The notes under the pieces are model-generated. The model was not told the origin of the DNA, did not search any database, and worked only from the letters and a program-made list of their open reading frames with translations. 64,000 nt of DNA. It comes from an uncultured Chloroflexia bacterium (GTDB lineage: Bacteria; Chloroflexota; Anaerolineae; B4-G1; SLSP01). How positions within the stretch are numbered: position 1 is the first letter of the stretch; every line of letters starts with the position of its first letter. The position numbers and the translations under genes were made by a program. The stretch is from assembly GCA_963700595.1 (NCBI GenBank), contig CAVOYE010000011.1, forward strand, positions 218,336 to 282,335. The letters run 5' to 3'. Shown here in pieces: positions 1-64,000 of this stretch.

Positions 1-695
1 AGTCCGCCGGTTAAGATCAGGCTGGCGAGCATCCCCAGCAGAGCACTGTGTCCCATAGGATTCCATCCCTGAATTAAATACAATGTCGCGGTTAAGAGCA
101 ATCCGGCGCCGACCATCGACACCAACACCGGATCGCGTAAAGCTAATATCTGGGGTACAATGAAACCCGCGATGACGAATCCGCTCAGAACCAGCCCGAT
201 GAGTGCCCGTAAACCTTGCCAGCGCCCGACGATCAGTGTAATAAGCACAAATAGGCTGGTAATGGTCACTATCGGCGCCAGTCGCACATGGTCGGCGACG
301 AGAAAGTGAATTTCATCATTGAGATCATGGGATGTCATGATGATGGCTTGGGATCCTGGTCTGAAGCGAACAGTGTTCACGTTGGGACCCAGTCCGTTAT
401 ACTCAACCTCAATGACAGCGTTTTTGTATTCGCCGGGTGTCAGGATTTCAACTTCGAGCTTCTGAAATACGAGGATGAGTCCACCTGGATCGGTGGACAC
501 GCGCTCTTCTAAGATGTCTGTCACCTTTGCGCGCAGGGTAGATTCCTGTACGGCGAGTTGCTGACTGTTGAGTAATGGTGGGCGGGTGATGTGCAGGGCG
601 AGGGTTACAGCTACCAATAAGACAATCACCAGAATTGCGACACTATCCAAAAGATAGTGGAGGGTTTTTGTTTTTATAGCCTGTTGTTTATTCAT
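1..695 (-). CDS. YibE/F family membrane protein (runs off window edge)
   Basis: Manual minus-strand translation from ATG at 695: MNKQQAIKTKTLHYLLDSVAIL...ADHVRLAPIVTITSLFVLITLIVGRWQGLRALIGLVLSGFVIAGFIVPQILALRDPVLV...LYLIQGWNPMGHSALLGML; open to position 1, so absent from the ORF track. Confidence 0.75.
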   Translation of the reverse strand, partial: MNKQQAIKTKTLHYLLDSVAILVIVLLVAVTLALHITRPPLLNSQQLAVQESTLRAKVTDILEERVSTDPGGLILVFQKLEVEILTPGEYKNAVIEVEYNGLGPNVNTVRFRPGSQAIIMTSHDLNDEIHFLVADHVRLAPIVTITSLFVLITLIVGRWQGLRALIGLVLSGFVIAGFIVPQILALRDPVLVSMVGAGLLLTATLYLIQGWNPMGHSALLGMLASLILTGG

Positions 696-1010
696 TTTAT
701 GAATTATACAATACAAAACGTGATGTGGGATGCGTTTCAACGTGATAATCGATTGAACTGGCTGGTGCCAATATGTAGCATCCTGAGGGGGTGTCCGTCA
801 CTTTTTTACATTATGCATACCATACCGAGAATGAACACCGCTGACAATCATCTAACAGTCATTTATTCGTTGATTTACCCCCGAATACGCTTTATCATTT
901 GCGGTTATAGCATATAATTGACTCAGTACACATCGTACATATCGTTGTCACCGTTTTGTACGATGTGGCAGATTCTTATTAAGGATACTAAAAAATAACG
1001 GAGGGCAACA

Positions 1011-1232
1011 ATGGATGAGTTAATCAAGCTGGTAGAAGCGAAGACTGGATTGAGCAAAGCGCAATCCAAGAAAGCTGTAGAGGTTGTCCTGGGTTTTTTG
1101 AAGGAGCGGCTTCCTAAAACACTTGCAGGACAGGTGGATGCTGCGCTTAAAAACAAAACGGTGATGAATACGGCGACGGATGCCGCCAAAAAGGGAGTAG
1201 CTTCGTTGGGTAATATTCGAAAAAAGAAATAA
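1011..1232 (+). CDS. Small basic helical protein (HU N-terminal-like / DUF2267-like)
   Basis: RBS GGAGGG; ELIKLVEAKTGLSKAQSKKAVEVVLGFLKERLP resembles the HU dimerisation helices without the beta-arms. Confidence 0.6.
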   Translation: MDELIKLVEAKTGLSKAQSKKAVEVVLGFLKERLPKTLAGQVDAALKNKTVMNTATDAAKKGVASLGNIRKKK

Positions 1233-1246
1233 CTCACGCGATCAGG

Positions 1247-1289
1247 ACAGGAGGATGCGTTTCAATTAAACGCATCCTCCCTGTTTTTT
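1247..1289. terminator. Intrinsic terminator hairpin between convergent genes
   Basis: GGAGGATGCGTTT-caatt-AAACGCATCCTCC followed by ctgTTTTTT. Confidence 0.75.
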
Positions 1290-1782
1290 ATAACCAGACC
1301 CACGCACTCCACAAAATGACCATGAGCAATCCGATACCAAATCGCGCCAGGGCTGTCCAACCCCATCCGAATAACATACTTTTCGTGGCTTCCCATGCCT
1401 TTTGTTGATCATGATGGTGGACATATTCAGCAAGAAACAGGACCAGCAATGTAACCAGGATGCCTACAATCGGCGTCAACGCCAGGCTGAAAACAAACCC
1501 GGCAAGAATTGCCAGAATCAGGGATGACCAGCGTGCCCCTGCCTGATGTGCGCTACCCACAGTGATAATATTGTCTATTATGGTGCCTGTGAATCCCAGG
1601 ACGCTGATGATGCCAAAGAATATAGCAGCGCGGGTATCGAATCCAGTCACCAGACCATACACAAGAGCTAAACCCCATAGGACAGTGGGTCCCGGAAAAA
1701 TCGGAATCAAAGAGCCAATGAGAGCAATAAGCATGCTTAACAGAATGAAGATGGTTATTGAGTTTTCAAGCCAGATCGCCAT
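1288..1782 (-). CDS. DUF456 family membrane protein
   Basis: GSLIPIFPGPTVLW...GARWSS...FLAEY pattern, multiple TM helices. Confidence 0.75.
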   Translation of the reverse strand: MAIWLENSITIFILLSMLIALIGSLIPIFPGPTVLWGLALVYGLVTGFDTRAAIFFGIISVLGFTGTIIDNIITVGSAHQAGARWSSLILAILAGFVFSLALTPIVGILVTLLVLFLAEYVHHHDQQKAWEATKSMLFGWGWTALARFGIGLLMVILWSAWVWL

Positions 1783-1788
1783 TGGGAC

Positions 1789-2019
1789 TTAGCCTCCTGC
1801 GATGAGATGGATAATTCTGACATCAGCATGCTCCGGGACATGTGTTGCTTCATAAGTATCATGGTGCACAAGCACACCATTAATTGTGATGATGATATGC
1901 GGAAAAGAGTATTTCATTGACCGTAAGACATCCCCGACTGTGAGTTGGTCGTGCCAGGGTAGCTGTGTTTGTTTATTGACTGTTATTTGTTTGTTATCCA
2001 TGTGTATTTTTTTCTTCAT
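1789..2019 (-). CDS. ThiS/MoaD family sulfur carrier protein
   Basis: ~70 aa beta-grasp size, C-terminal IIHLIAGG diglycine. Confidence 0.85.
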   Translation of the reverse strand: MKKKIHMDNKQITVNKQTQLPWHDQLTVGDVLRSMKYSFPHIIITINGVLVHHDTYEATHVPEHADVRIIHLIAGG

Positions 2020-2088
2020 GAAGATTGCAGCTTATTATAAAGCAATAAAACAGTTCAGAAAGTGCTGCCGGTTTCTGCGATGATGGTT

Positions 2089-2283
2089 TTAAAGATACCG
2101 TTTCGCCACAGCAATCACATCTGGATAGTCAATCCCTAAAGCCTGCAGTTTCCGGAGGGTCGGTATACCGTTTTCTGTCCAACCTCGCCGCTTGTAAACC
2201 GCATCCATGAGCAAATCGTATTGTGTTGTGGCGCATGGATTGGGTAGGGTGTAATGGAATGCGCCTTGAACATCGAAATCCAT
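2089..2283 (-). pseudogene. C-terminal fragment of aldehyde:ferredoxin oxidoreductase
   Basis: YDLLMDAVYKRRGWTENGIPTLRKLQALGI matches the AOR C-terminal YYxxRGWxxxGxPTxxKLxxLG motif; no room upstream for the remaining ~550 aa. Confidence 0.6.
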
Positions 2284-2431
2284 CTATTTATGACCGCTCC
2301 TTACCAGCGATGATGCGCCGAACCTGAACCTTATAAGTATCACGATAAGACACCAGCCTTTCGGAGTTTTGCCAATAGTATGCGCTCCGAGTCAAGTCCC
2401 TATGTTGCTGATCTTTCTTAATGTATTATAG

Positions 2432-3934
2432 TTGGGGTGGGAGTGTGAGCCAATGCCTGAAGATCCTCATTTCGAACGTCAAGTCACCCAACCTAATGCC
2501 AGGATACTGCGCGGGATCGTACTTTTTGTCGCGTTTGTGATCCGGGCTGTTTCACTGGATTTTCAGGGTTTGTGGCGCGATGAAGTAGACCAATGGCGAT
2601 TTGCATTGTCACCGTTAAAAGAAATGTTCAGTCGCTTTACAGAGTCGGGCTGGAATGGACCCTTGTTCTCGCCTTTACTGCGGATATGGATTCTGGGGGT
2701 GGGAGAATCTGTTTATGCGATGCGCTATCTGTCACTGCTCTGCGGTGTTATCACTGTTTCTCTCATCTACATTCTGAGTCAAAGGCTTTTTAATACAAAA
2801 GTGGCTTTCTGGTCTGCATGCCTTTGCGCTCTGTCCCCCTACCTGGTATGGTATGCACAGGAAATAAAAATGTATACGTGGGTGCCGATGCTGATCGTTC
2901 TGGCGCTTTACGGATTAGAACGCGCTTGCGTCAAACCCTCGTGGATGTGGTGGTCAGTAACCTTGATAGCGACGTGCCTGGCTTTTTACAGCCATATCCT
3001 GGCGGCACTGGTTGTACCGGTATTGATTCTGTGGTTTATGCTTAGCCCATATCGCAATAAGAAGGCGTGGGTAGGGGGTGCGGCGGTCCTTACTCTTCTC
3101 ACTTTACCCTATATACCGCTTCTTGTATGGCAGCTGCCAATATTCATGACTGCCCGGGATACAGGATATCCTGCGTACACCTTCACCGAAATGACGACAG
3201 CGCTGATTACAGGTTGGACAACCGGTATTTATAGTGGTTCCTGGACAGGCGGGATGGCATCGAAGAGTACCATGTTCCTGCTCAGCGCGCTGGCGGTGCT
3301 GGGCATGGTCGGGAAAAATTGGGTGCAAACCGGTAAATTACTGGTTTGGTTATTGTTCCCGTTCACTGTCCTGTGGTTCGTCAGTCTCAGAAGCCCGATG
3401 TTTACGGATCGCTATTTAATCTGGTCAGCTCCCGCCTTTTACCTGTTTATTGCGGTTGGCATAACAAAACTAGCCAGCATCGACCGCAAATGGATGTGGG
3501 GACTGGGCTTTATTGTCCTTTTGTCCCTGTGCCCGCCACTGCTCAGCCAGTCGCGCTATCCAATCAAGCCCCAGTTCAATAGAGCGGTAGAATTTCTGAT
3601 GGATCAAAACACTGCGGATGGGCTGATATTATTCCAGATTCCTTACAATGCCCATGTTTTTAACTATTATGCCCGGAATCAAATCTTTCATCAGGCTGAT
3701 GCCCCGTATACAAATTGGAAACTTGCCGATGGCAGCTATCAGATTGGTGAAAACTATGTCCAAAGTGAAATGGTCCGCATTGTACGCGGTTATCAAAGTA
3801 TCTGGCTGGTTTATTCTGAGGTCGCGTTGGGAGATCAGCGCGAACTGGTCAAGACCTGGCTTGATACCAGGTGGCAGTTTGTGGATAAACAGGTGTTTGT
3901 GGGTGTTACGCTGTATCACTATGTCGCACAATAA
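2432..3934 (+). CDS. GT-C fold glycosyltransferase (family 39/ArnT-PMT-like)
   Basis: RAVSLDFQGLWRDE, PLFSPLL, YAQEIKMY, DRYL motifs; ~11 TM helices. Confidence 0.85.
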   Translation: MGWECEPMPEDPHFERQVTQPNARILRGIVLFVAFVIRAVSLDFQGLWRDEVDQWRFALSPLKEMFSRFTESGWNGPLFSPLLRIWILGVGESVYAMRYLSLLCGVITVSLIYILSQRLFNTKVAFWSACLCALSPYLVWYAQEIKMYTWVPMLIVLALYGLERACVKPSWMWWSVTLIATCLAFYSHILAALVVPVLILWFMLSPYRNKKAWVGGAAVLTLLTLPYIPLLVWQLPIFMTARDTGYPAYTFTEMTTALITGWTTGIYSGSWTGGMASKSTMFLLSALAVLGMVGKNWVQTGKLLVWLLFPFTVLWFVSLRSPMFTDRYLIWSAPAFYLFIAVGITKLASIDRKWMWGLGFIVLLSLCPPLLSQSRYPIKPQFNRAVEFLMDQNTADGLILFQIPYNAHVFNYYARNQIFHQADAPYTNWKLADGSYQIGENYVQSEMVRIVRGYQSIWLVYSEVALGDQRELVKTWLDTRWQFVDKQVFVGVTLYHYVAQ

Positions 3935-3993
3935 ACACAAGGATTCTGTGAACTAATATTCATCGAAGCAGAACTATGCATCAGATTGATCCC

Positions 3994-4040
3994 GTAAAAA
4001 GAAAACAACCCCGGAATTGATATGACCGGGGTTGTTTTAC
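3994..4040. terminator. Bidirectional intrinsic terminator
   Basis: AAAACAACCCCGG-loop-CCGGGGTTGTTTT between convergent genes. Confidence 0.75.
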
Positions 4041-4058
4041 TGTGCTAAGTGTTTTTAT

Positions 4059-5080
4059 TTACGGTATACAGAGGACCTGACCAGCATAGATCAAGTTGAT
4101 GTTGTATATGCTGTTCGCGCGGGCAATAGACCAGATTGTCGTGCCGTATTTCCATGCGATGAGCGTCAGTGTTTGTCCGTAAAGAACGGTATGATATGAT
4201 CTGCAACCTGGTGCTGGCGTCGCAGTGGGTGGGGGCGTTGTGCCGCCCGGAGTAAATTGCCTTACAGCTACTGGTCCTGCCGGTATTGGCGACCAGGGTG
4301 CGGTAGGAATTGCCAGCTTGGTTCCGACGTAAATCGCACTCGGATTCACGATGCCATTGCATGAAGCAATCTTGTCGGGTTTGGTTGCGTATGCGCGTCC
4401 AATCGAATACAGCGTTTCACCAGCTCTGACGGTGTGATAGCCCAGTACAGGGGTACATGATGCGGGTGGGGGTGTTGTTGGGCTGGTCGTGGGTGATGTA
4501 GTCGGACTGGTTGTCGGTGAAGTCGTGGGACTCACAGTGGGAGAGGTGGTTGCAGTTGGTGTTGAGCCCACAGTGATGCTGCCGTTGTTTGTCGAAGCGA
4601 CGATTTCAGTCGCGGATGGATCCGATGCCAGTACTTGATTAATGGTTACACTGGATGTGCCGGCAGCTTTACCCTTGAAGGTAATAACAGCTAATTTACC
4701 GTCGCCGTTTTTACCGGGTTCGGTGCCCATCTGGGTGACCGCATAATCTATTTTACCGGTTGCATTATCGGCTGCATTCTGGGCAACAAATTCAACTTTC
4801 AGGAAATCGCCATGCGCCAACCTGGATACCTGCACGTGCCGGCGTCTGCATCGACAACCTCTAAAACAGCAGGATCAAATGACAGATGCAATTCAACTGC
4901 AAATAGATTGGATATGCCAGTGACATCAACGTATATGGTAACCGTCTGTCCCACATCAATGGTGGTCGCTGCTGGCGTAATTTTTACAACCGGGTCAGCG
5001 GCAAATACAGGCTGACCGGTCATACCCACCATCCCGACCAATAAGGTTAGCAAACTCAGAATATGTAGTGTGCGTTTCAT
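4059..5080 (-). CDS. Secreted cohesin + 2x LysM protein (frameshift near 4830)
   Basis: Signal peptide; cohesin-like VGQTVTIYVDV...ELHLSFDPAVLEVVDAD...GKLAVITFKGKAAGTS; PTTS linker; two LysM (YHTVRAGETLYSIG, YHTVLYGQTLTLIA); ORFs 4799-5080 and 4059-4835 join. Confidence 0.8.
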
Positions 5081-5091
5081 TTATCCCTCCC

Positions 5092-6113
5092 TTACCAAAC
5101 CACAGGACCATAGCGTCCAAAGTTCCCGGCAGCAATGGTCAGATCGAAGATATTGATGTTGCCATCGTTATTGATATCGGCTGGTTCAGACGCTGCCCAA
5201 CCGGTGGTCCCATAGCGGCTGATGATTGACACAATATCCAGAATATTGATATTGTTGTCGCCATTGACGTCCCCACCTTTGAGTGTTGTAGAGCCCAGAG
5301 ATACAGTGGCGCCGACAACATAGACGTTGGTTTTCTGGGTTTTCAGGTATCCGTTGTAACTCGCCTGTACCAGATAGGTTCCACCCGCAGGGACAGGAAG
5401 CGTAGAAGTTTCCAGTGGCTAGTTGTTTTTGTAAAGGCGACCACACCACCATTCGTGTTGTAAGCAATAATATCGGTGCTTGCTTCATTCGCGCGATTCC
5501 CTTGCCGGGTGACGGTACCCTCAATGATACCCGGTTCGATGACCGTTATCGCCGGGACGACCATGCTGTTGATCGCTACGTCCTGACCGTTTTGATCCGA
5601 GAGAACGGTATCGGGCGTGATGAGTAAATTAGCAGGTCCAGCGGCAAGTCCTGCCCAGGTAATCTTGACGATTTTTCCATTCCAATTGTAGATTGGGCTG
5701 CCAGTGCGGCTTAAAGCGACATGGACACATGTGCCACTACCAGGGCAAGCCACGACTTCATTTGCGGCTACTACGACAGTACCACCCAGAGCGCCTGAAA
5801 GGACTGTCACTTGAATACCATTGCCTGGATTGTCATCGGCATCATCGACTGCAAGAATCGTGTCATCGAATTGCAGCCAAAGATCGAGTCCCATAATCCC
5901 GGTTTCAGGTGTAGCATTGTTCTCGATTGATAATTTGACATCTGTTGTGAATGCACCACCGATAACGGCGGCACCGGAAGTGACGTCACTGACGACGATG
6001 GACGTATACACATTTGGATCTGCTGCTAACACCAATTGTGGTAATACCCCGATAAGTACGACTAGGGCCAATAACATCTTACCAAGTTTTCGGTTCATCT
6101 CATCCTCCTGCAA
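5092..6113 (-). CDS. Secreted cohesin + beta-sandwich + dockerin-like protein (frameshift near 5400-5420)
   Basis: Signal peptide; cohesin-like LDLWLQFDDTILAVDDAD; manual translation of 5092-5397 in another frame gives ...GDVNGDNNINILDIVSIISRYGTTGWAASEPADINNDGNINIFDLTIAAGNFGRYGPVVW* (two Ca-binding dockerin loops). Confidence 0.8.
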
Positions 6114-6339
6114 TCGGTTAATCTGGAACTGTGAAACAATGTAGGAATATCGCCATGATATTTATCTAATATTATACTATCTTTATTGTATATTGAAGAA
6201 TGAATTTTTGCAATTACAGAGCAATTACAATAACGTAACTAGTTGGTGATGGTCTGCGTGGCACATTTTTCTTGTGTTTTGAGTAATCAAAGGTACAATT
6301 TTGTCATGATTTCGATTATTCTGAGGGTATGGGGGTTTT

Positions 6340-6687
6340 ATGCCAGCAACCTATGGTGAGTTGCTTGAGCAACTGAAAGAAACTGAACAGCAACTCAAAC
6401 TTCAACTTGAAGAGATTCAACGCACTGTCCGTGAGGATGGTGTTGGTTATAGTAACCACATGGCTGATGCCGGCACTGAAGTCTTTGAACAAGCCCGGGA
6501 TGTGGCTGTCGGCAGGCAGCTCAAGCATTCATTTGACGATGTCCGTCGCGCTCTGGATAAGTTTGAAGACGGGACGTACGGTATATGTGAGTCCTGTGGT
6601 GTTATTATTGACCTTCCGCGGTTGGAAGTTTTACCCTCAGCACGATTTTGTTTGCAGTGCCAATCCCGGTATGAATCTGCTCGATGA
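6340..6687 (+). CDS. TraR/DksA family C4 zinc-finger protein
   Basis: NHMADAGT, GTYGICESCG...PSARFCLQC. Confidence 0.9.
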   Translation: MPATYGELLEQLKETEQQLKLQLEEIQRTVREDGVGYSNHMADAGTEVFEQARDVAVGRQLKHSFDDVRRALDKFEDGTYGICESCGVIIDLPRLEVLPSARFCLQCQSRYESAR

Positions 6688-7187
6688 AAGATGTTGTACG
6701 TTCACGGATACTGCTTTACGGTGCCGCAGCTATTGTCATATTCGTAGATCAGATTTCAAAAGCTTGGATTGTTGCCAATTTAACCGAGTATGAGACTATC
6801 CAGATAGCATCCTGGCTGCAGCCCATCCTCTCTATAACACCTATCCGGAATACCGGTGGCGCGTTTGGGATGTTTCCACAATTAAGCAATATTTTTAAAT
6901 ACATACCTATTATTGTGGTTGTTGGTATACTATCTTACCAACGGGCAATACCGGCACAACAGTATTGGATGCACATCGCGCTTGGTTTAGTGTGTGGTGG
7001 TGCGCTTGGGAATGTCATCGACAGGTTTATGCGGGGGTTTGTAGTGGATTATTTTGATGTGACTTTCTGGCCTTTGGATAAATGGCCTCTGTTTAATATT
7101 GCTGATTCTGCCATTGTGGTTGGTGTCGCTGTGATGTTATTGGACACGTTATTGGCGGCGCGTGAAGGTTTGTTGTCTGATGTCTGA
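6684..7187 (+). CDS. lspA: Lipoprotein signal peptidase II
   Basis: DQISK, NTGGAFG, GGALGNVIDR, VVDY, FNIADSAI motifs. Confidence 0.95.
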   Translation: MKDVVRSRILLYGAAAIVIFVDQISKAWIVANLTEYETIQIASWLQPILSITPIRNTGGAFGMFPQLSNIFKYIPIIVVVGILSYQRAIPAQQYWMHIALGLVCGGALGNVIDRFMRGFVVDYFDVTFWPLDKWPLFNIADSAIVVGVAVMLLDTLLAAREGLLSDV

Positions 7188-8098
7188 ATTTCGAATGTTG
7201 ACGGTCAGCACGCCGATGCGTTTGGATTTGTTCCTTGCTGAAGAATGGGGGTATCTAAGAGCGAGCCCAAATACAGCAAATGATTGACGGTGGGCACATC
7301 CTCATCAATGATGTTCTGGCGCGTAAAGTTGCCCAGAAGCTACAGCCGGGAAACCTGGTCAAGGTTGCTCTGCCGGTGCCGGAAAATCCCCACATCGATT
7401 CAGAGCCACTTCTCCATGATGTGTTGTTTGAAAATGACCATGTGATCGTTATTGATAAACCTGCTGGTTTGTCAATAAAATCCATGTCACGGACACAGCA
7501 GATGTCGCTGGCATCGTCGCTGGCGAGTTCGCGACCGGAGATTGCCAATATCGGTGGTGTGGGCCGTGCGGGGATACTCACTACCCTTGAAGAAGCAGCG
7601 TCCGGGCTGGTTTTACTGGCAAAGCATGATCAGGCGTATCGAGAATTGCGCCGTTCCCTCAAACGGCAGCGTATATCGTATACTTTTACGGCTATGGTTG
7701 AAGGGAATTTGCGAGGAAAAGGCGTCATTGAGGAACCCATCGGTAATGCCCGGCACGAACGCGAGAGGCTGCAAGTCTCAAGGGAAGGTCGACCGGCGGT
7801 GACAGCATTCCGTGTGCAAAGGCATTTCAGGGAAAATGACCAGGAATACACCCTGTTGGCTGTTAAACCTGAAACGTCACACAGGCACCAGGTACGTGTC
7901 CATCTCTCGTGGTATGGATTTCCCCTGGTCGGTGATAAAATGTACGGATCGCGCCATCAGAACCTGTTATTCGACCGGTTATTTTTGCATTTAGGTATTA
8001 TAGAGTTCCCTGATCCGCTAACTGGAGAGTTGATGCATGTGGAATCGGCATTACCTCTTGAACTTCAGTCGATCATTACATATTTTTTAAGGTCATAA
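7180..8098 (+). CDS. RluA/RluD-family pseudouridine synthase-like protein with degenerate catalytic motif (frameshift near 7258)
   Basis: ATG 7180 MSEFRMLTVSTPMRLDLFLAEE (S4 start) joins ORF 7280; IDKPAGL, HQVRVHL, GFPLVGDKMYG, LFLH; HRLD replaced by TTLE. Confidence 0.8.
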
Positions 8099-8142
8099 CA
8101 TTCAGGTATTCAATAAGTGCGACATTTTAAAAGGAGTGTACG

Positions 8143-8955
8143 ATGCGAGAGTTAAACATAGCTGTTGTGCAAATGCAGCCGGAATTGACAAAAATGGAAG
8201 CGAATGTGAGTAAAATGGCGGATTATATCGCCAAGGTTGCCACTGAGCAACCTGTTGATATTATCGTTTTCCCTGAGCTTTCAGTTACCGGCTATGAAGG
8301 TGGTCCTCGTTTTGCGCAAATGGCACAGCGTGTACCGGGTGCGGTTACAAATATTCTTGGGCAACATGCAACAGAATTTGGTGTTTATGTTGTCATCGGT
8401 ATGGCTGTTAAAGAGAAAGTAGAGACAGTCTTATATAACAGTGCGGTTTTAATCGGACCCGATGGGGAAGTGGCAGGTGAATATCGCAAAGTCCACCTTC
8501 CAGCAGAGGAGCGGTTAGTCTTTCGTCCGGGATACCGCATTGTACCCATAGAAACTGAAGTAGGGATTCTGGGTATTATGACAGGTTGGGATCTTACTTT
8601 TCCTGAAACAGCCCGCAGCCTGGTCCTGGATGGTGCAGAGGTATTGTTGCTCCCGGCAGCCTGGCAAACCAAAGACGTCGATATGTGGCGAACGCTTTTA
8701 GTTGCACGCGCTTACGAAAATGATGTATTTATCGCAGCGTCGAACCGGATTGGCGAAGAGCCTTCCTATGTCTTTGCTGGTCAAAGTGCGGTCATTGCGC
8801 CTTCCGGGGATGTTCTGGCAGCCCTTGAAGAACCCGAAGAGGGCTATTTTGTCGTCAAACTGGATCTGGATGCAGTTCGCCAGCGCCGTGAGGAAACGCA
8901 GATTATGTTGGCGCGTCAACCTGGTTCTTACAGGCCCATCGTACGCAAATACTAG
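8143..8955 (+). CDS. Carbon-nitrogen hydrolase (nitrilase superfamily) protein
   Basis: VFPEL, YNSAVLI, YRKVHL, ARAYEN; nucleophile position reads TGWD instead of ICWD/ICYD. Confidence 0.85.
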   Translation: MRELNIAVVQMQPELTKMEANVSKMADYIAKVATEQPVDIIVFPELSVTGYEGGPRFAQMAQRVPGAVTNILGQHATEFGVYVVIGMAVKEKVETVLYNSAVLIGPDGEVAGEYRKVHLPAEERLVFRPGYRIVPIETEVGILGIMTGWDLTFPETARSLVLDGAEVLLLPAAWQTKDVDMWRTLLVARAYENDVFIAASNRIGEEPSYVFAGQSAVIAPSGDVLAALEEPEEGYFVVKLDLDAVRQRREETQIMLARQPGSYRPIVRKY

Positions 8956-8971
8956 GTCGCTTTACATTAAT

Positions 8972-9019
8972 TTATAACGGGGTGTCAGGTTGGTTAGCCA
9001 ACCTGACACCCCGTTATAA
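8972..9019. terminator. Long perfect hairpin between convergent genes
   Basis: 22-bp arms TTATAACGGGGTGTCAGGTTGG-ttag-CCAACCTGACACCCCGTTATAA. Confidence 0.75.
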
Positions 9020-9049
9020 CGTATAGCTTTGCGGGAGTCTCTGTTAAAC

Positions 9050-10210
9050 TCACAATACTTTTTTGTCATATAAACGGTAAGTTCTGTAAAGTTTCGCGCC
9101 AAGATTCACAGCAGTTTGCCGCATAGGTATGTTGCTTTCCAATACCCATGAGAACTCGATGTATTTGTACTTGGGGATGGCGTTCTTCAACGTTTCCACC
9201 GCTAACACCGCATCTATGCCCCGACCCCGATAGTCTTCGATCAAACCGCCGGCAAATGCTCTGAGTATCGTAATGCTTTTTTTAAATTTCCAGTAGTAAA
9301 GCAGCTTTGCCATGGTCCACCATTCCGGCACGCCGGGACGCGGATAGGCTTTGAGCAGCGGTTGGTTGAGATCGGGCAGCGGGAGAGTTGCTCCAATTGT
9401 CTGGTTGTTTTTAGAGACAAAAAGGGTCGTTTTTGGATCAAGGATAGTTTTCAGAGCCTTGGCTTCATGATTGAGTTCTGCATCTGTCATGGGCACAAAT
9501 CCCCAATTCTTGGACCAGGCAGCATTATAGATGCTTTTGAATGTATTGGCTTCGCTCTCAAACGTATTCATGTTGATGTATCTGAATTTCAGATCATCGC
9601 GTTTCGCCATTTTCTCTGCCACCCGGTAAACTTTAGGGTCAATACCCCCGTTATCCACTGCATAGTTGCTGGCATCGGTGAGAAATGCATACAGATCGTG
9701 CGCTTTGTAATAACCCGCAGCTTCAATGAAGTCCACATAATAGCGCGGATTATAGGTCATCATAATCACCGGGGGTCCATTCCATCCATCAATCAACAGC
9801 CCGCATTCCTCATTTTGCGAGAAGTTCTCCGGTCCGCGGATGGTGTCCATACCCTCGTCGCGCACAAAGGCTTCCGCTGCAGCTAAAAGCGCGGTGGATG
9901 CTTCCTGGTCGTTTAAGACTTCGTAAAAACCAAAAAATCCGGTCTTGTCTTCCCAATAAGTGTTGTGATTGTAGTTGATAATACCGGCAATGGTGCCGAC
10001 AATTTTATCACCCCTTTTGGCGATGAAATACTGCACCTTTGCATGTTGGTGAAATGGATGACCTTTGGGATCCAAAGTGTATTTCTTGTCCGAAATGAGA
10101 GGCGGAACCCAGTTGGGGTCACCTTTATAAACTTCCCATTGGAAATTAATGAAGTCGGTGCGCTCTGATTCACTTTCGATGGGAAGTATGACTAATTTTT
10201 CTGACATCAT
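9050..10210 (-). CDS. YghO-like GNAT-family N-acetyltransferase
   Basis: DPNWVPPL, GFFGFYE, GLLIDGW, MTYNPRYY, NWGFVPMT, SWVLESN. Confidence 0.8.
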   Translation of the reverse strand: MMSEKLVILPIESESERTDFINFQWEVYKGDPNWVPPLISDKKYTLDPKGHPFHQHAKVQYFIAKRGDKIVGTIAGIINYNHNTYWEDKTGFFGFYEVLNDQEASTALLAAAEAFVRDEGMDTIRGPENFSQNEECGLLIDGWNGPPVIMMTYNPRYYVDFIEAAGYYKAHDLYAFLTDASNYAVDNGGIDPKVYRVAEKMAKRDDLKFRYINMNTFESEANTFKSIYNAAWSKNWGFVPMTDAELNHEAKALKTILDPKTTLFVSKNNQTIGATLPLPDLNQPLLKAYPRPGVPEWWTMAKLLYYWKFKKSITILRAFAGGLIEDYRGRGIDAVLAVETLKNAIPKYKYIEFSWVLESNIPMRQTAVNLGAKLYRTYRLYDKKVL

Positions 10211-10450
10211 TTCTCCTTGAGTTCGATAAAGCGTATAAAATAAACGGGATCCAACCGAGAATAAAGATATGGGAGATTATAACGATTTTTATAGGCAGGT
10301 CAAAAAGCACAATTGGGCTTCATACGTGATTCTTATCCAGTGCATATCTGCTTCTAATACATTTTACGTACCATGGAGGTAGCAATTGGTTAATGTGGTG
10401 GATCTTGCCTCATGCTTTGCACAGGCTGGGATCTCCCACAGGAGGGAAGT

Positions 10451-13028
10451 ATGGAGAGTAATAATTTAACAGAAAGAGCACAACAGGCTTTAGTCAGGGC
10501 GCAAAGACTGGCGGAAGAGAACAACAATCCTGAAATTGATCCCGAACATGTATTACTGGCGCTGCTGGAACAACCAGACGGTGTTGTACCGCGGGTTATT
10601 CTGGGCTTAGGTCATGACCCGCAGCGTATAAAACTTGATGTTGCGCAAGTTGTCTCGCGGAAACCACAAGCCCGTGGAAGCACAGGTCAAACCTCACTTT
10701 CGTCCAGGACTATGCGATTGCTGCAAACTGCGCAGCGGGAAGCCGAAGGCCTGCGGGATGAATACGTAAGCACAGAGCACCTGTTATTGGCTATGGTGGA
10801 TACCAGCGCGGGTGAGGTCAGCCGATTTTTCCACGCGCAAGGGATAGACCGGGAGGCAGTGCTGCGCGTTTTGGCTTCAATCCGGGGTACACAGCGGGTC
10901 ACTTCGCAGCACCCGGAAGGAACCTACGATGTCCTGGAAAAGTACGGCAGGAATTTAACACAAATGGCGCACCAGAATAAATTGGACCCGGTGATCGGGC
11001 GAGATGATGAAATCCGCCGGGTCATGCAAATCCTCTCGCGCCGGACTAAAAATAATCCGGTGCTGGTCGGTGAAGCCGGTGTGGGAAAGACAGCCATTGT
11101 GGAGGGTTTAGCCCAGCGTATCGTTTCCGGTGATGTACCGGAAGGTCTGAAGGATAAGGATATTTTCCAGCTTGATATGGGAGCTTTGATTGCCGGTGCA
11201 AAGTACCGGGGTGAGTTTGAAGAAAGATTAAAAGCAGTCCTGACCGAGGTGGTAAACTCCGCAGGTCGCATCCTGATGTTTGTGGACGAGTTGCACACGG
11301 TCGTCGGTGCTGGTAAAGCCGAAGGCGCCATGGATGCGGGTAATATTCTTAAACCCATGCTGGCGCGCGGTGAACTGCGCCTTATGGGGGCAACAACGCT
11401 GGATGAGTACCGCCAGTATATCGAAAAGGATGCTGCGTTAGAGCGCCGGTTCCAACCTGTTTTCGTTGATGAGCCTAATGTCGCCGACACGATCAGTATT
11501 CTGCGTGGTATCAAAGAGCGGTATGATACGCACCATGGCGTTCGCATCCAGGATCCGGCTTTGATTGCTGCGGCGACCCTGAGTGACCGGTATATTGTGG
11601 ACCGGCAAATGCCGGATAAAGCGATTGATCTTATCGACGAAGCTGCAGCCAGATTGCGGCTTGAGATTGATTCCAAGCCAACCGTGCTGGATGAAATAGA
11701 CCGCAGAATTATGCAATTGGAAATTGAACGCACGGCTTTGCAGAAAGAGAAAGACAAAGCAAGTCAGGAGCGATTAAATAAGCTCAATGGACATGCTGGG
11801 CGATCTAAAAGAGCAAAGTACGGCACTCACAGCACAATGGCAGCAGGAAAAATCGCAAATTGAAACAATCCGCAGTGTGCAAAAGCAGCTGGATGACCTG
11901 ACGACAGAAATTGAGAGTGCTGAGAGCCGTCGTGATTTTAACGAAGCCGCCCGACTGCGGTATGGACGCTCTCTGGAGCTGCAGAAAGAGCTGAGCGAGG
12001 CGGAAAAACAATTCCGGCTTATTCAGAATGACCAACCCATGCTGAATTATGAAGTTGGTCCGGAAGAGATTGCCCGGATTGTCGCCAGTTGGACCGGTAT
12101 TCCGGTCTCCCGCTTGCTCGAAGGTGAGAAAGATAAGCTGATGCGGATGGAGGAAGAGCTCCACAAACGGGTAGTTGGGCAGGATGCTGCTGTGGCTTCT
12201 GTTTCTAATGCGGTGCGCCGTTCACGGGCAGGGTTGCAAGACCTGCACCGCCCGATTGGGACCTTTTTGTTCCTGGGACCGACGGGAGTCGGGAAAACGG
12301 AACTGGCGCGCGCTCTGGCGGAATTCCTGTTTGATACCGAAGAAGCGATTGTCCGCATTGATATGAGCGAGTATCAAGAGAAGCACACGGTTTCGCGTTT
12401 AATCGGCGCACCTCCCGGATATGTGGGGTACGATGAGGGCGGGCAGTTGACCGAAGCAGTGCGGCGCCGTCCCTACAGCGTGCTATTGCTGGATGAGATT
12501 GAAAAAGCGCATAGTGAAGTGTATAACGTGCTGCTGCAGCTTCTGGATGAGGGTCGGTTGACCGATGGTCATGGGCGGACGGTGGATTTCACCAATACGA
12601 TCGTGATTATGACCAGTAATGTGGGCAGTCGTTGGATTAAAGAACTGTCGCCTGAAGAAGCTTATCCGCACGTTATGCAGGAAGTGGATCAAACCTTCAG
12701 ACCTGAATTTCTGAACCGGATCGATGACATCATCCTGTTTACCAGTTTGACACGCGCTGATCTGGTTAAGATTGTGGATATCCAATTGGGTAACTTGCGA
12801 CGGTTGCTGGCTGAACGGCAGATGGACCTCATCTATTCTGACGCAGTCAAGATGTATCTGGCTGAGAAGGGTTACGATCCTGTATACGGGGCGCGTCCTT
12901 TAAAAAGGACGATTCAACGTGAACTGCAGGACCCCCTCGCTCTGGCGATTCTGGAGGGTGAATTCGGTGAACAAAGTGTGATCCGAGTGGATCTTGTCGA
13001 TGACGAGCTCGTATTTAGAGCTGAGTAA
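10451..13028 (+). CDS. clpB: ATP-dependent chaperone ClpB (frameshift near 11790)
   Basis: Clp N-domain, GEAGVGKT, M-domain, second Walker [26 protein letters not shown]; two ORFs join. Confidence 0.95.
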
Positions 13029-13079
13029 GGTGCTAAGGCACACTGAGATAAAAAAAGCCATGCATGACGTTGCATAATG

Positions 13080-13119
13080 AAAAGAACGGGAGTCAAGGAT
13101 CACCTTGGCTCCCGTTTTC
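13080..13119. terminator. Intrinsic terminator
   Basis: AACGGGAGTCAAGG-atca-CCTTGGCTCCCGTTTT. Confidence 0.7.
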
Positions 13120-13148
13120 GTATTCGCAATCAGCTGGTAACTTCAGTT

Positions 13149-14330
13149 TTATAGCAGTCCGAGGGCAGTGTGTTTTTCGAATATTGTTTCCGCCAGCGCA
13201 TCAAGGGTTGCGAATACCTCAGACTTCGGCATGCCTTTGCAGAGTACGGTTCCGAGAACTTCGACCTTCAAGTTCGGGATCAATCCGGTAATCGTTTCTA
13301 CGGCTTTCGTGCCCCATCCATAGGAGCCAATAACCGCAGCATACTTCAGTTTAGGGTGCAGCGCGTTTGCCAGGTGTGTTGCGGAAAATACACTGGGGTG
13401 GGGGCCAAAATGGACTGTGGGCGTTCCAATCACGATCGTCGCTGCATCAACCAGGGAAATAGCCAATTTCCCAATGTCAGTCACTGATAATTCAAACTGC
13501 TGAACAGTGATGCCCTTCTCGACTAAAGCAGCGGTCAGGTACATTGACCATGGTATTCCGTGCTGCCATGCATGGAGATGTACGGGATCACAACCAGATT
13601 CGAGACGCGGTCGGAGACCCAGTCCGCATACGCATCAAGGATCCAGTCCGGGTGATCATAGATTGGACCGTGACTGGGCGCTAAATAGTCAAATTCTACC
13701 TCGCGTATCTTCTTCAGGTTGCTGATAATTCTTTGCCGGAAGGGCATCATAATTTCCGCATAGTAACGCTTGGCTGCCTCGTAGACTAGTGGGATCGCTT
13801 CCTGTAAAGAGATTGGTGGTGGCAATGTGTGAACCAAAGAAATCGCACGTAAAAAGAATGCGATCCTCAGAAAGGTAAGTGACCATGGTCTCGGGCCAGT
13901 GTACCCACGGGGTATATATAAACCGGAGTGTTTTCCCGCCGAGGTTAAGGATTTCCCCATCCTCAACGGTGCGAATGCGTGCGGGATCAATGTCAAGGTG
14001 TTCAATCAGCAGCGCCTGTGCTTTTTGTGAACACAGGACTTTTGCCTTTCCGTATTTCTGAATGACATATGGAATAGCCCCTGAATGATCCTGTTCTGCA
14101 TGTTGGCAAACAATGTAATCTACGCTCTCAACATCTTCCAACTGTTGTGCCAGGATATCCACAAAGGCAGGATCGACTGTATCTATTAATACTGTTTTTT
14201 CGGTGCCTTGAATAAGATAAGCATTATAACTTGTGCCGTCCGGCAGTGGAATGAGGGCATCGAACAAACGGCGATTCCAGTCAACTGCACCCATCCAATA
14301 TACTCCATCACAGATTTGTCTCTTTTTCAT
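13149..14330 (-). CDS. fprA: FprA-type flavodiiron protein (frameshifts near 13790 and 13545)
   Basis: GTSYNAYLI, HAEQDHSG, HWPET, CDFFGSH, APSHGP, flavodoxin YISMHGST, GSYGWG. Confidence 0.9.
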
Positions 14331-14353
14331 CTATGTCTCCTTACTGTTATAGC

Positions 14354-15036
14354 TTAGCCTGCAGCTTCGTTTCCATCCGGATCCGCATCCAGTGATGTCA
14401 GCCCCTCTCGCAAAGCATACAGCGCGGCCTGAACGCGATTCGCCAGGTACAGCTTGCTCATAATGTTGCTCACGTGCGTGCGCACGGTCGGGGCGCTGAT
14501 ATGCAATTTCTCGGCAATGTCCTGATTGCTCAACCCTTGAGCCACCAGGCGCAGCACCTCGGCTTCGCGCTCGGTCAGCGGATCTGTCGTCGGGGGACGG
14601 TCCGAGGGATGCGCAATCTCTTGCAGGACTTTGCGGGCGATGACCGGGTGCAGCGACGATTCCCCGCGATAGATCTGGTGGATCGCCTGCACGAGGTCTT
14701 CCGGGGCGGATTCTTTGAGGAGATAGCCCAGAGCGCCGGCTTTGATGGCCGGAAGCACTTTGTCATCGGTCGCAAAGCTGGTCATGACGAGGATGCGGCT
14801 CTCCGGCTGCTGGCTCTTGATCTGGCGGGTAGCCTCGATGCCGTCCAGCCGGGGCATGCGCCAGGTCCATCAGAGATCACGTCAGGGCGGAGACGGTTGG
14901 CCTGTGCGATAGCCTCCTGCCCATCGGCAGCCTCGCCCACCACCTCAATGCCCGCGATCTCCGTCAGCAAGGCGCGGATGCCTTTGCGGACAATCGTATG
15001 GTCGTCCACGATCAAAACGCGAATGGTCTGGCTCAT
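14354..15036 (-). CDS. NarL/LuxR-family response regulator (frameshift near 14870)
   Basis: [35 protein letters not shown]...TVRTHVSNI. Confidence 0.9.
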
Positions 15037-17222
15037 ACGTCTCCTCATCTTTCATGGCGACGTCCACCGTCACCGTCGTTCCCTGCCCCGGTTGGCTGTC
15101 CACGGTGACGCGGCCGCCGATCTTGGCAGCCCGCGCCTCGAAACTGTGCAGTCCCATCCCCCCGGCAGTCTGGGCGCTGAGCGGATCAAAGCCGATACCG
15201 TCATCGTGCACTTGCAGGCAAACGGTCCCGGTCGGTGAACTCGTAATCGAATTTTCACATGCTGCGCCTGGGCGTGTTTCATGACGTTGTTGAGCGCCTC
15301 TTGCGCGATCCGGTAGAGTTCCTGTTCGATCTCAATCGGCAAACGACGCTCGCCTTCTACCTCGAGTTCGGCATGCACGCCGGCGCGCGCCTCCACCGCC
15401 GCCAGCCGGACGCGCAGGGCCGTCACCAACCCATCCTGTTCCAGCGCGGGCGGGTGCAGCTCAAAGATCAGCAGCCGCATATCGTACATCGCGCTCCGCG
15501 CCGTGTCGCGCAGTTCTTGCAGGTGATTCACCGTCACGTCCTGTTTGCCGGCCGTCAGGGCCAGCGCCGCCGCATCCGCGTAGAGCGCCATACTGTAGAG
15601 CGATTGCACGACCGAGTCGTGCAGTTCCCGCGCCAGGCGCTGCCGCTCCTCCAGCACCGCCAATTGCCCGGCTTGCTGATTGAGCCGGGCGTGTTCGATG
15701 TTGATGGCGGCCTGATTGGCAAAGAGACTGACGATCCGGATATCGTCCTTCACAAAGCCGCCGGGTTTGTCTACCACTTCCAGCACGCCGATGACGTCGC
15801 CGTTGGCGTGCAACGGCACGGACAAAAAGGCCGTGGGGCGTTTCCCCCGCAGATACTCGTACGACTCGCCGGCGGGCGCGTTGGTCAAAAAGGGTTCATT
15901 CCGGCGCACGGTGATGCCGGCCAAAGACCCTGCGATGGGGATACGGTCAAAGAACGCCGGTTCTGTTCCGCTGCTGTAGGTCACGCGCAGCCAGTTCGCT
16001 GTCTTCTACGAGCAAGACCGCACTGCCCGTAGCGCCGGTCAGTTGCTGGGCCTCGGCGCAGACGATCTCGAGCACCTCCTCCGGGCTGACCTTGTGGAGC
16101 AACGCGGCCGCCACCCGCTGCAATCCCTGGCTTTCGGCCAGGCGCTGGCGCGTTTCTGCGTACAAGCCGGGCGTTGTCCACCGCCAACGCCACCGAGTTG
16201 GCAATGCCCCAGACCAGTTCGATCTCGTCGGGCGTGAACTGGCGATAGTCGCTGGAGGTGCTGAGCAGCGCCAGTCCCAACACCTTGGCGCTCACCCGGA
16301 TGGGCACGGCCAACACCGATTTGATGTTCCAGGTCTGCGCCATCTCCTGGCTGATCCGGGGATCGGCCGCGGCATCGTACCAGACCGCCGGCGCCTGGCG
16401 CTCTAACGCCTCACCCGCCAGAGAATTAACGACCGGATCCAGATACCGCTCACGCAAGTCACCGCGGTCCACCTCGGTCAACGGCCCGCGGACCACGTGG
16501 GGCACCAGCACCCCGCGTTCAGCATCCATCAGATAGATGCCGCAGTAGGGCACGTCCACGGCGGCGATCCAGGGCATCGGCCACCCGCTCCAGCACCTGG
16601 GCCGGTTCCAGCGCGCTGCTGGCCGTCTGGGCCGTGTGCAACATCAGGGCGATGTGCTGTTGCGCGCGGAGGAGATCGGCGTTGAAGGTGGCGGAGGTCC
16701 CCACGAGTTGCTTGTGCTCCCACCCCATCGTCGCCAGCATTTGGGCCAGCCGGATTTGCGCCGCCATGACCACCCGCAGCCGCTCTTCCGAAATGATGGG
16801 CACCTGCCGGAGTGCCGCCAGGTAGGCTTCTTCGTCAACCTGCAACTCTTGCGCCTGCTGGCGGAAGAATGCTTCATCGGGCGGCGCGTGCAGGAATTGG
16901 CCCATGAACAGGGTGGCAATGTGTTCGCCTTTGACCATCACCGGCATAGCACAGTTCATCAGGCCATGCGAGCACTGGTGCACCACATAGGTCGCCCTCG
17001 TGCAAATGGCTGAAAAGGTAGTCGTCACTGTAGGGTGCAGCGGCCCTCGGCCTCTGGCGGGAGGTGATGAAAGCGGGTGCAGATATCCTGCCAGCCCACG
17101 GCGCACAGGCAGTGTCGCTCCGTATCCAGCAGCGCGGTGGCAACACCGACGACGCTATACCACGACTGCATCACCTGCTGAAAGCCGGGCAGGTCTACCA
17201 GGTCGGCAAAACTATACTGCAT
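14945..17222 (-). CDS. Sensor histidine kinase: PocR + 2 GAF + HisKA_3 + HATPase (several frameshifts)
   Basis: [11 protein letters not shown]...WQDICTRFH...C..GL...MGQF (PocR); GAF segments; [13 protein letters not shown]; [11 protein letters not shown]; DDGIGF, GGMGL. Confidence 0.85.
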
Positions 17223-17387
17223 AGAACAACTCCTTTCACTATTTCTGGCAGACGACGCAGGGGGTGAATTACACCCATGGCCGGCCGATAGCATACCCCG
17301 CACCTCATTATATACCCAACAGTGCTGAATGCGCTTCAACGCTAAGTGTATATTTCTCTCCATAGAAAGTGGAGCATACGTAGCGTC

Positions 17388-17460
17388 CATATCCGCCGAT
17401 TGTGGAACTAAAATCCACACTGCCCCGATGACAGCCTGGTCATTGCGATGTATGCTGAGA
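17388..17460 (+). promoter_or_regulatory. Conserved upstream element, copy A (before csbD)
   Basis: TGTGGA-N7-TCCAC-N8-GATG-N16-GATGTA; ungapped match to 28660-28732. Confidence 0.65.
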
Positions 17461-17562
17461 GAGTCACAAGGATAAGTGATTTTTGTCCAAACGTCATTGG
17501 TATGCAAGATGGTTCAATTTTCAACTCGGGCAGTTAATTTGATGGAACAGGGAGGGTTACAT

Positions 17563-17796
17563 ATGAATAAAGATATATTTGAAGGTAAGTGGAAGCAATT
17601 GCAGGGACAGGCAAAAGTGTTGTGGGGCAAACTCACTGATGACGATCTGAAGCAGGTCGGTGGTAAGTATGATAAATTCGTCGGCATGATTCAGGAAAAG
17701 TATGGATATACCCGCGAACGCGTCGAAGAAGAAATAGATCGCCTGACTGCTGAGCATGAACCCCACCCGGATAAGGTCGAAGTCGCGGACGCATAA
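17563..17796 (+). CDS. CsbD family protein
   Basis: MNKDIFEGKWKQLQGQAKVLWGKLTDDDL...IQEKYG; RBS GGAGG. Confidence 0.9.
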   Translation: MNKDIFEGKWKQLQGQAKVLWGKLTDDDLKQVGGKYDKFVGMIQEKYGYTRERVEEEIDRLTAEHEPHPDKVEVADA

Positions 17797-17915
17797 TGCG
17801 CCTGTTCCATTCCGGCACATCTGCTCAGGTTACACGGTATCAGGAGCAGGACCTCGCGAGTTGGTTGAAAGATGGATCGCTCGCGATCTCAGATAGTATA
17901 TAGGAGATAAAAATC

Positions 17916-18086
17916 ATGAAACTCAGTGCACCCAAAGTTGCTACGTTCTGGATTGCTGTGGCTCTCGCAGCCCTTGGGCTTCTCGCTCAGCAAGGTATCC
18001 TTTCCCAACTTGCCAGCTACGCATTCTGGTTGGTGGTGGCCGGATTTGTGGTCCTGGCCCTCGGGAATTTAATGAGAAATCTGTAG
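17916..18086 (+). CDS. Small 2-TM membrane protein (56 aa, not in ORF track)
   Basis: RBS AGGAG; MKLSAPKVATFWIAVALAALGLLAQQGILSQLASYAFWLVVAGFVVLALGNLMRNL*. Confidence 0.75.
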   Translation: MKLSAPKVATFWIAVALAALGLLAQQGILSQLASYAFWLVVAGFVVLALGNLMRNL

Positions 18087-18297
18087 CGCTGCCAGGATTG
18101 TACGCAACCCAAACCGCGAATTCCATTGTGCGTCCGGTCATACGCGATTTCTGGATCGAGCATGTGTCTGTGCCTATACGAGTACTGCATAACCCGCAGC
18201 ATCAATGGAAACCCAATGGAGTGGTTGCACCTTAGTACCCGGCGTAAATTATCTCTCTACGTATAGCTGGAGCAGACGCGTGTTCAGGTAAGTTGAA

Positions 18298-18350
18298 TGT
18301 GGAGTGAATAATCCACGGAGTGTTGATGTAAACGAATGTATAAAGATGTA
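18298..18350 (+). promoter_or_regulatory. Conserved upstream element, copy C (before glsB-like gene)
   Basis: TGTGGA-N8-TCCAC-N8-GATG-N16-GATGTA, same downstream spacing as copies A and B. Confidence 0.5.
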
Positions 18351-18430
18351 CTGATGAGTAAGTAAGCTGTAAGTGCCTTGATATCAACAGACGGGTTTTC
18401 AAGATCTCAAGCACTCACAAAGGAGAACAA

Positions 18431-18688
18431 ATGACAAACCTTTTGATATACCTTATCGTTGCAGCGGTGATCGGATGGGTGGCGACTAGCATTATGCATG
18501 ACCGCTCGAACCTGCTGCTCAATATCGTGGTGGCCGTTGTCGGCGCATTCCTGGCGGGTTATTTCCTCACCCCCATCTTTAATGTCGGAACCATTAACGA
18601 TGCAATTACCGTGCCCACCATGCTCGTCACGCTGCTGGGCGCCGTCATTCTGCTGGCGATTGTTCGCTTTTTCCGAGGGAGCCGGTAA
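18431..18688 (+). CDS. GlsB/YeaQ/YmgE (transglycosylase-associated) membrane protein
   Basis: IGWVATSIM...NIVVAVVGAFLAG...LLGAVILLAI. Confidence 0.9.
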   Translation: MTNLLIYLIVAAVIGWVATSIMHDRSNLLLNIVVAVVGAFLAGYFLTPIFNVGTINDAITVPTMLVTLLGAVILLAIVRFFRGSR

Positions 18689-18800
18689 CCATCCTGACGG
18701 TTACGTCAGGGGATATTCAAGCGATGCCCCGCTGTGTGGAAGGGCATAACCTGGTGTCAGGCTCACGCTGGAATCCTACTAAGAGATATAAGGAGGTAGT

Positions 18801-19295
18801 ATGTCCGTAAATCAACCGAACGATCAATTTTCGGTGGATCGTCGTGAAGAGACGGTCGTTACGCAACAACCGGGCTACGCGGTGACCGAGCAAGTGACCC
18901 GTGATGTGGCCGCCGAGAGACGGCAGACATTGTTCCTGGTGACGCGGATCGTGTGGAGCATTCTGGGTCTGTTGGAGATTTTACTGGGGCTGCGCTTTAT
19001 GTTGAAATTGATCGCCGCCAATCCGGACAGCGGTTTTGCCGCTTTTCTGTATGGGATTACGGGTCCGTTCGTCGCACCGTTCGCGGGCTTGATTGGAACA
19101 CCCACGTCCGGCGGCATCATCCTGGAAGCCATCACACTGGTTGCGATGGGAATATATGCGCTGATCTTTTGGGGTGTGGTTTACGTCATTCGTTTGGTTA
19201 CAGATCGTCCAAGCGCGCGCACGTTCACGCGTTCGACGCGGGAGGAAACAGGCCCTGGTTCAGAGCGTACAACGCACACCACCCGCAGCGGTTAA
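18801..19295 (+). CDS. YggT-like membrane protein
   Basis: LEILLGLRFMLKLIAANPDSGFAAFLYGITGPFVAPFAGL. Confidence 0.75.
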   Translation: MSVNQPNDQFSVDRREETVVTQQPGYAVTEQVTRDVAAERRQTLFLVTRIVWSILGLLEILLGLRFMLKLIAANPDSGFAAFLYGITGPFVAPFAGLIGTPTSGGIILEAITLVAMGIYALIFWGVVYVIRLVTDRPSARTFTRSTREETGPGSERTTHTTRSG

Positions 19296-19426
19296 GTCTC
19301 ATGCATCGCCAGGATCTGAGCCCGTTGCTTGATAGCATAGTGAGTACTGACATAACTATAGGCTTTAAGATGGGGTGTTAGTTATGTATAACAAAAGATA
19401 ACGATATAAATTGAGGAGGAAACAGT

Positions 19427-19786
19427 ATGAATAACAGAGAAAATACTACGATGGATCTTGACCATGATGTCAGCCAGTTGGGGGGCTTTTTAGCCGGATT
19501 GCTGGTAGGCGGATTGGCAGGCGCGGCAGGGATGCTGTTGCTGGCGCCGCAATCGGGGAAAAAGACGCGCTCCCAAATTCAAAATAAAAGCATCGAACTG
19601 AGCGAACAGGCGACCTCCACCGTAAAAGGCGCGCTGAAGCAGATTCGCACAAAAGCCAACCAGATCTCGGACGATGTCCAAGAGCAAGCCGGTGAACTTC
19701 AGCAACATGGGCAGGATATGGTTGATGAGCAGCGGGACCATTTGTCACAAACCCTTAAAGATTTAGGGAAAGCTGTCCACACCTGA
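19427..19786 (+). CDS. YtxH domain protein
   Basis: FLAGLLVGGLAGAAGMLLLAPQSGKKTR followed by coiled coil. Confidence 0.9.
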   Translation: MNNRENTTMDLDHDVSQLGGFLAGLLVGGLAGAAGMLLLAPQSGKKTRSQIQNKSIELSEQATSTVKGALKQIRTKANQISDDVQEQAGELQQHGQDMVDEQRDHLSQTLKDLGKAVHT

Positions 19787-19883
19787 TTGCTGGTGTGGAG
19801 AACGGGTACTTTCCGTAACGGACCCATCCGACCTCTGCTGCCTGACCGGTAGCAGATAATCATGACTATAAAGGAGAATTATT

Positions 19884-20042
19884 ATGTTGTGGACAATTAT
19901 TGTCATTCTAATTGTGCTGTGGTTACTCGGTGCTTTCGGTTCAAGGGTGAGTACCAGAATCCCAAAAACTGGCGGAATCGTTCATGTGTTGATCGTTATC
20001 GCCATCATCCTCATTGTCTTACGACTCCTTGGCATGGTGTAG
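19884..20042 (+). CDS. lmo0937-family small membrane protein (52 aa, not in ORF track)
   Basis: RBS AAGGAG; MLWTIIVILIVLWLLGAFGSRVSTRIPKTGGIVHVLIVIAIILIVLRLLGMV*. Confidence 0.85.
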   Translation: MLWTIIVILIVLWLLGAFGSRVSTRIPKTGGIVHVLIVIAIILIVLRLLGMV

Positions 20043-20124
20043 AACGCTAGCGTATGAATGATGTGATCGGGACCGTTGCAACTTTCACAGTTGCCCGGCA
20101 GTGATTCAAGGCAAAGGAAACCCA

Positions 20125-20695
20125 ATGAACGAAAACGAATCAGAGTTAACTGAAACCGGACCTGAAGCCCGTCCGCACAAGTCCATGCCCAGCATTCTGC
20201 GCTGGACGCTGGTGGCGTTGCTGGCGTTTGGGGTGGGGGCGTTGTTAATGACCCTCGCGCTCTACGTCCCAACCTGGCGGAAACTCGATAAAGCCAACGC
20301 CGATCTTATACGCGCTGACGCGACAGTCACCAGCAAAACCGATCAGATCGCAACGTTGCAGGCGGATATCTGAGACCCTGCGAATGGATCTGGATACCGC
20401 TATGCTGCACATGGATCTGCTCCAGGCGTTGTCAGGTGTACGAGGCGCCAACCTGGCTGTAGCTGCTGACGATTACGCGGGAGCGCGCCTGTTGTTGATC
20501 AAGGCTACAACAGCATTGGGCGCCCTTTCCAACCAATTGGGGGAGGAGCAAAGTGACGTGCTTGCTGCTTTGCTACAAAGTGCAGCTCAGGCACTGACCG
20601 ATATGCAGACAGACCTCAAGTCAGCACAACCAGAGCTGAATCAGTTGGCGCAAAACTTGGTTCAACTGGAGGAGAACCTGTTCCCTAACCCGTAA
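20125..20695 (+). CDS. Membrane-anchored coiled-coil protein (frameshift near 20370)
   Basis: Single TM then helical heptads; ORFs 20101-20373 and 20384-20695 join. Confidence 0.55.
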
Positions 20696-20704
20696 AGCTG
20701 GGCG

Positions 20705-22045
20705 GTGATGCAATGTCCGCCCGCACGCAGAATATGCAGTTTGAAAGGCTTCCTGATGACTAATCGGTGGATCACGACGATAATTAGCCTGATGATGGTT
20801 GTGCTGCTCGCGTGTGCAGGCGCTACGACGCCTGCACCTGGACCTGCGTCCATGGTCCTGGTATTAACCCCTTTAACATCGTCTGGCTATAACCAGGATG
20901 CAGGATATGCAGCTGCGCAGGCTACATTGGTTTCTGGTCAGAATGAGATGATGGAGCTATCACATCAGGCCACCGTGGTCAGCCTGAACATGGATCAGGC
21001 TGCGAATGTTGCAGCGCAGGCCACAATAGATAATTACCAGCGCCAGATGATGGAACTTTCCATCCAGGGTACCGAGGTCAGCCTGAATATGGCCCGAGCC
21101 GCTGCCACCCAGCAATTCATCAGAGAACAGACGCAGTTAGCGGTGAATGCTACTGCCACCGCTCAGAGCCAATCAGCCACAGCCACTGTTTCTGCCTATA
21201 ATTTCAATGTCACCCAGACCGCGCAAGTCCAGGCGATTCTGGACACCTACGCCGCAGAGACAGCCCAGGCGCATGCTACCCTGACGGCTTATCCGTTGAC
21301 GGCTACACCGGAGGCTGCAACCCAGGCTGACATCGCGCGAATCCGAAGTGAATCTGCACGACAGGCCTGGTGGGACGATTTTATTGTCAACCCTTTGCAG
21401 CTTATCTTATGGACCGTGGTTGTTATCTTGCTTATCGTGGGCACGGTGGCAGCTTACCGGCGGTTTATGCCTGTGTTGGAGTTTCGACTGCGTAACCCGC
21501 GTGGGAGTGGCAGCATAAATCCCTTGTTTCCGACGGGTGGGATGATTGTGGATCTCGATCCCCATTATCACGGATTAATGCAGCAGGAATTGCGCCTGCG
21601 TGAACATCCGCAACTTCCGGGTGATGGAACGCCTCAGGTGGAAATCATCGGACCGTCTGAGCCATCCATCATCAACTGGATTACCGAGGCGGAGGAGAAG
21701 TTGCGCCCCGATGGATGGGATCCAACCATGAGTGCTAACCGTTATCTGCCGGCAGCCCGTTATATAGCCCGGAAAATTCCGGGCCTTCTGGCTCAACGCG
21801 GATTGCAGCCCTTCATCAGTCGTTATGTGCTGACCGAAACCGAGGCTGGCAATGCCTGGCTGTTTATTGTCCTGGAGATTGATCCTCTACAACCTGTGGA
21901 AGACTATACGACTTCGGATGTGTTGGGTTATCTCTCCACGGCGCTCAATGGTCTGCCTGTCGTGGTTAGCGACGCCTACGGTCTGCGGTATGCCGTTCTT
22001 CTCAGTCCCCCGTATTTATTTCAGCAGTTTGACTGGTCTGACTGA
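20705..22045 (+). CDS. Ala/Thr/Gln-rich lipoprotein-like membrane protein; probably two genes joined by an indel (second starts 21728)
   Basis: LLAC lipobox, ATATAQ-rich stalk, TM; ATGA at 21728 would be a stop/start overlap if one G is removed from tggga. Confidence 0.55.
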   Translation: MMQCPPARRICSLKGFLMTNRWITTIISLMMVVLLACAGATTPAPGPASMVLVLTPLTSSGYNQDAGYAAAQATLVSGQNEMMELSHQATVVSLNMDQAANVAAQATIDNYQRQMMELSIQGTEVSLNMARAAATQQFIREQTQLAVNATATAQSQSATATVSAYNFNVTQTAQVQAILDTYAAETAQAHATLTAYPLTATPEAATQADIARIRSESARQAWWDDFIVNPLQLILWTVVVILLIVGTVAAYRRFMPVLEFRLRNPRGSGSINPLFPTGGMIVDLDPHYHGLMQQELRLREHPQLPGDGTPQVEIIGPSEPSIINWITEAEEKLRPDGWDPTMSANRYLPAARYIARKIPGLLAQRGLQPFISRYVLTETEAGNAWLFIVLEIDPLQPVEDYTTSDVLGYLSTALNGLPVVVSDAYGLRYAVLLSPPYLFQQFDWSD

Positions 22046-22435
22046 CACCTGGTGAAAGCATGGCACTCGATTCATCTTCTCAACCATCTCTTTGGACATC
22101 TTCTCATAGGCAAGCCGGACCTATCTGCCTAACATGATGCGGAAGCAGACCCATGCACGCAAACTAAAGTGCAGCCATTCTCCCCTTTTAGTGGAGGATG
22201 CACAGCCAAAGTCAGTTGAACGTGGAGCTAATAATCTACGTAGTGCTGATGACAGTCCATACAGAAAGCGGTATGCTGAAGGGTGAAACAGGATAAGGTT
22301 CCTGGTATCCACAATTGGCGGGTCAGAGACCGCTTTGCGCCAAAACTTGGCGCAGCAAATCTGTTTTATCCGTATGTCAATTTCTCTATGGCAGAATAGA
22401 TTGAGCAAGTACACAAGAATAAGGAGTTGCTACAG

Positions 22436-22591
22436 ATGGTAGAAGAGACGAGTAAAAAAAAGAGAAAACGATTACCCCAGAGTCAGCGAAAGCATATCCG
22501 GCGCATGAAAGAGGAAGCACGCAAGGCTCCTACCACGCCTCAGCCCAGGCGCGTTGCAAAAGAAGAAAAGGTCGTAACCACGCCTGAGTAA
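22436..22591 (+). CDS. Small highly basic protein (51 aa, not in ORF track)
   Basis: RBS AAGGAG; MVEETSKKKRKRLPQSQRKHIRRMKEEARKAPTTPQPRRVAKEEKVVTTPE*. Confidence 0.6.
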   Translation: MVEETSKKKRKRLPQSQRKHIRRMKEEARKAPTTPQPRRVAKEEKVVTTPE

Positions 22592-22670
22592 AGTAGCTGC
22601 TGCCAATCATTGATAGACCAGGGGAATGGCGGGCAAAATGGCAGATTATCCAATGGATTCAGGAGGAACA

Positions 22671-23210
22671 ATGATGGACCACAAAAACCATTCTCCGCTG
22701 GTGGGCTGGACCAGGCGTAAATGGCTGCGTCGTGCACTGGCGATAGGTCATAGTAGAAGCCATATCGGTGGCGCAACGCGCCATCGCATCACGGTTACTG
22801 TTATAGTGCTTGTTGGTTGGGTGACGCTTATCGGGCTCATTATGACCAGCCATCGGTTCGAATTGGTCATGGCTGCCGTCTTTGTGTCTCTGGGCATCGT
22901 CTTGATCATTACAGCGTGTTTGGGGAAGGGAACCGAACAAAACGCATTGAACTTGGAGAAGGCCTGGCTAAGGATAGATTCAGGCACCTGCACCCCGATG
23001 CCAGGAACTGAGCCTGATACAATGTGCGAAGTCATTTATGTAAAATCACTGACAAATAGTGTCACCGACTTCCGATCCGAGTTGGCGGAATTTGACGCAC
23101 AACCGTTGAATACAGAACCGGCTGTCTCCAAGCCGATGCTGACAGCTGTAAAACCTGAGACACGCCCAGCTTCAGAAATGGCTGGAAAATTAAGGAGCAT
23201 TGAATCATGA
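22671..23210 (+). CDS. Hypothetical 2-TM protein
   Basis: RBS AGGAGG, two hydrophobic helices, stop overlaps next start (ATGA). Confidence 0.5.
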   Translation: MMDHKNHSPLVGWTRRKWLRRALAIGHSRSHIGGATRHRITVTVIVLVGWVTLIGLIMTSHRFELVMAAVFVSLGIVLIITACLGKGTEQNALNLEKAWLRIDSGTCTPMPGTEPDTMCEVIYVKSLTNSVTDFRSELAEFDAQPLNTEPAVSKPMLTAVKPETRPASEMAGKLRSIES

Positions 23211-24325
23211 ATAAGAGCACGCTGTCGTTAGGCCGCATCTTGGGAATCCCAATTGGTTTGGATTATTCATGGTTCTTAATCTTTTTATTACTTACCTGGT
23301 CGCTGGCTACCAGTTACTATCCGACAGAATTCACCAACTGGCCTGCAGCACAATATTGGATGGTCGCTGCCGTTACCGCTATTTTTTTCTTTGGCAGCGT
23401 GATTCTCCACGAGCTGGGGCATTCTCTTGTGGCCAAACATTACAAAATTAAGGTGCGCAGCATCACACTCTTTATTTTTGGCGGTGTTTCTCAGATTGAA
23501 TCTGAGTCACCCAACGCCACTGCTGAGTTCTGGATTGCTCTAGCTGGTCCTGCAACGAGTTTTGCTCTGGCGATTCTGTTTGGCCTGCTGCAACTGATTA
23601 CCGGCACAATGAGCCCTCTGCTGGCTCTGACCAAATACCTGACTTATATCAATGGCTCGCTGGCGCTCTTCAACCTGATTCCGGGATTCCCATTGGACGG
23701 CGGTCGTGTTTTTCGGGCTATTGTGTGGGGCATCACAAACAACCTTCATCGTGCCACGCAGGTCGCTGCCAATTTAGGACGGTTTATCGCTTTTCTTTTT
23801 ATCCTCCTGGGTGTGTGGCAGATATTTGCCGGGAATTTAGGAAATGGGTTGTGGATCGCTTTTATTGGTTGGTTCCTGGAGAGCGCGGCAAATTCTGAAC
23901 TACGACAGCAGACCATCCATGACTTGTTAGCCGGGCATCATGTCGCCGATGTCATGCGCAAAGACTATACGGTGGTAGCACCTGGAGAATTCCTGGAACA
24001 TTTAGTGAACGAGCATATTTTAGGCTCTGGCTTGCGCAGCCTGATTGTTGAACTGGAAGGTAAAGTTGTCGGGCTGCTAACCCTGCACAACCTCCAGGCA
24101 GTACCTCGTGCTGACTGGTCAACCACAACGGCAGCGCAGGCGATGCTGCCGGTGGCGACCATGAAGGTGATTCGACCCGATACGGAACTGCGGGACGCCC
24201 TGGGAGAAATGGACCGTGATGGCGTGAACCAATTGCCGGTCATGATAGGTGATCAACTTCAGGGTGTGTTAGGTCGCGATGATGTGATCAGTCTGTTGCG
24301 TACCACGGCTGAGTTTAGCCGTTAA
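23207..24325 (+). CDS. Site-2 protease (M50) with CBS domains
   Basis: HELGH, FNLIPGFPLDGGR, paired CBS domains. Confidence 0.95.
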   Translation: MNKSTLSLGRILGIPIGLDYSWFLIFLLLTWSLATSYYPTEFTNWPAAQYWMVAAVTAIFFFGSVILHELGHSLVAKHYKIKVRSITLFIFGGVSQIESESPNATAEFWIALAGPATSFALAILFGLLQLITGTMSPLLALTKYLTYINGSLALFNLIPGFPLDGGRVFRAIVWGITNNLHRATQVAANLGRFIAFLFILLGVWQIFAGNLGNGLWIAFIGWFLESAANSELRQQTIHDLLAGHHVADVMRKDYTVVAPGEFLEHLVNEHILGSGLRSLIVELEGKVVGLLTLHNLQAVPRADWSTTTAAQAMLPVATMKVIRPDTELRDALGEMDRDGVNQLPVMIGDQLQGVLGRDDVISLLRTTAEFSR

Positions 24326-24374
24326 TGATGCAGGTTACTGCACATTATTCTAGTAAATTAAAGGGGACGAAGAA

Positions 24375-24689
24375 ATGGAAAAAGCAACTTTTCCTGTTGA
24401 GTTTCATAATGAAATTGATGATGTGAAGAAAAGCGAAAACGAATTATATACCCTGGCTGTAGACCGGCTTAGTAAAATGACAGAAGGTCACAACGACATT
24501 TCAGGCGGGGTTGTCAACCTGAAGCAACCAGTCTCGTACATGTACGAGGTGACGATTGTCGTCTATATGGGGTCAGATGATATCGCAGCAACCGAAAAAG
24601 GGGAGTCGATTCATTCGACATTGAATGGCGCTTTGGATGCTGTTGAACGGCAAATTCATGAACGTCGTACACAAGAGCGAAACTACTAA
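24375..24689 (+). CDS. HPF/RaiA-family ribosome-associated protein
   Basis: ~100 aa; YEVTIVV...IAATEKGE...ALDAVERQI. Confidence 0.7.
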   Translation: MEKATFPVEFHNEIDDVKKSENELYTLAVDRLSKMTEGHNDISGGVVNLKQPVSYMYEVTIVVYMGSDDIAATEKGESIHSTLNGALDAVERQIHERRTQERNY

Positions 24690-24819
24690 ATGACTCATTA
24701 TGTGGGCTATTATGGTGTCAAACACACCAGGTGAGACAAAGCTTAGGTTAAGGTCTCTGTGGAAAGTCCGCATCATTCACAGGAAACCTGTATGTTGTTA
24801 GATAAAGGAGATAGATCAT

Positions 24820-25462
24820 ATGTTCCCCATCGGTGATGACAACAGTTCCCGAAGAATTGTTCCCTTGGTCACCTATGCCCTGATCGTTCTGAATGTCCTG
24901 TTTTTCTTTGTGGAACTGAGCGGTGGTGACGCTTTCATTGAAGAGTGGGCTTTCGTTCCAACCCGATTCCTTGCCAATCCTGTCGGTGATTTCGTAACGC
25001 TCTTCACGGCCATGTTTATGCATGCCGGATGGGTTCATCTGGGCGGTAATATGTTATACCTGTGGATCTTTGGCGATAATGTGGAAGACCGTTTTGGGCA
25101 CATTATGTTCATCATCTTCTACCTTATCTGCGGGCTTGCCGCTACTTTCGCCCAGTTAGTGTTCAGCCTCGGGATCAAACGTGCCGAATTTAGGCGCATC
25201 AGGAGCGATTGCCGGCGTACTCGGCGCTTATATCCTGTTATTTCCCAGAGCCAATGTCAAGGTCTTACAGGGACAGAGGATAGTCCCTGTCCCGGCATTG
25301 ATCGTGATCGGGCTCTGGTTCGTTCTGCAGCTCTTCAGCGGTATTGGCTCTATCGCTAATACTTCAGATACAGGCGGTGTGGCTTTTATGGCGCATATTG
25401 GCGGATTTGTAGCCGGGTTTGTATTGACCTTTCTGTTTCGTGGGGGACGCAGGACCGCTTGA
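24820..25462 (+). CDS. Rhomboid family intramembrane serine protease (frameshift near 25175)
   Basis: MFMHAGWVHLGGNMLYLWIFGDNVE; GASGAIAG; AHIGGF. Confidence 0.9.
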
Positions 25463-25671
25463 AGACGGCGATGTTGAACGCACAAGAAAAACTGGAACAT
25501 GGTCAGGCTGGGTTGGCGCAGTGCTCAGAGGTAGATATCGCTGGGCCGATTGACTAGCTGGACAATATACGGGAACAGAGCCTATTGACGGAAGATGAAT
25601 TCCATGAGAAGAAAGCTCATGTACTGGATAAGTTATCGATTGCAGTTGTCACACGATCTGAGGAGATAATT

Positions 25672-26119
25672 ATGAACACGGACACGCACCTTAAACCGGT
25701 CGCCTCTACGCCCTGGATGCGAAAGATCATCGTATTTATAGTCCTGCAACTCACCACCTTTCTCATCGGCTTTATCCCTATGTGGCTCAAGTCACGTCAA
25801 TACGCGCGTTGTCTGTTTGAGGCAGAGCGCCAATTAAACATGGAGAGGATTTATCATGCTCTCATCTCTGCCATCATAGAAGTTCGGCAGAATAACTATG
25901 AGCCAGCGCGTCAAGCTGCCAGTGACTTTTTTACTTTCTTACGGGTAGAAACTGACAATGGGAGATGATTCGTCACTCACGCCGGAGCAAAGCGCGGGTG
26001 TCCAAAAGCTGTTTGCCCAACGTGATGAGATCATCACGCTGCTGGCGAAAAGTGATCCGTTAGCCGCCGACCTGCTGGTCGATCTGTATGGATTGTACCG
26101 TGAGATCATTAACCAGTAA
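25672..26119 (+). CDS. Hypothetical single-TM helical protein (frameshift near 25960)
   Basis: RBS AGGAG; ORF to 25968 continues in another frame ...QRDEIITLLAKSDPLAADLLVDLYGLYREIINQ*. Confidence 0.55.
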
Positions 26120-26253
26120 GGAAGTATGCCAAAGTAAGGACAATTGTCGTCTTTCTACTTTCGACTTGCCAGCGGTCATCTTATATCATCGGGCAGTCAT
26201 GATGGTCAGCCTATACAGAATCTGCTGGCGATGCGGAGTGAGGGGGACGGCTT

Positions 26254-27720
26254 ATGAATATGAATAGTCACTACCACTATACAATATTGCAAAATCTCGC
26301 TCACAGGGCGATGATCAAACATGGTTTGCTGCCAGATTTTTCCGTAAAAGTACGTACTGAACTAGATGAGATTCAGACGCAGGGAGCAGCAGTGAACAGT
26401 GAATCCATGCGGGATCTTACGGGTTTACTGTGGGTTTCGATTGATAACGACGACTCGCATGACCTGGATCAACTCACCGTGGCTGAGGCTATGCCCGGTG
26501 GTAAAGTCAAGGTTATGGTGGCGATAGCTGATGTGGACGCACTTGTTCACCCTGACTCGGCTGTTGATCAACACGCGCACCACAATACAACCTCAGTCTA
26601 CACAGCGGCTGAGATATTCCCTATGCTGCCTGAGAAGCTGTCCAACGACCTCACCTCACTGAATGTCAACGAAGAACGTCTGGCTGTTATCGTAGAAATG
26701 GTGATTGACACGGATGGCTCTCTGCTGGATTCCGATATCTATCAGGCTTGTGTCTGCAATCATGCGCAGTTGGCTTATAACAGCGTGGCTGCATGGCTGG
26801 ACGGTGGTCCTCCACCAGATGCGGTCGTCGCTGTCAAGGGTTTGGCTGAAAATCTGCATTTGCAGGACAATGCAGCCCGGAAAATGCGGAGGCTCCGCCA
26901 TGTCCACGGAGCGTTGAGCCTGGAAACAATAGAAGCCAGGCCAATCTTTGAGGGTGAGTTAATACGTGACCTTGAAGTGGCAAAAAAGAACCCCGCCACC
27001 GATATGATCGAAGACTTCATGATTGCCGCTAATGGTGTCACTGCCCGTTTCCTTACATCCAGGAAATTTCCTTCAATACGCCGGGTAGTCCGTACACCCA
27101 ACCGCTGGTCACGCATCGTTGACTTAGCTGCGGAACATAAGTTTGAGCTGCCAACCGACCCCGATTCAAAAGCGTTGGACGCGTTTCTCGTCCATGCGAA
27201 TACTGTCGATCCTGTGGAATTTCCCGACCTGTCCCTTGCCGTCATCAAACTTCTGGGAGCGGGTGAATACATGGCAGAACTGCCAGGTGACACTGCCCCC
27301 GGACACTTTGGCCTGGCGGTCAAGGATTATGGCCACTCAACCGCACCGAATCGCCGTTATCCGGACCTGGTAACCCAACGCTTGCTGAAAGCTGCGCTGC
27401 TGAGGGACGTGTGGCCCTACAGCAAAGATGAACTGGATGCTCTGGCGAAACATTGCACTTTACAGGAAGATGCCGCCAACAAGGTTGAAAGGCAGGTCGG
27501 TAAATCAGCAGCAGCGCTGCTCCTTGAATCGCGGATTGGTGATCGATTTGACGCCATTGTCACAGGTGCTTCGGGTAAAGGAACCTGGGTAAGGGTCCTT
27601 GCAGTGCCGGTTGAGGGGAAATTGGTCAGCGGATACGAGGGTCTGGATGTCGGTGACCGGGTGCACGTGCAGTTAACAGCAGTGAATGTAGAACGCGGGT
27701 TTATAGATTTCAGGGTATAA
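26254..27720 (+). CDS. RNB-domain exoribonuclease (RNase II/R-like) with C-terminal S1
   Basis: SIDNDDSHDLDQ, IEDFMIAAN, HSTAPNRRYPDL. Confidence 0.9.
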   Translation: MNMNSHYHYTILQNLAHRAMIKHGLLPDFSVKVRTELDEIQTQGAAVNSESMRDLTGLLWVSIDNDDSHDLDQLTVAEAMPGGKVKVMVAIADVDALVHPDSAVDQHAHHNTTSVYTAAEIFPMLPEKLSNDLTSLNVNEERLAVIVEMVIDTDGSLLDSDIYQACVCNHAQLAYNSVAAWLDGGPPPDAVVAVKGLAENLHLQDNAARKMRRLRHVHGALSLETIEARPIFEGELIRDLEVAKKNPATDMIEDFMIAANGVTARFLTSRKFPSIRRVVRTPNRWSRIVDLAAEHKFELPTDPDSKALDAFLVHANTVDPVEFPDLSLAVIKLLGAGEYMAELPGDTAPGHFGLAVKDYGHSTAPNRRYPDLVTQRLLKAALLRDVWPYSKDELDALAKHCTLQEDAANKVERQVGKSAAALLLESRIGDRFDAIVTGASGKGTWVRVLAVPVEGKLVSGYEGLDVGDRVHVQLTAVNVERGFIDFRV

Positions 27721-27835
27721 ATGGATCTTTGCGTGCGCCACTGACAACAATTTCTTCATTATCATCAGTTTCTCTATTTGGAACGTTTCAGGACTGATAA
27801 ACGTCTATAATGTGTGAGTAAACTCTTGAGACAAG

Positions 27836-28513
27836 GTGGCGACAATGAAGAAGAGAACGTTGGTAATTTTATGCAGCATACTTTTGGTGGTTGTTTTGGG
27901 GCTTATAACGGCATGTCGACCCACGGTCATACCTGAACCCGATCCGGGCATTAATGAAGGTCCTGTCCTCATCTGGCAGCGTGAGGGTGGGATTGCGGGG
28001 TTCTGTGATGGATTGAATATTTTCGCGGATGGGCGGGTCAACGTAACCACATGCCAGGGTGAAGTTGTCGAAAGCAATACATTATCGCCCGATCAGCAAA
28101 CACAGCTTGCGGCATGGGTGGATCGACTGGTTGGTTTTGAAAAGACGTGGTCAGACGGGGCAGTCGCAGATTCGATGACTGTTCTGATCCGGTTCTTTGG
28201 TGGGGGAGTGGATACGGCATCTGAGGATGAGATGCAGGTCATGAGCAATTTTGCCGCTGATATCTATGCCAATCTCGCGATGGACGGCAGTACCCTCGAT
28301 CCTGCTGCGGATATGATTAGTTGGGAACATGCAGTGGCTCTGATTCTGGGTGGTCACGTTAAGCAGGTGACGCAGACGCACGCCCTGGAAGTGACCCTTA
28401 GCTTGAAGGACTATTCGGTTCTGACAACAACAGAACCCGCCATCGATGATGTTTTCAAGGTTATTGCGAGTTGTGGGAGTGCGTGCACAGATATGGTGCT
28501 GGCAACCGAGTAA
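27836..28513 (+). CDS. Putative lipoprotein
   Basis: ITAC lipobox; WQREGGIAGFCD domain. Confidence 0.65.
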   Translation: MATMKKRTLVILCSILLVVVLGLITACRPTVIPEPDPGINEGPVLIWQREGGIAGFCDGLNIFADGRVNVTTCQGEVVESNTLSPDQQTQLAAWVDRLVGFEKTWSDGAVADSMTVLIRFFGGGVDTASEDEMQVMSNFAADIYANLAMDGSTLDPAADMISWEHAVALILGGHVKQVTQTHALEVTLSLKDYSVLTTTEPAIDDVFKVIASCGSACTDMVLATE

Positions 28514-28659
28514 TTATAATAAGTATCAGTTACCTGACGCTGCAACACGTCAGGTCCTAAGATATGTGCTGATGCAGCCACCGCGCTACCTAACGCGCGG
28601 TGGTTGTTTTCTACCTCTATCACCAAATATCTCCACACTATGCATATTCCATGGTCACT

Positions 28660-28732
28660 CATATCCACAGAATGTGGAGATAAAATCCACATGGCGCTGA
28701 TGAAAACCCATCGATTACGATGTATGCTTAAA
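28660..28732 (+). promoter_or_regulatory. Conserved upstream element, copy B (before 28864/SPFH genes)
   Basis: About 54/73 identical, ungapped, to 17388-17460 by manual count. Confidence 0.65.
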
Positions 28733-28863
28733 GATAGTATAGGGGTAAAAGTTTTATCCTGGAGTTCCGGTATGTTATCACGTGTGAAATAACTGCGCGT
28801 GAGAAATGGATATGGATGAATGAAGAGTTCATGAGTCAAGCCTGCAGGATAGGAGGATAAACG

Positions 28864-29217
28864 ATGGATAACAAAGCTCAGCCCAATTACATAGGCCAGG
28901 CAAGGGGTAAGTTACTGCGTTTAGAGAAAAATTTGCATTCCATTCAGAAAAATATCGCTGGTGGAATCCGCAGCCGGATGATTGGTGGGATTATCCTGGC
29001 GGTAGGCGTTTTGGCGCTAATCGGATATTTTCTGATGGGCAGTCAAGCCGTTTTTCTCATAGCCATTGCGGGTGTGATCGTTGGTGGTTTTATGTTGTAC
29101 AAGGCGGTGGTGAGAATTCGTGATGCGCGCGAATCTCTTGAGATGGTTGAAGAAAGAGTCGATAAAGCCAAAACTGAGTTCACCGATCTCACAGCTGTAC
29201 CAGCGCCAGTTGAATGA
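28864..29217 (+). CDS. Hypothetical 2-TM coiled-coil protein
   Basis: RBS AGGAGG, two TM helices flanked by heptads. Confidence 0.65.
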   Translation: MDNKAQPNYIGQARGKLLRLEKNLHSIQKNIAGGIRSRMIGGIILAVGVLALIGYFLMGSQAVFLIAIAGVIVGGFMLYKAVVRIRDARESLEMVEERVDKAKTEFTDLTAVPAPVE

Positions 29218-29360
29218 AGTAGCACAATACACTTGATAGTGGCAGTAAAAATCGCTTGATTGCTTTGTGCATAAGGGTCCTAATGTTGTTTCACTCTGGC
29301 ATAAGAACCCAATAGAAATCTTGATTGTCTATGTTTGAGAGTACCTGATAGGAGAAAAAA

Positions 29361-30191
29361 ATGCGAACTGTTTATGGTGTAATCTATACGCTCCGGCCTT
29401 TCGAGCGCGGGATCCAGGAAACACTGGGCAAGTATAGTCGTTTCATTCAACCCGGTCTGGGATTTCAAATCCCATTTATCCATTTAATCCGCGTCCGTGA
29501 CGTTCGCGAGCACACGATGGATATTCATCCGCAGTCGGTGATAACCAAAGATAACGTGGAGATCCTGGTGGATGGGATAATGTGGGTTCGCCCGGCGATC
29601 GAAGAGGAAGCCATCAAACGCACATTTTACAATATTGATGATTGGAAACGGGCAATTATACAATTGGCGATGACCAATCTGCGCCAGGAGTTTGGCGATT
29701 TGACGCTGGATGAAAGCCTGGTGGCGCGGGAGACGATTGCCACTAACTTGCAGCACATTCTGAATACTTATGCCGTTGAATGGGGACTGAGTGTCAGCAA
29801 GGTGGAAATCCGTTTAATTGACCCGCCGGAAGACATCAAAAAAGCCATGCACAAGCAAAAAACCGCTGAACAGGAACGGCGTTCGATGCGTTTGCTGGCG
29901 ACGGGCGAATTCGAGGCAGCTGAACAGCAAAAGCTGGCGATGATCCAGCGTGCTGAAGGAGAACGGGCTGCTGTTATACAAGTCGCTCAAGGTAAGGCAG
30001 AAGCTATCCGCCTGGTCAATGAATCTGCCGAGAAATTCTTCGTCGGCAACGCCCAACTGCTCAAGCAGCTTGAGATGGTTGAAAATGCGTTACGAGACAA
30101 TGCCAAGATCATTCTCACCGAGCATGGGATCAATCCAACTTTGCTGTTGGGCAGCTTGCCGGTGAATGTGACCAGTGAGAAGAACCGATAG
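29361..30191 (+). CDS. SPFH/stomatin-like (band 7) protein
   Basis: QSVITKDNVEILVDG, VEIRLIDPPEDIKKAM..Q..AEQERR. Confidence 0.9.
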   Translation: MRTVYGVIYTLRPFERGIQETLGKYSRFIQPGLGFQIPFIHLIRVRDVREHTMDIHPQSVITKDNVEILVDGIMWVRPAIEEEAIKRTFYNIDDWKRAIIQLAMTNLRQEFGDLTLDESLVARETIATNLQHILNTYAVEWGLSVSKVEIRLIDPPEDIKKAMHKQKTAEQERRSMRLLATGEFEAAEQQKLAMIQRAEGERAAVIQVAQGKAEAIRLVNESAEKFFVGNAQLLKQLEMVENALRDNAKIILTEHGINPTLLLGSLPVNVTSEKNR

Positions 30192-30275
30192 CGTGTTCAT
30201 AGGGTCCGGCTGTGACGTATGCAGCGCAGCCGGACCCTGAATCCGATCATCAGAAAGCAGAACAAGGAGTGTAAG

Positions 30276-30503
30276 ATGGAAAAACCAACTACAGTGACAT
30301 GTCCGCAGTGTGGTAGAATGATCACCGATGACCCGCTGATTGCTTTAGCCGTAAGCGGTGAAGGGAAGGCTTCCCAATTCATTAAGTGCGAGTGTGGGAA
30401 CCAGATCAGCTTTTGGGCTGTGACTGCGCAACTCAGGAATCAGAAAAAAATGGGACCGCGACTCAGTGCGTGGTTTCGTTCTCTCTTTAAAAAAAGCAAT
30501 TAA
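30276..30503 (+). CDS. Small zinc-ribbon-like protein
   Basis: RBS AAGGAG; CPQCG and CECG motifs. Confidence 0.6.
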   Translation: MEKPTTVTCPQCGRMITDDPLIALAVSGEGKASQFIKCECGNQISFWAVTAQLRNQKKMGPRLSAWFRSLFKKSN

Positions 30504-30516
30504 AGCGGACTCACCA

Positions 30517-31995
30517 GTGAATATCCTGCTGGTTTACCCGGAGTTCCCGGACACTTTTTGGAGTTTCAAACACGCGTTAAAGTTCATCCGTAAAAAAGCT
30601 GGGTCTCCGCCTCTGGGTTTGCTGACTGTGGCGGCGATGCTGCCTGCCGAATGGGGAATGCGTCTGGTGGACCTTAACACCACTGGTCTGAGCCAAAAAG
30701 ACCTGCTGTGGGCTGATTATGTTTTCATCAGCGCGATGGTCGTACAGCGGGACGCAGCCCGCGACCTCATCATCCGTTGTAAGCAGGCAGGGGTAACCGT
30801 GGTGGCGGGTGGACCTCTATTCACAATGGAGCATGACCAGTTCCCCGAGGTGGATCACTTTATACTCAATGAAGCCGAAATCACATTACCGCTTTTTCTG
30901 GCAGATCTGGCTAATGGCTGTGCACGTTCGCTTTATACCACCGACGAATTTCCAGATATCCGGCAAAGTCCGGCGCCCCTATGGGGGTTGGCGAACTTGA
31001 AATATTACGATGCCATCAGTATCCAATACTCGCGTGGATGCCCGTTTAATTGTAACTTCTGCAATATCACCGCACTTTTGGGCCATCGCCCACGAACCAA
31101 GACTGCCCCGCAGATTGTCGCCGAATTAGACAGCTTATATGCACTGGGTTGGCGCAAGAGTGTCTTTTTTGTGGACGATAATTTCATCGGCAACAAAAAG
31201 CAGCTTAAATCTGAGATCCTGCCGGCTTTGATTAGATGGCGTAAAGGGAAGATTGGGATGCCATTTCATACAGAAGCGTCAATAAATTTAGCCGATGATC
31301 TGGAATTGATGGCGTTAATGACCCAGGCAGGATTTAATATGGTCTTTGTGGGGATCGAGACGCCTAATGAAGCCAGTTTGACCGAATGCAGCAAGTTTCA
31401 AAACAAGGGGCGGGATTTAGTGGAAAGCGTCAAGCAACTTCAACGGGCAGGCCTCCAGGTGCAGGGTGGATTCATTGTCGGTTTTGACAGCGATACACCG
31501 GCAATCTTCCAGCAGCAGATTGAGTTTATTCAGAAGAGCGGAATTGTGACAGCGATGGTTGGACTGTTGCAGGCGCCTCCCGGCACGCAACTCTATGAAC
31601 GCATGCAGAAGGAAGGACGCCTGGTGAATGATATTTCTGGTGATAACGTTGACGGTTCGACAAATATCATTCCCAAAATGGGTCTTGAACCCCTGCGTGA
31701 AGGCTATCACCACCTTCTGGCGCATATTTATGCACCCAAATATTACTATGAACGGGTGCTGACATTCCTGCGGGAATATCAGCCTCCCAGGATTCGGACC
31801 CACCTTGATTTCCAATATTTCCTTGCTCTGTGGCGATCGATTTATCAATTAGGAGTTCGGGCGGAAGAACGGGTTCACTACTGGCGCCTTTTCTTCTGGA
31901 CCTTATTCCGCAAGCCACGTGTGTTCCCTCTGGCAATTGCAATGGCGATATACGGCTTTCACTTTCGCCAGGTGATTGCTTCACACGTTGGGTGA
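30517..31995 (+). CDS. B12-binding radical SAM protein (DUF4070 C-terminus)
   Basis: PPLGLLTVAAMLP, SRGCPFNCNFC, FVDDNF, GFIVGFDSD. Confidence 0.9.
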   Translation: MNILLVYPEFPDTFWSFKHALKFIRKKAGSPPLGLLTVAAMLPAEWGMRLVDLNTTGLSQKDLLWADYVFISAMVVQRDAARDLIIRCKQAGVTVVAGGPLFTMEHDQFPEVDHFILNEAEITLPLFLADLANGCARSLYTTDEFPDIRQSPAPLWGLANLKYYDAISIQYSRGCPFNCNFCNITALLGHRPRTKTAPQIVAELDSLYALGWRKSVFFVDDNFIGNKKQLKSEILPALIRWRKGKIGMPFHTEASINLADDLELMALMTQAGFNMVFVGIETPNEASLTECSKFQNKGRDLVESVKQLQRAGLQVQGGFIVGFDSDTPAIFQQQIEFIQKSGIVTAMVGLLQAPPGTQLYERMQKEGRLVNDISGDNVDGSTNIIPKMGLEPLREGYHHLLAHIYAPKYYYERVLTFLREYQPPRIRTHLDFQYFLALWRSIYQLGVRAEERVHYWRLFFWTLFRKPRVFPLAIAMAIYGFHFRQVIASHVG

Positions 31996-32008
31996 GTTGT
32001 CGTTGATT

Positions 32009-32293
32009 GGGTGTGTTTCTGTTTCAGCATAAACTTGGCTCGTTAGTGGGGCAGAGACAAGATTATAGGTTGTGCGACCGTTTAACGAATATCAACTGAG
32101 CTTTGCCCAAAAACAGGTAAGTATTGCATTTTTCTGGCGCAGAATTATGAATCGAATACTTCATACCCAGCGGACTGAGTCTCAGTCCGCTGGGTATTTA
32201 ACAACCGGTGTTTTGCAGAATGGGCGGAAGAGGGTTGCACCATCTGACAACAGCGTTCTATTCTACGGTGTTTCCACCTCCTGAAACACGCCC
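32009..32293. mobile_element. Possible MITE-like element with internal palindrome
   Basis: Ends GGGTGTGTTTCTG vs reverse complement GGGCGTGTTTCAG (11/13); contains perfect 17-bp-arm palindrome 32163-32197. Confidence 0.45.
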
Positions 32294-32302
32294 CAGAATT
32301 TG

Positions 32303-32762
32303 GGGTGTGCGTCACATTTTTGCAGAATATCAAGGGACGCGAACATACTCCAAACGTAACCGTTTGTAGTCTAGCCCCTCGTGGGCGTTCTGAACGGGGG
32401 TACTTGATGCACAATCGATGGTACCACGGGAGAACGGGCACAAGGCCCTGGACTACGGGATTGAGCGGGAATAAAAAGGAACAACGTTGATCCTGAGTTT
32501 AGTCGGGTGCAAAAAACTGACGGACACCCCTTCGACTGGGTGTGCGTCACATTTTTGCAGAATATCAAGGGACGCGAACATACTCCAAACGCAACCGTTT
32601 GTAGTCTAGCGCCTCGTGGGCGTTCTGAAATCGGTACTTGATGCACAATCGATGGTACCACGGGAGAACGGGCACAAGGCCCTAGACTACGGGATTGAGC
32701 GGGAATAAAAGGAACAACGTTGATTCTGAGTTTAGTCGGGTGCAAAAAACTGACGCACACCC
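32303..32762. mobile_element. Head-to-tail dimer of a ~226-bp MITE
   Basis: Copies 32303-32529 and 32538-32762, near identical; TIR GGGTGTGCGTCA...TGACGCACACCC; 8-bp spacer CTTCGACT; flanking 9-bp direct repeat CAGAATTTG (32294-32302, 32763-32771). Confidence 0.85.
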
Positions 32763-32855
32763 CAGAATTTGAGTACAGTTGTTATTTCATAAAATAAGAT
32801 ATATACTTATAGCTAATATCCCGATTCACATAACTGCAAAAAAGGAGTAAGTATC

Positions 32856-33364
32856 ATGTCAGAACCATTCTTGGCAGAGATTAGAATTGTTGGGTTTAAT
32901 TTTGCTCCACGCGGTTGGGCATTTTGTGATGGTCAAATTCTACCTATAAATCAAAACCAGTCGCTGTATTCTTTGTTAGGGACAACCTACGGGGGGGATG
33001 GTCGCACCACCTTTGCCCTTCCTGATTTGCGCAGCAGAGTGCCTATACATACGGGGGGCAGCAATGGTACTTCTCATACTTTGGGATCGAAAGCTGGTCA
33101 GGAAACTCACACGCTGACGGTGTCCGAGATACCTCAGCACACCCACAGCATCCAGGCGTCTTCAGATGGTTCGGATTCCCAGGATCCCACAGATAGAGTA
33201 TTGGCACAATCAGGGCAGGTTTATCGTAATACAGCCTCTTTAGTGGACATGGTGAGTGGATCGATGACCAATACGGGTGGTGGGCAGGTGCATGAAACAT
33301 GCAGCCCTTCCTGGCTCTCAACTTCTGTATCGCATTGACGGGTTTATTCCCGTCGAGAAATTAA
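32856..33364 (+). CDS. Phage tail collar domain (MdpB-like) protein 1 (frameshift near 33295)
   Basis: EPFLAEIR..GFNFAPRGWAFCDGQ...YGGDGRTTFALPDLR; alternative frame gives ...MQPFLALNFCIALTGLFPSRN*. Confidence 0.9.
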
Positions 33365-33374
33365 GGAGGAAGTG

Positions 33375-33893
33375 ATGTCTGAACCATTTGTAGGTGAGAT
33401 TAGAATGTTCGCTGGTAACTTTGCACCCCGAGGTTGGGCGTTTTGTGATGGGCAGCTATTGGCTGTTTCGCAAAATGATGCCTTGTTCTCGCTTTTTGGC
33501 ACGATCTATGGAGGTGATGGACGCACAACCTTTGGCCTTCCTGATTTGCGAGGGCGGGTTCCCGTCCATGCCGGGCAGGGTCCAGGACTTTCAGAGCGGC
33601 GGTTAGGCTCTAAGGGTGGTGCTGAAAATGTGACAGTCACTGTAAATCAACTTGCCTCTCATACGCATTTAGTGAAAGGAACAAATGAGCCTGCTGACGC
33701 CACCGTTCCTTCCAGCAGGCTTCCCGCTGGATCCAGCACCGTTAGTTTATACGCCAGCACTGCGCCTACGGTAGATTTCAACGCAGCAGCGGTACCTGCA
33801 GTAGGTGGTAGCCAATCGCACGACAATCTGATGCCTTTTTTGTGCATTAATTTTATTGTGGCTTTGATTGGCATATACCCATCGAGACAATAG
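33375..33893 (+). CDS. Phage tail collar domain (MdpB-like) protein 2
   Basis: Same collar motif; ends NLMPFLCINFIVALIGIYPSRQ. Confidence 0.9.
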   Translation: MSEPFVGEIRMFAGNFAPRGWAFCDGQLLAVSQNDALFSLFGTIYGGDGRTTFGLPDLRGRVPVHAGQGPGLSERRLGSKGGAENVTVTVNQLASHTHLVKGTNEPADATVPSSRLPAGSSTVSLYASTAPTVDFNAAAVPAVGGSQSHDNLMPFLCINFIVALIGIYPSRQ

Positions 33894-33903
33894 GAGAAAA
33901 ATC

Positions 33904-34422
33904 ATGTCTGAACCATTTATCGCAGAAGTCAGGATATTTGCCGGTAACTTTGCTCCCCGTGGATGGGCATTTTGTGATGGGCAACTGCTGCCAATTGCGC
34001 AGAATACAGCGCTGTTTTCACTGATTGGCACCACTTATGGCGGTGACGGACGTACTACTACCGCATTACCTAACTTGCAGGGTCGCGCTCCGATGCATCC
34101 GGGTCAAGGTCCAGGACTGACAGCCCGGAGACTGGGTGAAAAAGGTGGAGTTGAGACCGTCGCACTTTCTGAAGCACAAATGCCCAATCATCTCCATACT
34201 TTACGCGCAACGGTGAGTCGGGGTAGCGCCAGTCAACCGCAGGGCAATGCCTTTAACCGCTCTACCGGTGATACGGCATACCTTGCCCCGACGAACTTAA
34301 CTGGAATGTCTACAACGATGGCAGCAAATACCGGGGGAGGTCAACCCCACAACAATCTGCAGCCATTCCTTACGCTCAACTTTATCATCGCGCTGGTAGG
34401 GTTATATCCTTCGAGAAACTAA
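33904..34422 (+). CDS. Phage tail collar domain (MdpB-like) protein 3
   Basis: Same collar motif; ends NLQPFLTLNFIIALVGLYPSRN. Confidence 0.9.
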   Translation: MSEPFIAEVRIFAGNFAPRGWAFCDGQLLPIAQNTALFSLIGTTYGGDGRTTTALPNLQGRAPMHPGQGPGLTARRLGEKGGVETVALSEAQMPNHLHTLRATVSRGSASQPQGNAFNRSTGDTAYLAPTNLTGMSTTMAANTGGGQPHNNLQPFLTLNFIIALVGLYPSRN

Positions 34423-34457
34423 GTGAGGAAACTCCTGTAAATACTGTATGAAAAGGG

Positions 34458-35513
34458 TTGCACATCATGCATCTGAAAACGCTGAGATTCGCTACAGACG
34501 CGCTTCTTCATGAAGAGGATCGAGGGATGATTTATCTATCTCTCAAGTGCATCCATTCTGTTTTTTCTGAACTATCAACCGTAAAGGGTGATATCCTTGA
34601 ACAGCACCACGATAAGGAATCTTTCCTGGATAGTGGCGTAGCCATCTCGCCGCACCTGGCGGCGAGATGCTTGTTTGATCCCTTACGCACTGTGCAATTC
34701 CTGCGGGGAATAAACCACGCCATCCATGAGGTGATGGATCGATTCCCGGGTGAGAGGATCAATATCGTTTATGCGGGATGCGGGCCTTATGCAACCTTGC
34801 TGCTGCCCCTGACCACGCAATTTGAGCCCGGGCAGATACGATTAACCCTTATCGATATTCACAAACCTTCCATTGATGGGGTTAACCTTATCATCAAGGC
34901 CCTGGGTCTCGAAGATTATGTCGATGCATGTATTCAAGCGGATGCAGTCCGGTATACGTATCCCGAAGATATCCCCTTACATATGGTGGTCAGTGAAACA
35001 ATGCAGGCGGGTCTGGCAAGAGAACCCCAACTGGCGATCATGCGCAATTTTCTGCCCCAACTCCACGGAAACGGACTGTTCATTCCTGAGAAAATAACCG
35101 TAGATGCATACTTGAGCAGTTCAGAAACTGAAGATATAGGATTGTTGATGCACCGTGATGCATCGGGTTATCCGGTCGGGCATGAATTTAAACCCCAAGC
35201 TAATCGTCTATGGCTTAGGCGTGTTGTCGAAGTGAATTCAAAATCACCGCAACAACAGATATTCAACCAGAAGTCGGATTTAGTCGCACTTACCAACATC
35301 GAGATTCCGCCCCACGATCAGAAATTCGATCAATTTTTATTATTAACCACGATAGGCATTTTCGGCTCCTATAATCTGGAACCCTATGACTGTGAATTAA
35401 GTTTTCCCCTGCGACTGCATGATTTGAACGGGATTTCCAGTGGCAGCAAAATCCAATTCTTTTACCAGTCTTCGCACGTTCCAGGGCTGAGCTATGAACG
35501 CATTAGCGCTTAG
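34458..35513 (+). CDS. Class I SAM-dependent methyltransferase, PRMT-like
   Basis: Motif I IVYAGCGP, motif II LIDIH, IQADA, VVSETMQAGLARE (E-x8-E), GLFIP. Confidence 0.7.
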   Translation: MHIMHLKTLRFATDALLHEEDRGMIYLSLKCIHSVFSELSTVKGDILEQHHDKESFLDSGVAISPHLAARCLFDPLRTVQFLRGINHAIHEVMDRFPGERINIVYAGCGPYATLLLPLTTQFEPGQIRLTLIDIHKPSIDGVNLIIKALGLEDYVDACIQADAVRYTYPEDIPLHMVVSETMQAGLAREPQLAIMRNFLPQLHGNGLFIPEKITVDAYLSSSETEDIGLLMHRDASGYPVGHEFKPQANRLWLRRVVEVNSKSPQQQIFNQKSDLVALTNIEIPPHDQKFDQFLLLTTIGIFGSYNLEPYDCELSFPLRLHDLNGISSGSKIQFFYQSSHVPGLSYERISA

Positions 35514-35522
35514 GATCAAACT

Positions 35523-36002
35523 ATGAAAAGAAAAATTACCCTTCGTCCGGTTACGATTGCGGACAGACCATTTCTCAGCGAAGTTTATGCCAGCACCCGG
35601 CAGGATGAGCTATCTGTTCTTGCCTGGAGTGATTCTGAAAAAGAAACATTTCTGAAGTTTCAGTTTGATGCTCAAGACACGTATTATCATGAGCAATTCG
35701 ATTCGGCTGATTTTTTTGTTATTGAAAGAGAGCATAAGCCCGTTGGACGTTTGTATCTTGATCATCGGAAAGATGAGATTCGCATCATCGATATTTCTTT
35801 ACTGCCTCCATATCGCAACCAGGGTATCGGAACTGCTTTTTTAACCGAAATCTTGACTGAAGGTGAAGCTGCCGGATTACCGGTACGCATTCATGTCGAA
35901 TCCAACAATCCAGCCTTGCGGTTGTACAATCGTCTAGGCTTCCAGAAAGTTGACGAAAATGGTGTTTACTATTTAATGGAGAAATTACCGGACCGGTGTT
36001 AA
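35523..36002 (+). CDS. GNAT family N-acetyltransferase
   Basis: IIDISLLPPYRNQGIGT, NPALRLYNRLGF. Confidence 0.9.
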   Translation: MKRKITLRPVTIADRPFLSEVYASTRQDELSVLAWSDSEKETFLKFQFDAQDTYYHEQFDSADFFVIEREHKPVGRLYLDHRKDEIRIIDISLLPPYRNQGIGTAFLTEILTEGEAAGLPVRIHVESNNPALRLYNRLGFQKVDENGVYYLMEKLPDRC

Positions 36003-36013
36003 GGAGAAGATTA

Positions 36014-36331
36014 ATGCTTGATAAACTAACCAGTGAAGATTTTTCTGCGCATATCCATGAATCATTCAGAATAAAACCCGAAGGAGGCGACAATGGGGCA
36101 ACCTACGGTCCGGGTGTGGCTGAGTTAATCGAAGTCAACGAGTTAAGCACACCGCAAAATAGACCGGAGAAAAGAACCCCCTTTTCCCTCATATTTCGAT
36201 GTTCCAATGAAGTCATCATGCCACAGCAAATTTATCTGGTTGAACACGCTCAACTGGGACCGCTCATGATGTTTCTGGTGCCCGTTGGTCAGGATCAAGA
36301 AGGTTACCTCTATGAGGCAATATTTACGTAA
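36014..36331 (+). CDS. DUF6916-like protein
   Basis: LTSEDF...PFSLIF...PQQIY.VEH..LG...MFLVPVG...YEAIF pattern typical of collar-GNAT clusters. Confidence 0.7.
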   Translation: MLDKLTSEDFSAHIHESFRIKPEGGDNGATYGPGVAELIEVNELSTPQNRPEKRTPFSLIFRCSNEVIMPQQIYLVEHAQLGPLMMFLVPVGQDQEGYLYEAIFT

Positions 36332-36459
36332 AGCAATAGCAATCAATTTAACTATAAACAATTCAGCATAGAAAGCACTAGACATTTATCGGTATGATAG
36401 GTATAGTGGGCATAATTAGCTACCCAGACCTGTGGAAACCAGAGGAGGAAGGGAGTACC

Positions 36460-36783
36460 ATGAAAAGAAGAGCATTTTTAAAACTGACAGCATTGGCTTC
36501 GGCAGCGTTATTTCTACAAAATGCAGGATGGAATGTAACTGCTGGCATGCCCACGCAAAATCAGCATAAAGGTATGGTGTTCAAGGGAAATTCACTTGGA
36601 GAAATATATTGTTCGCGAGATGAGGGAGAAACCTGGCAGGCGCACACCCGCTTGAGTCCTGGGACCTCTATCGCAGGAATTCACGGTGACCCATCAGGGC
36701 GGCTTTATGCTCAAGTGGTATATTCAGGCTATAGCTTTGAGTTGATGTTAACCGATGATGGGCTTAACTGGATGTCGGTTTGA
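36460..36783 (+). CDS. Tat-exported small protein with Asp-box motifs
   Basis: MKRRAFLK twin-arginine signal; SRDEGETW and TDDGLNW. Confidence 0.65.
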   Translation: MKRRAFLKLTALASAALFLQNAGWNVTAGMPTQNQHKGMVFKGNSLGEIYCSRDEGETWQAHTRLSPGTSIAGIHGDPSGRLYAQVVYSGYSFELMLTDDGLNWMSV

Positions 36784-36832
36784 TAATGTTAAAAGAAAAT
36801 GTCGTGACTCCGATATATCGTTTCAGTGATAG

Positions 36833-39800
36833 GTGAGGTTAAAGATGAAAACAAGAAAACAGCGTTACATGTGGGCTTTGCTCGGAAACGTGAGTCTATT
36901 CGCAGTTATCGGACTGATATTAATGGTTGCAGTTGGACCGTCATCTGCAGATCCGATACTCACTGCCAGCAAATCCGACATAATATTTATTGACAGCTAT
37001 TCAAACAACGTGGCGAATGCAGGTGACACGATCCGCTACACCACAATTGTCACCAACAGCGGTTCGACGGGAGCCGTAAACATGGCTTTCGTGGATACCA
37101 TCGATCCTGATACCACTTTGGTTGCCGGTTCGGTTCGCACAACCCCCATTGCCCGGCATGATACCTATACTTCAATCGGCAATGTGGGGATCAGTGTTCC
37201 AGCGGGCAGTGGTGTGCTGGCTAACGATAACGATCCTGATGGCAGCACGCCAGTTCTCACCATCGTCAGCTTTGACGCCACCAGTGCCAATGGTGGTAGT
37301 GTTGCTGTGGCAGCTGATGGCAGCTTTACCTACCTACCAACCCCGGGTTTTGAGGGATCTGATTCATATACATATACGATCCAGGACAGCGATGGCAATA
37401 CTGATCCTGCAACCGTCGTTATCAGCGTCAACGATGTGATCTGGTTTATTGATAACAGCGCCGGGGGTGGGGGAGATGGACGTCTTGGTACTCCGTTTGA
37501 CAGTTTGGCAGCGTATGATGCAACTGCCGCGGATGAATCTGGGGATGTTATCTTCCTTTACGAATCAGGCAGCGGTGACTACAGCGGTGGTATCATACTG
37601 CTCAACGACCAGAAACTCATTGGGGAAGGAGCGACAGCCACAATTGCTTCGATTGCCGGTATCACGCTGCCCGCGTTCAGCAACGCTTTACCCGCCACAT
37701 CAGGCAGCAAACCCACGATTATCAACGCTGCCGGTAATGGCATCACCTTGGCAGCAAATAACACCATTCGCGGTCTTAATGTCGGAAACACTACCGCCAC
37801 CGGTATTGCGGGCAGCTCTGTCGGTACATTGACGCTGAGTGATGTTTCAATTACCGGTAGCGGTAAGGGCGTTGATATCAACGGCGGAGCTATGGCGGCT
37901 ACTTTCGACAGCATAGCTGTTTCTTCTTCCACAACTGGTGGGGTATCCCTGCAAAGTGTTTCCGGGACGACAAATATCAACGCTTTGAGTATCACCAACA
38001 GCAGCAGTACAGGTTTGCTGGCTTTATCCGCCGGCACGATAAACATCAACGGCGCCGGCAATATCATCAACACCACCAATGGTACAGCCGTTAACCTCAC
38101 GAACACGAGCATCGGCAGCAGCGGGATAACCTTTCTGAGCGTTTCAGCCAGCGGGACTGACACCGGTATCACACTCAACAACACCGGCATCGGCGACTTC
38201 ACAATTACCGGTAACGGGACAACCGACGGCAGTGGTGGTATCCTGACAAACTTGAACGATCACGGCATCGAACTCATTAACGTGCAGGATGTCTTCATCA
38301 GCAATATGAATTTGAATAACGCGGCTTTGACCCAGGAGGTTGAACCCAACACGGTGACCTGTACGAACCTGTCAAATGGCAGTAACCTGGGCTGTAACGC
38401 TCCGGTGCACATGGTTAATGCGAACAATATAAACCTGACCAACCTGACCATCAACGGCAGTGTGCAGCATGGGGTCAACGGAAACAACGTTAATGGTCTG
38501 ACCATCAGCAATACCGACGTGACCAACATTGGCAATCAAAACAAAGAAAACGGGATGCATTTCATCAATCTGCTGGGTACGGTCAGTTTCAGCAATGTCA
38601 GTGTCATCGGCTCCAATACACGTAACGTGTTGATTGAGAACAACACCGGTATAGCCAATGTCACAGTCACCGGTTCCACCTTCAACACTGCGGGTAGTGA
38701 AGTCGGTCTCGATTTTCTCGGACTGGGCACGGCGAACATCACCTTCAGCGTCAGCGGCAGCAGCTTTTACCGCAACAATTCTGTGCAGCTCAAAGCGCTG
38801 GCTTCGGGCAGCAGCACAATGAATGCCACCATTAACGGCAGCAACACGTTTGAAGGTAACCCAGCTGTGACAGGCAATTCGGGTGTCGATCTGGACGCGG
38901 TTGATGGCGCAACCCTTACCTTTAACGTTTCAGGTAATACTTTCCAACCCTTCAGAAGTCAGGTGATCAACGTTTTCACCTCAGGTGGCGGTACTGCTTC
39001 GGGGCGGGTAAACGGGAACACGATCACAGGATCAGCCTTCGGCGCCGGTGTTCGTGCCGTAGCCGAAGTGACCGATGTCAACGGCACAAACCCCGGCATC
39101 ACGATTGAGATTAATAACAACAGCATCAGTGGTGTAGCGGGTGGCGGGTTAGCCGGTATCCATATCGAAGCCCGTGATGGCAGCAATGGCTTGACAGGCG
39201 TGGCTAACGTTGATGCCACGGTTATCAATAATAACGTCACCACCAATGGCGCTGACGCGGCGATACAGGTATATCTCGAGGATCTGAACGGCACCGCTAA
39301 CCGCGTCTGCATTAACGCCACAGGTAATGCTACGCAAGCCGTAGGGGGTGCTTTTGGTGAGACCGATTTCTTCTTCGGAAATAATGCCGCTTCAGGGACA
39401 AATTCGGGGATTGCTCAGATGCAGGGTTATTCTGGCAGTGTCAGCAATACCTGGTTTACGGTAAATAGCAATACCAGTACAACCACCATACCATTTGCCG
39501 ATAGTCTGGGTCCAATTGGTAGCGGTACTTGTGCCTTGGTTGCATCCGTTCTTCCTGCAGCTAACACCCCAATGATTACCCGGGATGTGCCGGTTTTACA
39601 TCTAACCCAGAATATATACTCAGATCTGGAGGGAGTTATCGATAACGCATTGATGGTACAGCGTGACCGCTTTGAAAAACAAGTGTCCGCGGTTGATCGT
39701 TCTGATCTGGTTGCCTTCAATACGCAAGTAAAGGCTAAAGTCAGAACATGGGCTGACTGGTTTGTCTCTGCTTTCAGGGTCTCGCCGGTTTTAGCCAGCG

Positions 39801-40153
39801 GCGAAACCATCAACCTGGACCTCGGCGACCTTGACCCCGGACAACAGGTGACCATCACGTTTGATGTAACGGTGGACAGTACAATTCCTGAAACTGCGAC
39901 GCAGGTGTGCAACCAGGGAACGTTTACCGGTGACAATGTTGCCAATTTATTGACTGATGATCCAGACCCGTCCGGTCCTGCAGATCCCACGTGCACCATT
40001 GCTTCGTCGACCACTGCGGTCACATTCACGACTTTGCAGGCGGATCAAGGCACTACTGGCTTACTCGCTGCTGTGATAGGCTTGGCTGGTAGTGCTGTAT
40101 TGGTTTACGCTTTATCCAAACGGGGGATTAAGAAATCAGATCTTTCTCGATAA
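36833..40153 (+). CDS. Large surface protein: split DUF11 + Ig-like (Big_9/cadherin-like) + parallel beta-helix + C-terminal anchor
   Basis: Signal peptide; GDTIRYTTIVTNSG; GVLANDNDPDG...DGSFTYLPTPGFEGSDSYTYTI; N/G/T/S-rich beta-helix repeats; LGDLDPGQQVTITFDVTV; TAVTF + TM + KRGIKK. Confidence 0.8.
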   Translation: MRLKMKTRKQRYMWALLGNVSLFAVIGLILMVAVGPSSADPILTASKSDIIFIDSYSNNVANAGDTIRYTTIVTNSGSTGAVNMAFVDTIDPDTTLVAGSVRTTPIARHDTYTSIGNVGISVPAGSGVLANDNDPDGSTPVLTIVSFDATSANGGSVAVAADGSFTYLPTPGFEGSDSYTYTIQDSDGNTDPATVVISVNDVIWFIDNSAGGGGDGRLGTPFDSLAAYDATAADESGDVIFLYESGSGDYSGGIILLNDQKLIGEGATATIASIAGITLPAFSNALPATSGSKPTIINAAGNGITLAANNTIRGLNVGNTTATGIAGSSVGTLTLSDVSITGSGKGVDINGGAMAATFDSIAVSSSTTGGVSLQSVSGTTNINALSITNSSSTGLLALSAGTININGAGNIINTTNGTAVNLTNTSIGSSGITFLSVSASGTDTGITLNNTGIGDFTITGNGTTDGSGGILTNLNDHGIELINVQDVFISNMNLNNAALTQEVEPNTVTCTNLSNGSNLGCNAPVHMVNANNINLTNLTINGSVQHGVNGNNVNGLTISNTDVTNIGNQNKENGMHFINLLGTVSFSNVSVIGSNTRNVLIENNTGIANVTVTGSTFNTAGSEVGLDFLGLGTANITFSVSGSSFYRNNSVQLKALASGSSTMNATINGSNTFEGNPAVTGNSGVDLDAVDGATLTFNVSGNTFQPFRSQVINVFTSGGGTASGRVNGNTITGSAFGAGVRAVAEVTDVNGTNPGITIEINNNSISGVAGGGLAGIHIEARDGSNGLTGVANVDATVINNNVTTNGADAAIQVYLEDLNGTANRVCINATGNATQAVGGAFGETDFFFGNNAASGTNSGIAQMQGYSGSVSNTWFTVNSNTSTTTIPFADSLGPIGSGTCALVASVLPAANTPMITRDVPVLHLTQNIYSDLEGVIDNALMVQRDRFEKQVSAVDRSDLVAFNTQVKAKVRTWADWFVSAFRVSPVLASGETINLDLGDLDPGQQVTITFDVTVDSTIPETATQVCNQGTFTGDNVANLLTDDPDPSGPADPTCTIASSTTAVTFTTLQADQGTTGLLAAVIGLAGSAVLVYALSKRGIKKSDLSR

Positions 40154-40204
40154 CATGCTTTAGGTTACTAGTATGATAAGAGGAACAAAGAATTAAAAGC
40201 AGTG

Positions 40205-40257
40205 TCACCGGCAATCACCCTTGTACGAGGGCGTTTGCCGGTGATCTTCTTCTTTTG
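40205..40257. terminator. Intrinsic terminator
   Basis: TCACCGGCAA...TTGCCGGTGA then TCTTCTTCTTTT. Confidence 0.6.
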
Positions 40258-40311
40258 CCCCATTCCAACACACAATTCGTGCGTGTTAGCTTTGCCAGGA
40301 ATACTTCTGAC

Positions 40312-40536
40312 TCAGAATATACTGCGCAGCATCAGAAGAAAGCCAAAAATGATCATCGGAATGCCGATCACTGCACCGATAACTGTGACCGTGACGATCG
40401 CACCTACGATCATGAAAACCAGGCCAAGAATCGCTGCGACCAACCTTCCGGTCAGTTTTAAGATCCAGGCAACCAGATTCCAGATAGCAACAAAGGGCCA
40501 TAAAAGCCAGGGAGTTTTTTTACTCTGTTCAGCCAT
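40312..40536 (-). CDS. Small membrane protein
   Basis: Hydrophobic; TVIGAVIGIPMIIFGFLLMLR. Confidence 0.7.
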   Translation of the reverse strand: MAEQSKKTPWLLWPFVAIWNLVAWILKLTGRLVAAILGLVFMIVGAIVTVTVIGAVIGIPMIIFGFLLMLRSIF

Positions 40537-40637
40537 ATTTTCACCTCAACTTGCGTGTAAGTAGATTACATATGTATACGTAACAGATGATTGCAAGTTG
40601 CATGGAAGCTGGAAAGTTAGAAATAGTGATCGAGAGG

Positions 40638-42971
40638 TTACTCCAAAGCTGACGCAGGTGGCGTCCATGTCGCCGTTAATTCCGTGCCGGCGCCGTATGC
40701 GCTATTGAGGGTAAATGCTGCACCAATGGCTTCCGCGCGCTCTCTCATGATTCTTATACCCATATTGTCCGGCAACAACTTCTGGATATTAAAGCCCCGA
40801 CCATCATCACTGATAATCAGCTTCACAATTTCAGGTGTACACTGCATGGTGACATTGACATGGGAAGCGCCAGCGTGTTTGGCGATATTATTTAAAGCTT
40901 CCTGGGCGATGCGGTAAAATGCCACCTTGACGGGGGCAGGAATTTCACATAGCTCTTTTACGCTGACGTTGACCGGGATTCTTGTCCGTCCTACTGTTGC
41001 TTCACCCAGTTGGTGCAACAACTCACTGAGCGTGGTTTCATTGAGAGCTGTGGGACGAAGTTCCAAAAGCAAAGTCCGCATTTCAGCCAACGCCCCCTTG
41101 GTCAATTCCCGCAGCTCCAAAATACGCCGCAACGCTTCATCGGGATCCTTTTGCCAGAGACGGGGCAGAATATCAGCAATAATGCCCGCAGAAAATAAAG
41201 TTTGCGTGACAGCGTCATGGAGCTCCCGTGCGAGGCGTTGCCGTTCCTCAAGCATCGCTGCCTGCTGCGCCTGGGTGTACAGATAGGCGTTTTTTATCGC
41301 TGAAGCACCCCGCCGTGCTAATGCTAATACGAGGCGCAAATCTTCGTCATCAAATGCGTTGGGTTCGGTGAAACTCACGTTAAAAATTCCAAACACCTGA
41401 TCATCCACCATAATCGGCACATGGATAAACGACCGTATTCTTTCCGGATAAGTAATATTCCAATCCACCCGTTTGTCGCTTGTCGTGTCTTTCACAACCG
41501 CTGGTTGTGCATCAATGGCGACTGTACCAATCAAACCCTCTGGTGGTTTTATGACTAACCTTTCAAGTGTCTCCGGGCGGAATCCACGGGCGGTTTTGGG
41601 ATACAGAAATGTTTTATCGTCGTTCCAGACCAGCAGCACGCTTTTATCGATTTTCAAAATATCGACGGCTACATCCACTAATGTTTGTAAAACTTCATCG
41701 AGTTCGAGGTGTTTGTATAATTCCTGATCAGCTTGATACAGGGCTTCGATTTGATTGGTCCGTTGATCGGCTTGCGCAAAGAGTTGCGCATTGTCAAGTG
41801 CAATTGAAGCGAGTTGCGCAAAGCCCTCAAGCAGTTCTACCTCGCTTTGCTTGAAGGTACGTCCGGACTTCATGGAGTAGGTTATACCGATGACCCCGAC
41901 GATATCTTGCCCGGATTTCAATGGGGCACCCATGCCTGCCGCAATAGTGTTTTCCCTTACACCCGGGGTTGGCGCGCGGTAGGGCCACACAGCGTAGTTG
42001 TTGATGACCATCGACTTGCCCTCCAGCCATACTTGCCCTGCTACACCCTGTCCTTTCTGCAAGCCAAAGCCGATTGATTTGCTGAATATGCCCACACCAA
42101 CGCGCCGTTCCAGAAGATTCTTGACAGGATTAATAAAATAAATGTACCCATCTTCAGTGCCCAATAATTCTGCTGCGCGCGCGACAATGGCTTCCAATAA
42201 ATCTGACACTTCCAATCTATTCATGAGGGCTAACGTTGTCTCGTGCAAGGCAGCAAAATACGCGTTTTGTTGGCGGAGATCCTCTTCTACACGCCGGCGT
42301 TCACTGACCTCATCTTTCAACATGTTATAGGCGAGTTGGAATTCACTGCTGACGGTGCGCCCGAGTGACATGATGAAGAGAACACCAAATATCAACAGCA
42401 GCGCACCGATCGAAATTGTCAGTGTTTGCGACGTTCGCTGCTGTTTCAGCGCTTCACTGATGTTGCTGAAAAAGCGCATTTCTTCATTTCCATACATCGC
42501 CTGAATCTGATTTTCCATGGCGCCAAGAATACTGTCGAACTGGTGTGAAGAAGTTCTGAATTGGGCTTCCGTAGGCGTGTTTCTCAGTTTACTGATTTCA
42601 AAATCGTATTGATTCAGCAGTGTTTCTATTCGTTTTAAAGCGGATACAAGTTGGGTGTTATTCAGGGCTTCTGTTTCCGAGATTTCAAGGTGTCGGTCCA
42701 GAGATGCGCGCGTTATTTCCACCGGTTCAAAGTTACTGGACCGGTCCCGCAATATCACATTGGTTTCCATACGGAGTTCGATGATCTGCCTTTGCAGGTT
42801 AGCCAGGTCGGTCACCACAAACCCGGCTTGAAAAGCAGACGCGGTATTGATGTTAATGTAGGCTAACAGCACAATACTTCCCAGGGCAATCACCAGGAGA
42901 ATGATCGTCACAACCAGGAAAACTTGCGTATTTGACAGGAAAATCTTTCGATTTGAACTTGGTTTGCGCAT
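40638..42971 (-). CDS. Membrane sensor histidine kinase, 2 GAF + HisKA_3 + HATPase
   Basis: 2 TM, GAFs, [32 protein letters not shown]. Confidence 0.9.
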   Translation of the reverse strand: MRKPSSNRKIFLSNTQVFLVVTIILLVIALGSIVLLAYININTASAFQAGFVVTDLANLQRQIIELRMETNVILRDRSSNFEPVEITRASLDRHLEISETEALNNTQLVSALKRIETLLNQYDFEISKLRNTPTEAQFRTSSHQFDSILGAMENQIQAMYGNEEMRFFSNISEALKQQRTSQTLTISIGALLLIFGVLFIMSLGRTVSSEFQLAYNMLKDEVSERRRVEEDLRQQNAYFAALHETTLALMNRLEVSDLLEAIVARAAELLGTEDGYIYFINPVKNLLERRVGVGIFSKSIGFGLQKGQGVAGQVWLEGKSMVINNYAVWPYRAPTPGVRENTIAAGMGAPLKSGQDIVGVIGITYSMKSGRTFKQSEVELLEGFAQLASIALDNAQLFAQADQRTNQIEALYQADQELYKHLELDEVLQTLVDVAVDILKIDKSVLLVWNDDKTFLYPKTARGFRPETLERLVIKPPEGLIGTVAIDAQPAVVKDTTSDKRVDWNITYPERIRSFIHVPIMVDDQVFGIFNVSFTEPNAFDDEDLRLVLALARRGASAIKNAYLYTQAQQAAMLEERQRLARELHDAVTQTLFSAGIIADILPRLWQKDPDEALRRILELRELTKGALAEMRTLLLELRPTALNETTLSELLHQLGEATVGRTRIPVNVSVKELCEIPAPVKVAFYRIAQEALNNIAKHAGASHVNVTMQCTPEIVKLIISDDGRGFNIQKLLPDNMGIRIMRERAEAIGAAFTLNSAYGAGTELTATWTPPASALE

Positions 42972-43233
42972 GTATGTCCTTTATTTAACCCGCCGATTAA
43001 ATAAACAGTATAGTTTATGTTGTTGATGCTCTATTCGGAGAATATTATAGCAATGGTTTCAATTCACCACGAATTGGATTCAAAAATCCAGTATACAGGC
43101 AGTGTACCACACAACTTTGTAGAGCGCACCCGTCAAGTGGGTAGGTGGGTAGGGTGAGGATTTTTTGGGGGAACTATATCGCCTAATAAAAAAGGGCGTG
43201 CCCTTAAGCACACCCCTTCGACATTCGTATAAC

Positions 43234-43403
43234 GACTCTACGGAAATATCCAGAATCTAAACGCAGAGGCGCAAAGACGCTGAGAAAAACTTCAAAATAG
43301 TTTGATATGATTTGATTTCAGCTGTTTTTATTACAAAATTGACAAATAAAAAATTCTGCGCCTCTCCGGTTCTGCGTTGAAAAGCCCCTTTTTCAAGGGA
43401 GTC
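43234..43403. repeat. Short inverted-repeat (REP/MITE-like) element
   Basis: Ends GACTCTACGGAAA / TTTCAAGGGAGTC; internal AACGCAGAGGCGCA.. and ..CTGCGCCTCTCCGGTTCTGCGTT are complementary. Confidence 0.5.
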
Positions 43404-43408
43404 TCTTA

Positions 43409-43909
43409 TCAGTCGATTTTCTTGAAGCTCGATCCTTTGGATTCACAAATCGGGCATTTGTCGGGTGGGGCATCGCCGGTAACCGTGTAACCGCAAGTCC
43501 CGCACACCCAATACGTAAGGTCCTTACCATTCTCTTGCTTCAGGTCTTGCAGCGCCTGCTTGTAGAGTACCTCGTGGATTTGCTCGACTTCCCAGGCCCA
43601 TTTGAATGATTTTAAAGCTTTGGCGTCGGCGTCGCTCTCCGCATCACCCATGAACTCCGGGTACATTGTCTGAACTTCATAGTGTTCCCCGGCAATGGCA
43701 GCTTCCAGGTTTTCAGCAGTCGACTTAATTTCCCCAAGGGTGCGCAGGTGGTTGTGCGCGTGGACCGTCTCAGCCTCTGCAACAGCCCGGAATAATTTTG
43801 CTACCGCGCCATAACCTTCACGGTCCGCTTGTTTCGCATAAGCCAGATATTTCCGATTAGCCTGGGATTCTCCAGCAAATGCCGCCTTTAGATCATCAAT
43901 TGTCTTCAT
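43409..43909 (-). CDS. Rubrerythrin
   Basis: AFAGESQANRKY, AETVHA, GEHYE, EQIH, C-terminal CGTCG...CPIC. Confidence 0.95.
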   Translation of the reverse strand: MKTIDDLKAAFAGESQANRKYLAYAKQADREGYGAVAKLFRAVAEAETVHAHNHLRTLGEIKSTAENLEAAIAGEHYEVQTMYPEFMGDAESDADAKALKSFKWAWEVEQIHEVLYKQALQDLKQENGKDLTYWVCGTCGYTVTGDAPPDKCPICESKGSSFKKID

Positions 43910-44135
43910 ACTTTTCCTCCAACAGTATCATTATGGGATAAGATAGGCATAATTTAATCCGGATTGACTAAATGTCAAGTTACGCAATCTGTGGGGGCAG
44001 GTCTTTATATTTTCGCGAATGCATCGGAATATAGCAGTACAACATAATGACAATACAATCAGCAAGGTAGATGGCGGTGCGGTAAAACTTTGGTTTTGCT
44101 GACCGAGTAGCTTCCCGCACCGCCACTTCAATAAA

Positions 44136-44172
44136 GGGGTAACCATTTTGGCGCAGCCAAAATGGTTACCCC
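44136..44172. terminator. Hairpin downstream of the Lia-like operon
   Basis: GGGGTAACCATTTTGGC-gca-GCCAAAATGGTTACCCC. Confidence 0.65.
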
Positions 44173-44195
44173 AAAGTAAAAAGCGGTCGTGGGAG

Positions 44196-45080
44196 TCAGG
44201 GTGCGCGTTTGACTATGATCGATCCAATGCCCAGACTCAGGGAGATATTCACGCGATTATCACTCTCATCAAACTGGGGTGATATCCAGCTATTTTCGAC
44301 TCTTGTATAATCCTGAGGCATGGTTTTACTGACGATACCGGTATCAGTTGTGATACGCACAGCCAGATCACGTGGTATCTCAATAATGATGGTCCCAATA
44401 CCGCCATCAATCAGGATGTCATAGTGACCTGCCTCTGGCAGGTCAATTCTGGCAGCCCCAATGCCAAAATTCACGTTCGCTCTGTTGACTTCCAGTTGTG
44501 AAAGATTCAGATCCATCTCGCCGATACCCAGGTCAAGATCCATATCCAGAAGCGCATCAGGGTTGAGCAGTAAGTCCCAGGATTCATGTTGTCCGGGCCA
44601 CCAGCTCCGTGATTTATTTTGCACCGTCATGCGCAACCGGGCACGAACCCCAGGTGTATATATCTCTTCAATATCAATGCCTCTGGGGAAGGTGACAGTC
44701 CCCCCGATTAGGTTCGCTGAGTCGCTGTATGCATCCAGTGCCAGTTTGCCAATGGCAGGCTTCAGTTCAAGGACAAGTGAGGAGGTGTCCTCCTTCACAT
44801 AGGCGATTTCTGAACTTATTCTGTGATCCCCACGGTCGTTCAGCATCCATGCGCCGCCCACAACAAAGGTTATAACTATGGCTGCTGTGAAAATTCTGCC
44901 GGCTAAATGTCCCTCCAACAGCAGATCCAATCCCCACACAATCAGTAGCACAGGCCAAAGACGGGTCAATTGCCAGAAGTCCCATTGGAGATATCCCAGG
45001 TTATCCAGTAATAAAAGTATACCTACACCAATAAGGAGGCTGGGACCGACGATACTGGTATGCTGGTGTTTATTGTCCAT
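44196..45080 (-). CDS. LiaF-like protein (DUF5668 TM + toast-rack/DUF2154-like domain)
   Basis: LIGVGILLLLDNLG, RLWPVLLIVWG, repeated GIG turns. Confidence 0.75.
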   Translation of the reverse strand: MDNKHQHTSIVGPSLLIGVGILLLLDNLGYLQWDFWQLTRLWPVLLIVWGLDLLLEGHLAGRIFTAAIVITFVVGGAWMLNDRGDHRISSEIAYVKEDTSSLVLELKPAIGKLALDAYSDSANLIGGTVTFPRGIDIEEIYTPGVRARLRMTVQNKSRSWWPGQHESWDLLLNPDALLDMDLDLGIGEMDLNLSQLEVNRANVNFGIGAARIDLPEAGHYDILIDGGIGTIIIEIPRDLAVRITTDTGIVSKTMPQDYTRVENSWISPQFDESDNRVNISLSLGIGSIIVKRAP

Positions 45081-45145
45081 TGTAAAAGCCCTTTCCCTTT
45101 GTTCAAAGATGGTTTAACAGGTAATTTACACCTTGAGCGCGATGT

Positions 45146-45796
45146 TTATTCCGACGACCCTTGTCCGCGCAGATTTTTCAGGATGACATACAGGCCAATC
45201 GCGATTAAAGCTACAGGCCATACCATTTGTGCTAATTGAACCGCAGCAGTCAGGAGCAGGATGCCGATGATACCCACCACAGCTGCCGGATAAAGCGCCC
45301 AGCGCATTTTGTGCCCGGTTGTTGTGGGTATCAAATATACGGCTACGAAAGTAGCAGCCACCCCAAACATAAAGAGCGCACCGCCTACCACATCTGTCAC
45401 AAATGGCTCAAAAGCGGTGACAACCGCCAGGGTAAGCAATATACCGCCTGGAATTACCGCCCACCATTGTCGCCCTCTGGTTGAGATGAGGATTGTCAAA
45501 AAACTCAGACCGATCCACGCCAGAAATACGCTGCCTGTCAATTGACTCGATAACATAGGCGCGACCGCATCCAGGAATATGACGCTGGCTAAGCCCAGCA
45601 GTGTGAAACCCGGAATAACCGGCCACCATTGCTGCGGATCACGGATAAATGAATAGACAAACAGGATGCCTGCAATCCCAAAGACGATAGGCCAGATAGT
45701 ACCCACGACCATCAGCCCCAAACTTTCCATCAAGAACAGCAAACCAGCTATGATAAGGATCGACCCCCACAACACTCGCGAACTCAACTTTGCCAT
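45146..45796 (-). CDS. LiaI/LiaF-like multi-pass membrane protein
   Basis: WWPVIPG, WWAVIPG, WPVALIAIG repeats. Confidence 0.65.
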   Translation of the reverse strand: MAKLSSRVLWGSILIIAGLLFLMESLGLMVVGTIWPIVFGIAGILFVYSFIRDPQQWWPVIPGFTLLGLASVIFLDAVAPMLSSQLTGSVFLAWIGLSFLTILISTRGRQWWAVIPGGILLTLAVVTAFEPFVTDVVGGALFMFGVAATFVAVYLIPTTTGHKMRWALYPAAVVGIIGILLLTAAVQLAQMVWPVALIAIGLYVILKNLRGQGSSE

Positions 45797-45812
45797 CTTG
45801 TTCTCCTAGTCT

Positions 45813-46616
45813 TTACTGAATATCGATTGAGCCCAGGCCCATATCAAGATTGATGTCAACCCTGTTAACTGCATTTCCGTAGTCGGGGGACTCGTAGTAA
45901 TTGCCCATACGGGGGAATCGGGTCTGGTTTATGTTCGCACTGTAGATACCGCCCCGCACGACAATGTGGGCAGCCACTTCAGGCGGGATTATCAGGGATA
46001 AGGATGCCGCCCCGCCTGAGCCCCTGACTTCAGTGAATCCAGCTTTCGCCGGTAATACGATGGTTGTTGAGCTGGCGCCGGTTTCAACACTCAGCATTTT
46101 GACAAGGGTTTCGGATAGGTCCAGGCGTGTCTCACATGCTCCGGTGCTGATTTTTAGTTTACAGGGAATATCTCCATTGAGAGCCACTGCCCACTTGCGC
46201 CGTGTGACAAAGCGGAAGGGTTGGATGGTGACCGGCGACCAAAGCTTGATATGCTTCTCGCCGGCAGTTTCTTTAACTTCGTGGTTGAGACCACCTTCGG
46301 CTAGACAGTGCAGTAACTGCTCAGAAACTCCATGGCTGTCGATAACAAGTTCACCCGCGCCGTAATTTATGTTGACAGCATACTCTTCCGCCCCATCAAC
46401 CGGGATCGATATTTCGCTGATTTCACCGGGTGCACCCATTCCGTAACCCTTCCGGCTTACCCACAGAATCCACAGCCCAAAAACAATGAGTCCCAAGGGC
46501 CATATTAAACTCCATATGCTGACCCCCAGGAAGTCGAATATATTCAGATTGTCCAACAACATGATCGTGCCCAGTACCAAAAGAACGATGCCCCAGGTAA
46601 TCCGCCGTCTTTTCAT
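45813..46616 (-). CDS. LiaF-like protein (DUF5668 TM + toast-rack-like domain)
   Basis: WGIVLLVLG...LIWPLGLIVFG; TGAC/TGAS/GGAA repeats. Confidence 0.7.
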   Translation of the reverse strand: MKRRRITWGIVLLVLGTIMLLDNLNIFDFLGVSIWSLIWPLGLIVFGLWILWVSRKGYGMGAPGEISEISIPVDGAEEYAVNINYGAGELVIDSHGVSEQLLHCLAEGGLNHEVKETAGEKHIKLWSPVTIQPFRFVTRRKWAVALNGDIPCKLKISTGACETRLDLSETLVKMLSVETGASSTTIVLPAKAGFTEVRGSGGAASLSLIIPPEVAAHIVVRGGIYSANINQTRFPRMGNYYESPDYGNAVNRVDINLDMGLGSIDIQ

Positions 46617-46635
46617 GATGTCTAGCCTCCAGGCT

Positions 46636-47163
46636 TCAGTCTTTGCGTGTGTCAAGCAATGCACGAACAAACAGGAACAACCCAAGGACGATAATCAGGT
46701 AGGGAAGGTACTGTTTGAATGGGACATAGCCAAACACGCTGCCCAGGAATGATCCAAAGACAAGGAAAAGAACAGCACTGGTCAGCATTGTCTTAAGACC
46801 GTCAAGGATTTCGGATTTCTTCCACTTGATGAGTCCCGCCAGGAAAACGCCCAGACCGGCGAAACCGGGGATAAGGGTCCATAGGAACGCCCAACTCTCC
46901 CAGGTGATGACGCCTGTGTTCTGGAAGTACAGTATACCCCCGATGCCTCCGACAATGCTGGCGGGAACCAGCATATCGGCGGTACCGGTTAGTGCGCCAA
47001 GAACGACCAGTCCAAGTGCGACAAATACAATGGACATGGGCCATGAGTATTCCCACGTGAAATATTCTTTTATACCCGGGAAGAGTTGAACCGATATGAA
47101 GATAACGCCGATTAAGATCAACATAAGACCGGAAGCAATGCTTTTTCTTTGGTTGTGATTCAT
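46636..47163 (-). CDS. LiaI/LiaF-like membrane protein
   Basis: GLMLILIGVIF, WPMSIV, ESWAFLWTLIPGF. Confidence 0.65.
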   Translation of the reverse strand: MNHNQRKSIASGLMLILIGVIFISVQLFPGIKEYFTWEYSWPMSIVFVALGLVVLGALTGTADMLVPASIVGGIGGILYFQNTGVITWESWAFLWTLIPGFAGLGVFLAGLIKWKKSEILDGLKTMLTSAVLFLVFGSFLGSVFGYVPFKQYLPYLIIVLGLFLFVRALLDTRKD

Positions 47164-47552
47164 CTTTGACTCCTTAGGATAGGAATGAAAATAAAGTGTC
47201 TCTCTATTATACGCAAGGGACTGTGTCAGGTTGCACTGTTCGAGGCAAAAAAAACCGCCATCGCAAATATTATTCGATGGCGGTCCTCAAAGAGGAGTTT
47301 ATTTGTAATAGGTTTCCCATTCCCATCTATACTATAGGCGATTGCGCCCTGATTATCACCCGTCAGATGGCTGAATTTGCAGCTATCTACATGGACGGGT
47401 TTAGTCCTGTTCTGATGACCAGTTGTAAGGTTGATGAGGTATATGCGCGCAGCCATCCAGGTATGCCAACACGCCCGGATTGTACTATCCGGGATACCGA
47501 ACCGGCATCCCATCAAGGCGGGTTAAACGGATTTATCCGGTGACGTCTTTAT

Positions 47553-48033
47553 AGCCCGGTGATTGATCACCGGGTGGACGGGAATGTCAACTTTAGGGGA
47601 GGGATGCCTGTTTTGGATCTGATTACGCTTATCAGCGCCTTAAGTTGATACCAATGGGGCAACCACACGGGGTTGCCCTCCCTGTCCTGTCCCTGATCGT
47701 GGGTTTTATGCCAACCGCACCCGGACACAAATACCCGCGCTATGGAAATGGCATCCCGCCAAATGGACGATCCCGCCCTGGATGATGCGGATGCTGCGGA
47801 AATCCTCTGCCCCATCAAACGCCCGGGGTAGGGACCTCTCGCCGAGAGGTACGCCAGGATAACGAGAACAGCAAAGGCGATCACTGTCACTTCAAACCTA
47901 AGTCCCTGTGTTTGTTTCTTCGTAGCGAAGTCGTGGAATCCATATTGACCTCAGAAATGTATACTGAAGCATAAAAGCAGATGCTTCGACTCAGTTCCGG
48001 TCGATGGAGCTCCCGTTACTCCACTCAGTATGA
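47553..48033. repeat. Cluster of REP-like hairpins
   Basis: GGGGCAACCACACGGGGTTGCCCT (47656), GTAGGGACCTCTCGCCGAGAGGT (47828), CCCGGTGATTGATCACCGGG (47555), degenerate GCTTCGACTC...CTCAGTATGAC (47983-48033). Confidence 0.55.
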
Positions 48034-48151
48034 CCTATATTGGGCATGCCACTTCTAAATGCGACAGCTCTGCCATAGCCCCTTGCTCCTTCAGTTGAGT
48101 ATGATATAGTCGGCACCAGTAACATCGACATAAACGGAGGACCAATATATT

Positions 48152-49177
48152 ATGCTAAAGCGCATTGGGTTGGCGGTCATTGTCACTGCCCTATGTATTG
48201 CCGGTTATATTGCGCCGGTGTCCGCGCAAGGGGGCATCGTCCACGCTGTCTTCTTCTACAGCCCCACCTGTTCGCATTGCCACGTGGTCATGACCGAAGT
48301 TTTGCCCGTACTGCAAGCGGAATATGGCGATAAACTTGTCATTGTTCAGTTGGATACCACGCAGCCCGGTGGGAATGCTTTGTGGCAAGCTGCCGTTTCC
48401 ATCTTTCAACCTGCTGTTGTTGGCGTTCCGACCATGGTGATTGGCGATAAAATCATGGTGGGTTCCCGTGAAATCCCGGAAATGCTGCCTGCATATATTG
48501 ACCAATACCTTCAGTCCGGTGGTGTGGATTGGCCCGCGTTACCGGGCATTGAAGCAGTTGTTGCAGATTTGGAGGGTGTGGAGCCTGATTCGCCGTCGCT
48601 TGCCGAACGCTTCTCGCGCGATCTGGCGGGAAACAGCCTCGCCGTCATTGTGCTGGTGGGTTTAATCCTCACATTTGTCGCTGTGCTGAAACCCCGTCCT
48701 TGGCAGGCCCGATTTGCCCAACGCTTTGGATCATGGGGGCTATATCTGGTGATTGCTGTCGGACTAATCGCAGCATTGTATTTAGCTTATGTTGAAACAA
48801 CGCAATCGGAGGCGATCTGCGGTCCGATTGGCGACTGTAATGCTGTGCAGCAAAGTGACTATGCCCTGCTGTTTGGGTTCCTACCCATTGCCGTTCTGGG
48901 GGTCATAGGCTATGTGGGTATCCTGGCAGTTACCCTTTATGGGAAATATTCCCGCGGTCCATTTATTGCTTATGCGCCTGCTTTGAGCTTTTTATTGACG
49001 ATTTTTGGCCTGGCTTTTTCCACCTACCTGACTTTCCTGGAGCCATTTGTCATCGGGGCAACCTGCGCGTGGTGTCTCACGTCTGCGGTGTGTATGCTTC
49101 TCCTGGCACTCATGTCTGCAGATGCCGGGTGGCAATCCCTCAGACAGTTCGCTGCGGATATGCGAAAGGCAGCGTAG
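48152..49177 (+). CDS. Thioredoxin-like + vitamin K epoxide reductase (VKOR) fusion
   Basis: FYSPTCSHC; CGPIGDCNAVQQS; ATCAWC. Confidence 0.9.
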   Translation: MLKRIGLAVIVTALCIAGYIAPVSAQGGIVHAVFFYSPTCSHCHVVMTEVLPVLQAEYGDKLVIVQLDTTQPGGNALWQAAVSIFQPAVVGVPTMVIGDKIMVGSREIPEMLPAYIDQYLQSGGVDWPALPGIEAVVADLEGVEPDSPSLAERFSRDLAGNSLAVIVLVGLILTFVAVLKPRPWQARFAQRFGSWGLYLVIAVGLIAALYLAYVETTQSEAICGPIGDCNAVQQSDYALLFGFLPIAVLGVIGYVGILAVTLYGKYSRGPFIAYAPALSFLLTIFGLAFSTYLTFLEPFVIGATCAWCLTSAVCMLLLALMSADAGWQSLRQFAADMRKAA

Positions 49178-49269
49178 GTATTGTCAATTGATGTAAGACC
49201 TGTAATGCAAAAAACGATTCCCGGATCGGGAATCGTTTTTCTTTTAGGCTGGAAGAAATCCTGGGAAGT

Positions 49270-49794
49270 TTAGTTCCCGGCAACCGCGCTTTCAACGGCT
49301 TTATAGAGTGCGTCAAATGCCGTTTGACTGGCATTAACCGGTCCGGAGGTATAGGGCATAATGCCTGTAAACGCGTAAATCCGGTGCGACAGGGCATGAA
49401 TTTTGTCCAGCGGGACCAGGTAAGTTTTTGCTGCGATAAAGGGATACCGGGTGTGCACCTGAACAGGTTGGGAGAACTGCACTTCGAGTAATTTGTACCC
49501 CTGTTTATATTGGGTGATGGATTCTTCAGAAAGCCCTACCTCCCATTCAAAGGCGACCGGTTTACTGATAGCTGCTGAAAATGTACGCATAATGTCACCG
49601 TATCCCGGATCATCGGCAGTAAGTGTTATGGCTGTCCCATCCCAGTAGATGACAAGGGTTTCCGCTTGCGCATCGAAATTGGATATGAACCACAACGCGT
49701 CGCCATTCGTCAAAGATGTGACACCCCAGACGAGTAAAATGGCGATAACCGCCATCGTAAAAATTGCATTGAAGAAACTTAAACCATGTTGCAT
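49270..49794 (-). CDS. Hypothetical membrane-anchored protein
   Basis: RBS GGAGG, N-terminal TM. Confidence 0.6.
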   Translation of the reverse strand: MQHGLSFFNAIFTMAVIAILLVWGVTSLTNGDALWFISNFDAQAETLVIYWDGTAITLTADDPGYGDIMRTFSAAISKPVAFEWEVGLSEESITQYKQGYKLLEVQFSQPVQVHTRYPFIAAKTYLVPLDKIHALSHRIYAFTGIMPYTSGPVNASQTAFDALYKAVESAVAGN

Positions 49795-49812
49795 AGATTC
49801 CCTCCGCCCATA

Positions 49813-50268
49813 TTATAACAGAAGCCAGCGCCCTGTTCGATGGGTCCTTCTTGACCCTGATCTATAAGGTGGTGTGACGCTCTGTGCCGGCGCTGCATTC
49901 AGATAAGGCATGAGCGTATGATATAAAGAATCCGGCGGGTCGCCTTTATAGATAAACGCCTGCGCGCCAGCTTCGAGTGCCGCTGCTTTATCTTCCAGGC
50001 GTTTGCTTAACACGATAATGACCCCATCAGGTCGTCTTTGGTGGAGCTGCTGGGTAAGTGATTCTGTGTCAGCGCCAGCGAACGCCCAGTCAATGATGAT
50101 CAAATTGGCTTCAGGATAATCACCCAGGCTCTGGTCCGGTGCTACACCGGCAGATTCAATGATGACGATGTTTCTGTCTTCATTGGATAACAACAGCTTC
50201 AAAGCCGATCGAATGCTTTCATCTCTGTCTGCGATCAGAACTTTCATTTGCCCATTCCTTGTTTCCAT
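49813..50268 (-). CDS. Stand-alone response regulator receiver protein
   Basis: KVLIAD, LIIIDW, AALEAGAQAFIYK. Confidence 0.75.
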   Translation of the reverse strand: METRNGQMKVLIADRDESIRSALKLLLSNEDRNIVIIESAGVAPDQSLGDYPEANLIIIDWAFAGADTESLTQQLHQRRPDGVIIVLSKRLEDKAAALEAGAQAFIYKGDPPDSLYHTLMPYLNAAPAQSVTPPYRSGSRRTHRTGRWLLL

Positions 50269-50387
50269 GGCGCATCTCCACCTTATGAATCATGATCAGT
50301 ATACCCGTCAGGATGTTATCTGACACCGGGCAGATGGCGCGTTCCCATGTGTCCACGTGGTCAGTTTGCTAACTGGGCATGTGCCCA

Positions 50388-50426
50388 GTAAAACACCCCG
50401 CCCTTTCAAAGGGCGGGGTGTTTTAC
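50388..50426. terminator. Intrinsic terminator
   Basis: GTAAAACACCCCGCCCTTT-c-AAAGGGCGGGGTGTTTTAC. Confidence 0.75.
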
Positions 50427-50466
50427 TATTTGAATAAGCGAGCGTAAGTGTTTACTGGCTTCTATT

Positions 50467-51650
50467 CTACTGCCACAGCGGTTGGTCCGCCGGGATATTG
50501 CCGGCAATGACATCTTCGTCAAGCGCAACACCTAAACCGGGTTTATCCGGTACAGTGATATAACCGTTCTGGATTGGATCCTTAAAATCCAGCATCGTAC
50601 TCCATAACGGGATATTGTGCGAATGGTATTCAAGTGCCAGGAAATTCGGGATGGTGGCGCAGTGTGCACCGCCGCAATGGCGGTGATGGGGCTGCTCATA
50701 TTGTGGGGGGCAATCGACATAAAATACATTTCCGCTAATTCGGCAATCCGTCTGATTTCAATCGGTCCACCGCTGCGCGGGAAATCGGGTTCCAGCAGGT
50801 CGCAAGCCTGTTTTACGACCAATTCCCTGTGCATTTTGGCCCCGTAGAAGATCTCGCCGGTACAAATCGGGGTTTCTGTTTGCATACAAATTTTTTGTAA
50901 TGCATCGACATTCCCCCACTCCCATCGAATGGGATCCTCCAACCAGAGTAAATCCAGGTGCTCTACATCCTTGCAGATGCGCAGCGCGTCTGCCATGTTA
51001 AAGGAGCCGTGGAGATCAACCGCGAAATCCACATAGGGACCAATCGCAGCGCGGACGCTTTCCATGAGGTTGATGATGTGCGCGTGCTCACGCCGGGAAA
51101 TTGAGCGCTCATAGACATCCAGCTTCCATGGGTTGGCAACATCGACATCAAATTTAATGGCAGTAAATCCCTCTGTGACCAATTGTCTTGCCATCGCGGC
51201 ATAAGCTTCCGGTTCGTAGACGGAATCGAGATGGTTGCTTTCCCGCACCTCGCGCCAGCGTGCGGCATAACTCTCCGGCGTCCAGAAGGTTCCCGCGTGG
51301 CAGTCGCAATAGATCCGTATTTTGTCCCGGAGTTTTCCGCCCAATAATTGCCAAACCGGCACACCCAGCTTTTTGCCCATAATGTCCCATAAGGCAATTT
51401 CAACGCCGGCACCCAGTCCACCCATTGCCCAGAGACCGTGTTGGGGTTGCCCGCTGTAGTGCAGGAGGTTGATATTCATCGGGTCCTGACCGATGAGCTG
51501 GTTTTTCAACTGCTGGAATCTGGACGGCGAAACACCGCTTGCCCATTCACCCAGGCCCGTGATGCCCTCATCCGTCAATATCTTAAGCAGGACCCAGTTC
51601 CGGTTTTCAGCTCCGAGGGGTGGGGTGATTTTAATATCTGTTATTTTCAT
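50467..51650 (-). CDS. Mandelate racemase/muconate lactonizing enzyme family (frameshift near 50655)
   Basis: TDEGITGLGE, EIALWDIMGK, KFD, VDLH, WLEDP, TGE, APHN; C-term PDKPGLGV in alternative frame. Confidence 0.85.
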
Positions 51651-51668
51651 CGGTTCTCCTGGTGTTTC

Positions 51669-52856
51669 CTAATCGAAGAAATCCTTGTCTTCTTCCGCGA
51701 GATAGGCTTGCGCTTTATCCACGATAAAGTCAACGCCCAATCCCGGCGTATCCCATACTTCGATCATACTGTTTTTAACAATAGGATTGGGCAAGCCTTC
51801 AACGATGTCGTACCACCAATCGGGACGCGCGACGGGATACTCAAAAGCGATATAGTTTTCCGGCAGGGTGGCTGAGACCTGGACGAGTGCCGCCAGGCCA
51901 AAAACACCGTCAAAAACGCCGTGGGGCGCCATCAGGATGCCGTGCAAATCGGCATATTCAGTGACCCACTTGAGTTCGGCAATACCGCCAATGTCTGCAG
52001 GATCAGGACCAATGATATTGACCGCCTGTTTTTCGATCAACTCTTTGAAATTCTGGCGCAAGTAGATTTGCTCTCCGGTGTGAATGGGGGTGGATGTCTG
52101 CATCGTGATGTCGCGGAAGACATCAGCGAGAACATAGGGATTGTAGTCGCCGTTGATGGTGTCCTCAAGCCACATTAAATTCAGGGGTTCCAGCGCTCGC
52201 GCAAGGCGGACGACATCGCTGGGTACCCAACCCGGTCCGCAATCCAGCGCGAGACCCACCTCGTCACCCAGCACACTTTTCATAGCTTCCACACAAGCGA
52301 TGGTGTGCTTCAACCCGCGTTCGGTCACCAAACCACGACTCGCCGGCGCACCGCCCTGTCCTTCGCCATAGGAGAAGTTGGGCACTTCGCGGTGCATCGC
52401 GCTGTGGAATCCAATAGCTTGCTTGATGATGCTGAATCCTTCAGGCGCTGCTTTCATTTTCGCCATATTTTCGGCATAATCTTCCGGATTGTAGCCGTGC
52501 ATTGGGTAGCGTACACCGCCGTTGTAGACGCGGACTTTGTCCCGCACTTTGCCCCCCAGCAATTTATAAACCGGGAGTCCGGCAGCCTTTCCTGCTACAT
52601 CCCACAGCGCCATCTCGATGGCACTCACAGCAGCACCCCACGGTTTGAAACTGCCCATCCTTCGTATGCGGCGCATAACGCCTTCGACGTTAGTTGGATC
52701 TGATCCAAGTATTTTATCCCGGTAGAAGAGCACATGGGGTTTTAGATAGGCTTTGGAAGATTCTGCCTGCCCATACCCGCTGATACCTTCGTCGGTGACG
52801 ATTCTGACCACCGGATTCTGACCAATGACTGCGCATTTCATATCGATGATTTTCAT
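51669..52856 (-). CDS. Mandelate racemase/muconate lactonizing enzyme family
   Basis: EMALWDVAGK, WLED, HTGEQ, APHG, PGLGV. Confidence 0.9.
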   Translation of the reverse strand: MKIIDMKCAVIGQNPVVRIVTDEGISGYGQAESSKAYLKPHVLFYRDKILGSDPTNVEGVMRRIRRMGSFKPWGAAVSAIEMALWDVAGKAAGLPVYKLLGGKVRDKVRVYNGGVRYPMHGYNPEDYAENMAKMKAAPEGFSIIKQAIGFHSAMHREVPNFSYGEGQGGAPASRGLVTERGLKHTIACVEAMKSVLGDEVGLALDCGPGWVPSDVVRLARALEPLNLMWLEDTINGDYNPYVLADVFRDITMQTSTPIHTGEQIYLRQNFKELIEKQAVNIIGPDPADIGGIAELKWVTEYADLHGILMAPHGVFDGVFGLAALVQVSATLPENYIAFEYPVARPDWWYDIVEGLPNPIVKNSMIEVWDTPGLGVDFIVDKAQAYLAEEDKDFFD

Positions 52857-52933
52857 GGTGTACCTCCTGTGTATAGTTAATACTTTGTTATTCTACCCGA
52901 ACTATGCCGCAATTCATAAACCCTCTTTTTGTA

Positions 52934-52976
52934 AGGGGTATAAAGTTTGACTGCGCCAAACTTTATACCCCTTAAT
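52934..52976. terminator. Hairpin between MFS and enolase-family genes
   Basis: TAAGGGGTATAAAGTTTG-actgcgc-CAAACTTTATACCCCTTA. Confidence 0.65.
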
Positions 52977-52992
52977 TAATGTGATGGAACAT

Positions 52993-54145
52993 TCAACCAT
53001 TAACCATGTGTTTCTGATTCCGGATACTGGTGATGAAAATGATGAGTCCAATGATGGCGAGTGCGCCACCAAACCGGAAGGTTGAGGAGGCGCCTGTTTG
53101 ATCGTACAGGATACCGCCAATGACAGTTCCCAGGACAGCCTTCAATCCCATGGCTACACCACCAAACAACCCTTGGGCTGTGGCTTGTGTGCCGTCCGGA
53201 GCATTACCGGCAGCATAAGCCACGCCGGCAGCCCACATTGCCGAGAAGGAAGGTCCATGCAGTAATTGCAGTAACAGGATTATCCAGGGGGTGGGAAAGA
53301 AACCGTAGCCAAAGGCTTGTACGGCACATGCAGATAAGGGAGAAGACCAGCATACCTTTAGGCTGCCAGCGCCGCAGCATTTTGTCTGAGAAAAACCAGA
53401 CAGGCAGTTCGCTGAGTGTGGCAATAGTCAGTGAAAAACCCATCAGCGTTTCGCTTGCGCCTAGTGTGTTTAAGTACAAAAACAGATATGTGTTAGCGAT
53501 GGAAAGGTGCATGCTGCCAATCAGAATACTGAAAAGGAACATTGTCCATGGCTTGTTAGCCAGTAACCTGCGTATATCGTGCCAGAATCGGGGACGCAGG
53601 CTGCTCGGGCTGATAGGTATCCGGGTGACAACCACCCACGCGCATGCCATAAAAATGAGATAGCTGATGAATATCCATTGCTGCCCCACATTTTCGCTCA
53701 AGAAGCCTACAAGGGGTGCGGCGATACCCCAGCCCACTGCGCCCCATAAGCGCTGCTGCCCGTATTTGTTTTTCTGTCCGTGCAGCAGGTGCAGAACCGT
53801 GTTATCCATAAGCGAGATGATGGGCGCGCCGCAGAAGGCGAAAAGAACGACAATGATGAAAAGCCACAGATAGTGCGTGGTGAATGACAATCCGATGACT
53901 GTGACGAGGGTTCCCCCGATAGACAATAACATCAATCTCTTGTGCTGCTGCGTCGCGTCAGATACAGCACCCCACAAGGGGGCACTAAACAACATAATCA
54001 GGGGATTGATACCGCGGAGGATACCGATCTGGGTTCCTGAGAATCCTAAACGCTCGTAATACAGGACAAGGAACGGTGAAATTGCAGCAGCGGCAGCAAA
54101 ATAGAAGAAATAAAACGCTCTGGCAAAAATGAGAGGTGACTGCAT
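52993..54145 (-). CDS. MFS transporter (MFS_1_like; frameshift near 53310)
   Basis: PLWGAVSD, YGQQRLWGAVGWG, SELPVWF, QLLHG, TAQGL. Confidence 0.85.
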
Positions 54146-54204
54146 AGGGCGTGATTTCAGTTTACTATACCCGTTATATAAGAGATATATGTATAAACAG
54201 TCTG

Positions 54205-54843
54205 TTATACCAGACGGTTTTGAATGGCGATTGCCACAGCCTCTGTGCGGCTCTCTGCTCCCAGTTTAGACAGAATATTGCTAACGTGGAATTTGACGGT
54301 GGAACGGCTCACAAACAAACGCTCCGCAATTTCCGGATTGCTTAATCCTTCCACGAGGAGCGTAATAATTTCCTGTTCCCTTGCAGTCAGGTCGTGCCCG
54401 ATCAACGGCTTGTGCATCGCCGCCTGGATAAGGGCTTCGGCGGCTTCCGGCGCCAGGGTAGGTCGACCGACATGGGCTGACCTGATCGCATTGGCTAATT
54501 CATCAGCCGAAACGTTTTTCAGGAGATAGCCGATTGCCCCGGATCGTAATGCCCCCTGGACCAATTCTTCTTCTTTGAAACTTGTCAGGACGATGACTTG
54601 TATGTCGGACCACCGGTTACGGATGGCTTGTGTCGTGGCTGCGCCATCCATACCCGGCATAACCAGGTCCATCAAAATCACATCCGGGTGGAATTTCTCG
54701 CACATGCGGATAGCTTCAGCACCGCTTGAAGCATCACCAATAAGAAGCAGGTCATCATATATCAGGAGGAACGCGCTGAGTCCGCTCCGAACAACTGCAT
54801 GGTCATCGACGATCAAAACACGGATTGGATCCTGTTCAGCCAT
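54205..54843 (-). CDS. NarL/LuxR-family response regulator
   Basis: VLIVDDH, MDLVMP, LTAREQEI...TVKFHVSNI. Confidence 0.95.
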   Translation of the reverse strand: MAEQDPIRVLIVDDHAVVRSGLSAFLLIYDDLLLIGDASSGAEAIRMCEKFHPDVILMDLVMPGMDGAATTQAIRNRWSDIQVIVLTSFKEEELVQGALRSGAIGYLLKNVSADELANAIRSAHVGRPTLAPEAAEALIQAAMHKPLIGHDLTAREQEIITLLVEGLSNPEIAERLFVSRSTVKFHVSNILSKLGAESRTEAVAIAIQNRLV

Positions 54844-54927
54844 GGTTGCTCCTTTGGCAATGCGCTGTCTGAAGGTAAGGGTTATTCATGAAAATTGTAC
54901 CATAAATCGTAAAGGCAGATAGTTTCA

Positions 54928-57262
54928 TTACTTGATGGAAATTTCGCCTATTTGAACCAGGTTATTGAGCCAGGGACCTTCGGGTCCTACAGCGGTTAAC
55001 CTTGTCCCATCCTCTGCCCGGTAGACGCCCGCCCAGATGGGATAGACCCCGGGTGGGATGTTGTCGGGGATATCAATGGGGTGTGTATCCGTGACATCGA
55101 AATTCTTCCGCCAGACATCCGTCGGGAACCATCCCTGATTGGGAATGCTGTCATCCTGTGCTATTGGCTCGATCGCAGGAGGCTGCCATAAATGCACAAA
55201 CGTCGTGAGACCGGCTTCCGGTGTTGATAAGGCATGCCAATATAATGATATTTGAATGCTCTGCCCGGCTTCGCCGGAAAGCGGGTAGTCAACCCCTGTC
55301 AATGCAATCTGGTCTTCAAAGGTCGTATGGATGGCATTGCCTGGCGCGCCGTTCGCGGGTGGGGAAATAACCGGAACACTACCAAGGACCGGCGGTTCCT
55401 GTGCTGATCCCAGGGCATTGACCGCACGTAATCGCTCACCCGTATCTGCATTGAATAATCCTATCTCAAGCTGGTACAAAACCGGTGTGTCTGCCCATTC
55501 TTCTATGTGCAGCGCATAGGTTTCACAGAAAGATGTGCCGGTTTCCCACATGCTTGTTGGATAGCGCCCCAATCCGGGATAGGTGTGGCGTTCTGCGGCG
55601 CGACTGTTGTCTGGTCCAAGCAGATGCACGAACACAGTATAATCAACCATCATCGGTTGCAAGGCTTCCCAACATGCCCGCACGCTTACCACATCGCCTG
55701 GTTCCCGGTAATCATCACCCTCAACCGTGACGTTATAGACTCTGGCTAATCCGCTGTACGTGAGGGATGGCACAATTATTCCGGAAGGGGGCGCCTTGAG
55801 TCGCGGCGGCATGAATGCCGGCAGGATTCTGACACCGGGAGCCAGGATACTCAGGCTGGCGATGAAAGCCAGAAGGAGTTTCGATAGATCCTGCTTGTAG
55901 CCGCCGGATTTGCCATTTCTTGACCAGTCCATTCGCCAGGATGAGTCCCCAGGCGCCGATCGCCGGAAAAAGCAGGCGTCCATGCGGGGCTTGTACCTGG
56001 CGCATCCAGCTGAGCAGCGCTGCACTTATGCCCCCCAGCCAACAGAATGCCAGAACAATGATATCGTTTGCAACAATATCTGCGCGGTGGTAAGATGTTG
56101 TGCTTCTGGTCAGATGAAGCCGGTACAGGAGGACTTTCAGCACGTCATAGAAACTTACCAGGATAACTGATCCGCTGAGCGCATATAAAATAACATAGAT
56201 CGCATTGGACCAGGTGATATGGCCCCAGCCGTAGGCTGCCCAGAACGAGCGCAGCAACAACGGAATTTCCGGCAGTAATTGCCAATAGGAGACGGGTGCG
56301 GAACGTCCCCATGGTGTGTCTGTATGGCTGGTGATGCCGATGGGGTCATTGTACAGGAATGTATTTCGCACGTACCACCAACTTCCCACAAGCAATATAC
56401 ACACTCCGAAAACAGCCAGATTTCGCAGAATCTGTGACAGCGTTAATTTCTGCTGTAATGCGAAATACAGGAGTGCCAGACCGCCCAGCGGGATGAGAAA
56501 AAGCGCGCTTGTCTTGCATAGTATCGCCGCGCCGGTGCTGATGCCGCAGATAATGATTTCCCATATCCCCAGCTTTCTCCGGGCTGCCCGTGCAATGGCC
56601 CATAGGGCAGTGGTGCATAACGCGGCAGCTGCACTATCATTGCTGACGATGCCGGAGATAAAGACGAACTGGGGGTGGAAAGCCACCAGCGCGACACAGA
56701 TCAACGCGCTGTGGCGATTGTGAAAAACTTCCAGGCTTAAATACCATAAGGCTGCCAGAGTCCAGATGCCAAAGAACAGCGATGTCATGCGTGCTGCGTG
56801 CAGTGCAGCAACCGCACCTGTCCACGGCCATCCCTCCGCCATGGTGTGGATGAGCATGTTCTTGTTATCCGGAGATGTTCCAGGAGCCTGATAACCGAAC
56901 CCCGGATTGCCCCAGAACAGTTCGTGCAGATCGTCATCGGGAAAGGGTTTGCTGAAAAGCGCGGCGACGGCGTAATAGAGTGGGGGTTGTGCTACCTCCT
57001 GGTGCGCACCGCTTTCATCGTTTTCCATGGACGGCAGACCATGACCCTCAGCCAACCAGCGAACGTAATTATAATGCCACACCTCATCCGGCGCCTCAAA
57101 AACCGGGGTCGTGACGGTATGCATCAAGACCAGCAGGATGAAAGCTAACAGGAGTATGGGGAAGGGTGGAAACTTTTTGCGTCGCGGTTTATGGACTATC
57201 TTTGAATTGATAGGTGGGTCCAGATTGTCCTCGCCGTATGTTTTTTTTATTCCGTGCTCCAT
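54928..57262 (-). CDS. GT-C glycosyltransferase (DUF2142/GT39-like) with C-terminal Ig-like extracellular domains (frameshift near 55890)
   Basis: FEAPDEVWH, QPPLYY, VSND, GSWWYVRN, QAPHGRLLFP; DYTVFVHLL, YPTSMW repeats. Confidence 0.8.
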
Positions 57263-57398
57263 GCGCCATAGTATAGCACATTGGGTGTATTTCAGAATGG
57301 TGGCATACCCAGGAAGAAGTGACCACAGTCAGGCTCTTGTTAAGAACGGTACGGAAGGTACAATTAGGGAATCCGCAGTTTTTCCAGGAGGAACCAAC

Positions 57399-57779
57399 AT
57401 GGATCTCAAAAGCACAGACCCTGACGACGAGATTGTAGAGAAACAGGCAGAGGAGACAGAAACCCAGCCTAAACGGCAGTGGGGACCGCAGATTATTGGC
57501 GCTATGATTGGCGCGTTTATCGCGATGATTTTAGGGGGTCTGGCAACGCAATTAGGATGGCAAATCGGTCAGATCCGTAACCTGTGGATGTGGGGCGCCG
57601 TCATTGGTGGCTTCATAGGCGCAGCAGATTCACTGGCGGAGGCGGGTTCGCGGCTAACGAAAAGCGACAACCGGCTGTTCAATATTTTTATTTCATTCCT
57701 CGGTATGCTCGCTATCCTTTTGTTTGTCCTAGGCATCAGCCGTTTAACAGGTTGGGTTTTAAAGTTGTTCAATCTGTAG
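57399..57779 (+). CDS. Hypothetical membrane protein
   Basis: RBS AGGAGG; three TM helices. Confidence 0.65.
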   Translation: MDLKSTDPDDEIVEKQAEETETQPKRQWGPQIIGAMIGAFIAMILGGLATQLGWQIGQIRNLWMWGAVIGGFIGAADSLAEAGSRLTKSDNRLFNIFISFLGMLAILLFVLGISRLTGWVLKLFNL

Positions 57780-57825
57780 ACGAATTTGGCTTTGGTAATT
57801 GAGGACTTACACCAAGTGACCTGGT

Positions 57826-60800
57826 ATGACATTCCTTAATCCGCAAGGATTCTTTGGGCTGTTATTAGCCCTACCTATTATCGCACTCTATTTAATGCGA
57901 TTGCATTACGTTGATACTGTTATTCCCAGTCTTGCGCTGTGGCAGTCGCTGCTGCAGGACCGGCACGCCAACCACCTCTGGCAGAAACTCAGGAAACATT
58001 GGCTGCTGTTCCTGCAATTGCTTGTTTTGTTGTTGGTCGTCGTATCACTCGCGCAACCCGCTTTCCCCGCACCACTCCCGACGCCTGAGCGCGTTTTCGT
58101 TTTTCTTGATGTATCCGCGAGCATGAAAGCGCAGACAGAAGGGGACGGAACACGTTTTAGTGAGGCTGTGTCTGAAATACAGCACACTCTGTCCGGTTTA
58201 GGCAGCAAAGAGAATTTGACATTGATAAGTGTTGGTTTGACACCCGAAGTGGTGGTCAATAATGTCGATCTGAATCAGTTTGCCAAAGCATTGAAAGCGC
58301 TAGCCCCCCAGCAGGGCACTGCTGACTGGAACTCCGCTCCACGATTGGCAGCAGGGTTGGCGGGTGCAGAGCGTGCTTCTTCGACAACCACACTGGTTGT
58401 CAGTGATTTTGCGACCAGCGATATGCAGGCATTTGAGGAAGCCCCCTTTCCCGGAGAACTTTCTGTAATCAACGTGGGCGATCTCAGTGCTAATGCGGGC
58501 ATTGTGAACTTTGCCATTCAGCGTACAGATACGGGCACGACGGCGTTTCTCCGCATTCAAAATGCAGGTTCTCAAACGACCCGGACCGTGGATATTCTGG
58601 CAGACGGTGTTTTATTTTCACGACAGACTATGACTCTCCTCCAGGATGCGTCTGTCACTGTTTCTTATGAGGGTATTCCGGCTGAAGCGTGGGTGGAAGC
58701 CGTGCTGGTGGAGCCGGATGTCTTTACGCTTGATGACCATGCGTGGGCTGTGCTGGATGATAACAGCAATCAAGCGACGCTGCTGGTGAGTGCCGGCAAC
58801 CGGTTTCTGGCGCAGGCATTAGCCTCGCTGCCTGGTATCGACTTTTATCAGACCAGCAGCCTGATGAACGCGGATATTCTGGACGAAGGCCAATATGCCT
58901 CGCTGGTTGTTGACAGCGTCCCGGTACCCGCGCTTCTCCCGGCAAATTTGTGGATGATTGCGCCTGAGGGAGAATCGGTGTGCGGAACACCCGAGAATAT
59001 TTTCGTCCAACCGGCACACGTCAATGGGCAGTGGCAGCATCCGATTCTGGATTACGTCGATTGGTCGGATGTCCACGTGAGTCAAGCCCGGTTTTATCAC
59101 ATCCCCGCGAACAGTGAAATCCTCATGCAGTTTCAGGTGGTACCTCTCTTGTGGACAGTTGAAAGGGATGGATACAAAGCGGTTTGCACCGGTTTTAAAC
59201 TTCAAGACAGCGATTTACCTCTGCGCCTGGCTTTTCCTGTATTGACCTCAAATATCATGCGGTGGCTTACTTCAAGCACAGCAGAAGGTCCGTATATGGC
59301 GTTAACCCCCGGTCAAGTCTGGGTGCCTGCCTTAACGGTAAACACGACCACCGGCGTGATAACAGGTCCGGACAATGACCAGCGTCCTGTTCCGTTGGAT
59401 GGCTCCGGGATTGTTCTGGATGCTGTTGGCCTTTATCGTTACACCGCTACGACACCCGCAGGACCCGAAAGAACTTTTGTCGCCGTCTCGCTATTAGATT
59501 CCCGGGAAAGTGATTTGAGATCCCGCCATATATTGAAACCTGCTGCGCAGACTGCTGCCCCTCCATTAACCATGGGAAAGCGTGAAATCAACCGTTGGAC
59601 AATTGCCCTGGCAGTGGTGCTGTGTCTTCTCGAGGCTGTCCTATGGTGGTATAGAGGTTATGGATCCAGCAAGGTGTGGCTTTCGTCGATTCTCAAGGGT
59701 TCCGGTATTCCATTTGCTGTGATATTGCGGTGTGTCATGGTCATACTGCTCATTGGGGCATTTTTGGGTGTGCGTTTCCAACGGAGAACACGGGACTTGA
59801 ACCTTGTGTTTGTTGTTGATCATTCTGCCAGCACGCAAAGCGCCTGGGATGAACAGGATGAATTTATCAAGCAGGCTCTTGCAGCGAAAAAGCCCAAAGA
59901 CCAGGTTGCGGTGATCCTGTATGGGCAGGATGCATGGGTTGACCGGTCGTTTTCATCTGGGAATACACTCGCACCGCATAATACAATTCCGGAACGGAGT
60001 GCAACGGATAGTGAGCAAGCTATCCGTTTAGCTATGGCGCTTCTTCCCCAGGATGCCCCCGGGCGTATTGTCTTGATGAGCGACGGTCTTGAGACGACCG
60101 GGCAAGCTTCTGAGGCGCTGCGAGATGCACTGGCGCGCGGTATAGATGTGCAGTTGGTGCAACCTGAGGCTGGCATACCGGCATCTGAAGTATGGGTCGA
60201 AGAATTGCAGGTTCCCACAATGGTGTATCCTGGAGATCAGGTCCCCATCAATCTGCGGATGGCAACAAATACGCCGCAAACAGTAAGAGTGAATTGGACC
60301 GTCGGGACTGAGGTCGGATATGCCTTTGTCGACCTTGGCGCGAATAATAAGTCTTTTCAGTTCAGCATTGCGATTGAATCGGCAGGATTTGTACCGGTAC
60401 GGGTGTGTGTTGAACCTGTCGCAGACCAGTACATAGAGAATAATTGCGCTGAAACATGGATTGTCGCCCAGGGACCGCGTCAAGTCCTTGTTGTGGGGGA
60501 TCAATCCGAACGCGCAGCTTTATCCGCAGCGCTGCAATCCGCTGGATTACAATTGAATGAAGTTGAACCTGGGGCGATGCCCCAGACGCTTGAATCGCTA
60601 TCCGAATATGGTGCGGTCATTCTGGTTAATACGCCAGTACGTGATTTGCCCGTTCAAGGCATCGGCAATATTGTCCCTTATGTCAGGGATGTGGGTGGTG
60701 GATTGATAGCCGTAGGAGGACCGGAAAGTTACGGCGTGGGAGGATGGTTGGGTACCGCTTTAGAACAGGTATTGCCAGTTGAGATGCGAGTTTTGGACCC

Positions 60801-62514
60801 GCAGCGCTTCCCACCGATGATAATGGCTCTGGTGATTGATACCTCCGGAAGTATGGCGAGTGATGAAAATGGTATACCGAAAATTACTTTAGCTGCAGAA
60901 GCTGCCCTCCGCGTAGCTGAATCGCTTAATGTAGGCGACACGCTTGTTGTGATCGGGTACAGCGATGGTTTGGATGATACTTTTGGACCTATTTCGGTGG
61001 ATTTGCGGCAGAACCTGCAGCAGGAGTTCTACACATTACGCGCCGGCGGTGGTGGGATATTTGTGTATGAAAGCCTTGAATATGCGCTTGAAACTATCGC
61101 AGGTGTTACACAAGACAACGCCGATACAGATAATAACGCAACACAAAGCCATATCATACTGCTTGCTGACGGGAGCGATGCTGAACATCAGGAGGGTGTG
61201 CTCAATCTTGTCAAAGCACCGGCGGAGGATGGATTGAGCATCAGTGTGATATCGATTGGATTAGGCGAGGATGTTCCGTTTTTATCTGCACTCGCTGAGG
61301 CAGGAGATGGGCGTTTTTACCTTGCTGACCACGCCAGCGACCTGCCGTCCATCTTTACTGAGGAAGTAGCACGGTCAAAGCGTTCGTATATTGTGGAGGA
61401 ACCTTTTTACCCGGAGATTGCATCAGCCTGGGAACCCGTTGCCGGTCTGCGGGCATTTCCCCCTTTGTTGGGATATGTGGCTGTTTCACCTAAAAGCTCT
61501 GCAGAGATTGTGTGGTATGCGCATGCGGATGATCCGTTACTGGCAGTGTGGCAATATGGTTTAGGACGGTCCGTCGCGTGGATGTCTGACGCAACCAGTC
61601 GTTGGTCTGCACAATGGGTACCATGGGATAGGTTCTCTCAATTCTGGGGCTCGCTGACGCGCGCGGTGATGACGCCTGATATGGATCGTGATGTTGAGGT
61701 GCGCGTGCAAGTTGAGCGGCAAATTGCGCGCGTTACAGTTGACCTCACGGGAAATGCAGCTGTTGCTGATGAAAATCTTGACTTGCGACTGCGGTTCTCC
61801 GGAGTAAGCATGGTGGAAGAGGACTTAACCACGGATCTTGAACAAGTCGCGCCAGGTAGATATGAAGGCACTGTGAGCGGGGTTGGTCCCCATTCTTATC
61901 TTGTCCGGTTGTACGGAGACCGGAATCTGGTTTTCGGTTGGTCGCCACCTCCTTCCCGGGAGTATCTGCCCGGTGATGCGGCAGCGGCGATAAGTAGCCT
62001 TGCTGACCAGAGCGGTGCGCTTCTCATCACTAAAGCAATGGAGACAGTTGAGCACAACATCACGCGCCTGAACCATGGGCAACCTTTGACGCTCCCACTC
62101 CTGGCGCTCTCCGCATTCTTGTGGGTCAGTGATGTCGCCTGGCGGCGACTCTCGCTAACCTGGCAGGCGATTATCGTGTTCTTTTTACGGTTCAAACGGA
62201 CGCGGATCAAGGCATCCAGAAAGCTTGAAACCGCTACGCCATTAACAGGAAATCCTTCGACTGTATCCAGGTTAAGCGCGGTTATGCAATCCAGGCAGCA
62301 GAACGAGCGAATCGACGACCAGATTTCCCATCCATCGCCCGGGGATGTTTTATCTAATCCTGAAAGGGCGGGTAACCGGGATCCTGAAGACAAAACACGA
62401 AAAGAATCTGAGGATGACCTGGACGACGGCGATTCCAGCCTTGAAAGAAGGAACCTTGCCGCACGGTTAAGGAGTCGCTTGCGCAGAAATGACCATGAGA
62501 AACCTGAGAATTAA
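57826..62514 (+). CDS. BatA N-terminal + multiple VWA + glutamine amidotransferase-like (DUF1355) fusion
   Basis: MTFLNP..PIIALYL (BatA); MIDAS DVSASM, DHSAST, DTSGSM; GGGLIAVGGPESYGVGG, WQYGLGRSVAW. Confidence 0.8.
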   Translation: MTFLNPQGFFGLLLALPIIALYLMRLHYVDTVIPSLALWQSLLQDRHANHLWQKLRKHWLLFLQLLVLLLVVVSLAQPAFPAPLPTPERVFVFLDVSASMKAQTEGDGTRFSEAVSEIQHTLSGLGSKENLTLISVGLTPEVVVNNVDLNQFAKALKALAPQQGTADWNSAPRLAAGLAGAERASSTTTLVVSDFATSDMQAFEEAPFPGELSVINVGDLSANAGIVNFAIQRTDTGTTAFLRIQNAGSQTTRTVDILADGVLFSRQTMTLLQDASVTVSYEGIPAEAWVEAVLVEPDVFTLDDHAWAVLDDNSNQATLLVSAGNRFLAQALASLPGIDFYQTSSLMNADILDEGQYASLVVDSVPVPALLPANLWMIAPEGESVCGTPENIFVQPAHVNGQWQHPILDYVDWSDVHVSQARFYHIPANSEILMQFQVVPLLWTVERDGYKAVCTGFKLQDSDLPLRLAFPVLTSNIMRWLTSSTAEGPYMALTPGQVWVPALTVNTTTGVITGPDNDQRPVPLDGSGIVLDAVGLYRYTATTPAGPERTFVAVSLLDSRESDLRSRHILKPAAQTAAPPLTMGKREINRWTIALAVVLCLLEAVLWWYRGYGSSKVWLSSILKGSGIPFAVILRCVMVILLIGAFLGVRFQRRTRDLNLVFVVDHSASTQSAWDEQDEFIKQALAAKKPKDQVAVILYGQDAWVDRSFSSGNTLAPHNTIPERSATDSEQAIRLAMALLPQDAPGRIVLMSDGLETTGQASEALRDALARGIDVQLVQPEAGIPASEVWVEELQVPTMVYPGDQVPINLRMATNTPQTVRVNWTVGTEVGYAFVDLGANNKSFQFSIAIESAGFVPVRVCVEPVADQYIENNCAETWIVAQGPRQVLVVGDQSERAALSAALQSAGLQLNEVEPGAMPQTLESLSEYGAVILVNTPVRDLPVQGIGNIVPYVRDVGGGLIAVGGPESYGVGGWLGTALEQVLPVEMRVLDPQRFPPMIMALVIDTSGSMASDENGIPKITLAAEAALRVAESLNVGDTLVVIGYSDGLDDTFGPISVDLRQNLQQEFYTLRAGGGGIFVYESLEYALETIAGVTQDNADTDNNATQSHIILLADGSDAEHQEGVLNLVKAPAEDGLSISVISIGLGEDVPFLSALAEAGDGRFYLADHASDLPSIFTEEVARSKRSYIVEEPFYPEIASAWEPVAGLRAFPPLLGYVAVSPKSSAEIVWYAHADDPLLAVWQYGLGRSVAWMSDATSRWSAQWVPWDRFSQFWGSLTRAVMTPDMDRDVEVRVQVERQIARVTVDLTGNAAVADENLDLRLRFSGVSMVEEDLTTDLEQVAPGRYEGTVSGVGPHSYLVRLYGDRNLVFGWSPPPSREYLPGDAAAAISSLADQSGALLITKAMETVEHNITRLNHGQPLTLPLLALSAFLWVSDVAWRRLSLTWQAIIVFFLRFKRTRIKASRKLETATPLTGNPSTVSRLSAVMQSRQQNERIDDQISHPSPGDVLSNPERAGNRDPEDKTRKESEDDLDDGDSSLERRNLAARLRSRLRRNDHEKPEN

Positions 62515-62521
62515 GTAGCAA

Positions 62522-62563
62522 AAAAATCAAGTGGGATGCTGCATGCAACATCCCACTTGATTT
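62522..62563. terminator. Bidirectional terminator
   Basis: AAATCAAGTGGGATG...CATCCCACTTGATTT. Confidence 0.75.
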
Positions 62564-62579
62564 GTGTTGGTCTTTGTCG

Positions 62580-63440
62580 TTACTGAATTTCAAAAGCCTT
62601 GGATTGAGTTCTCAGGTTGAGGATTTCACCCATATAGCTGTGCACGTTGGTAAACGATTCCGCCGCAAGCTCGGGATCTTGGGCGACCAGAGCTTCCCAG
62701 ATGGCTGCCAGGATCATCAGTGTCGATGTAAAACTGGCGATACTCACCGGGCTCATCGTCGGCACGACGATGACTAAATCAGCTTCACGTGCCGGCAACA
62801 GCGTGCCTGAATTTGCGATGCATACCGTCTTTAACCCTTTCTCCTTCGCTTGCTGCACTGCGTATCCGGTATCAAGTCCCGGAATACCGATGGCGATAGC
62901 TAAAAGTACGTCTTCAGGCTGCATATGTTCTACTGCTGCCGCGGTCTCAGCGATGCTGGGATGAAAGTAGGATGCCGGAATCCCGACCGTTGGATCCAAA
63001 CTTTTCGCAAAATAAGCAGCTAAATCGTAGGAGGTATATTCACCGGTCACCCAGATATGCGATGCATCTTTAAGGATGTCAACAGCTTTCGCCAGAATGG
63101 GTGTTTCAGTCGTTCTGAATTGTTCCAGTTGTTGATTCGTGTTCTCGAAAATCGCGTTCAGAATTTCAGCACCCGATTGATTATCTTTGGTTTGCCTGTA
63201 TGTGGATGTAACCTGGTCCCTGACATAGCGTTTTATCTCACGTGAAAGTTCTCTGTATCCTGAATAACCGATATCCTGTGAGAATCTTACAACGGTCGCT
63301 GGATCGACTTTCACGCTTCTGGCGAGTTCGCTGGCAGTCAGAAATGCTGCATCCAGGGTGTTATTAATCAAAAAATCAGCAAGGCGTCTGAAACCTGGTG
63401 TCAGCTCATCGTAACATTCACGTATTTTATCTTGAAACAT
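62580..63440 (-). CDS. MurR/RpiR family transcriptional regulator
   Basis: LTPGFRRLADF, ATVVRFSQDIGYSGY HTH plus SIS domain. Confidence 0.9.
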   Translation of the reverse strand: MFQDKIRECYDELTPGFRRLADFLINNTLDAAFLTASELARSVKVDPATVVRFSQDIGYSGYRELSREIKRYVRDQVTSTYRQTKDNQSGAEILNAIFENTNQQLEQFRTTETPILAKAVDILKDASHIWVTGEYTSYDLAAYFAKSLDPTVGIPASYFHPSIAETAAAVEHMQPEDVLLAIAIGIPGLDTGYAVQQAKEKGLKTVCIANSGTLLPAREADLVIVVPTMSPVSIASFTSTLMILAAIWEALVAQDPELAAESFTNVHSYMGEILNLRTQSKAFEIQ

Positions 63441-63523
63441 TGTTTCCTCCCATCGATATAGCAATCCCGATTATAGTTTTGATGTAACCACTGTGACTAA
63501 AACCACAATATTGTCAGGCAATT

Positions 63524-64000
63524 TTATACGTAAGTGCTCCAGAGATCCTGCAGGGAAGCGACCTCATATTCGGGTGTGTTTGCCCGTTTGAGCAGCAACG
63601 CCTCCATGGTTGAGTGTAAATTCTTCATTAAACCACCGGACTCGATTTCTTCATTAATCACAGCTTCCCAGATCAGGCTCAAGACCTGCATAAGGGTACC
63701 AAATGCGAGCACACCGGCAGGACTTTTGCAGGGTACGATGACGGTAAGCTCAGATTCACGCGCTGGCAATATCACACCCGATCCTGTGACTGTCACTGTA
63801 TGGAGACCTTTTTCCCGGGCAATCTGTACCGCATACCCCGCATCAACGCTGGGTTCATTACCCGCTATGGTGAGGAGAACATCACTTTCCTCCATTCTGG
63901 CGGCAACAGTTGCGATTTCAGCCATACTGGGCTGGAAAGCGGATGCTTTTTTACCACTCATCGCAAACTTCTTGGCGACAAATGCCGCTGCATCATAACC
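63524..64000 (-). CDS. Second RpiR-like SIS-domain protein (partial)
   Basis: Paralogous SIS segment: PSMAEIA...DAGYAVQIAREKGL...LPARESEL. Confidence 0.75.
   Translation of the reverse strand, partial: GYDAAAFVAKKFAMSGKKASAFQPSMAEIATVAARMEESDVLLTIAGNEPSVDAGYAVQIAREKGLHTVTVTGSGVILPARESELTVIVPCKSPAGVLAFGTLMQVLSLIWEAVINEEIESGGLMKNLHSTMEALLLKRANTPEYEVASLQDLWSTYV

Follow-up and report, generated by a model that had tools for sequence, protein, structure and literature searches.

Gene content of the locus

We found eight open reading frames on the + strand of an uncultured Chloroflexia genome, between positions 32856 and 40153 of the window (the whole 64,000-nt stretch of DNA that was analysed). 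They are separated by gaps of about 10, 10, 35–44, 9, 11, 62–128 and 49–61 nt, in line with the co-oriented, tightly packed genes described in the initial annotation (Table 1). A promoter-like site precedes the first gene; however, the consensus occurs at 7 sites against 11.3 expected from shuffles, and a match alone is no evidence.

Table 1. Features of the locus (positions counted from the first nucleotide of the window)
Feature	Position	Strand	Remarks
Promoter-like site TTGTTA-17-TATACT	32779..32807	+	consensus match; 49 nt upstream of collar 1
Collar paralogue 1, type A	32856..33338	+	160-aa ORF, last 13–14 residues out of frame; Pfam Collar 6.4e-29
Collar 1 displaced 3' end, -1 frame	33299..33364	+	carries conserved C-terminal motif; 1-nt gap just upstream, near 33296
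Collar paralogue 2, probably type B	33375..33893	+	intact; HxH motif; Pfam 9.6e-30
Collar paralogue 3, type C	33904..34422	+	intact; HxH motif; Pfam 2.8e-28
PRMT-fold class I SAM methyltransferase, accessory	34458..35513	+	fold matches to PRMTs; no Pfam match
Module-specific GNAT acyltransferase	35523..36002	+	Acetyltransf_1 2.3e-14
DUF6916, signal-less six-stranded β-barrel protein	36014..36331	+	Pfam 5.9e-26
Small protein with twin-arginine-type signal (KRRAFLK) and Asp-box-like motifs	36460..36783	+	BNR 0.0028, under cut-off
1106-aa surface protein	36833..40153	+	DUF11 repeat, Big_9/cadherin-like domain, two hydrophobic ends

The first three genes encode tail-collar proteins (Pfam PF07484; 100.1, 102.8 and 98.1 bits, with a gathering score of 24 bits). 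The Collar domain begins at residue 8, leaving no space for a signal peptide; the initial annotation had likewise described the collars as lacking one. These proteins match phage fibre tips across almost their whole length: collar 2 matches T4 gp12 and the long tail fibre 8kec, and PHROG tail-protein profiles cover collar residues 8–165 (seen for collar 2). In tips of the gp12/gp37 type, six histidines from the HxH motif coordinate a metal at the three-fold axis of the trimer. The motif reads HTH, HTH and HLH in the three collars, and both histidines are invariant in alignments of all three collar types.

Three paralogues of about 170 aa had been annotated. This stands for the intact collars 2 and 3, but collar 1 is a frameshifted ORF of 160 aa. 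Its P-F...P-S-R-N motif lies in the -1 frame, up to position 33364, and a DNA alignment with the intact orthologue of another locus, L007, has a single-base gap, placing a 1-nt deletion near 33296. The shifted tail is identical to L007 at 19 of 21 residues, with a dN/dS of 0.055. Since it is still conserved, the break is either very recent or an assembly error: collar A of this genome has either newly lost one nucleotide or been misread in sequencing.

The 351-aa methyltransferase, annotated as PRMT-like, proved to be so at the fold level. Its predicted structure (pLDDT 89.4) finds only PRMTs among the top Foldseek matches listed (E 3.6e-12), and all 50 matches listed by VIA are PRMTs as well (Z 17.6–19.3, rmsd 3.4–4.2 Å, 244–283 residues spanning 48–351), comprising the Rossmann SAM-binding domain and a β-barrel. 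PRMTs have a double-E loop and a THW loop at the active site. YAGCGP, E180 and E189 are invariant in the family alignment, and the two glutamates, nine residues apart after strand 4, may correspond to the double-E loop. No Pfam or NCBIfam family matched this protein, and a profile built from 21 homologues had no hit among PDB sequences with E values of up to 1. Eukaryotic PRMT5, 7, 9, 6 and CARM1 share the same Rossmann domain and C-terminal β-barrel; unlike them, the methyltransferase found here has about 50 extra helical residues at its N-terminus, and the sequence searches above do not place it in their family.

The GNAT protein matches Acetyltransf_1 with 54.1 bits (cut-off 20.7), as well as Acetyltransf_7, _10 and _3. 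It was rejected as a RimI equivalog, as NCBIfam TIGR01575 scored 47.1 bits against a cut-off of 86.4. DUF6916 is predicted to be a six-stranded β-barrel (pLDDT 88.8); the fold comparison gave no significant match, the best ones, at background level, being cytoplasmic PilZ-N/YcgR-N domains. The small protein, read as a 129-aa ORF, has KRRAFLK followed by a hydrophobic stretch, a putative twin-arginine (Tat) signal when set beside the consensus S/T-R-R-x-F-L-K. The 1106-aa protein consists of an N-terminal hydrophobic segment, long Thr/Asn/Gly-rich repeats, a C-terminal hydrophobic anchor and a basic tail; Pfam identifies Big_9 and Cadherin_4/5, and NCBIfam adds a DUF11 repeat. PADLOC models of known anti-phage defence systems gave no family for the seven proteins of the locus other than collar 1.

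Recurrence of a collar triplet, GNAT and DUF6916

We surveyed loci seeded on DUF6916 alone, whose neighbourhoods were then checked for collars and GNAT. All seven other DUF6916 loci in Chloroflexota carry exactly three tandem collars and the module-specific GNAT. In Acidobacteriota, the triplet is found in 23 of 30 DUF6916 regions, or 24 of 27 genomes, with this GNAT beside it in 22 of the 23 regions. Several loci have DUF6916 encoded on the other strand. By comparison, a methyltransferase adjoins the module at only one of the 30 loci found in this way (0/7 in Chloroflexota, 1/23 in Acidobacteriota), and most members of its family are not adjacent to collars. Its placement among the conserved module members thus failed: the PRMT-fold methyltransferase is a lineage-specific accessory, and since it is rare among the loci, methylation of a fibre would be lineage-specific at best.

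As expected from the initial annotation, the three collars, GNAT and DUF6916 do recur, and strongly so, next to large surface proteins. In 28 of 35 loci, an open frame of at least 900 aa is present on the strand of the triplet and no more than 2 kb away from it, compared with 5 of 36 control loci; for a distance of 500 nt, the counts are 21 of 35 and none of 36. Seven of the 35 loci lack such a frame within 2 kb. A large open frame lies about 2.4 kb from the triplet in the window and L007 and about 3.4 kb away in L090; none was found in L015, L087, L101 and L102, at least three of which are truncated at a contig or locus boundary. Residues 43–385 of the 1106-aa protein are 32–44% identical to module-adjacent giants in L007, L087, L091 and L092, and Big_9/cadherin domains occur in four of five giants tested, as in that of the window. 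These giants are nevertheless a heterogeneous class, linked partly via shared repeat domains.

The genome contains just these three collar genes and one DUF6916. Collar genes were found in none of the 40 nearest relatives searched, indicating that the module was acquired, and two IMG/VR records place the module a few kb from a phage-type integrase. Together with the frameshift in collar 1, this might point to a decaying prophage or tailocin tail-fibre remnant with no current function. We consider such decay very improbable. The annotated flanks, covering 26–46 kb, contain no phage structural gene but housekeeping genes (RNase II, SPFH, B12 radical SAM, GAF histidine kinase, rubrerythrin and LiaF), and DUF6916, the methyltransferase and the small protein match no PHROG profile. 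Compared with L007, dN is 0.13–0.54 and dS is saturated, indicating purifying selection that reaches even the shifted tail of collar 1, and the same gene set persists in 7/7 and 24/27 independent carriers. We regard the locus as one copy of an uncharacterised and widely recurring module, which is conserved, horizontally moving and non-viral.

The description of the locus as phage-free is correct for these cellular flanks, but the genome holds an eCIS on another contig (C6), with an AAA ATPase, Pvc16 cap, sheath, two tubes, LysM-tube, VgrG-like spike, PAAR, gp25, baseplate J and P2_I. All sheath, tube and baseplate-J matches of the genome lie outside the 64-kb window, and no such gene was to be expected nearby from the initial annotation. 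That annotation had, on the other hand, considered collars serving an eCIS elsewhere in the genome. The collar trio could be a trans-encoded targeting part, namely a tail fibre or tip, for this canonical eCIS, which is not followed by any obvious fibre gene. Among Acidobacteriota, a gp19-type tube is enriched in genomes with DUF6916 (13/27, versus 28/274 without, the 28 including two unpublished genomes, G468 and G596; odds ratio 8.2, Fisher p 4e-6, uncorrected for kinship and genome size). In Acaryochloris MU13, collar and sheath/baseplate genes are both reported among the top far-red-induced genes (PMC11633204).

However, 24 of the 40 relatives without collars (19 of 21 in the same genus) possess a tube, indicating that the eCIS of this genus works without collars. 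No tube was found in 14 of 27 Acidobacteriota and four of seven Chloroflexota module carriers; where present, tube matches lie on other contigs than the DUF6916 site, or more than 450 kb off in genome G508. The collars also lack an N-terminal shaft or baseplate-attachment region. The existence of an eCIS and the enrichment of tubes among carriers therefore stand, but a targeting role is quite doubtful given the collarless relatives. Assignment of the module to an eCIS by location or strict co-occurrence was rejected, as the two lie on separate contigs and about half of the carriers have no tube.

Proposed assembly and function of the collars

A collar phylogeny resolves three orthogroups, each represented once per locus in the two phyla. 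Type C (support 97/95) contains 10 rows, which are the 10 position-3 genes from 10 loci; type A (92/93) contains nine, with collar 1 joining its L007 counterpart at 100/100; and type B (82/67) contains seven. Away from contig edges, collar runs comprise 13 triplets versus three doublets and four singles, and the closest IMG/VR relatives have runs of 3, 3, 3, 9, 3, 3, 3, 6 and 3 collars. The heterotrimer suggested in the initial annotation is favoured by these orthogroups and by runs of three, six and nine genes. A precedent is the PF07484 trio of the virophage DSLV2, which is reported to co-purify as a heterotrimer, also seen by EM, and to bind cells (PMC12724248). Based on the three orthogroups and this precedent, the collars would most likely assemble 1:1:1 as a metal-centred heterotrimer of about 55 kDa.

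Alternatively, the three collars may form three homotrimeric heads with separate specificities for a cell or the giant protein. T4 gp12 and gp37 each form a homotrimer. Of the relatives with a known structure, T4 gp12 and the 8kec fibre are deposited as single-sequence fibres; the middle 'head' regions are the most divergent part among the three paralogues, and the copies in L030 and L051 group with those of their own locus and not with their type, resembling recent lineage-specific duplications. Nevertheless, separate homotrimers appear somewhat unlikely: in two phyla, each locus has kept exactly one gene from every one of the three old orthogroups, copy numbers are multiples of three, type-specific differences extend into the conserved collar core, and 1:1:1 co-purification is reported for the virophage trio, whose proteins belong to this family and are similar in size (PMC12724248).

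We propose, with a probability of about 0.5, that the locus encodes a cell-surface recognition or adhesion device built from one copy of this conserved non-viral module. Each collar would be a complete tip of the T4 gp12/gp37 type, with collar, head and HxH metal motif; the heterotrimer may bind a carbohydrate or other surface ligand as the binding head, and the giant Sec-exported Ig/cadherin-like/β-helix protein may be its envelope-anchored stalk or partner. GNAT and DUF6916 could be maturation or export helpers. A position at the surface calls for an export route that is as yet unproven, since no collar has a signal peptide and the cofactors on which GNAT and the methyltransferase depend are cytoplasmic. 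Tat-type DUF6916 proteins are encoded at 13 of 42 loci and at nine of the 11 two-copy loci, and a homologue of the small protein with RREFLK adjoins the module in L092. These putative Tat signals suggest that some parts are exported already folded, although Tat-type partners are present at only about a third of the loci.

The module might instead work inside the cell, for example in a GNAT-centred modification or small-molecule pathway in which the collars would be binding scaffolds in the cytoplasm; in that case, nothing but regulation or island structure would account for the nearby giant surface genes. The collars, GNAT, methyltransferase and the DUF6916 of the window have no signal peptide, GNAT–methyltransferase fusion proteins exist (P0024 and P0117), and the background-level matches of the DUF6916 barrel are to cytoplasmic domains. 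We regard this intracellular role as unlikely: giant genes adjoin the module in the same direction, some DUF6916 paralogues bear Tat signals, and so, putatively, does the small protein of both this locus and L092. To our knowledge, every characterised relative with a collar fold is an extracellular receptor binder. Moreover, a PF07484 protein was detected in the Ruegeria exoproteome (PMC4949626).

The surface device may be extended to a quite speculative picture, in which bacteria of several phyla would possess a 'tail fibre' of their own. Its heterotrimeric gp12-type head would fold, take up metal and be acylated by the dedicated GNAT while still in the cytoplasm. A Tat signal on DUF6916 or on a small partner would then carry the folded head across the membrane, and a giant cadherin-like adhesin would hold it in place for the recognition of other cells or surfaces. 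The head may also provide targeting for the eCIS, with which the module is statistically enriched.

Comparison with known systems

The C-terminal receptor-binding domain of the T4 short tail fibre gp12 (1OCY, 1PDI and 5IV5) and the related long-fibre tips (8KEC) share the Collar domain with the module collars at the sequence level (E 8e-7 to 2e-4). HxH sits at the same place in the phage proteins and the module collars, and the crystallised gp12 fragment, with 198 residues, is close to the latter in size. Unlike gp12, the module collars have no shaft or baseplate-binding N-terminus and are three paralogues instead of one gene, and their neighbours are not viral but comprise GNAT, DUF6916 and a giant surface protein.

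Outside phages, tail-collar-domain proteins also include RhiB and the COG4675 group ('microcystin-dependent protein'). RhiB is encoded in Rhizobium rhiABC(D) and is linked to interaction with other organisms (PMC13133039, PMC4949626). By its description there, this operon is under quorum sensing, RhiA and RhiC have no Pfam domain, and the description includes no triplet, GNAT or DUF6916, all of which the module has.

The DSLV2 trio is closer in arrangement, consisting of three consecutive co-oriented PF07484 genes of about 170–190 aa, with a likeness to the module collars at the family level. Its tripartite tail has a theoretical complex mass of 58.3 kDa, and its genes cluster by position in phylogenies (PMC12724248). 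On the other hand, the trio adjoins a capsid gene and is proposed to sit on the capsid, whereas the module is flanked by cellular housekeeping genes; the accessible part of the report does not mention GNAT, DUF6916 or a giant adhesin, all present in the module (PMC12724248).

Finally, Acaryochloris marina AM1_3684–AM1_3690 includes, in a row, three genes annotated as 'phage tail collar', one as 'conserved hypothetical' and one as 'putative acetyltransferase', all of them co-induced in far-red light (PMC11633204); AM1_3687 would be the candidate DUF6916. The available part of that paper lists these genes in tables and does not discuss the cluster. Judging by its annotation, this cluster is probably the same module, in a cultured organism.

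The gene cluster and its surroundings

We found eight ORFs in the cluster, all on the + strand and separated by short spacers (see the table), which confirms the initial annotation of eight co-oriented, mostly tightly spaced genes. The flanking genes between 26 and 46 kb are cellular and encode RNase II, an SPFH protein, a B12 radical-SAM enzyme, a GAF histidine kinase, rubrerythrin and LiaF-like proteins. Orthologues of the radical-SAM and histidine-kinase genes are found on separate contigs in relatives and thus do not mark the borders of the island. In the whole genome (6.5 Mb, 22 contigs, 93% complete), the three window collars are the sole collar genes and the window DUF6916 is the sole DUF6916. 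PADLOC defence models matched none of the seven cluster proteins other than collar 1, and promoter and terminator scans performed no better than shuffled sequences.

Coordinates and assignments of the cluster genes and of other features discussed in the text (L-numbers denote compared loci)
Feature	Location	Strand	Assignment or content
Whole cluster	window 32856-40153	+	eight ORFs
Collar 1 (first ORF)		+	Pfam tail-collar PF07484, E 6e-29
Collar 2 (second ORF)		+	PF07484, E 1e-29
Collar 3 (third ORF)		+	PF07484, E 3e-28
Fourth ORF, 351 aa		+	no family above cut-off
Fifth ORF		+	GNAT domains (Pfam)
Sixth ORF		+	DUF6916 (Pfam 5.9e-26)
Seventh ORF, 129 aa		+	no family above cut-off
Eighth ORF, 1106 aa		+	Pfam Big_9/Cadherin_4/Cadherin_5; NCBIfam DUF11-type repeat
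G+C-rich stretch	window 14000-18000		G+C 0.58-0.59 vs 0.46-0.52 around; overlapping ORFs on both strands; no Rfam match; possibly foreign DNA
1562-aa protein	window 57826-62514	+	BatA/VWA/GATase1-like (aerotolerance-type Bat); no relation to the module
eCIS-type cluster, same genome	contig C6, ~695.5-710.6 kb (L124:1532-16564)		AAA ATPase, Pvc16-like cap, sheath, two gp19-like tubes, 769-aa orphan, LysM-tube, VgrG-like spike, PAAR, gp25, baseplate J, P2_I protein fused to FHA
1251-aa Ser/Thr kinase	~4.5 kb downstream of the C6 eCIS		FHA and SH3
Collar array (IMG/VR)	L129:1-5426		nine tandem collars (three triplets) filling a 5.4-kb contig
Integrase loci (IMG/VR)	L131:2400-3758; L132:3459-4484		phage-type integrase 2.4-3.2 kb from triplet + GNAT, at predicted-provirus edge
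Collagen-collar locus (IMG/VR)	L133:504-8528		three tandem collagen-triple-helix + CBM96 proteins, then directly six collars (two triplets)

The three collars had been described as paralogues of about 170 aa sharing a C-terminal motif. This is true of collars 2 and 3, but the ORF of collar 1 has 160 aa and ends in unrelated residues, while its version of the motif is encoded in the -1 frame, up to position 33364. Aligned as DNA with its orthologue in locus L007, which is intact, collar 1 shows a one-base gap near window position 33296, and the displaced tail retains 19 of 21 residues of the L007 protein, with a dN/dS of 0.055. Since the shifted tail is still conserved, the apparent frameshift is either a very recent event or an assembly error.

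Distribution of the module and its giant neighbours

The survey was seeded on DUF6916, the rarest member of the module (a collar triplet with a GNAT and DUF6916, in most cases beside a giant Ig/cadherin-like surface protein), and genomes were searched with its Pfam model. Among the 41 genomes searched at the level of the nearest relatives, only the genome under study has a DUF6916 above cut-off, and none of the other 40 has a collar gene, indicating that the module was acquired by this lineage. In the Chloroflexota, DUF6916 is found in 8 of 401 sampled genomes, including our own, and all seven other carriers have alongside it a tandem run of three collars and a GNAT of the same subfamily. In the Acidobacteriota, it is found in 27 of 301 sampled genomes. 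Thirty regions were fetched, and 23 of them contain a collar triplet, accompanied by the GNAT in 22; counted by genome, the triplet is present in 24 of 27. Of the other three genomes, one has DUF6916 on a contig too short for a decision, and the remaining two lack collars within ~8 kb of DUF6916. Module loci also occur in the Verrucomicrobiota. Gene order is variable, and DUF6916 is at times on the opposite strand. The recurrence of three collars with GNAT and DUF6916, anticipated by the initial annotation, is thus well supported by the gene neighbourhoods. The module (collar types A, B and C, GNAT, DUF6916 and usually a giant) is conserved, mobile and non-viral, and has no described function. 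The integrases at two IMG/VR modules (L131 and L132) fit carriage on integrative islands. In Pedobacter-like genomes (Sphingobacteriaceae loci L022 and L027; genome G443), the triplets adjoin a PRMT-fold methyltransferase gene and no DUF6916 match is found, so cultured Bacteroidota have a variant of the module that lacks DUF6916.

We then measured, in the 35 loci with a triplet and DUF6916, the distance from the triplet to a same-strand open frame of at least 900 aa. Such a frame lies within 500 nt in 21 of the 35 loci and within 2 kb in 28, as compared with 0 and 5, respectively, of 36 collar-free control loci measured around the methyltransferase gene; triplet clusters do stand beside big surface proteins, as had been claimed. 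Among the 12 loci analysed first, a large protein from 10 loci falls into one cluster with the 1106-aa window protein (single linkage of flanking ORFs). Direct similarity to the latter covers residues 43-385 in four proteins (32-44% identity); the remaining giants are tied to it by shared repeat domains only, and thus make up a class of proteins, not a family of strict orthologues. Four of five scanned acidobacterial giants have Big_9/cadherin-like domains and one has He_PIG Ig domains, while beta-helix, DUF11 and DUF7933 domains are also found among the five. A 1563-aa fn3 protein that ends in an IPTL-CTERM sorting signal takes the place of the neighbour at one IMG/VR locus. The layout of L133 hints that collar trimers could pair with trimeric collagen-like stalks.

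We also investigated the 351-aa protein of the fourth ORF. Its predicted structure (pLDDT 89.4) matches PRMTs alone among the Foldseek rows listed, and structure alignment with VIA gives Z scores of 17.6-19.3 over residues 48-351. A YAGCGP motif and two Glu residues nine apart after strand 4 are invariant; at the sequence level, the protein matches neither Pfam nor any PDB chain. Of the genomic loci of its family, which number at least 405, the best 80 include about 18 with any collar and four with GNAT and DUF6916; most neighbourhoods are unrelated. In DUF6916-seeded loci, the gene is present in 0 of 7 from Chloroflexota and 1 of 23 from Acidobacteriota, ruling it out as a core member. Thus, the initial annotation of a PRMT-like methylase in the cluster is right as to the fold, but the enzyme is a lineage-specific accessory and no part of the conserved module. 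Two natural fusions of the methyltransferase with a GNAT domain (P0024 and P0117, 426 and 492 aa) suggest that the two enzymes share a target where both are present. A PRMT-fold family without a sequence link to known PRMTs is a separate lead to bacterial protein arginine methylation; the literature searched yielded nothing usable on bacterial PRMTs.

Collar types and the proposed trimer

Among devices for cell-surface recognition, none is better understood than the receptor-binding tips of phages. The collar sequences match the T4 short tail fibre protein gp12 and the long tail fibre 8KEC. PHROG tail-protein profiles span collar residues 8-165, nearly the full length, and each collar is thus a whole fibre tip, composed of collar plus head, with the shaft absent. 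The collar domain starts at residue 8, too close to the N-terminus for a signal peptide to precede it, in agreement with the initial description. An HxH motif is present in all three collars, and both His residues are invariant in the alignments of each type. In phage fibres, such His pairs hold a metal on the three-fold axis.

Tandem collar runs clear of contig ends comprise 13 triplets, 3 doublets (one being a triplet split by the DUF6916 gene) and 4 singles, and the closest IMG/VR relatives have runs of 3, 3, 3, 9, 3, 3, 3, 6 and 3. A maximum-likelihood tree was built from 45 collars of 15 loci, with no rows dropped and collar 1 trimmed before its out-of-frame tail. Type C (support 97/95) unites the genes in third position at 10 loci, type A (92/93) comprises 9 genes and type B (82/67) comprises 7, while the second collars of the window and L007 lie beside type B in an unresolved placement. 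Those loci have one gene per type each, in two phyla. In L030 and L051, the three copies group by locus and not by type, indicating independent triplication or gene conversion. The retention of one gene of each type and the copy numbers in threes are as an obligate 1:1:1 trimer predicts. In the available part of a 2025 virophage study, three consecutive PF07484 proteins co-purify as a ~55 kDa complex that looks like 16-nm fibres and binds Synechococcus cells (PMC12724248). By sequence and by this analogy, a heterotrimer of collars A, B and C is a well-motivated proposal. The display of the collars at the surface and their modification, both put forward in the initial annotation, are hypotheses. 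A complex prediction for the L007 collar trio with DUF6916 scored 0.01 against a mark of 0.32, was run without controls and is uninformative on binding.

Helper proteins, export and the eCIS

The module GNATs form one subfamily, and the RimI model gives the window GNAT 47 bits against a cut-off of 86. The N-termini of the collars are conserved, with Met and a small residue preceding Pro-Phe or Pro-Tyr, and it is a reasonable guess, but no more than that, that the GNAT acylates them. DUF6916 is predicted to be a six-stranded barrel (pLDDT 88.8) without a Foldseek match at E 0.001 or better. The best VIA rows, of PilZ-N/YcgR-N domains (Z 7.5-8.2), are at the background level of the tool, and no fold was assigned. 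None of the at least 202 homologues has a name, Atlas clusters point also to Pseudomonadota and Actinomycetota, and the word DUF6916 is absent from the roughly 8.4 million papers searched.

DUF6916 exists in two forms. Of 42 loci, 13 have a copy with a canonical twin-arginine signal (one further automatic match, in L093, is false), and where a locus has two copies, this holds for 9 of 11; the window copy has no signal. In three acidobacterial loci (L120, L121 and L123), the Tat-signal form is also solitary, far from any collar, as a second copy in a genome with a full module elsewhere. The small protein encoded after DUF6916 in the window, a candidate twin-arginine protein, has KRRAFLK followed by a hydrophobic stretch; among the compared loci, its only homologue (RREFLK) is in L092, where it also adjoins the module. 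Such Tat-type partners are our sole lead as to how the signal-less collars might leave the cell.

It had been asked whether the collars serve an eCIS encoded elsewhere in the genome. A complete, canonical eCIS-type cluster does exist on contig C6, and it has no obvious fibre gene. In the Acidobacteriota, a tube gene is found in 13 of 27 DUF6916-positive and 28 of 274 negative genomes (the 28 include unpublished G468 and G596), an odds ratio of 8.2 uncorrected for kinship and genome size. In Acaryochloris, the portion of the study available puts collar and sheath genes in one far-red-induced list (PMC11633204). However, 24 of the 40 relatives, including 19 of 21 in the genus, have the tube and none has a collar. 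Moreover, no tube was found in 4 of 7 Chloroflexota and 14 of 27 Acidobacteriota carriers, and no tube match lies near a DUF6916 site, the matches being on different contigs except in G508, where the distance exceeds 450 kb. Service to the eCIS is kept as a minor alternative.

If true, the module of domesticated, fixed three-gene tips with dedicated helpers and giant adhesins would add a new class to the apparatus that bacteria use for adhesion or recognition, provide a function for DUF6916 and show that obligate heterotrimeric fibre tips also exist in cells. In the sources consulted, its closest known counterparts are the gp12-type tips of phages, the heterotrimeric tail of the virophage and bacterial collar proteins of the RhiB type (PMC13133039, PMC4949626).

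Follow-up and report, generated by a model that had tools for sequence, protein, structure and literature searches.

A bacterial methyltransferase with a predicted PRMT fold is associated with a chromosomal module of tail-collar genes

Protein arginine methyltransferases (PRMTs) have a core that combines a Rossmann SAM-binding domain carrying a glycine-rich motif I, a double-E loop and a C-terminal beta-barrel packed on the Rossmann domain. A THW loop, or one of its Q/S-W variants, in the barrel contacts the substrate arginine, and a dimerisation arm goes with a head-to-tail dimer. [quoted passage not shown] The texts retrieved in a literature search treat PRMT-type arginine methylation as eukaryotic, and the single passage among them on bacterial relatives, which is purely computational, describes PRMT-like 'peptide methylases' beside dioxygenases in secondary-metabolite operons (PMC3417536). 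Because these enzymes are already in print, the methyltransferase reported here (MT) is not the first bacterial relative of the PRMTs. The search, which covered main texts, returned no paper on DUF6916, on the family of MT or on the module in which MT lies (three collar genes, a GNAT gene and a DUF6916 gene). A 2011 paper by Aravind reportedly defines the bacterial PRMT-like groups, of which the MT family may be one.

The sequence analysed (the window) is a stretch of 64,000 nucleotides from an uncultured Chloroflexia bacterium (contig CAVOYE010000011.1, positions 218,336 to 282,335); its features are listed in Table 1. The motifs quoted in the original prediction (YAGCGP, LIDIH, IQADA and LHGNGLFIP) were all located where it had placed them in the MT open reading frame, with LIDIH at residues 131-135 and IQADA at residues 159-163. 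The segment VVSETMQAGLARE comprises residues 177-189, in which E180 is encoded by nt 34995-34997 and E189 by nt 35022-35024. An alternative ATG start at 34467 yields a product of 348 aa, which is the form stored in the database.

Table 1. Positions of MT, its motifs and domains, and the neighbouring genes in the window.
Feature	Position	Strand	Remarks
PRMT-fold (predicted) SAM-dependent methyltransferase (MT)	34458..35513	+	open ORF, 351 aa, TTG start
D-x-x-R-T-x-x-F motif, N-terminal in MT, residues 74-81	34677..34700	+	R77 invariant
YAGCGP, motif I variant, SAM-binding glycine loop, residues 105-110	34770..34787	+	G109 and P110 invariant
Double-E loop, E180 to E189 (SETMQAGLARE)	34995..35024	+	both Glu invariant; aligned to PRMT7 pair
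LHGNGLFIP, residues 202-210	35061..35087	+	P210 invariant in 135/135
C-terminal beta-barrel domain (predicted), ~residues 212-351	35091..35510	+	AF2 strands; PRMT alignments reach residue 351
Collar-domain protein 1	32856..33364	+	PF07484, E 6.4e-29; 1-nt frame break near 33293-33296
Collar-domain protein 2	33375..33893	+	PF07484, E 9.6e-30; PHROG tail-protein families
Collar-domain protein 3	33904..34422	+	PF07484, E 2.8e-28
GNAT acetyltransferase	35523..36002	+	PF00583, E 2.3e-14; 10 nt past MT stop
DUF6916 protein	35996..36331	+	PF21880, E 5.9e-26; overlaps end of GNAT gene

The three collar proteins resemble the tip of the T4 short tail fibre gp12 (PF07484, E ~1e-28 to 1e-30), and a profile built from collar 3 together with its relatives (A5) matched the T4 short tail fibre structure 1ocy with E 3.2e-6, as well as 1pdi and 5iv5. 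Unlike gp12, they are stand-alone proteins of 170 aa encoded by three chromosomal paralogues, and no genes for a tail, a baseplate or any other phage part were found near the collar genes of the window. The paralogues have a common conserved N-terminus and an invariant H-x-H; the ORF of collar 3 opens at TTG 33868, upstream of the conserved MSEPF start. The ORF of collar 1 (32856-33338) stops short of the PSR end, and the other frame encodes NMQPFLALNFCIALTGLFPSRN followed by a stop; the break was recognised by comparing frames with the intact orthologue at locus L001. The earlier claim that all three collar proteins keep an Arg in a terminal PSR motif must therefore be qualified for collar 1, in which that end is, in this assembly, apparently frame-broken. 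The break was bridged by no contig of four runs, and one short contig, from a relative, begins at it. No RNA-library contig lay on MT, and an Rfam search of the repeat upstream gave nothing above threshold. The GNAT protein has a weak RimI-like match (47 bits, cut-off 86). DUF6916 is predicted to be a small beta-barrel whose best matches are YcgR-N/PilZ-type N-domains; since their Z-scores (7.0-8.4) are in the range that the tool calls common, the protein is given no function.

In the AF2 model of MT (pLDDT 92.8, pTM 0.92), beta and alpha elements alternate at residues 101-210, and the C-terminal third consists of beta strands running from 212 to 349; E180 directly follows the strand at 176-179, and E189 precedes the helix at 191-201. 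In a Foldseek search of the PDB, all 43 matches listed among ranks 1-50 were PRMT1, 2, 4, 5, 7, 8, 9 or Hmt1, and the PRMT matches among those listed had E-values of 5e-12 to 1.8e-10 over 298-397 alignment columns. VIA-align against 48,161 PDB representatives likewise returned PRMTs at ranks 1-15 (Z 19.3-13.2, 243-276 residues aligned), with alignments that start at MT residues 38-70, end at 349-351 and cover both the Rossmann domain and the beta-barrel; at rank 16, Z falls to 11.5 with 180 residues aligned. All structural matches obtained with VIA-align were SAM-dependent methyltransferases. The original prediction of a PRMT-like enzyme with a barrel in its beta-rich C-terminal third is borne out by the model, in which the predicted strands align with the PRMT barrel and no small-molecule or RNA methyltransferase ranks ahead of the PRMTs. 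An ordinary class I RNA or metabolite methyltransferase that happens to lie near collar genes might be suspected from the label 'predicted RNA methylase' carried by relatives, and from the 54 of 135 family members that match only the generic Methyltransf_25 model; generic class I enzymes, however, align with the Rossmann part only (Z <=11.5), whereas the PRMTs align with both domains and reach Z 17-19. Judged by the model, MT is almost certainly a PRMT-fold enzyme. The name 'predicted RNA methylase' is given to MT relatives by some sources.

At the sequence level the relationship is more distant. A match to a curated model such as PF05185, which was counted as a further mark of the PRMT core, was not obtained for the window protein, which matched nothing in Pfam (0 families even at E<=1), NCBIfam, PHROGs or PADLOC. 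PF05185 was touched weakly by 5 of the 135 family members (best E 3.5e-4), and the member P0239 scored 17.3 bits against this model, for a cut-off of 22.9. Searches of PDB sequences with the single MT sequence and with a 36-row profile gave nothing useful, and a search of the ESM Atlas with MT yielded nothing beyond the unnamed clusters of MT itself and generic methyltransferases. Only with the profile of 135 members was C. elegans PRMT7 found (E 0.0044), both Glu being placed on its E-x8-E; in the same match, D-x-x-R-T-x-x-F was aligned with ILDFDRNDKF and YAGCGP with the VLDIGTG motif. Four of the seven matches of the profile to PDB sequences at E<=10 were PRMTs. With rat PRMT1 (E 0.67-0.70, alone not significant), SEtMq...E...GiliP of the profile was aligned with SEWMG...E...GLIFP, and LHGNGLFIP corresponds to LAPDGLIFP of PRMT1.

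Conservation within the family is concentrated on the same positions. Both E180 and E189 are invariant in 36 relatives with 33-75% identity to MT. In an alignment of 135 sequences, which represent 50%-identity clusters and have 26-66% identity, only seven columns are invariant (G60, R77, G109, P110, E180, E189 and P210), and the offset between the two Glu is exactly 9 in all 135, so that the E-x8-E check proposed with the original prediction came out in favour of the claimed double-E loop: the pair is kept at fixed spacing in diverse relatives and aligns to the PRMT loop. Y105, A106 and G107 of motif I occur in 90% or more of the same sequences, and R77 presumably takes part in binding the SAM carboxylate, a role that we assume from PRMT1. 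Between the last strands lies a conserved loop, Y310-x-[SC]-x-[LIV]-x-x-P317 (P317 in 130/135), which we guess may be the equivalent of the THW loop. A length-variable insertion at ~221-250, after the first barrel strand, is missing from members in Bacteroidota. MT thus has the Rossmann SAM domain with glycine-rich motif I and the double-E loop of the PRMT core and, in the predicted structure, its C-terminal beta-barrel packed on the Rossmann domain.

Among the described enzymes, PRMT7, PRMT5 and PRMT9 (e.g. 3wst, 4g56 and 8rbk) are closest in structure, with the Rossmann and beta-barrel core superimposed at Z 18.3-19.3 over 253-263 residues. PRMT7 also has the N-terminal D-x-x-R before motif I and the E-x8-E directly past beta-4, in residue-for-residue alignment. 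In contrast to these enzymes, to which its identity is 11-16%, and aside from its lack of a Pfam PRMT match, MT is a single 351-aa core without a TIM-barrel, a second pseudo-module or a partner such as MEP50, its motif I reads YAGCGP, and it belongs to a bacterial family with ties to tail-collar genes. The type I PRMTs (PRMT1, 2, 3, 4/CARM1, 6, 8 and Hmt1) are similar to MT in their length of ~310-350 residues and in the two-domain core (Z 17-18), and rat PRMT1 aligns at S-E-x-M...E (SEWMG...E) and at G-x-x-x-P (GLIFP); at the place of their dimerisation arm, however, MT has the length-variable segment (~221-250) that is missing in Bacteroidota. The bacterial 'peptide methylases' of Aravind and co-workers, compared here by their description in one passage of PMC3417536, are likewise PRMT-related and dioxygenase-associated, but MT is without their NRPS and amine-oxidase context and has the collar triplet, GNAT and DUF6916 as its partners.

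The MT family is large, unnamed and bacterial. It comprises 2,047 clusters at 50% identity, was matched at 405 loci in a one-genome-per-species collection, and has members in cultured strains of Pedobacter, Mucilaginibacter, Sediminibacterium and Aquimarina, among them Pedobacter suwonensis DSM 18130, P. terrae DSM 17933 and Sediminibacterium ginsengisoli DSM 22335. Signs of a phage origin of MT were sought in vain: none of 50,697 phage records matched, and 28 pattern matches in IMG/VR included no confirmed relative. Fusions join MT to GNAT (five proteins), to an Asp/Asn hydroxylase (one) and to PhyH (five). A fusion of MT to collar was not detected; the only longer forms of MT are MT-PhyH (4/4) and the GNAT and hydroxylase fusions.

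The collar module is defined by three tandem PF07484 genes with adjoining GNAT and DUF6916 genes, all of which are present in the window. The same set was found at L001 and in genomes without MT; among 22 MT-free loci, the collar triplet is adjoined by GNAT in 15 and by DUF6916 in 14. The genome from which the window derives has one MT gene and exactly three collar genes, all adjacent. Across the 80 MT loci compared, collar is the only neighbour family that is broadly common; collar genes lie within ~6 kb at 18 loci from several phyla, and at 62 loci the DNA examined around MT contained no collar gene. No conserved neighbours were found at the collar-less MT loci, and those of Halieaceae have no neighbours in common. 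In two phylum samples, collar genes were present in all genomes with MT, both in Acidobacteriota (4/4 vs 19/147 genomes without MT) and in Bacteroidota (8/8 vs 37/193), and therefore in 12/12 vs 56/340 overall. After removal of the two centre genomes, which were known beforehand to carry both MT and collar, the ratio was 10/10 vs 56/340 (Fisher P = 3e-8, kinship ignored). The two genes are <=10 kb apart in seven of the 12 genomes, two of which (G238 and G326) have a single collar gene genome-wide, near MT. Linkage of MT and collar is seen repeatedly, in members of Chloroflexota, Acidobacteriota, Bacteroidota, Verrucomicrobiota and Polyangia. A functional tie between MT and collar is thus supported by co-occurrence and by adjacency in three or more phyla. 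Both this co-occurrence and the recurrence of the linkage also speak against an ordinary class I methyltransferase in accidental proximity, a reading that we regard as very improbable.

MT is absent from most genomes that have collar genes (19/23 in Acidobacteriota, 37/45 in Bacteroidota); in three Pyrinomonadaceae chromosomes MT and collar are >1 Mb apart, and a complete genome of Halioglobus carries MT but lacks collar genes. Because most collar modules are without MT, and because this one Halioglobus genome has MT without collar, MT is counted as an accessory of the module. A pathway shared with other protein-modifying enzymes is suggested by the fusions of MT to GNAT, Asp/Asn hydroxylase and PhyH, and by further enzymes in this setting, such as a stand-alone Asp/Asn hydroxylase between MT and the collar gene at L115, and a 2OG oxygenase and a formyltransferase beside the collar genes at L106.

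The position of many MT genes far from collars, together with the Halioglobus genome, also bears on a different substrate: an enzyme with PRMT fold and guanidino binding could act on free arginine or on a ribosomal or non-ribosomal peptide product instead of the collar proteins. Such a role would agree with the fusions of MT to dioxygenases of the PhyH and Asp/Asn-hydroxylase types, with the lack of an MT-specific Arg in the collar proteins, and with the placement of the closest bacterial PRMT sisters, in the passage cited above, in antibiotic-like operons that also encode peptide dioxygenases and NRPS (PMC3417536). However, genes for NRPS, PKS or a precursor peptide were not found in the 64-kb window and do not recur among the 80 MT loci; collar genes occur in 12/12 genomes with MT, within 10 kb in seven; and GNAT, one of the fusion partners, itself belongs to the core of the collar module. 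On this balance we consider a small-molecule or peptide substrate unlikely.

The candidate target arginine was sought in 138 aligned collar proteins, of which 57 are linked to MT (the three of the window being entered twice in this group because L081 duplicates the window), 15 come from genomes with MT elsewhere and 66 from genomes without MT. The PSR Arg is kept in 78%, 66% and 62% of these groups, respectively, and R61 in 80-87% across all three; no arginine specific to MT-bearing genomes was found. The PSR arginine, which the original prediction had taken as evidence, is therefore unspecific as evidence on the substrate, being kept in 62% of MT-free collar proteins vs 78% of those next to MT. 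What stands of the proposal that the adjacent collar proteins are methylated is the functional tie, seen in co-occurrence and adjacency, whereas its argument from the PSR Arg lacks specificity. A complex prediction for the three collars and MT of L001, each with an alignment, scored 0.01 against a mark of 0.32 and argues neither way on binding. That the substrate of MT is a protein of the collar module is, in our estimate, close to an even chance.

The lack of an MT-specific arginine would also suit an enzyme that acts on the collar module or another protein at a different acceptor, such as a lysine, the N-terminus (MSEPF...), a glutamine or a histidine, with the two Glu holding a different cationic group. 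The conserved N-terminus and invariant H-x-H of the collar paralogues offer such acceptors, and the sequence similarity of MT to true PRMTs is marginal. [quoted passage not shown] We therefore hold a non-arginine acceptor to be improbable, and consider it probable that MT acts on a guanidino group.

Guanidino chemistry, a protein substrate and a target residue within it are what we infer for an enzyme with the following organisation. MT would be an N-methyltransferase that depends on SAM and has the build of a eukaryotic PRMT, with an N-terminal helical lid carrying the invariant R77, a Rossmann domain with the YAGCGP glycine loop, the double-E loop (E180/E189) directly past strand beta-4, and a C-terminal beta-barrel. 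If it works as PRMTs do, E180 and E189 may clamp a guanidinium beside the methyl group of SAM, which would then be transferred to a guanidino nitrogen of arginine. MT would serve a chromosomal module of three paralogous collar proteins related to the T4 gp12 tip, GNAT and DUF6916, a module that in other lineages adjoins hydroxylases and a formyltransferase; one or more arginines of the collar proteins would be its likeliest substrate. We rate this explanation as a whole, a PRMT-like guanidino methyltransferase that is accessory to the collar module and has collar arginines as substrate, as evenly poised between right and wrong.

A wider and more tentative reading, which we put at somewhat worse than even, is that of a dedicated bacterial protein-arginine methylation, in which a stand-alone PRMT-fold enzyme would methylate arginines of a chromosomally encoded, tail-fibre-tip-like heterotrimer. 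Methylation might then be one of several tools (acetyl-, formyl-, hydroxyl- and methyl-) that tune a surface-recognition device, and the MT family could be related, as a free-living prokaryotic branch, to the lineage ancestral to eukaryotic PRMTs. Since the family is large, is present in cultured strains and has a candidate substrate next door, PRMT-type protein methylation in bacteria becomes directly testable. MT offers a compact PRMT core of 350 residues for structural and evolutionary comparison, and its family puts the spotlight on a widespread module of three collar proteins, GNAT and DUF6916.

MT, the methyltransferase gene under study, is an open reading frame preceded on the same strand by three Collar-domain genes (collars 1 to 3) and followed by genes for a GNAT and a DUF6916 protein. 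The gap between collar 3 and MT is 36-45 nt, depending on the start codon chosen; the second start yields the 348-aa form held in the protein collection. The GNAT gene starts 10 nt past the MT stop and is overlapped at its end by the DUF6916 gene. All motifs quoted in the original prediction were recovered in the protein where it had placed them. The collar genes are preceded, at a distance of about 0.9 kb, by a gene for a B12-binding radical SAM protein, which none of the other loci examined showed beside the module.

Positions of features in the window (nucleotides) and in the MT protein (residues)
Feature	Position	Strand	Remark
ClpB/ClpC-type ATPase	10412-13028		apparently broken into two ORFs that overlap (Clp_N + AAA; AAA_2 + D2-small)
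GAF/PocR/HisKA_3 sensor kinase	15070-17507		apparently cut into four ORFs
B12-binding radical SAM protein	30466-31995		C-terminal DUF4070
Tandem repeat	32303-32763		two copies, 96-99% identical
Collar 1	32856-33364	+	1-nt frame break in an A run near 33293-33296
Collar 2	33375-33893	+
Collar 3	33904-34422	+
MT	34458-35513	+	open ORF, TTG start, 351 aa
Second MT start	34467	+	ATG
YAGCGP	residues 105-110
LIDIH	residues 131-135
IQADA	residues 159-163
VVSETMQAGLARE	residues 177-189		contains E180 and E189
LHGNGLFIP	residues 202-210
GNAT	35523-36002	+
DUF6916	35996-36331	+
Big_9 + cadherin-like protein	36833-40153		1,106 aa

Fold and catalytic motif lend strong support to the reading of MT as an enzyme resembling protein arginine methyltransferases (PRMTs). 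An AlphaFold2 model built with a 36-row alignment was confident (mean pLDDT 92.8, pTM 0.92, no segment below 50) and comprises N-terminal helices, a Rossmann-type alternation at about residues 101-210 and a strand-rich C-terminal part reaching residue 349. In a Foldseek search of 350,542 PDB chains, all 43 matches listed within ranks 1-50 were PRMTs (PRMT5, 7, 9, CARM1, PRMT2, PRMT1, PRMT8 and yeast Hmt1), with E-values of 5e-12 to 1.8e-10, 298-397 alignment columns and query-normalised TM-scores of 0.45-0.54. VIA-align, which is independent of Foldseek and was run against 48,161 representatives, also placed PRMTs at all of ranks 1-15 (Z 19.3 down to 13.2), headed by C. elegans PRMT7 (19.3), Xenopus PRMT5 (18.7), mouse PRMT7 (18.4) and PRMT9 (18.3) and continuing with PRMT2, 10, 3, 4, 6, TbPRMT7 and TbPRMT1; these matches span 243-276 residues, from MT residues 38-70 to 349-351. 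Generic class I methyltransferases (tRNA, rRNA, O-methylation, precorrin) appear from rank 16 on with Z-scores of at most 11.5 and, among those noted, 138-180 aligned residues. The score gap and the coverage of both domains indicate that the beta-barrel belongs to the match, and the best matches are thus PRMTs rather than small-molecule or RNA methyltransferases lacking a barrel. The beta-rich C-terminal third, suspected earlier to be the barrel, is accordingly aligned with PRMTs to its end in the model and probably is one. Excerpts of PMC8226133 list the parts of a canonical PRMT as an N-terminus, a Rossmann SAM-binding domain, a dimerisation arm and a beta-barrel. The MT segment in the topological place of the arm (about residues 221-250) varies in length and is absent in the Bacteroidota members.

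A word-indexed search returned 316 relatives at E<=1e-3; searching 1.84 billion cluster representatives with a profile gave 2,047 at the same threshold (1,218 at E<=1e-30). With each prokaryotic species represented by a single genome, a scan confirmed 405 loci, spread over Acidobacteriota (mostly Pyrinomonadaceae), Bacteroidota (Pedobacter, Mucilaginibacter, Saprospiraceae and others), Halieaceae, Verrucomicrobiota, Chloroflexota, Gemmatimonadota and Polyangia; the phage and viral collections searched yielded no relatives. The closest ones belong to Chloroflexota/Anaerolineae assemblies, among them a Promineifilaceae MAG (57% identity), so the window probably derives from this group. At source the relatives are named "hypothetical protein", "methyltransferase domain-containing protein" or "predicted RNA methylase". 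No exchange at E180 or E189 is seen among 36 relatives of 33-75% identity. Across 135 representatives (26-66% identity) just seven columns never vary (G60, R77, G109, P110, E180, E189 and P210), and D133, at the end of beta-2, is D or E in all. Both Glu, offset by exactly nine, are kept in 135/135 sequences, so the E-x8-E pair marks the family as a whole and is no accident of a single sequence. One relative (P0121, 719 aa) has twice the usual length and three stretches matching the family profile, with no match in Pfam; this points to a core duplicated in tandem, a trait of PRMT7 and PRMT9.

Likeness to PRMTs at the sequence level is marginal in curated models. The MT protein has no match in NCBIfam, PHROGs, PADLOC or, even at E<=1, Pfam; the PRMT5 model PF05185 is touched by only 5 of the 135 members (best E 3.5e-4), and the generic model Methyltransf_25 is matched by 54. 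That MT is an unrelated generic methyltransferase is unlikely, since both the fold score gap to PRMTs and the co-occurrence with collar genes speak against it. Searches of PDB sequences with the single sequence or the 36-row profile found no PRMTs. With the 135-row profile the best match was C. elegans PRMT7 (3wst, E 0.0044, profile positions 74-214), in which ILDFDRNDKF stands opposite the family's l-l-D-l-k-R-T-a-k-F, VLDIGTG opposite motif I, and the two Glu of AEVFDTELIGE opposite both family Glu. Three rat PRMT1 entries follow (E 0.67-0.70, not significant alone), pairing SEWMG...E with SEtMq...E and GLIFP with GiliP; in all, PRMTs make up four of the seven matches at E<=10. In the model, strand 176-179 leads directly into E180, and helix 191-201 begins just after E189. 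The assignment of the pair to the PRMT double-E loop therefore rests on computed profile alignments and model positions.

By analogy with class I methyltransferases and PRMTs, SAM would sit in the Rossmann domain at the YAGCGP loop, D133 and D162-A163, beneath an N-terminal lid bearing R77. E180 and E189 would clamp a guanidinium group beside the SAM methyl group, the barrel would shut the pocket, and the product would be a mono- or dimethylated guanidino nitrogen. The likeliest acceptor would be an arginine of a collar protein, and methylation may go along with acetylation by the neighbouring GNAT.

The window's genome has a single MT and no collar genes beyond the three at this locus. Collar genes lie within the fetched DNA (at most 6 kb per side, with many contigs shorter) at 18 of the 80 best MT loci and are the only neighbour family common to more than 11; the remaining recurrent neighbours appear, from the locus ids per cluster, to reflect single-lineage synteny. 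A collar triplet occurs elsewhere in four of five genomes without a collar gene near MT, and a complete Halioglobus genome has MT and no collar genes. In two evenly drawn phylum samples, all MT-positive genomes also carry collar genes: 4/4 among 151 Acidobacteriota (23 collar-positive) and 8/8 among 201 Bacteroidota (45 collar-positive). Leaving out two centre genomes already known to have both genes, collar genes are present in 10/10 MT-positive vs 56/340 MT-negative genomes (one-sided Fisher P 3e-8, relatedness ignored). The two genes are at most 10 kb apart in 7 of the 12 MT-positive genomes, and in two Bacteroidota (G238, G326) the genome's single collar gene adjoins MT.

All three proteins encoded upstream have a match to the Collar domain (PF07484, E 6.4e-29 to 9.6e-30). 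A profile built on collar 3 together with its relatives hits the T4 short tail fibre tip (1ocy, E 3.2e-6) as well as other tail fibres, but the window's collar genes have no tail or baseplate genes nearby; the 64 kb around MT, also free of capsid genes, are ordinary chromosome. The frame break in collar 1 severs its conserved C-terminus (ending NMQPFLALNFCIALTGLFPSRN before the stop), which goes on in another frame; the orthologue in the Promineifilaceae MAG (L001) is intact, and none of the public contigs looked at bridges the break. Either an indel in the assembly or a genuine pseudogene would explain it; together with the apparently split ATPase and cut kinase it suggests indel errors in the assembly. 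The tandem repeat just upstream of the collar genes has a unit of about 234 nt with internal inverted repeats, without a match in Rfam; the unit or parts of it occur at 56 places in the genome, some as tandem arrays, and it looks like a dispersed repeat element. Contigs of two metatranscriptome libraries (X4, X5; marine sediment, salt marsh) fall on collar 2 (33355-33770) with 0-1 differences, DNA carry-over being possible, and none falls on MT.

The arginine of a terminal PSR motif, thought to be kept by all three collar proteins, is present in collars 2 and 3, and in collar 1 only when read across the frame break. In 138 aligned collar proteins, with the window's three counted twice (through the duplicate locus L081), this residue is kept in 78% of MT-linked proteins, 66% of those with MT elsewhere in the genome and 62% of those from MT-free genomes, and the Arg of PDLRGR in 87%, 80% and 86%, respectively. 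No Arg column separates the three groups, so the argument from the PSR residue is not specific. Collar proteins are candidate substrates on the grounds of genomic linkage, and the acceptor on them might be a residue other than arginine. A rival substrate is the guanidino group of a small molecule or peptide: excerpts of PMC3417536 describe the closest bacterial PRMT sisters as peptide methylases beside dioxygenases, in secondary-metabolite operons.

MT is absent from 19 of 23 collar-positive Acidobacteriota and 37 of 45 collar-positive Bacteroidota genomes. At 22 collar loci of MT-free genomes, homologues of the window's GNAT adjoin in 15 and DUF6916 in 14; collar x3 + GNAT + DUF6916 is therefore the unit that occurs widely, and MT, joining a subset, is an accessory and not a core component. 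In MT-free genomes (L082-L094, L099, L100, L102-L104, L107, L108) the module often has two GNAT and two DUF6916 genes. DUF6916 is predicted as a six-strand small beta-barrel (pLDDT 88.7) whose best structural matches, YcgR-N/PilZ-type N-domains, score in the common range of the tool (Z 7.0-8.4), so no function follows. Five proteins fuse MT to GNAT, one to an Asp/Asn-beta-hydroxylase and one, among 13 odd-length relatives, to a PhyH dioxygenase, as do all four of the longer forms found; no fusion of MT to a collar protein was found. In Bacteroidota, a stand-alone Asp/Asn hydroxylase lies between MT and a collar gene (L115), and the collar triplet of L106 has a 2OG oxygenase and a formyltransferase next to it. 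The picture is that of a set of modifying enzymes clustered around collar proteins.

Formyltransferase, 2OG-Fe(II)/PKHD-type hydroxylase and Asp/Asn beta-hydroxylase genes adjoin collars in the Bacteroidota loci L106:5005-7792, L113:3737-4855 and L115:2986-3678 and 4992-6206, and Peripla_BP_6 proteins do so in three loci of this phylum. The large Big_9 and cadherin-like protein lies just downstream of the window's module; proteins with these domains flank MT or collars in one Verrucomicrobiales and one Bacteroidota locus (L036:3-5879, L109:4932-8099), and large TIG, beta-propeller or T9SS-sorted proteins come after other Bacteroidota collar loci. The large protein and the collar proteins may be partners.

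A literature search, largely at abstract level, found no papers on the MT family, DUF6916 or the collar x3 + GNAT + DUF6916 module. A 2011 paper reportedly defines bacterial PRMT-like groups, and the MT family may be one of those already described. That bacteria have PRMT-like enzymes is already published (excerpts of PMC3417536); the MT family is a compact bacterial one that joins the architecture and catalytic pair of PRMTs to a new and specific genomic partner.

Follow-up and report, generated by a model that had tools for sequence, protein, structure and literature searches.

A DUF11/CLIPPER-type domain interrupted by a long beta-helix insert in a predicted surface protein of an uncultured Chloroflexia bacterium, with a candidate isopeptide staple

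Introduction

DUF11 domains (PF01345) have been described as 'CLIPPER' isopeptide domains, for which a crystal structure is available (9IFR; K715/D748/N806) (PMC12617251). According to the accessible text of that paper, CnaA-like domains are sandwiches of 7–9 strands with the Lys on the first strand and the Asn on the penultimate strand, and disulfides beside the bond are common in CLIPPER domains from Chloroflexota. Isopeptide domains can also be interrupted: GBS104 (3TXA) is split into residues 137–211 and 587–717, carries K188/D597/N692 and has an insert of ~375 residues (PMC12617251). A literature search for CLIPPER domains with an insert, beta-helix or other, returned only this paper, whose accessible part names inserts in RrgA, Spy0125 and GBS104 only and names no split CLIPPER domain.

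The window is a stretch of 64,000 nucleotides from an uncultured Chloroflexia bacterium. One of its genes is predicted to encode a secreted, membrane-anchored surface protein in which a single DUF11/CLIPPER-type (CnaA-like) Ig domain is loop-interrupted by a long insert. The initial annotation had labeled this domain DUF11/CnaB-like; DUF11 is CnaA-like and not CnaB-like (PMC12617251, accessible text), and the label is corrected here.

Gene and Domain Organization

The gene is a single ORF on the forward strand (36833..40153, stop codon 40151–40153) encoding 1106 amino acids from a GTG start. An ATG at 36845 would give 1102 amino acids, and this start fits because P0002, the identical cluster representative, is 1102 amino acids long. 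Numbering from the GTG is kept here; with it, the K47, D88 and N1027 singled out in the initial annotation are the very residues discussed below. The gene is present in a single copy in the genome. A scan for promoters and terminators stayed at the level of shuffled sequence (promoter-like sites, 6 versus 5.8; terminator-like sites, 7 versus 4.0).

The N-terminus (aa 1–39, 36833..36949) resembles a signal peptide, with a basic stretch, a hydrophobic helix at 12–33 (predicted by AlphaFold2 at low pLDDT) and, judged from the sequence, a probable cleavage site between SSA and D40. The N-half of the interrupted domain follows (aa 40–103, 36950..37141; profiles, alignment and AlphaFold2) and contains the codons of K47 (36971–36973) and D88 (37094–37096). 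The insert opens with a Big_9/cadherin-like Ig domain (aa 104–200, 37142..37432; PF17963, E 9.2e-17; AlphaFold2), and its bulk is a right-handed parallel beta-helix (aa 201–866, 37433..39430), identified from the AlphaFold2 strand ladder and from fold matches. A return tether (aa 867–988, 39431..39796), unconserved and modeled at low confidence with two predicted helices, leads to the C-half (aa 989–1058, 39797..40006; profiles, alignment and AlphaFold2), which contains the codon of N1027 (39911–39913). The protein ends in an anchor segment (aa 1059–1106, 40007..40150), recognized from the sequence as a hydrophobic helix (~aa 1076–1094, 40058–40114) followed by a basic tail, so that ~17 residues separate the C-half from the protein's own membrane helix. 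No LPXTG was found within the C-terminal 60 residues and no sorting-domain model was matched in the profile scan; two sortase genes lie elsewhere in the genome.

Two Halves of One Domain

The DUF11 repeat model TIGR01451 matched aa 57–103 with 30.8 bits, above the family cut-off of 24. When aa 36–110 were compared alone with Pfam DUF11 (PF01345), only positions 7–52 of 114 were aligned (E 4.2e-5; 24.3 bits, gathering cut-off 24.6), and aa 990–1055 aligned only to positions 71–128 of 132 of DUF7927 (PF25549; E 2.4e-5; 25.1 bits, cut-off 31), a DUF11-related isopeptide family that is a sister of PF01345; both scores fall under their gathering cut-offs, and either half can cover only half of a Pfam profile. 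The two matches are separated by ~875–885 residues, and the Big_9 match (aa 104–197, E 9e-17 in the Pfam scan) lies between them. Sequence searches of the PDB with each half and with an unsplit tandem relative, and a profile search based on eight unsplit repeats, gave matches at chance level only.

Unsplit relatives contain the same pieces in close succession. In tandem-repeat proteins the pieces alternate N-C-N-C with 3–30 residues between them (median 14) in all 114 adjacent pairs, P0012 matches both halves contiguously at residues 1425–1574, and the two unsplit tandem proteins that were scanned, P0170 and P0239, scored 522 and 291 bits against DUF11 (PF01345). A search of the representative library returned mostly giant Big_9 repeat proteins and was useful for the unsplit tandem repeats that it yielded. 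Of the 120 listed homologs, 60 have N-half, Big_9, helix and C-half in this order, and the architecture is present, by database labels, in Chloroflexota, Acidobacteriota, Planctomycetota, Bacteroidota and Gammaproteobacteria; at 13 loci an N-half was found with no detected C-half. The split is not a chance arrangement, because the halves alternate closely in the tandem relatives and the architecture recurs among the listed homologs.

In the full-length AlphaFold2 model, block pLDDT was 84–92 for aa 41–100 and 78–91 for aa 991–1060. The N-half contains strands at 43–53, 66–75, 81–89 and 94–96, and the C-half at 992–1000, 1005–1014, 1024–1032 and 1053–1057, giving 4+4 strands. Searches of the full model with Foldseek and VIA-align matched almost entirely to the beta-helix and were uninformative on the small domain. 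The halves were also folded as two chains (aa 38–106 and aa 986–1060) from our own alignment, giving ipSAE values of 0.49, 0.51 and 0.49, with 0.00 as the best of three controls, at least 95% contact agreement between runs and partner pLDDT of at least 69. Of 157 solved complexes, 116 reach the pass mark for such folds, as do 2 of 215 mismatched pairs; with ipSAE ≤0.60 only 18 of the 157 solved complexes reach it, together with both passing mismatches. The N-half had pLDDT 72–73 with its true partner versus 36–38 with unrelated partners, and the C-half 69–70 versus 41. P0056, which has no C-half and served as a natural control, was modeled with its N-half region (residues 10–87) strandless at pLDDT <50 while the rest of the protein folded.

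We consider it very likely that the two halves form one domain. The split noticed in the initial annotation is confirmed, and its reading as one domain divided around a long passenger is supported by the profile halves, the unsplit relatives, the joint retention or loss of the triad residues (below) and the AlphaFold2 secondary structure, with weak support from the two-chain fold.

Relatives with the Halves on Two Genes

In some relatives the halves are encoded by two adjacent genes, each half standing straight after its own signal peptide and hence at the mature N-terminus. The tip protein consists of signal peptide, N-half, Big_9 and beta-helix and then stops; its partner, a stalk or anchor protein, begins with a signal peptide and then the C-half. 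Three such pairs retain the K/D/N residues together with the Cys pair described below: L003 (Chromatiaceae), L040 (Gammaproteobacteria) and L053. Fourteen two-gene pairs lack K and D and still keep N. L031, L038 and L095 were left out as two-gene cases; their halves lie in different ORFs, in assemblies that look frameshifted or unclear. When the N-terminal part of the L003 stalk protein was used as query in a large protein database, nothing but the protein's own cluster was recovered.

Proposed Closure and the Bond Residues

After export, the N-half (aa 40–103) would remain incomplete until the C-half (aa 989–1058) emerges. The halves would then combine intramolecularly into a single beta-sandwich, K47 and N1027 could become linked by an isopeptide bond that forms autocatalytically with D88 acting as the acid, and a C1026–C1054 disulfide would adjoin this bond. 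The product would be a covalently closed loop of ~980 residues presenting the insert. With the mature N-terminus stapled beside the membrane anchor, load could be borne by a short path (helix, Big_9, N-half, anchor), and the insert would stay attached if the tether were cut; the closed loop may therefore have a mechanical role. On balance we favor this intramolecular closure stapled by a K47–N1027 bond. Of its parts, pairing within one molecule is highly probable if the halves form one domain, and formation of the bond is likely if that pairing takes place.

K47 lies in the first strand of the AlphaFold2 model (43–53) and N1027 in the penultimate one (1024–1032), as in other CnaA-like domains. 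K and D are 41 residues apart, which is also the median of 109 unsplit repeats; D and N are 939 residues apart, versus a median of 65 in unsplit repeats. The DUF7927 exemplar has spacings of 36 (K–D) and 64 (D–N) in the accessible table of PMC12617251. K is present in 51 of the 61 aligned rows that contain a C-half, and all 51 are K/D/N. The other ten comprise six that also lack N (five N/E/T, which form a Dyadobacter clade, and one L/L/T) and four that have N without K (Q/D/N, L/D/N, A/D/N and N/D/N). Of the 113 unsplit repeats, 105 carry K/D/N and four retain none of the three residues. Rows without a C-half (n = 33) lack K in 17 cases, 14 of them with Q and a hydrophobic residue at the K and D positions. 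These counts are not phylogenetically independent, and the six joint losses of K and N in C-half rows represent about two lineages. Across the 61 C-half rows, positions 1026 and 1054 are both Cys in 32 and neither is Cys in 29, with no mixed case; in the alignment, C1026–C1054 is a covarying Cys pair beside N1027. Position and spacing within the family, together with joint retention or loss in homologs, uphold K47, D88 and N1027 as the triad positions that had been proposed.

The same intramolecular sandwich might close non-covalently, aided by the C1026–C1054 disulfide, with K47, D88 and N1027 as buried hydrogen-bonding residues. Some DUF11 domains have no bond (PMC12617251, accessible text), the Dyadobacter N/E/T clade and the 14 two-gene pairs without K and D evidently work bond-free, and the persistence of N in these 14 pairs, where K is gone, shows that N also serves some purpose other than the bond. 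Against this stand the joint occurrence of K/D/N in most C-half rows and unsplit repeats, the complete joint losses, and the agreement in spacing with families whose bond has been solved or predicted (PMC12617251, accessible text), and we regard closure without the bond as unlikely.

Insert and Return Tether

The beta-helix was modeled with pLDDT mostly >90. It matched the AlgE4 epimerase (2pyg_B; Z 30.8, rmsd 3.0, 325 residues aligned), as well as tailspikes and polysaccharide lyases, and in its modeled fold it can be called polysaccharide-enzyme-like. C826 and C900 are invariant in 30 of 30 aligned homologs, and C900 probably pairs with C826. Beyond this point conservation ends: aa 901–985 are matched by no homolog except the identical P0002, and the tether has pLDDT <50. 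In all 30 aligned homologs, 55–128 residues of tether lie between C900 and the C-half, and the tether length correlates with that of the helix (r 0.56, uncorrected for relatedness). The modeled beta-helix has widely separated ends, an unusual trait in an inserted domain, and closure would for this reason depend on the unconserved tether.

The distant helix ends and the unconserved tether are also what could be expected if the halves paired between molecules, with covalent dimers or head-to-tail chains as the products at the cell surface. Trans pairing is evidently possible, given the two-gene relatives, and the two-chain fold is blind to cis versus trans pairing. On the other hand, a tether that never falls below 55 residues in the 30 aligned homologs and tends to grow with the helix is expected if it reaches back; a protein's own C-half should have the highest local concentration; the C-half lies ~17 residues from its own membrane helix; and the genome holds one copy of the gene. 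Pairing between molecules, which the initial annotation had offered as an alternative, is therefore improbable and found no support for the window protein, and the idea holds to the extent that the halves are on separate polypeptides in the two-gene relatives. It is very improbable that the two segments, whether as leftovers without relation to each other or as small domains in their own right, do not pair at all, their half-likeness being historical only. In favor of this reading, each Pfam match is under its gathering cut-off and 13 loci have an N-half without a detected C-half; against it, half of the listed homologs conserve the two halves strongly and in one order, triad residues on different halves are kept or lost jointly, and either half was modeled as folded only with the other present.

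Comparison with Known Systems

An isopeptide domain with a large insert is an established principle (RrgA, GBS104, Spy0125), as is an interrupted Ig domain in RTX split domains; the novelty here lies in the domain family that acts as host, in the insert and in the long return tether. Like CLIPPER and DUF7927 domains in the accessible text of PMC12617251, the window domain is a CnaA-like Ig domain of a surface protein with the same placement of Lys, Asp and Asn, a disulfide by the bond (predicted here) and similar K–D and D–N spacing once the insert is discounted. Those domains differ in being contiguous, ~100–130 amino acids long and usually arranged as tandem stalk repeats, whereas the window domain carries its insert between D88 and N1027. 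Provided that the bond forms, the widespread CLIPPER family would here gain its first insert of this kind, and among inserts reported in isopeptide domains this one would be by far the largest, as judged from the accessible table of PMC12617251, in which GBS104 has ~375 residues. The geometry would also be unusual, a rod with distant ends closed by a floppy tether.

RrgA, Spy0125 and GBS104 each have an isopeptide domain with an adhesive module budding from one of its loops (PMC12617251, accessible text), and in the window protein an isopeptide-type domain is likewise loop-interrupted by a folded module. In all four the bond residues lie on both sides of the insert, so that the bond staples, or in the window protein would staple, its base. 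In the pilins the inserted modules, of the vWFA, thioester or CnaB type, span a few hundred residues and have adjacent termini (PMC12617251, accessible text), whereas the window insert consists of Big_9 and a ~660-aa beta-helix, whose distant ends make the 55–128-aa return tether necessary. The three are sortase-assembled pilins (same source), whereas the window protein has no LPXTG and is anchored by a membrane helix. The window protein works like the pilus tip adhesins and is not a member of their family.

The split domains of RTX adhesins (AhLap, FrhA PDB 9y9w and relatives; PMC12077191) share with the window protein an interrupted Ig-like domain that projects a ligand-binding module from the adhesin axis, and FrhA was among the Foldseek matches of the full model. 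They differ in being type 1 secreted and Ca-binding, with inserted domains whose N and C termini are adjacent, and the accessible text of PMC12077191 mentions no isopeptide triad for them. No RTX or related family was found in the Pfam scan of the window protein at E up to 1. RTX split domains are an analogue only; the window protein carries a signal peptide at its N-terminus and a membrane helix near its C-terminus. The interrupted-domain architecture of the window protein and its homologs offers a simple rule for locating the business end of uncharacterized fibrillar adhesins in environmental bacteria.

Judged from their sequences, the three K/D/N two-gene pairs suggest natural protein-protein ligation. 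We tentatively propose, as a serious possibility, that the domain is a natural split-and-ligate module, of which the window protein would be the fused cis form. Tip and stalk proteins of the two-gene relatives would join by 4+4-strand complementation, the K/D/N pairs through a spontaneous intermolecular isopeptide bond and those of Bacteroidota non-covalently. In Bacteroidota, non-covalent pairing could let a tip without a T9SS signal travel with a stalk that bears one; a literature search on such T9SS hitch-hiking gave nothing relevant. The two-gene relatives make natural spontaneous isopeptide ligation of separate surface proteins testable at the bench and, if such ligation takes place, would be a source of new orthogonal protein-ligation pairs. 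SpyTag/SpyCatcher is an engineered, man-made split of a CnaB domain in which one strand is split off, and the HK97 capsid has Lys–Asn cross-links in its lattice. These two are the nearest analogues of the K/D/N two-gene relatives, being spontaneous isopeptide bonds between separate polypeptides. Unlike either, the two-gene relatives would split a CnaA-like domain into 4+4 strands, shared between a tip and a stalk protein, and if the proposal is correct, the K/D/N pairs would be a natural counterpart of SpyTag/SpyCatcher.

Gene and protein architecture

The adhesin-like protein is encoded by a single open frame of 1106 aa at 36833..40153 (+), with one copy in the genome and a GTG start from which residues are numbered; the identical database cluster representative has 1102 aa, which fits an ATG start at 36845. 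A basic and hydrophobic, signal peptide-like N-terminus (up to about A39, read from the sequence) is followed by an N-half (aa 40-103; TIGR01451, the DUF11 repeat model, 30.8 bits against a cut-off of 24), a Big_9 domain (aa 104-197, E 9e-17), a predicted long beta-helix, a tether shown by homolog comparison to lack conservation, a C-half matching DUF7927 (aa 990-1055), and an apparent hydrophobic helix (about aa 1076-1094) with a basic tail.

The C-terminal tail (aa 1059-1106, window 40007-40150) combines a short motif of the TAV type with a hydrophobic helix and a basic terminus. It is similar to the tails of homologs P0014-P0016, P0018 and P0040, matched none of the known sorting models, and may represent an undescribed sorting signal. 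Two sortase genes lie elsewhere in the genome. Upstream, at 32856-34422, are three consecutive phage tail collar domain genes (PF07484, E ~1e-28 to 1e-30). Between these and the adhesin gene come an unassigned 351-aa ORF, genes for a GNAT acetyltransferase and a DUF6916 protein, and a small ORF (36394-36783) whose product looks secreted.

Two halves of one domain

The initial annotation had described one DUF11 domain split around a passenger, and this was borne out: scanned alone, aa 36-110 covered just positions 7-52 of the 114 in Pfam DUF11, and the C-terminal piece just positions 71-129 of the 132 in DUF7927; the same halves are adjacent in unsplit relatives. Homologs were searched piece by piece with the N-half and the C-half, and tandem-repeat proteins were taken from a representative library. 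Matches to the two halves alternate in the tandem-repeat proteins P0141, P0170, P0173, P0174, P0195, P0232, P0237 and P0239, with an N-to-C gap of 3-30 residues (median 14) in 114/114 adjacent pairs; P0170 and P0239, the two scanned against Pfam, matched DUF11 at 522 and 291 bits. Homolog P0012 has a contiguous copy matching both halves at residues 1425-1574. K-to-D spacing is 41 in the window protein and at the median of 109 unsplit repeats, whereas D-to-N spacing is 939 against a median of 65, so that about 874 residues have been inserted. The insertion point follows the fourth strand and a short GSV motif, at the site of a short hairpin in unsplit repeats. Profile matches, the triad and the predicted topology place the window protein in the DUF11/CLIPPER superfamily; its two halves would pack into one sandwich.

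The full protein was modelled with AlphaFold2 using a 30-row alignment (mean pLDDT 80, pTM 0.69). The model has eight strands over both halves: 43-53, 66-75, 81-89 and 94-96 in the N-half (block pLDDT 84-92) and 992-1000, 1005-1014, 1024-1032 and 1053-1057 in the C-half (block pLDDT 78-91); K47 is on the first of these eight strands, N1027 on the last but one. Residues 866-988 had pLDDT <50 except near C900. Folding aa 38-106 and aa 986-1060 as two chains was graded 'weak support' (ipSAE 0.49, 0.51, 0.49; best of three controls, 0.00); the mark is reached by 116/157 solved complexes and 2/215 mismatched pairs, and at ≤0.60 by only 18/157 solved complexes and both passing mismatches. The runs shared ≥95% of contacts, with partner pLDDT ≥69. 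The N-half had pLDDT 72-73 beside the C-half vs 36-38 with controls, and the C-half 69-70 beside the N-half vs 41. As a natural control, P0056, a Saprospiraceae-type homolog ending right after the helix, was modelled from a 14-row alignment: its N-half region (10-87) had no strands and pLDDT <50, and the remainder folded (mean pLDDT 78.6).

Isopeptide triad and cysteine pair

DUF11, renamed CLIPPER, is described as a CnaA-like domain, in which the bond links the first and penultimate strands; crystal structure 9IFR has a K715-N806 bond with D748, and the newly described sister family DUF7927 has the exemplar triad K125/D161/N225 (PMC12617251, 'A global survey of intramolecular isopeptide bonds'). 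K47, D88 and N1027, named in the initial annotation, proved to be those residues when counted from the GTG.

Residues at 47/88/1027 were tabulated for 94 rows (93 homologs and the query) with an N-half before the helix. K/D/N was found in 51 and K/D with the C-half not found in 15, mostly ORFs on short contigs that stop where the helix does; 5 rows of a Dyadobacter clade have N/E/T, one has L/L/T, and Q/D/N, L/D/N, A/D/N and N/D/N occur once each. In the other 18, which have no C-half, position 47 is Q, L or K and position 88 is non-acidic, apart from one L/E. Among 113 unsplit repeats, 105 have K/D/N, 4 have lost the whole triad, and in 4 the Lys position is unaligned. C1026 and C1054, beside N1027, are both Cys in 32/61 rows, neither in 29/61 and mixed in 0/61, and are read as a putative disulfide joining the last two strands.

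Beta-helix insert and return tether

Structure comparison of model residues 383-866 gave matches to parallel beta-helices of polysaccharide-active proteins, including the mannuronan epimerase AlgE4 (2pyg_B; Z 30.8, rmsd 3.0, 325 aligned), Sf6 tailspike (2vbk, Z 29.4), RbmB lyase (9ozl_C, Z 28.7) and PL6 alginate lyases. The insert is taken to be a putative glycan-binding or glycan-cutting module, fold likeness in itself showing no function.

Domains budding from split domains typically have adjacent termini, according to PMC12077191. In contrast to such domains, the beta-helix rod has distant ends, and the chain must therefore run back along it. Between C900 and the C-half lie 55-128 aa in 30/30 aligned homologs with helix lengths of 439-832 aa (r 0.56 for tether against helix length, kinship ignored), and aa 901-985 were matched by no homolog except the identical P0002. 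C826, in the last helix rungs, and C900, at the tether start (window 39308-39310 and 39530-39532), are invariant in 30/30 aligned homologs and probably form a disulfide pinning the tether start.

Within aa 970-989 (window 39740-39800), A-x-A just precedes the SGET start of the C-half in 9/15 cis homologs shown; the final three residues are AYA, ALA or AHA in 7 of those 9, and VLA in the window protein. This motif resembles a signal-peptidase site, and two-gene stalks carry a true hydrophobic signal peptide there; it may be a gene-fusion relic or a processing site.

Distribution and two-gene relatives

The order N-half, helix, C-half was found in 60/120 listed homologs, the identical P0002 not counted. 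At least one half was present in 58 of 83 genomic loci of relatives and the cis-split form, with both halves in one polypeptide, in 35 (33 distinct contigs, two entered twice). Record labels cover Chloroflexota, Acidobacteriota, Planctomycetota, Bacteroidota and Gammaproteobacteria; the best genomic relative (60% identity) is labelled Candidatus Promineifilaceae, so the source organism is probably one of the Chloroflexota. The cis-split homologs P0105 and P0109 have a sortase domain (PF04203) listed in the same polypeptide, and the P0105 C-terminus looks sortase-like.

Loci with the N-half in a tip gene and the C-half in a stalk gene were entered from homologs lacking a C-half and having Q and a hydrophobic residue at 47 and 88. 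Of 22 Bacteroidota loci, 12 have a downstream same-strand gene encoding a signal peptide and then directly the C-half (11 detected with a profile, at E 5e-19 to 5.5e-7, and 1 by eye), 2 lack a stalk gene and 8 end too early to show one. In the Bacteroidota pairs (L010, L011, L014, L016-L019, L021-L023, L026, L029, L062 and L068), tips carry Q and a hydrophobic residue at the K and D positions (T in L062). The L014 stalk, the sole one scanned whole, has SdrD_B, 11 Calx-beta, GEVED, HYR and a T9SS sorting domain, and inspected tip proteins end without a T9SS-type sorting signal. Several Bacteroidota loci also contain 'intermediate' genes ending in N-half and Big_9. This arrangement suggests alternative tips for one stalk, the tips hitch-hiking through T9SS.

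A second locus set added two-gene cases L003 (Chromatiaceae), L040 (Gammaproteobacteria), L053, L062, L068 and L096. In L003:2812-8205, L040:5316-8709 and L053:7464-12090, the tip retains K and D, and the stalk, its C-half right after its own signal peptide, retains N together with the Cys pair; tip and stalk proteins are predicted to become joined by a spontaneous isopeptide bond. The L003 stalk has six SpaA_4 domains after the C-half, and its cluster has 29 members, 15 of them listed, at 771-773 aa. Since these come from separate contigs (up to 818 kb), the gene boundary is reproducible, and an assembly slip as its cause is ruled out. L096:3687-12364 encodes a 2694-aa tip with the N-half at its N-terminus, then a 172-aa protein consisting only of signal peptide, C-half, LPQTG motif and membrane helix, which looks like a sortase-anchored docking stub. 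The two-gene pairs support the halves being complementing modules, with natural intermolecular isopeptide ligation a possibility.

Proposed closure

For the window protein, intramolecular closure with a K47-N1027 bond is most likely, the bond itself being a prediction. After export, the N-half would stay unfolded awaiting the C-half, whose emergence would close the sandwich within the same molecule, and K47 and N1027 would cross-link, aided by D88. The mature N-terminus would thereby be stapled next to the anchor, and the helix carried by a closed loop some 980 residues long; the bond would make the short route (helix, Big_9, N-half) load-bearing, since the alternative path runs through a slack tether.

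One alternative is that closure is non-covalent only. Against it stand the homolog counts: N is kept in 51/51 rows with K and a C-half, and is also lost in 6 of 10 rows with a C-half but without K, joint losses that stem from about two lineages only and are counts rather than independent events. Closure between molecules, the arrangement of the two-gene pairs, is another. That the halves never pair is the last; in the two-chain fold, each was modelled folded solely next to the other.

Comparison with known systems

The literature searches turned up neither a split CLIPPER domain nor a beta-helix insert; the supplements of PMC12617251 may list such cases. Both isopeptide folds tolerate domain inserts, as in RrgA, Spy0125 and GBS104, the last split into 137-211 and 587-717 (PMC12617251). 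Lacking both LPXTG and RTX repeats, the window protein lies outside both the pilus tip adhesins (RrgA, GBS104, Spy0125) and the RTX group; it is a member of neither but works like the tip adhesins and like the RTX split domains.
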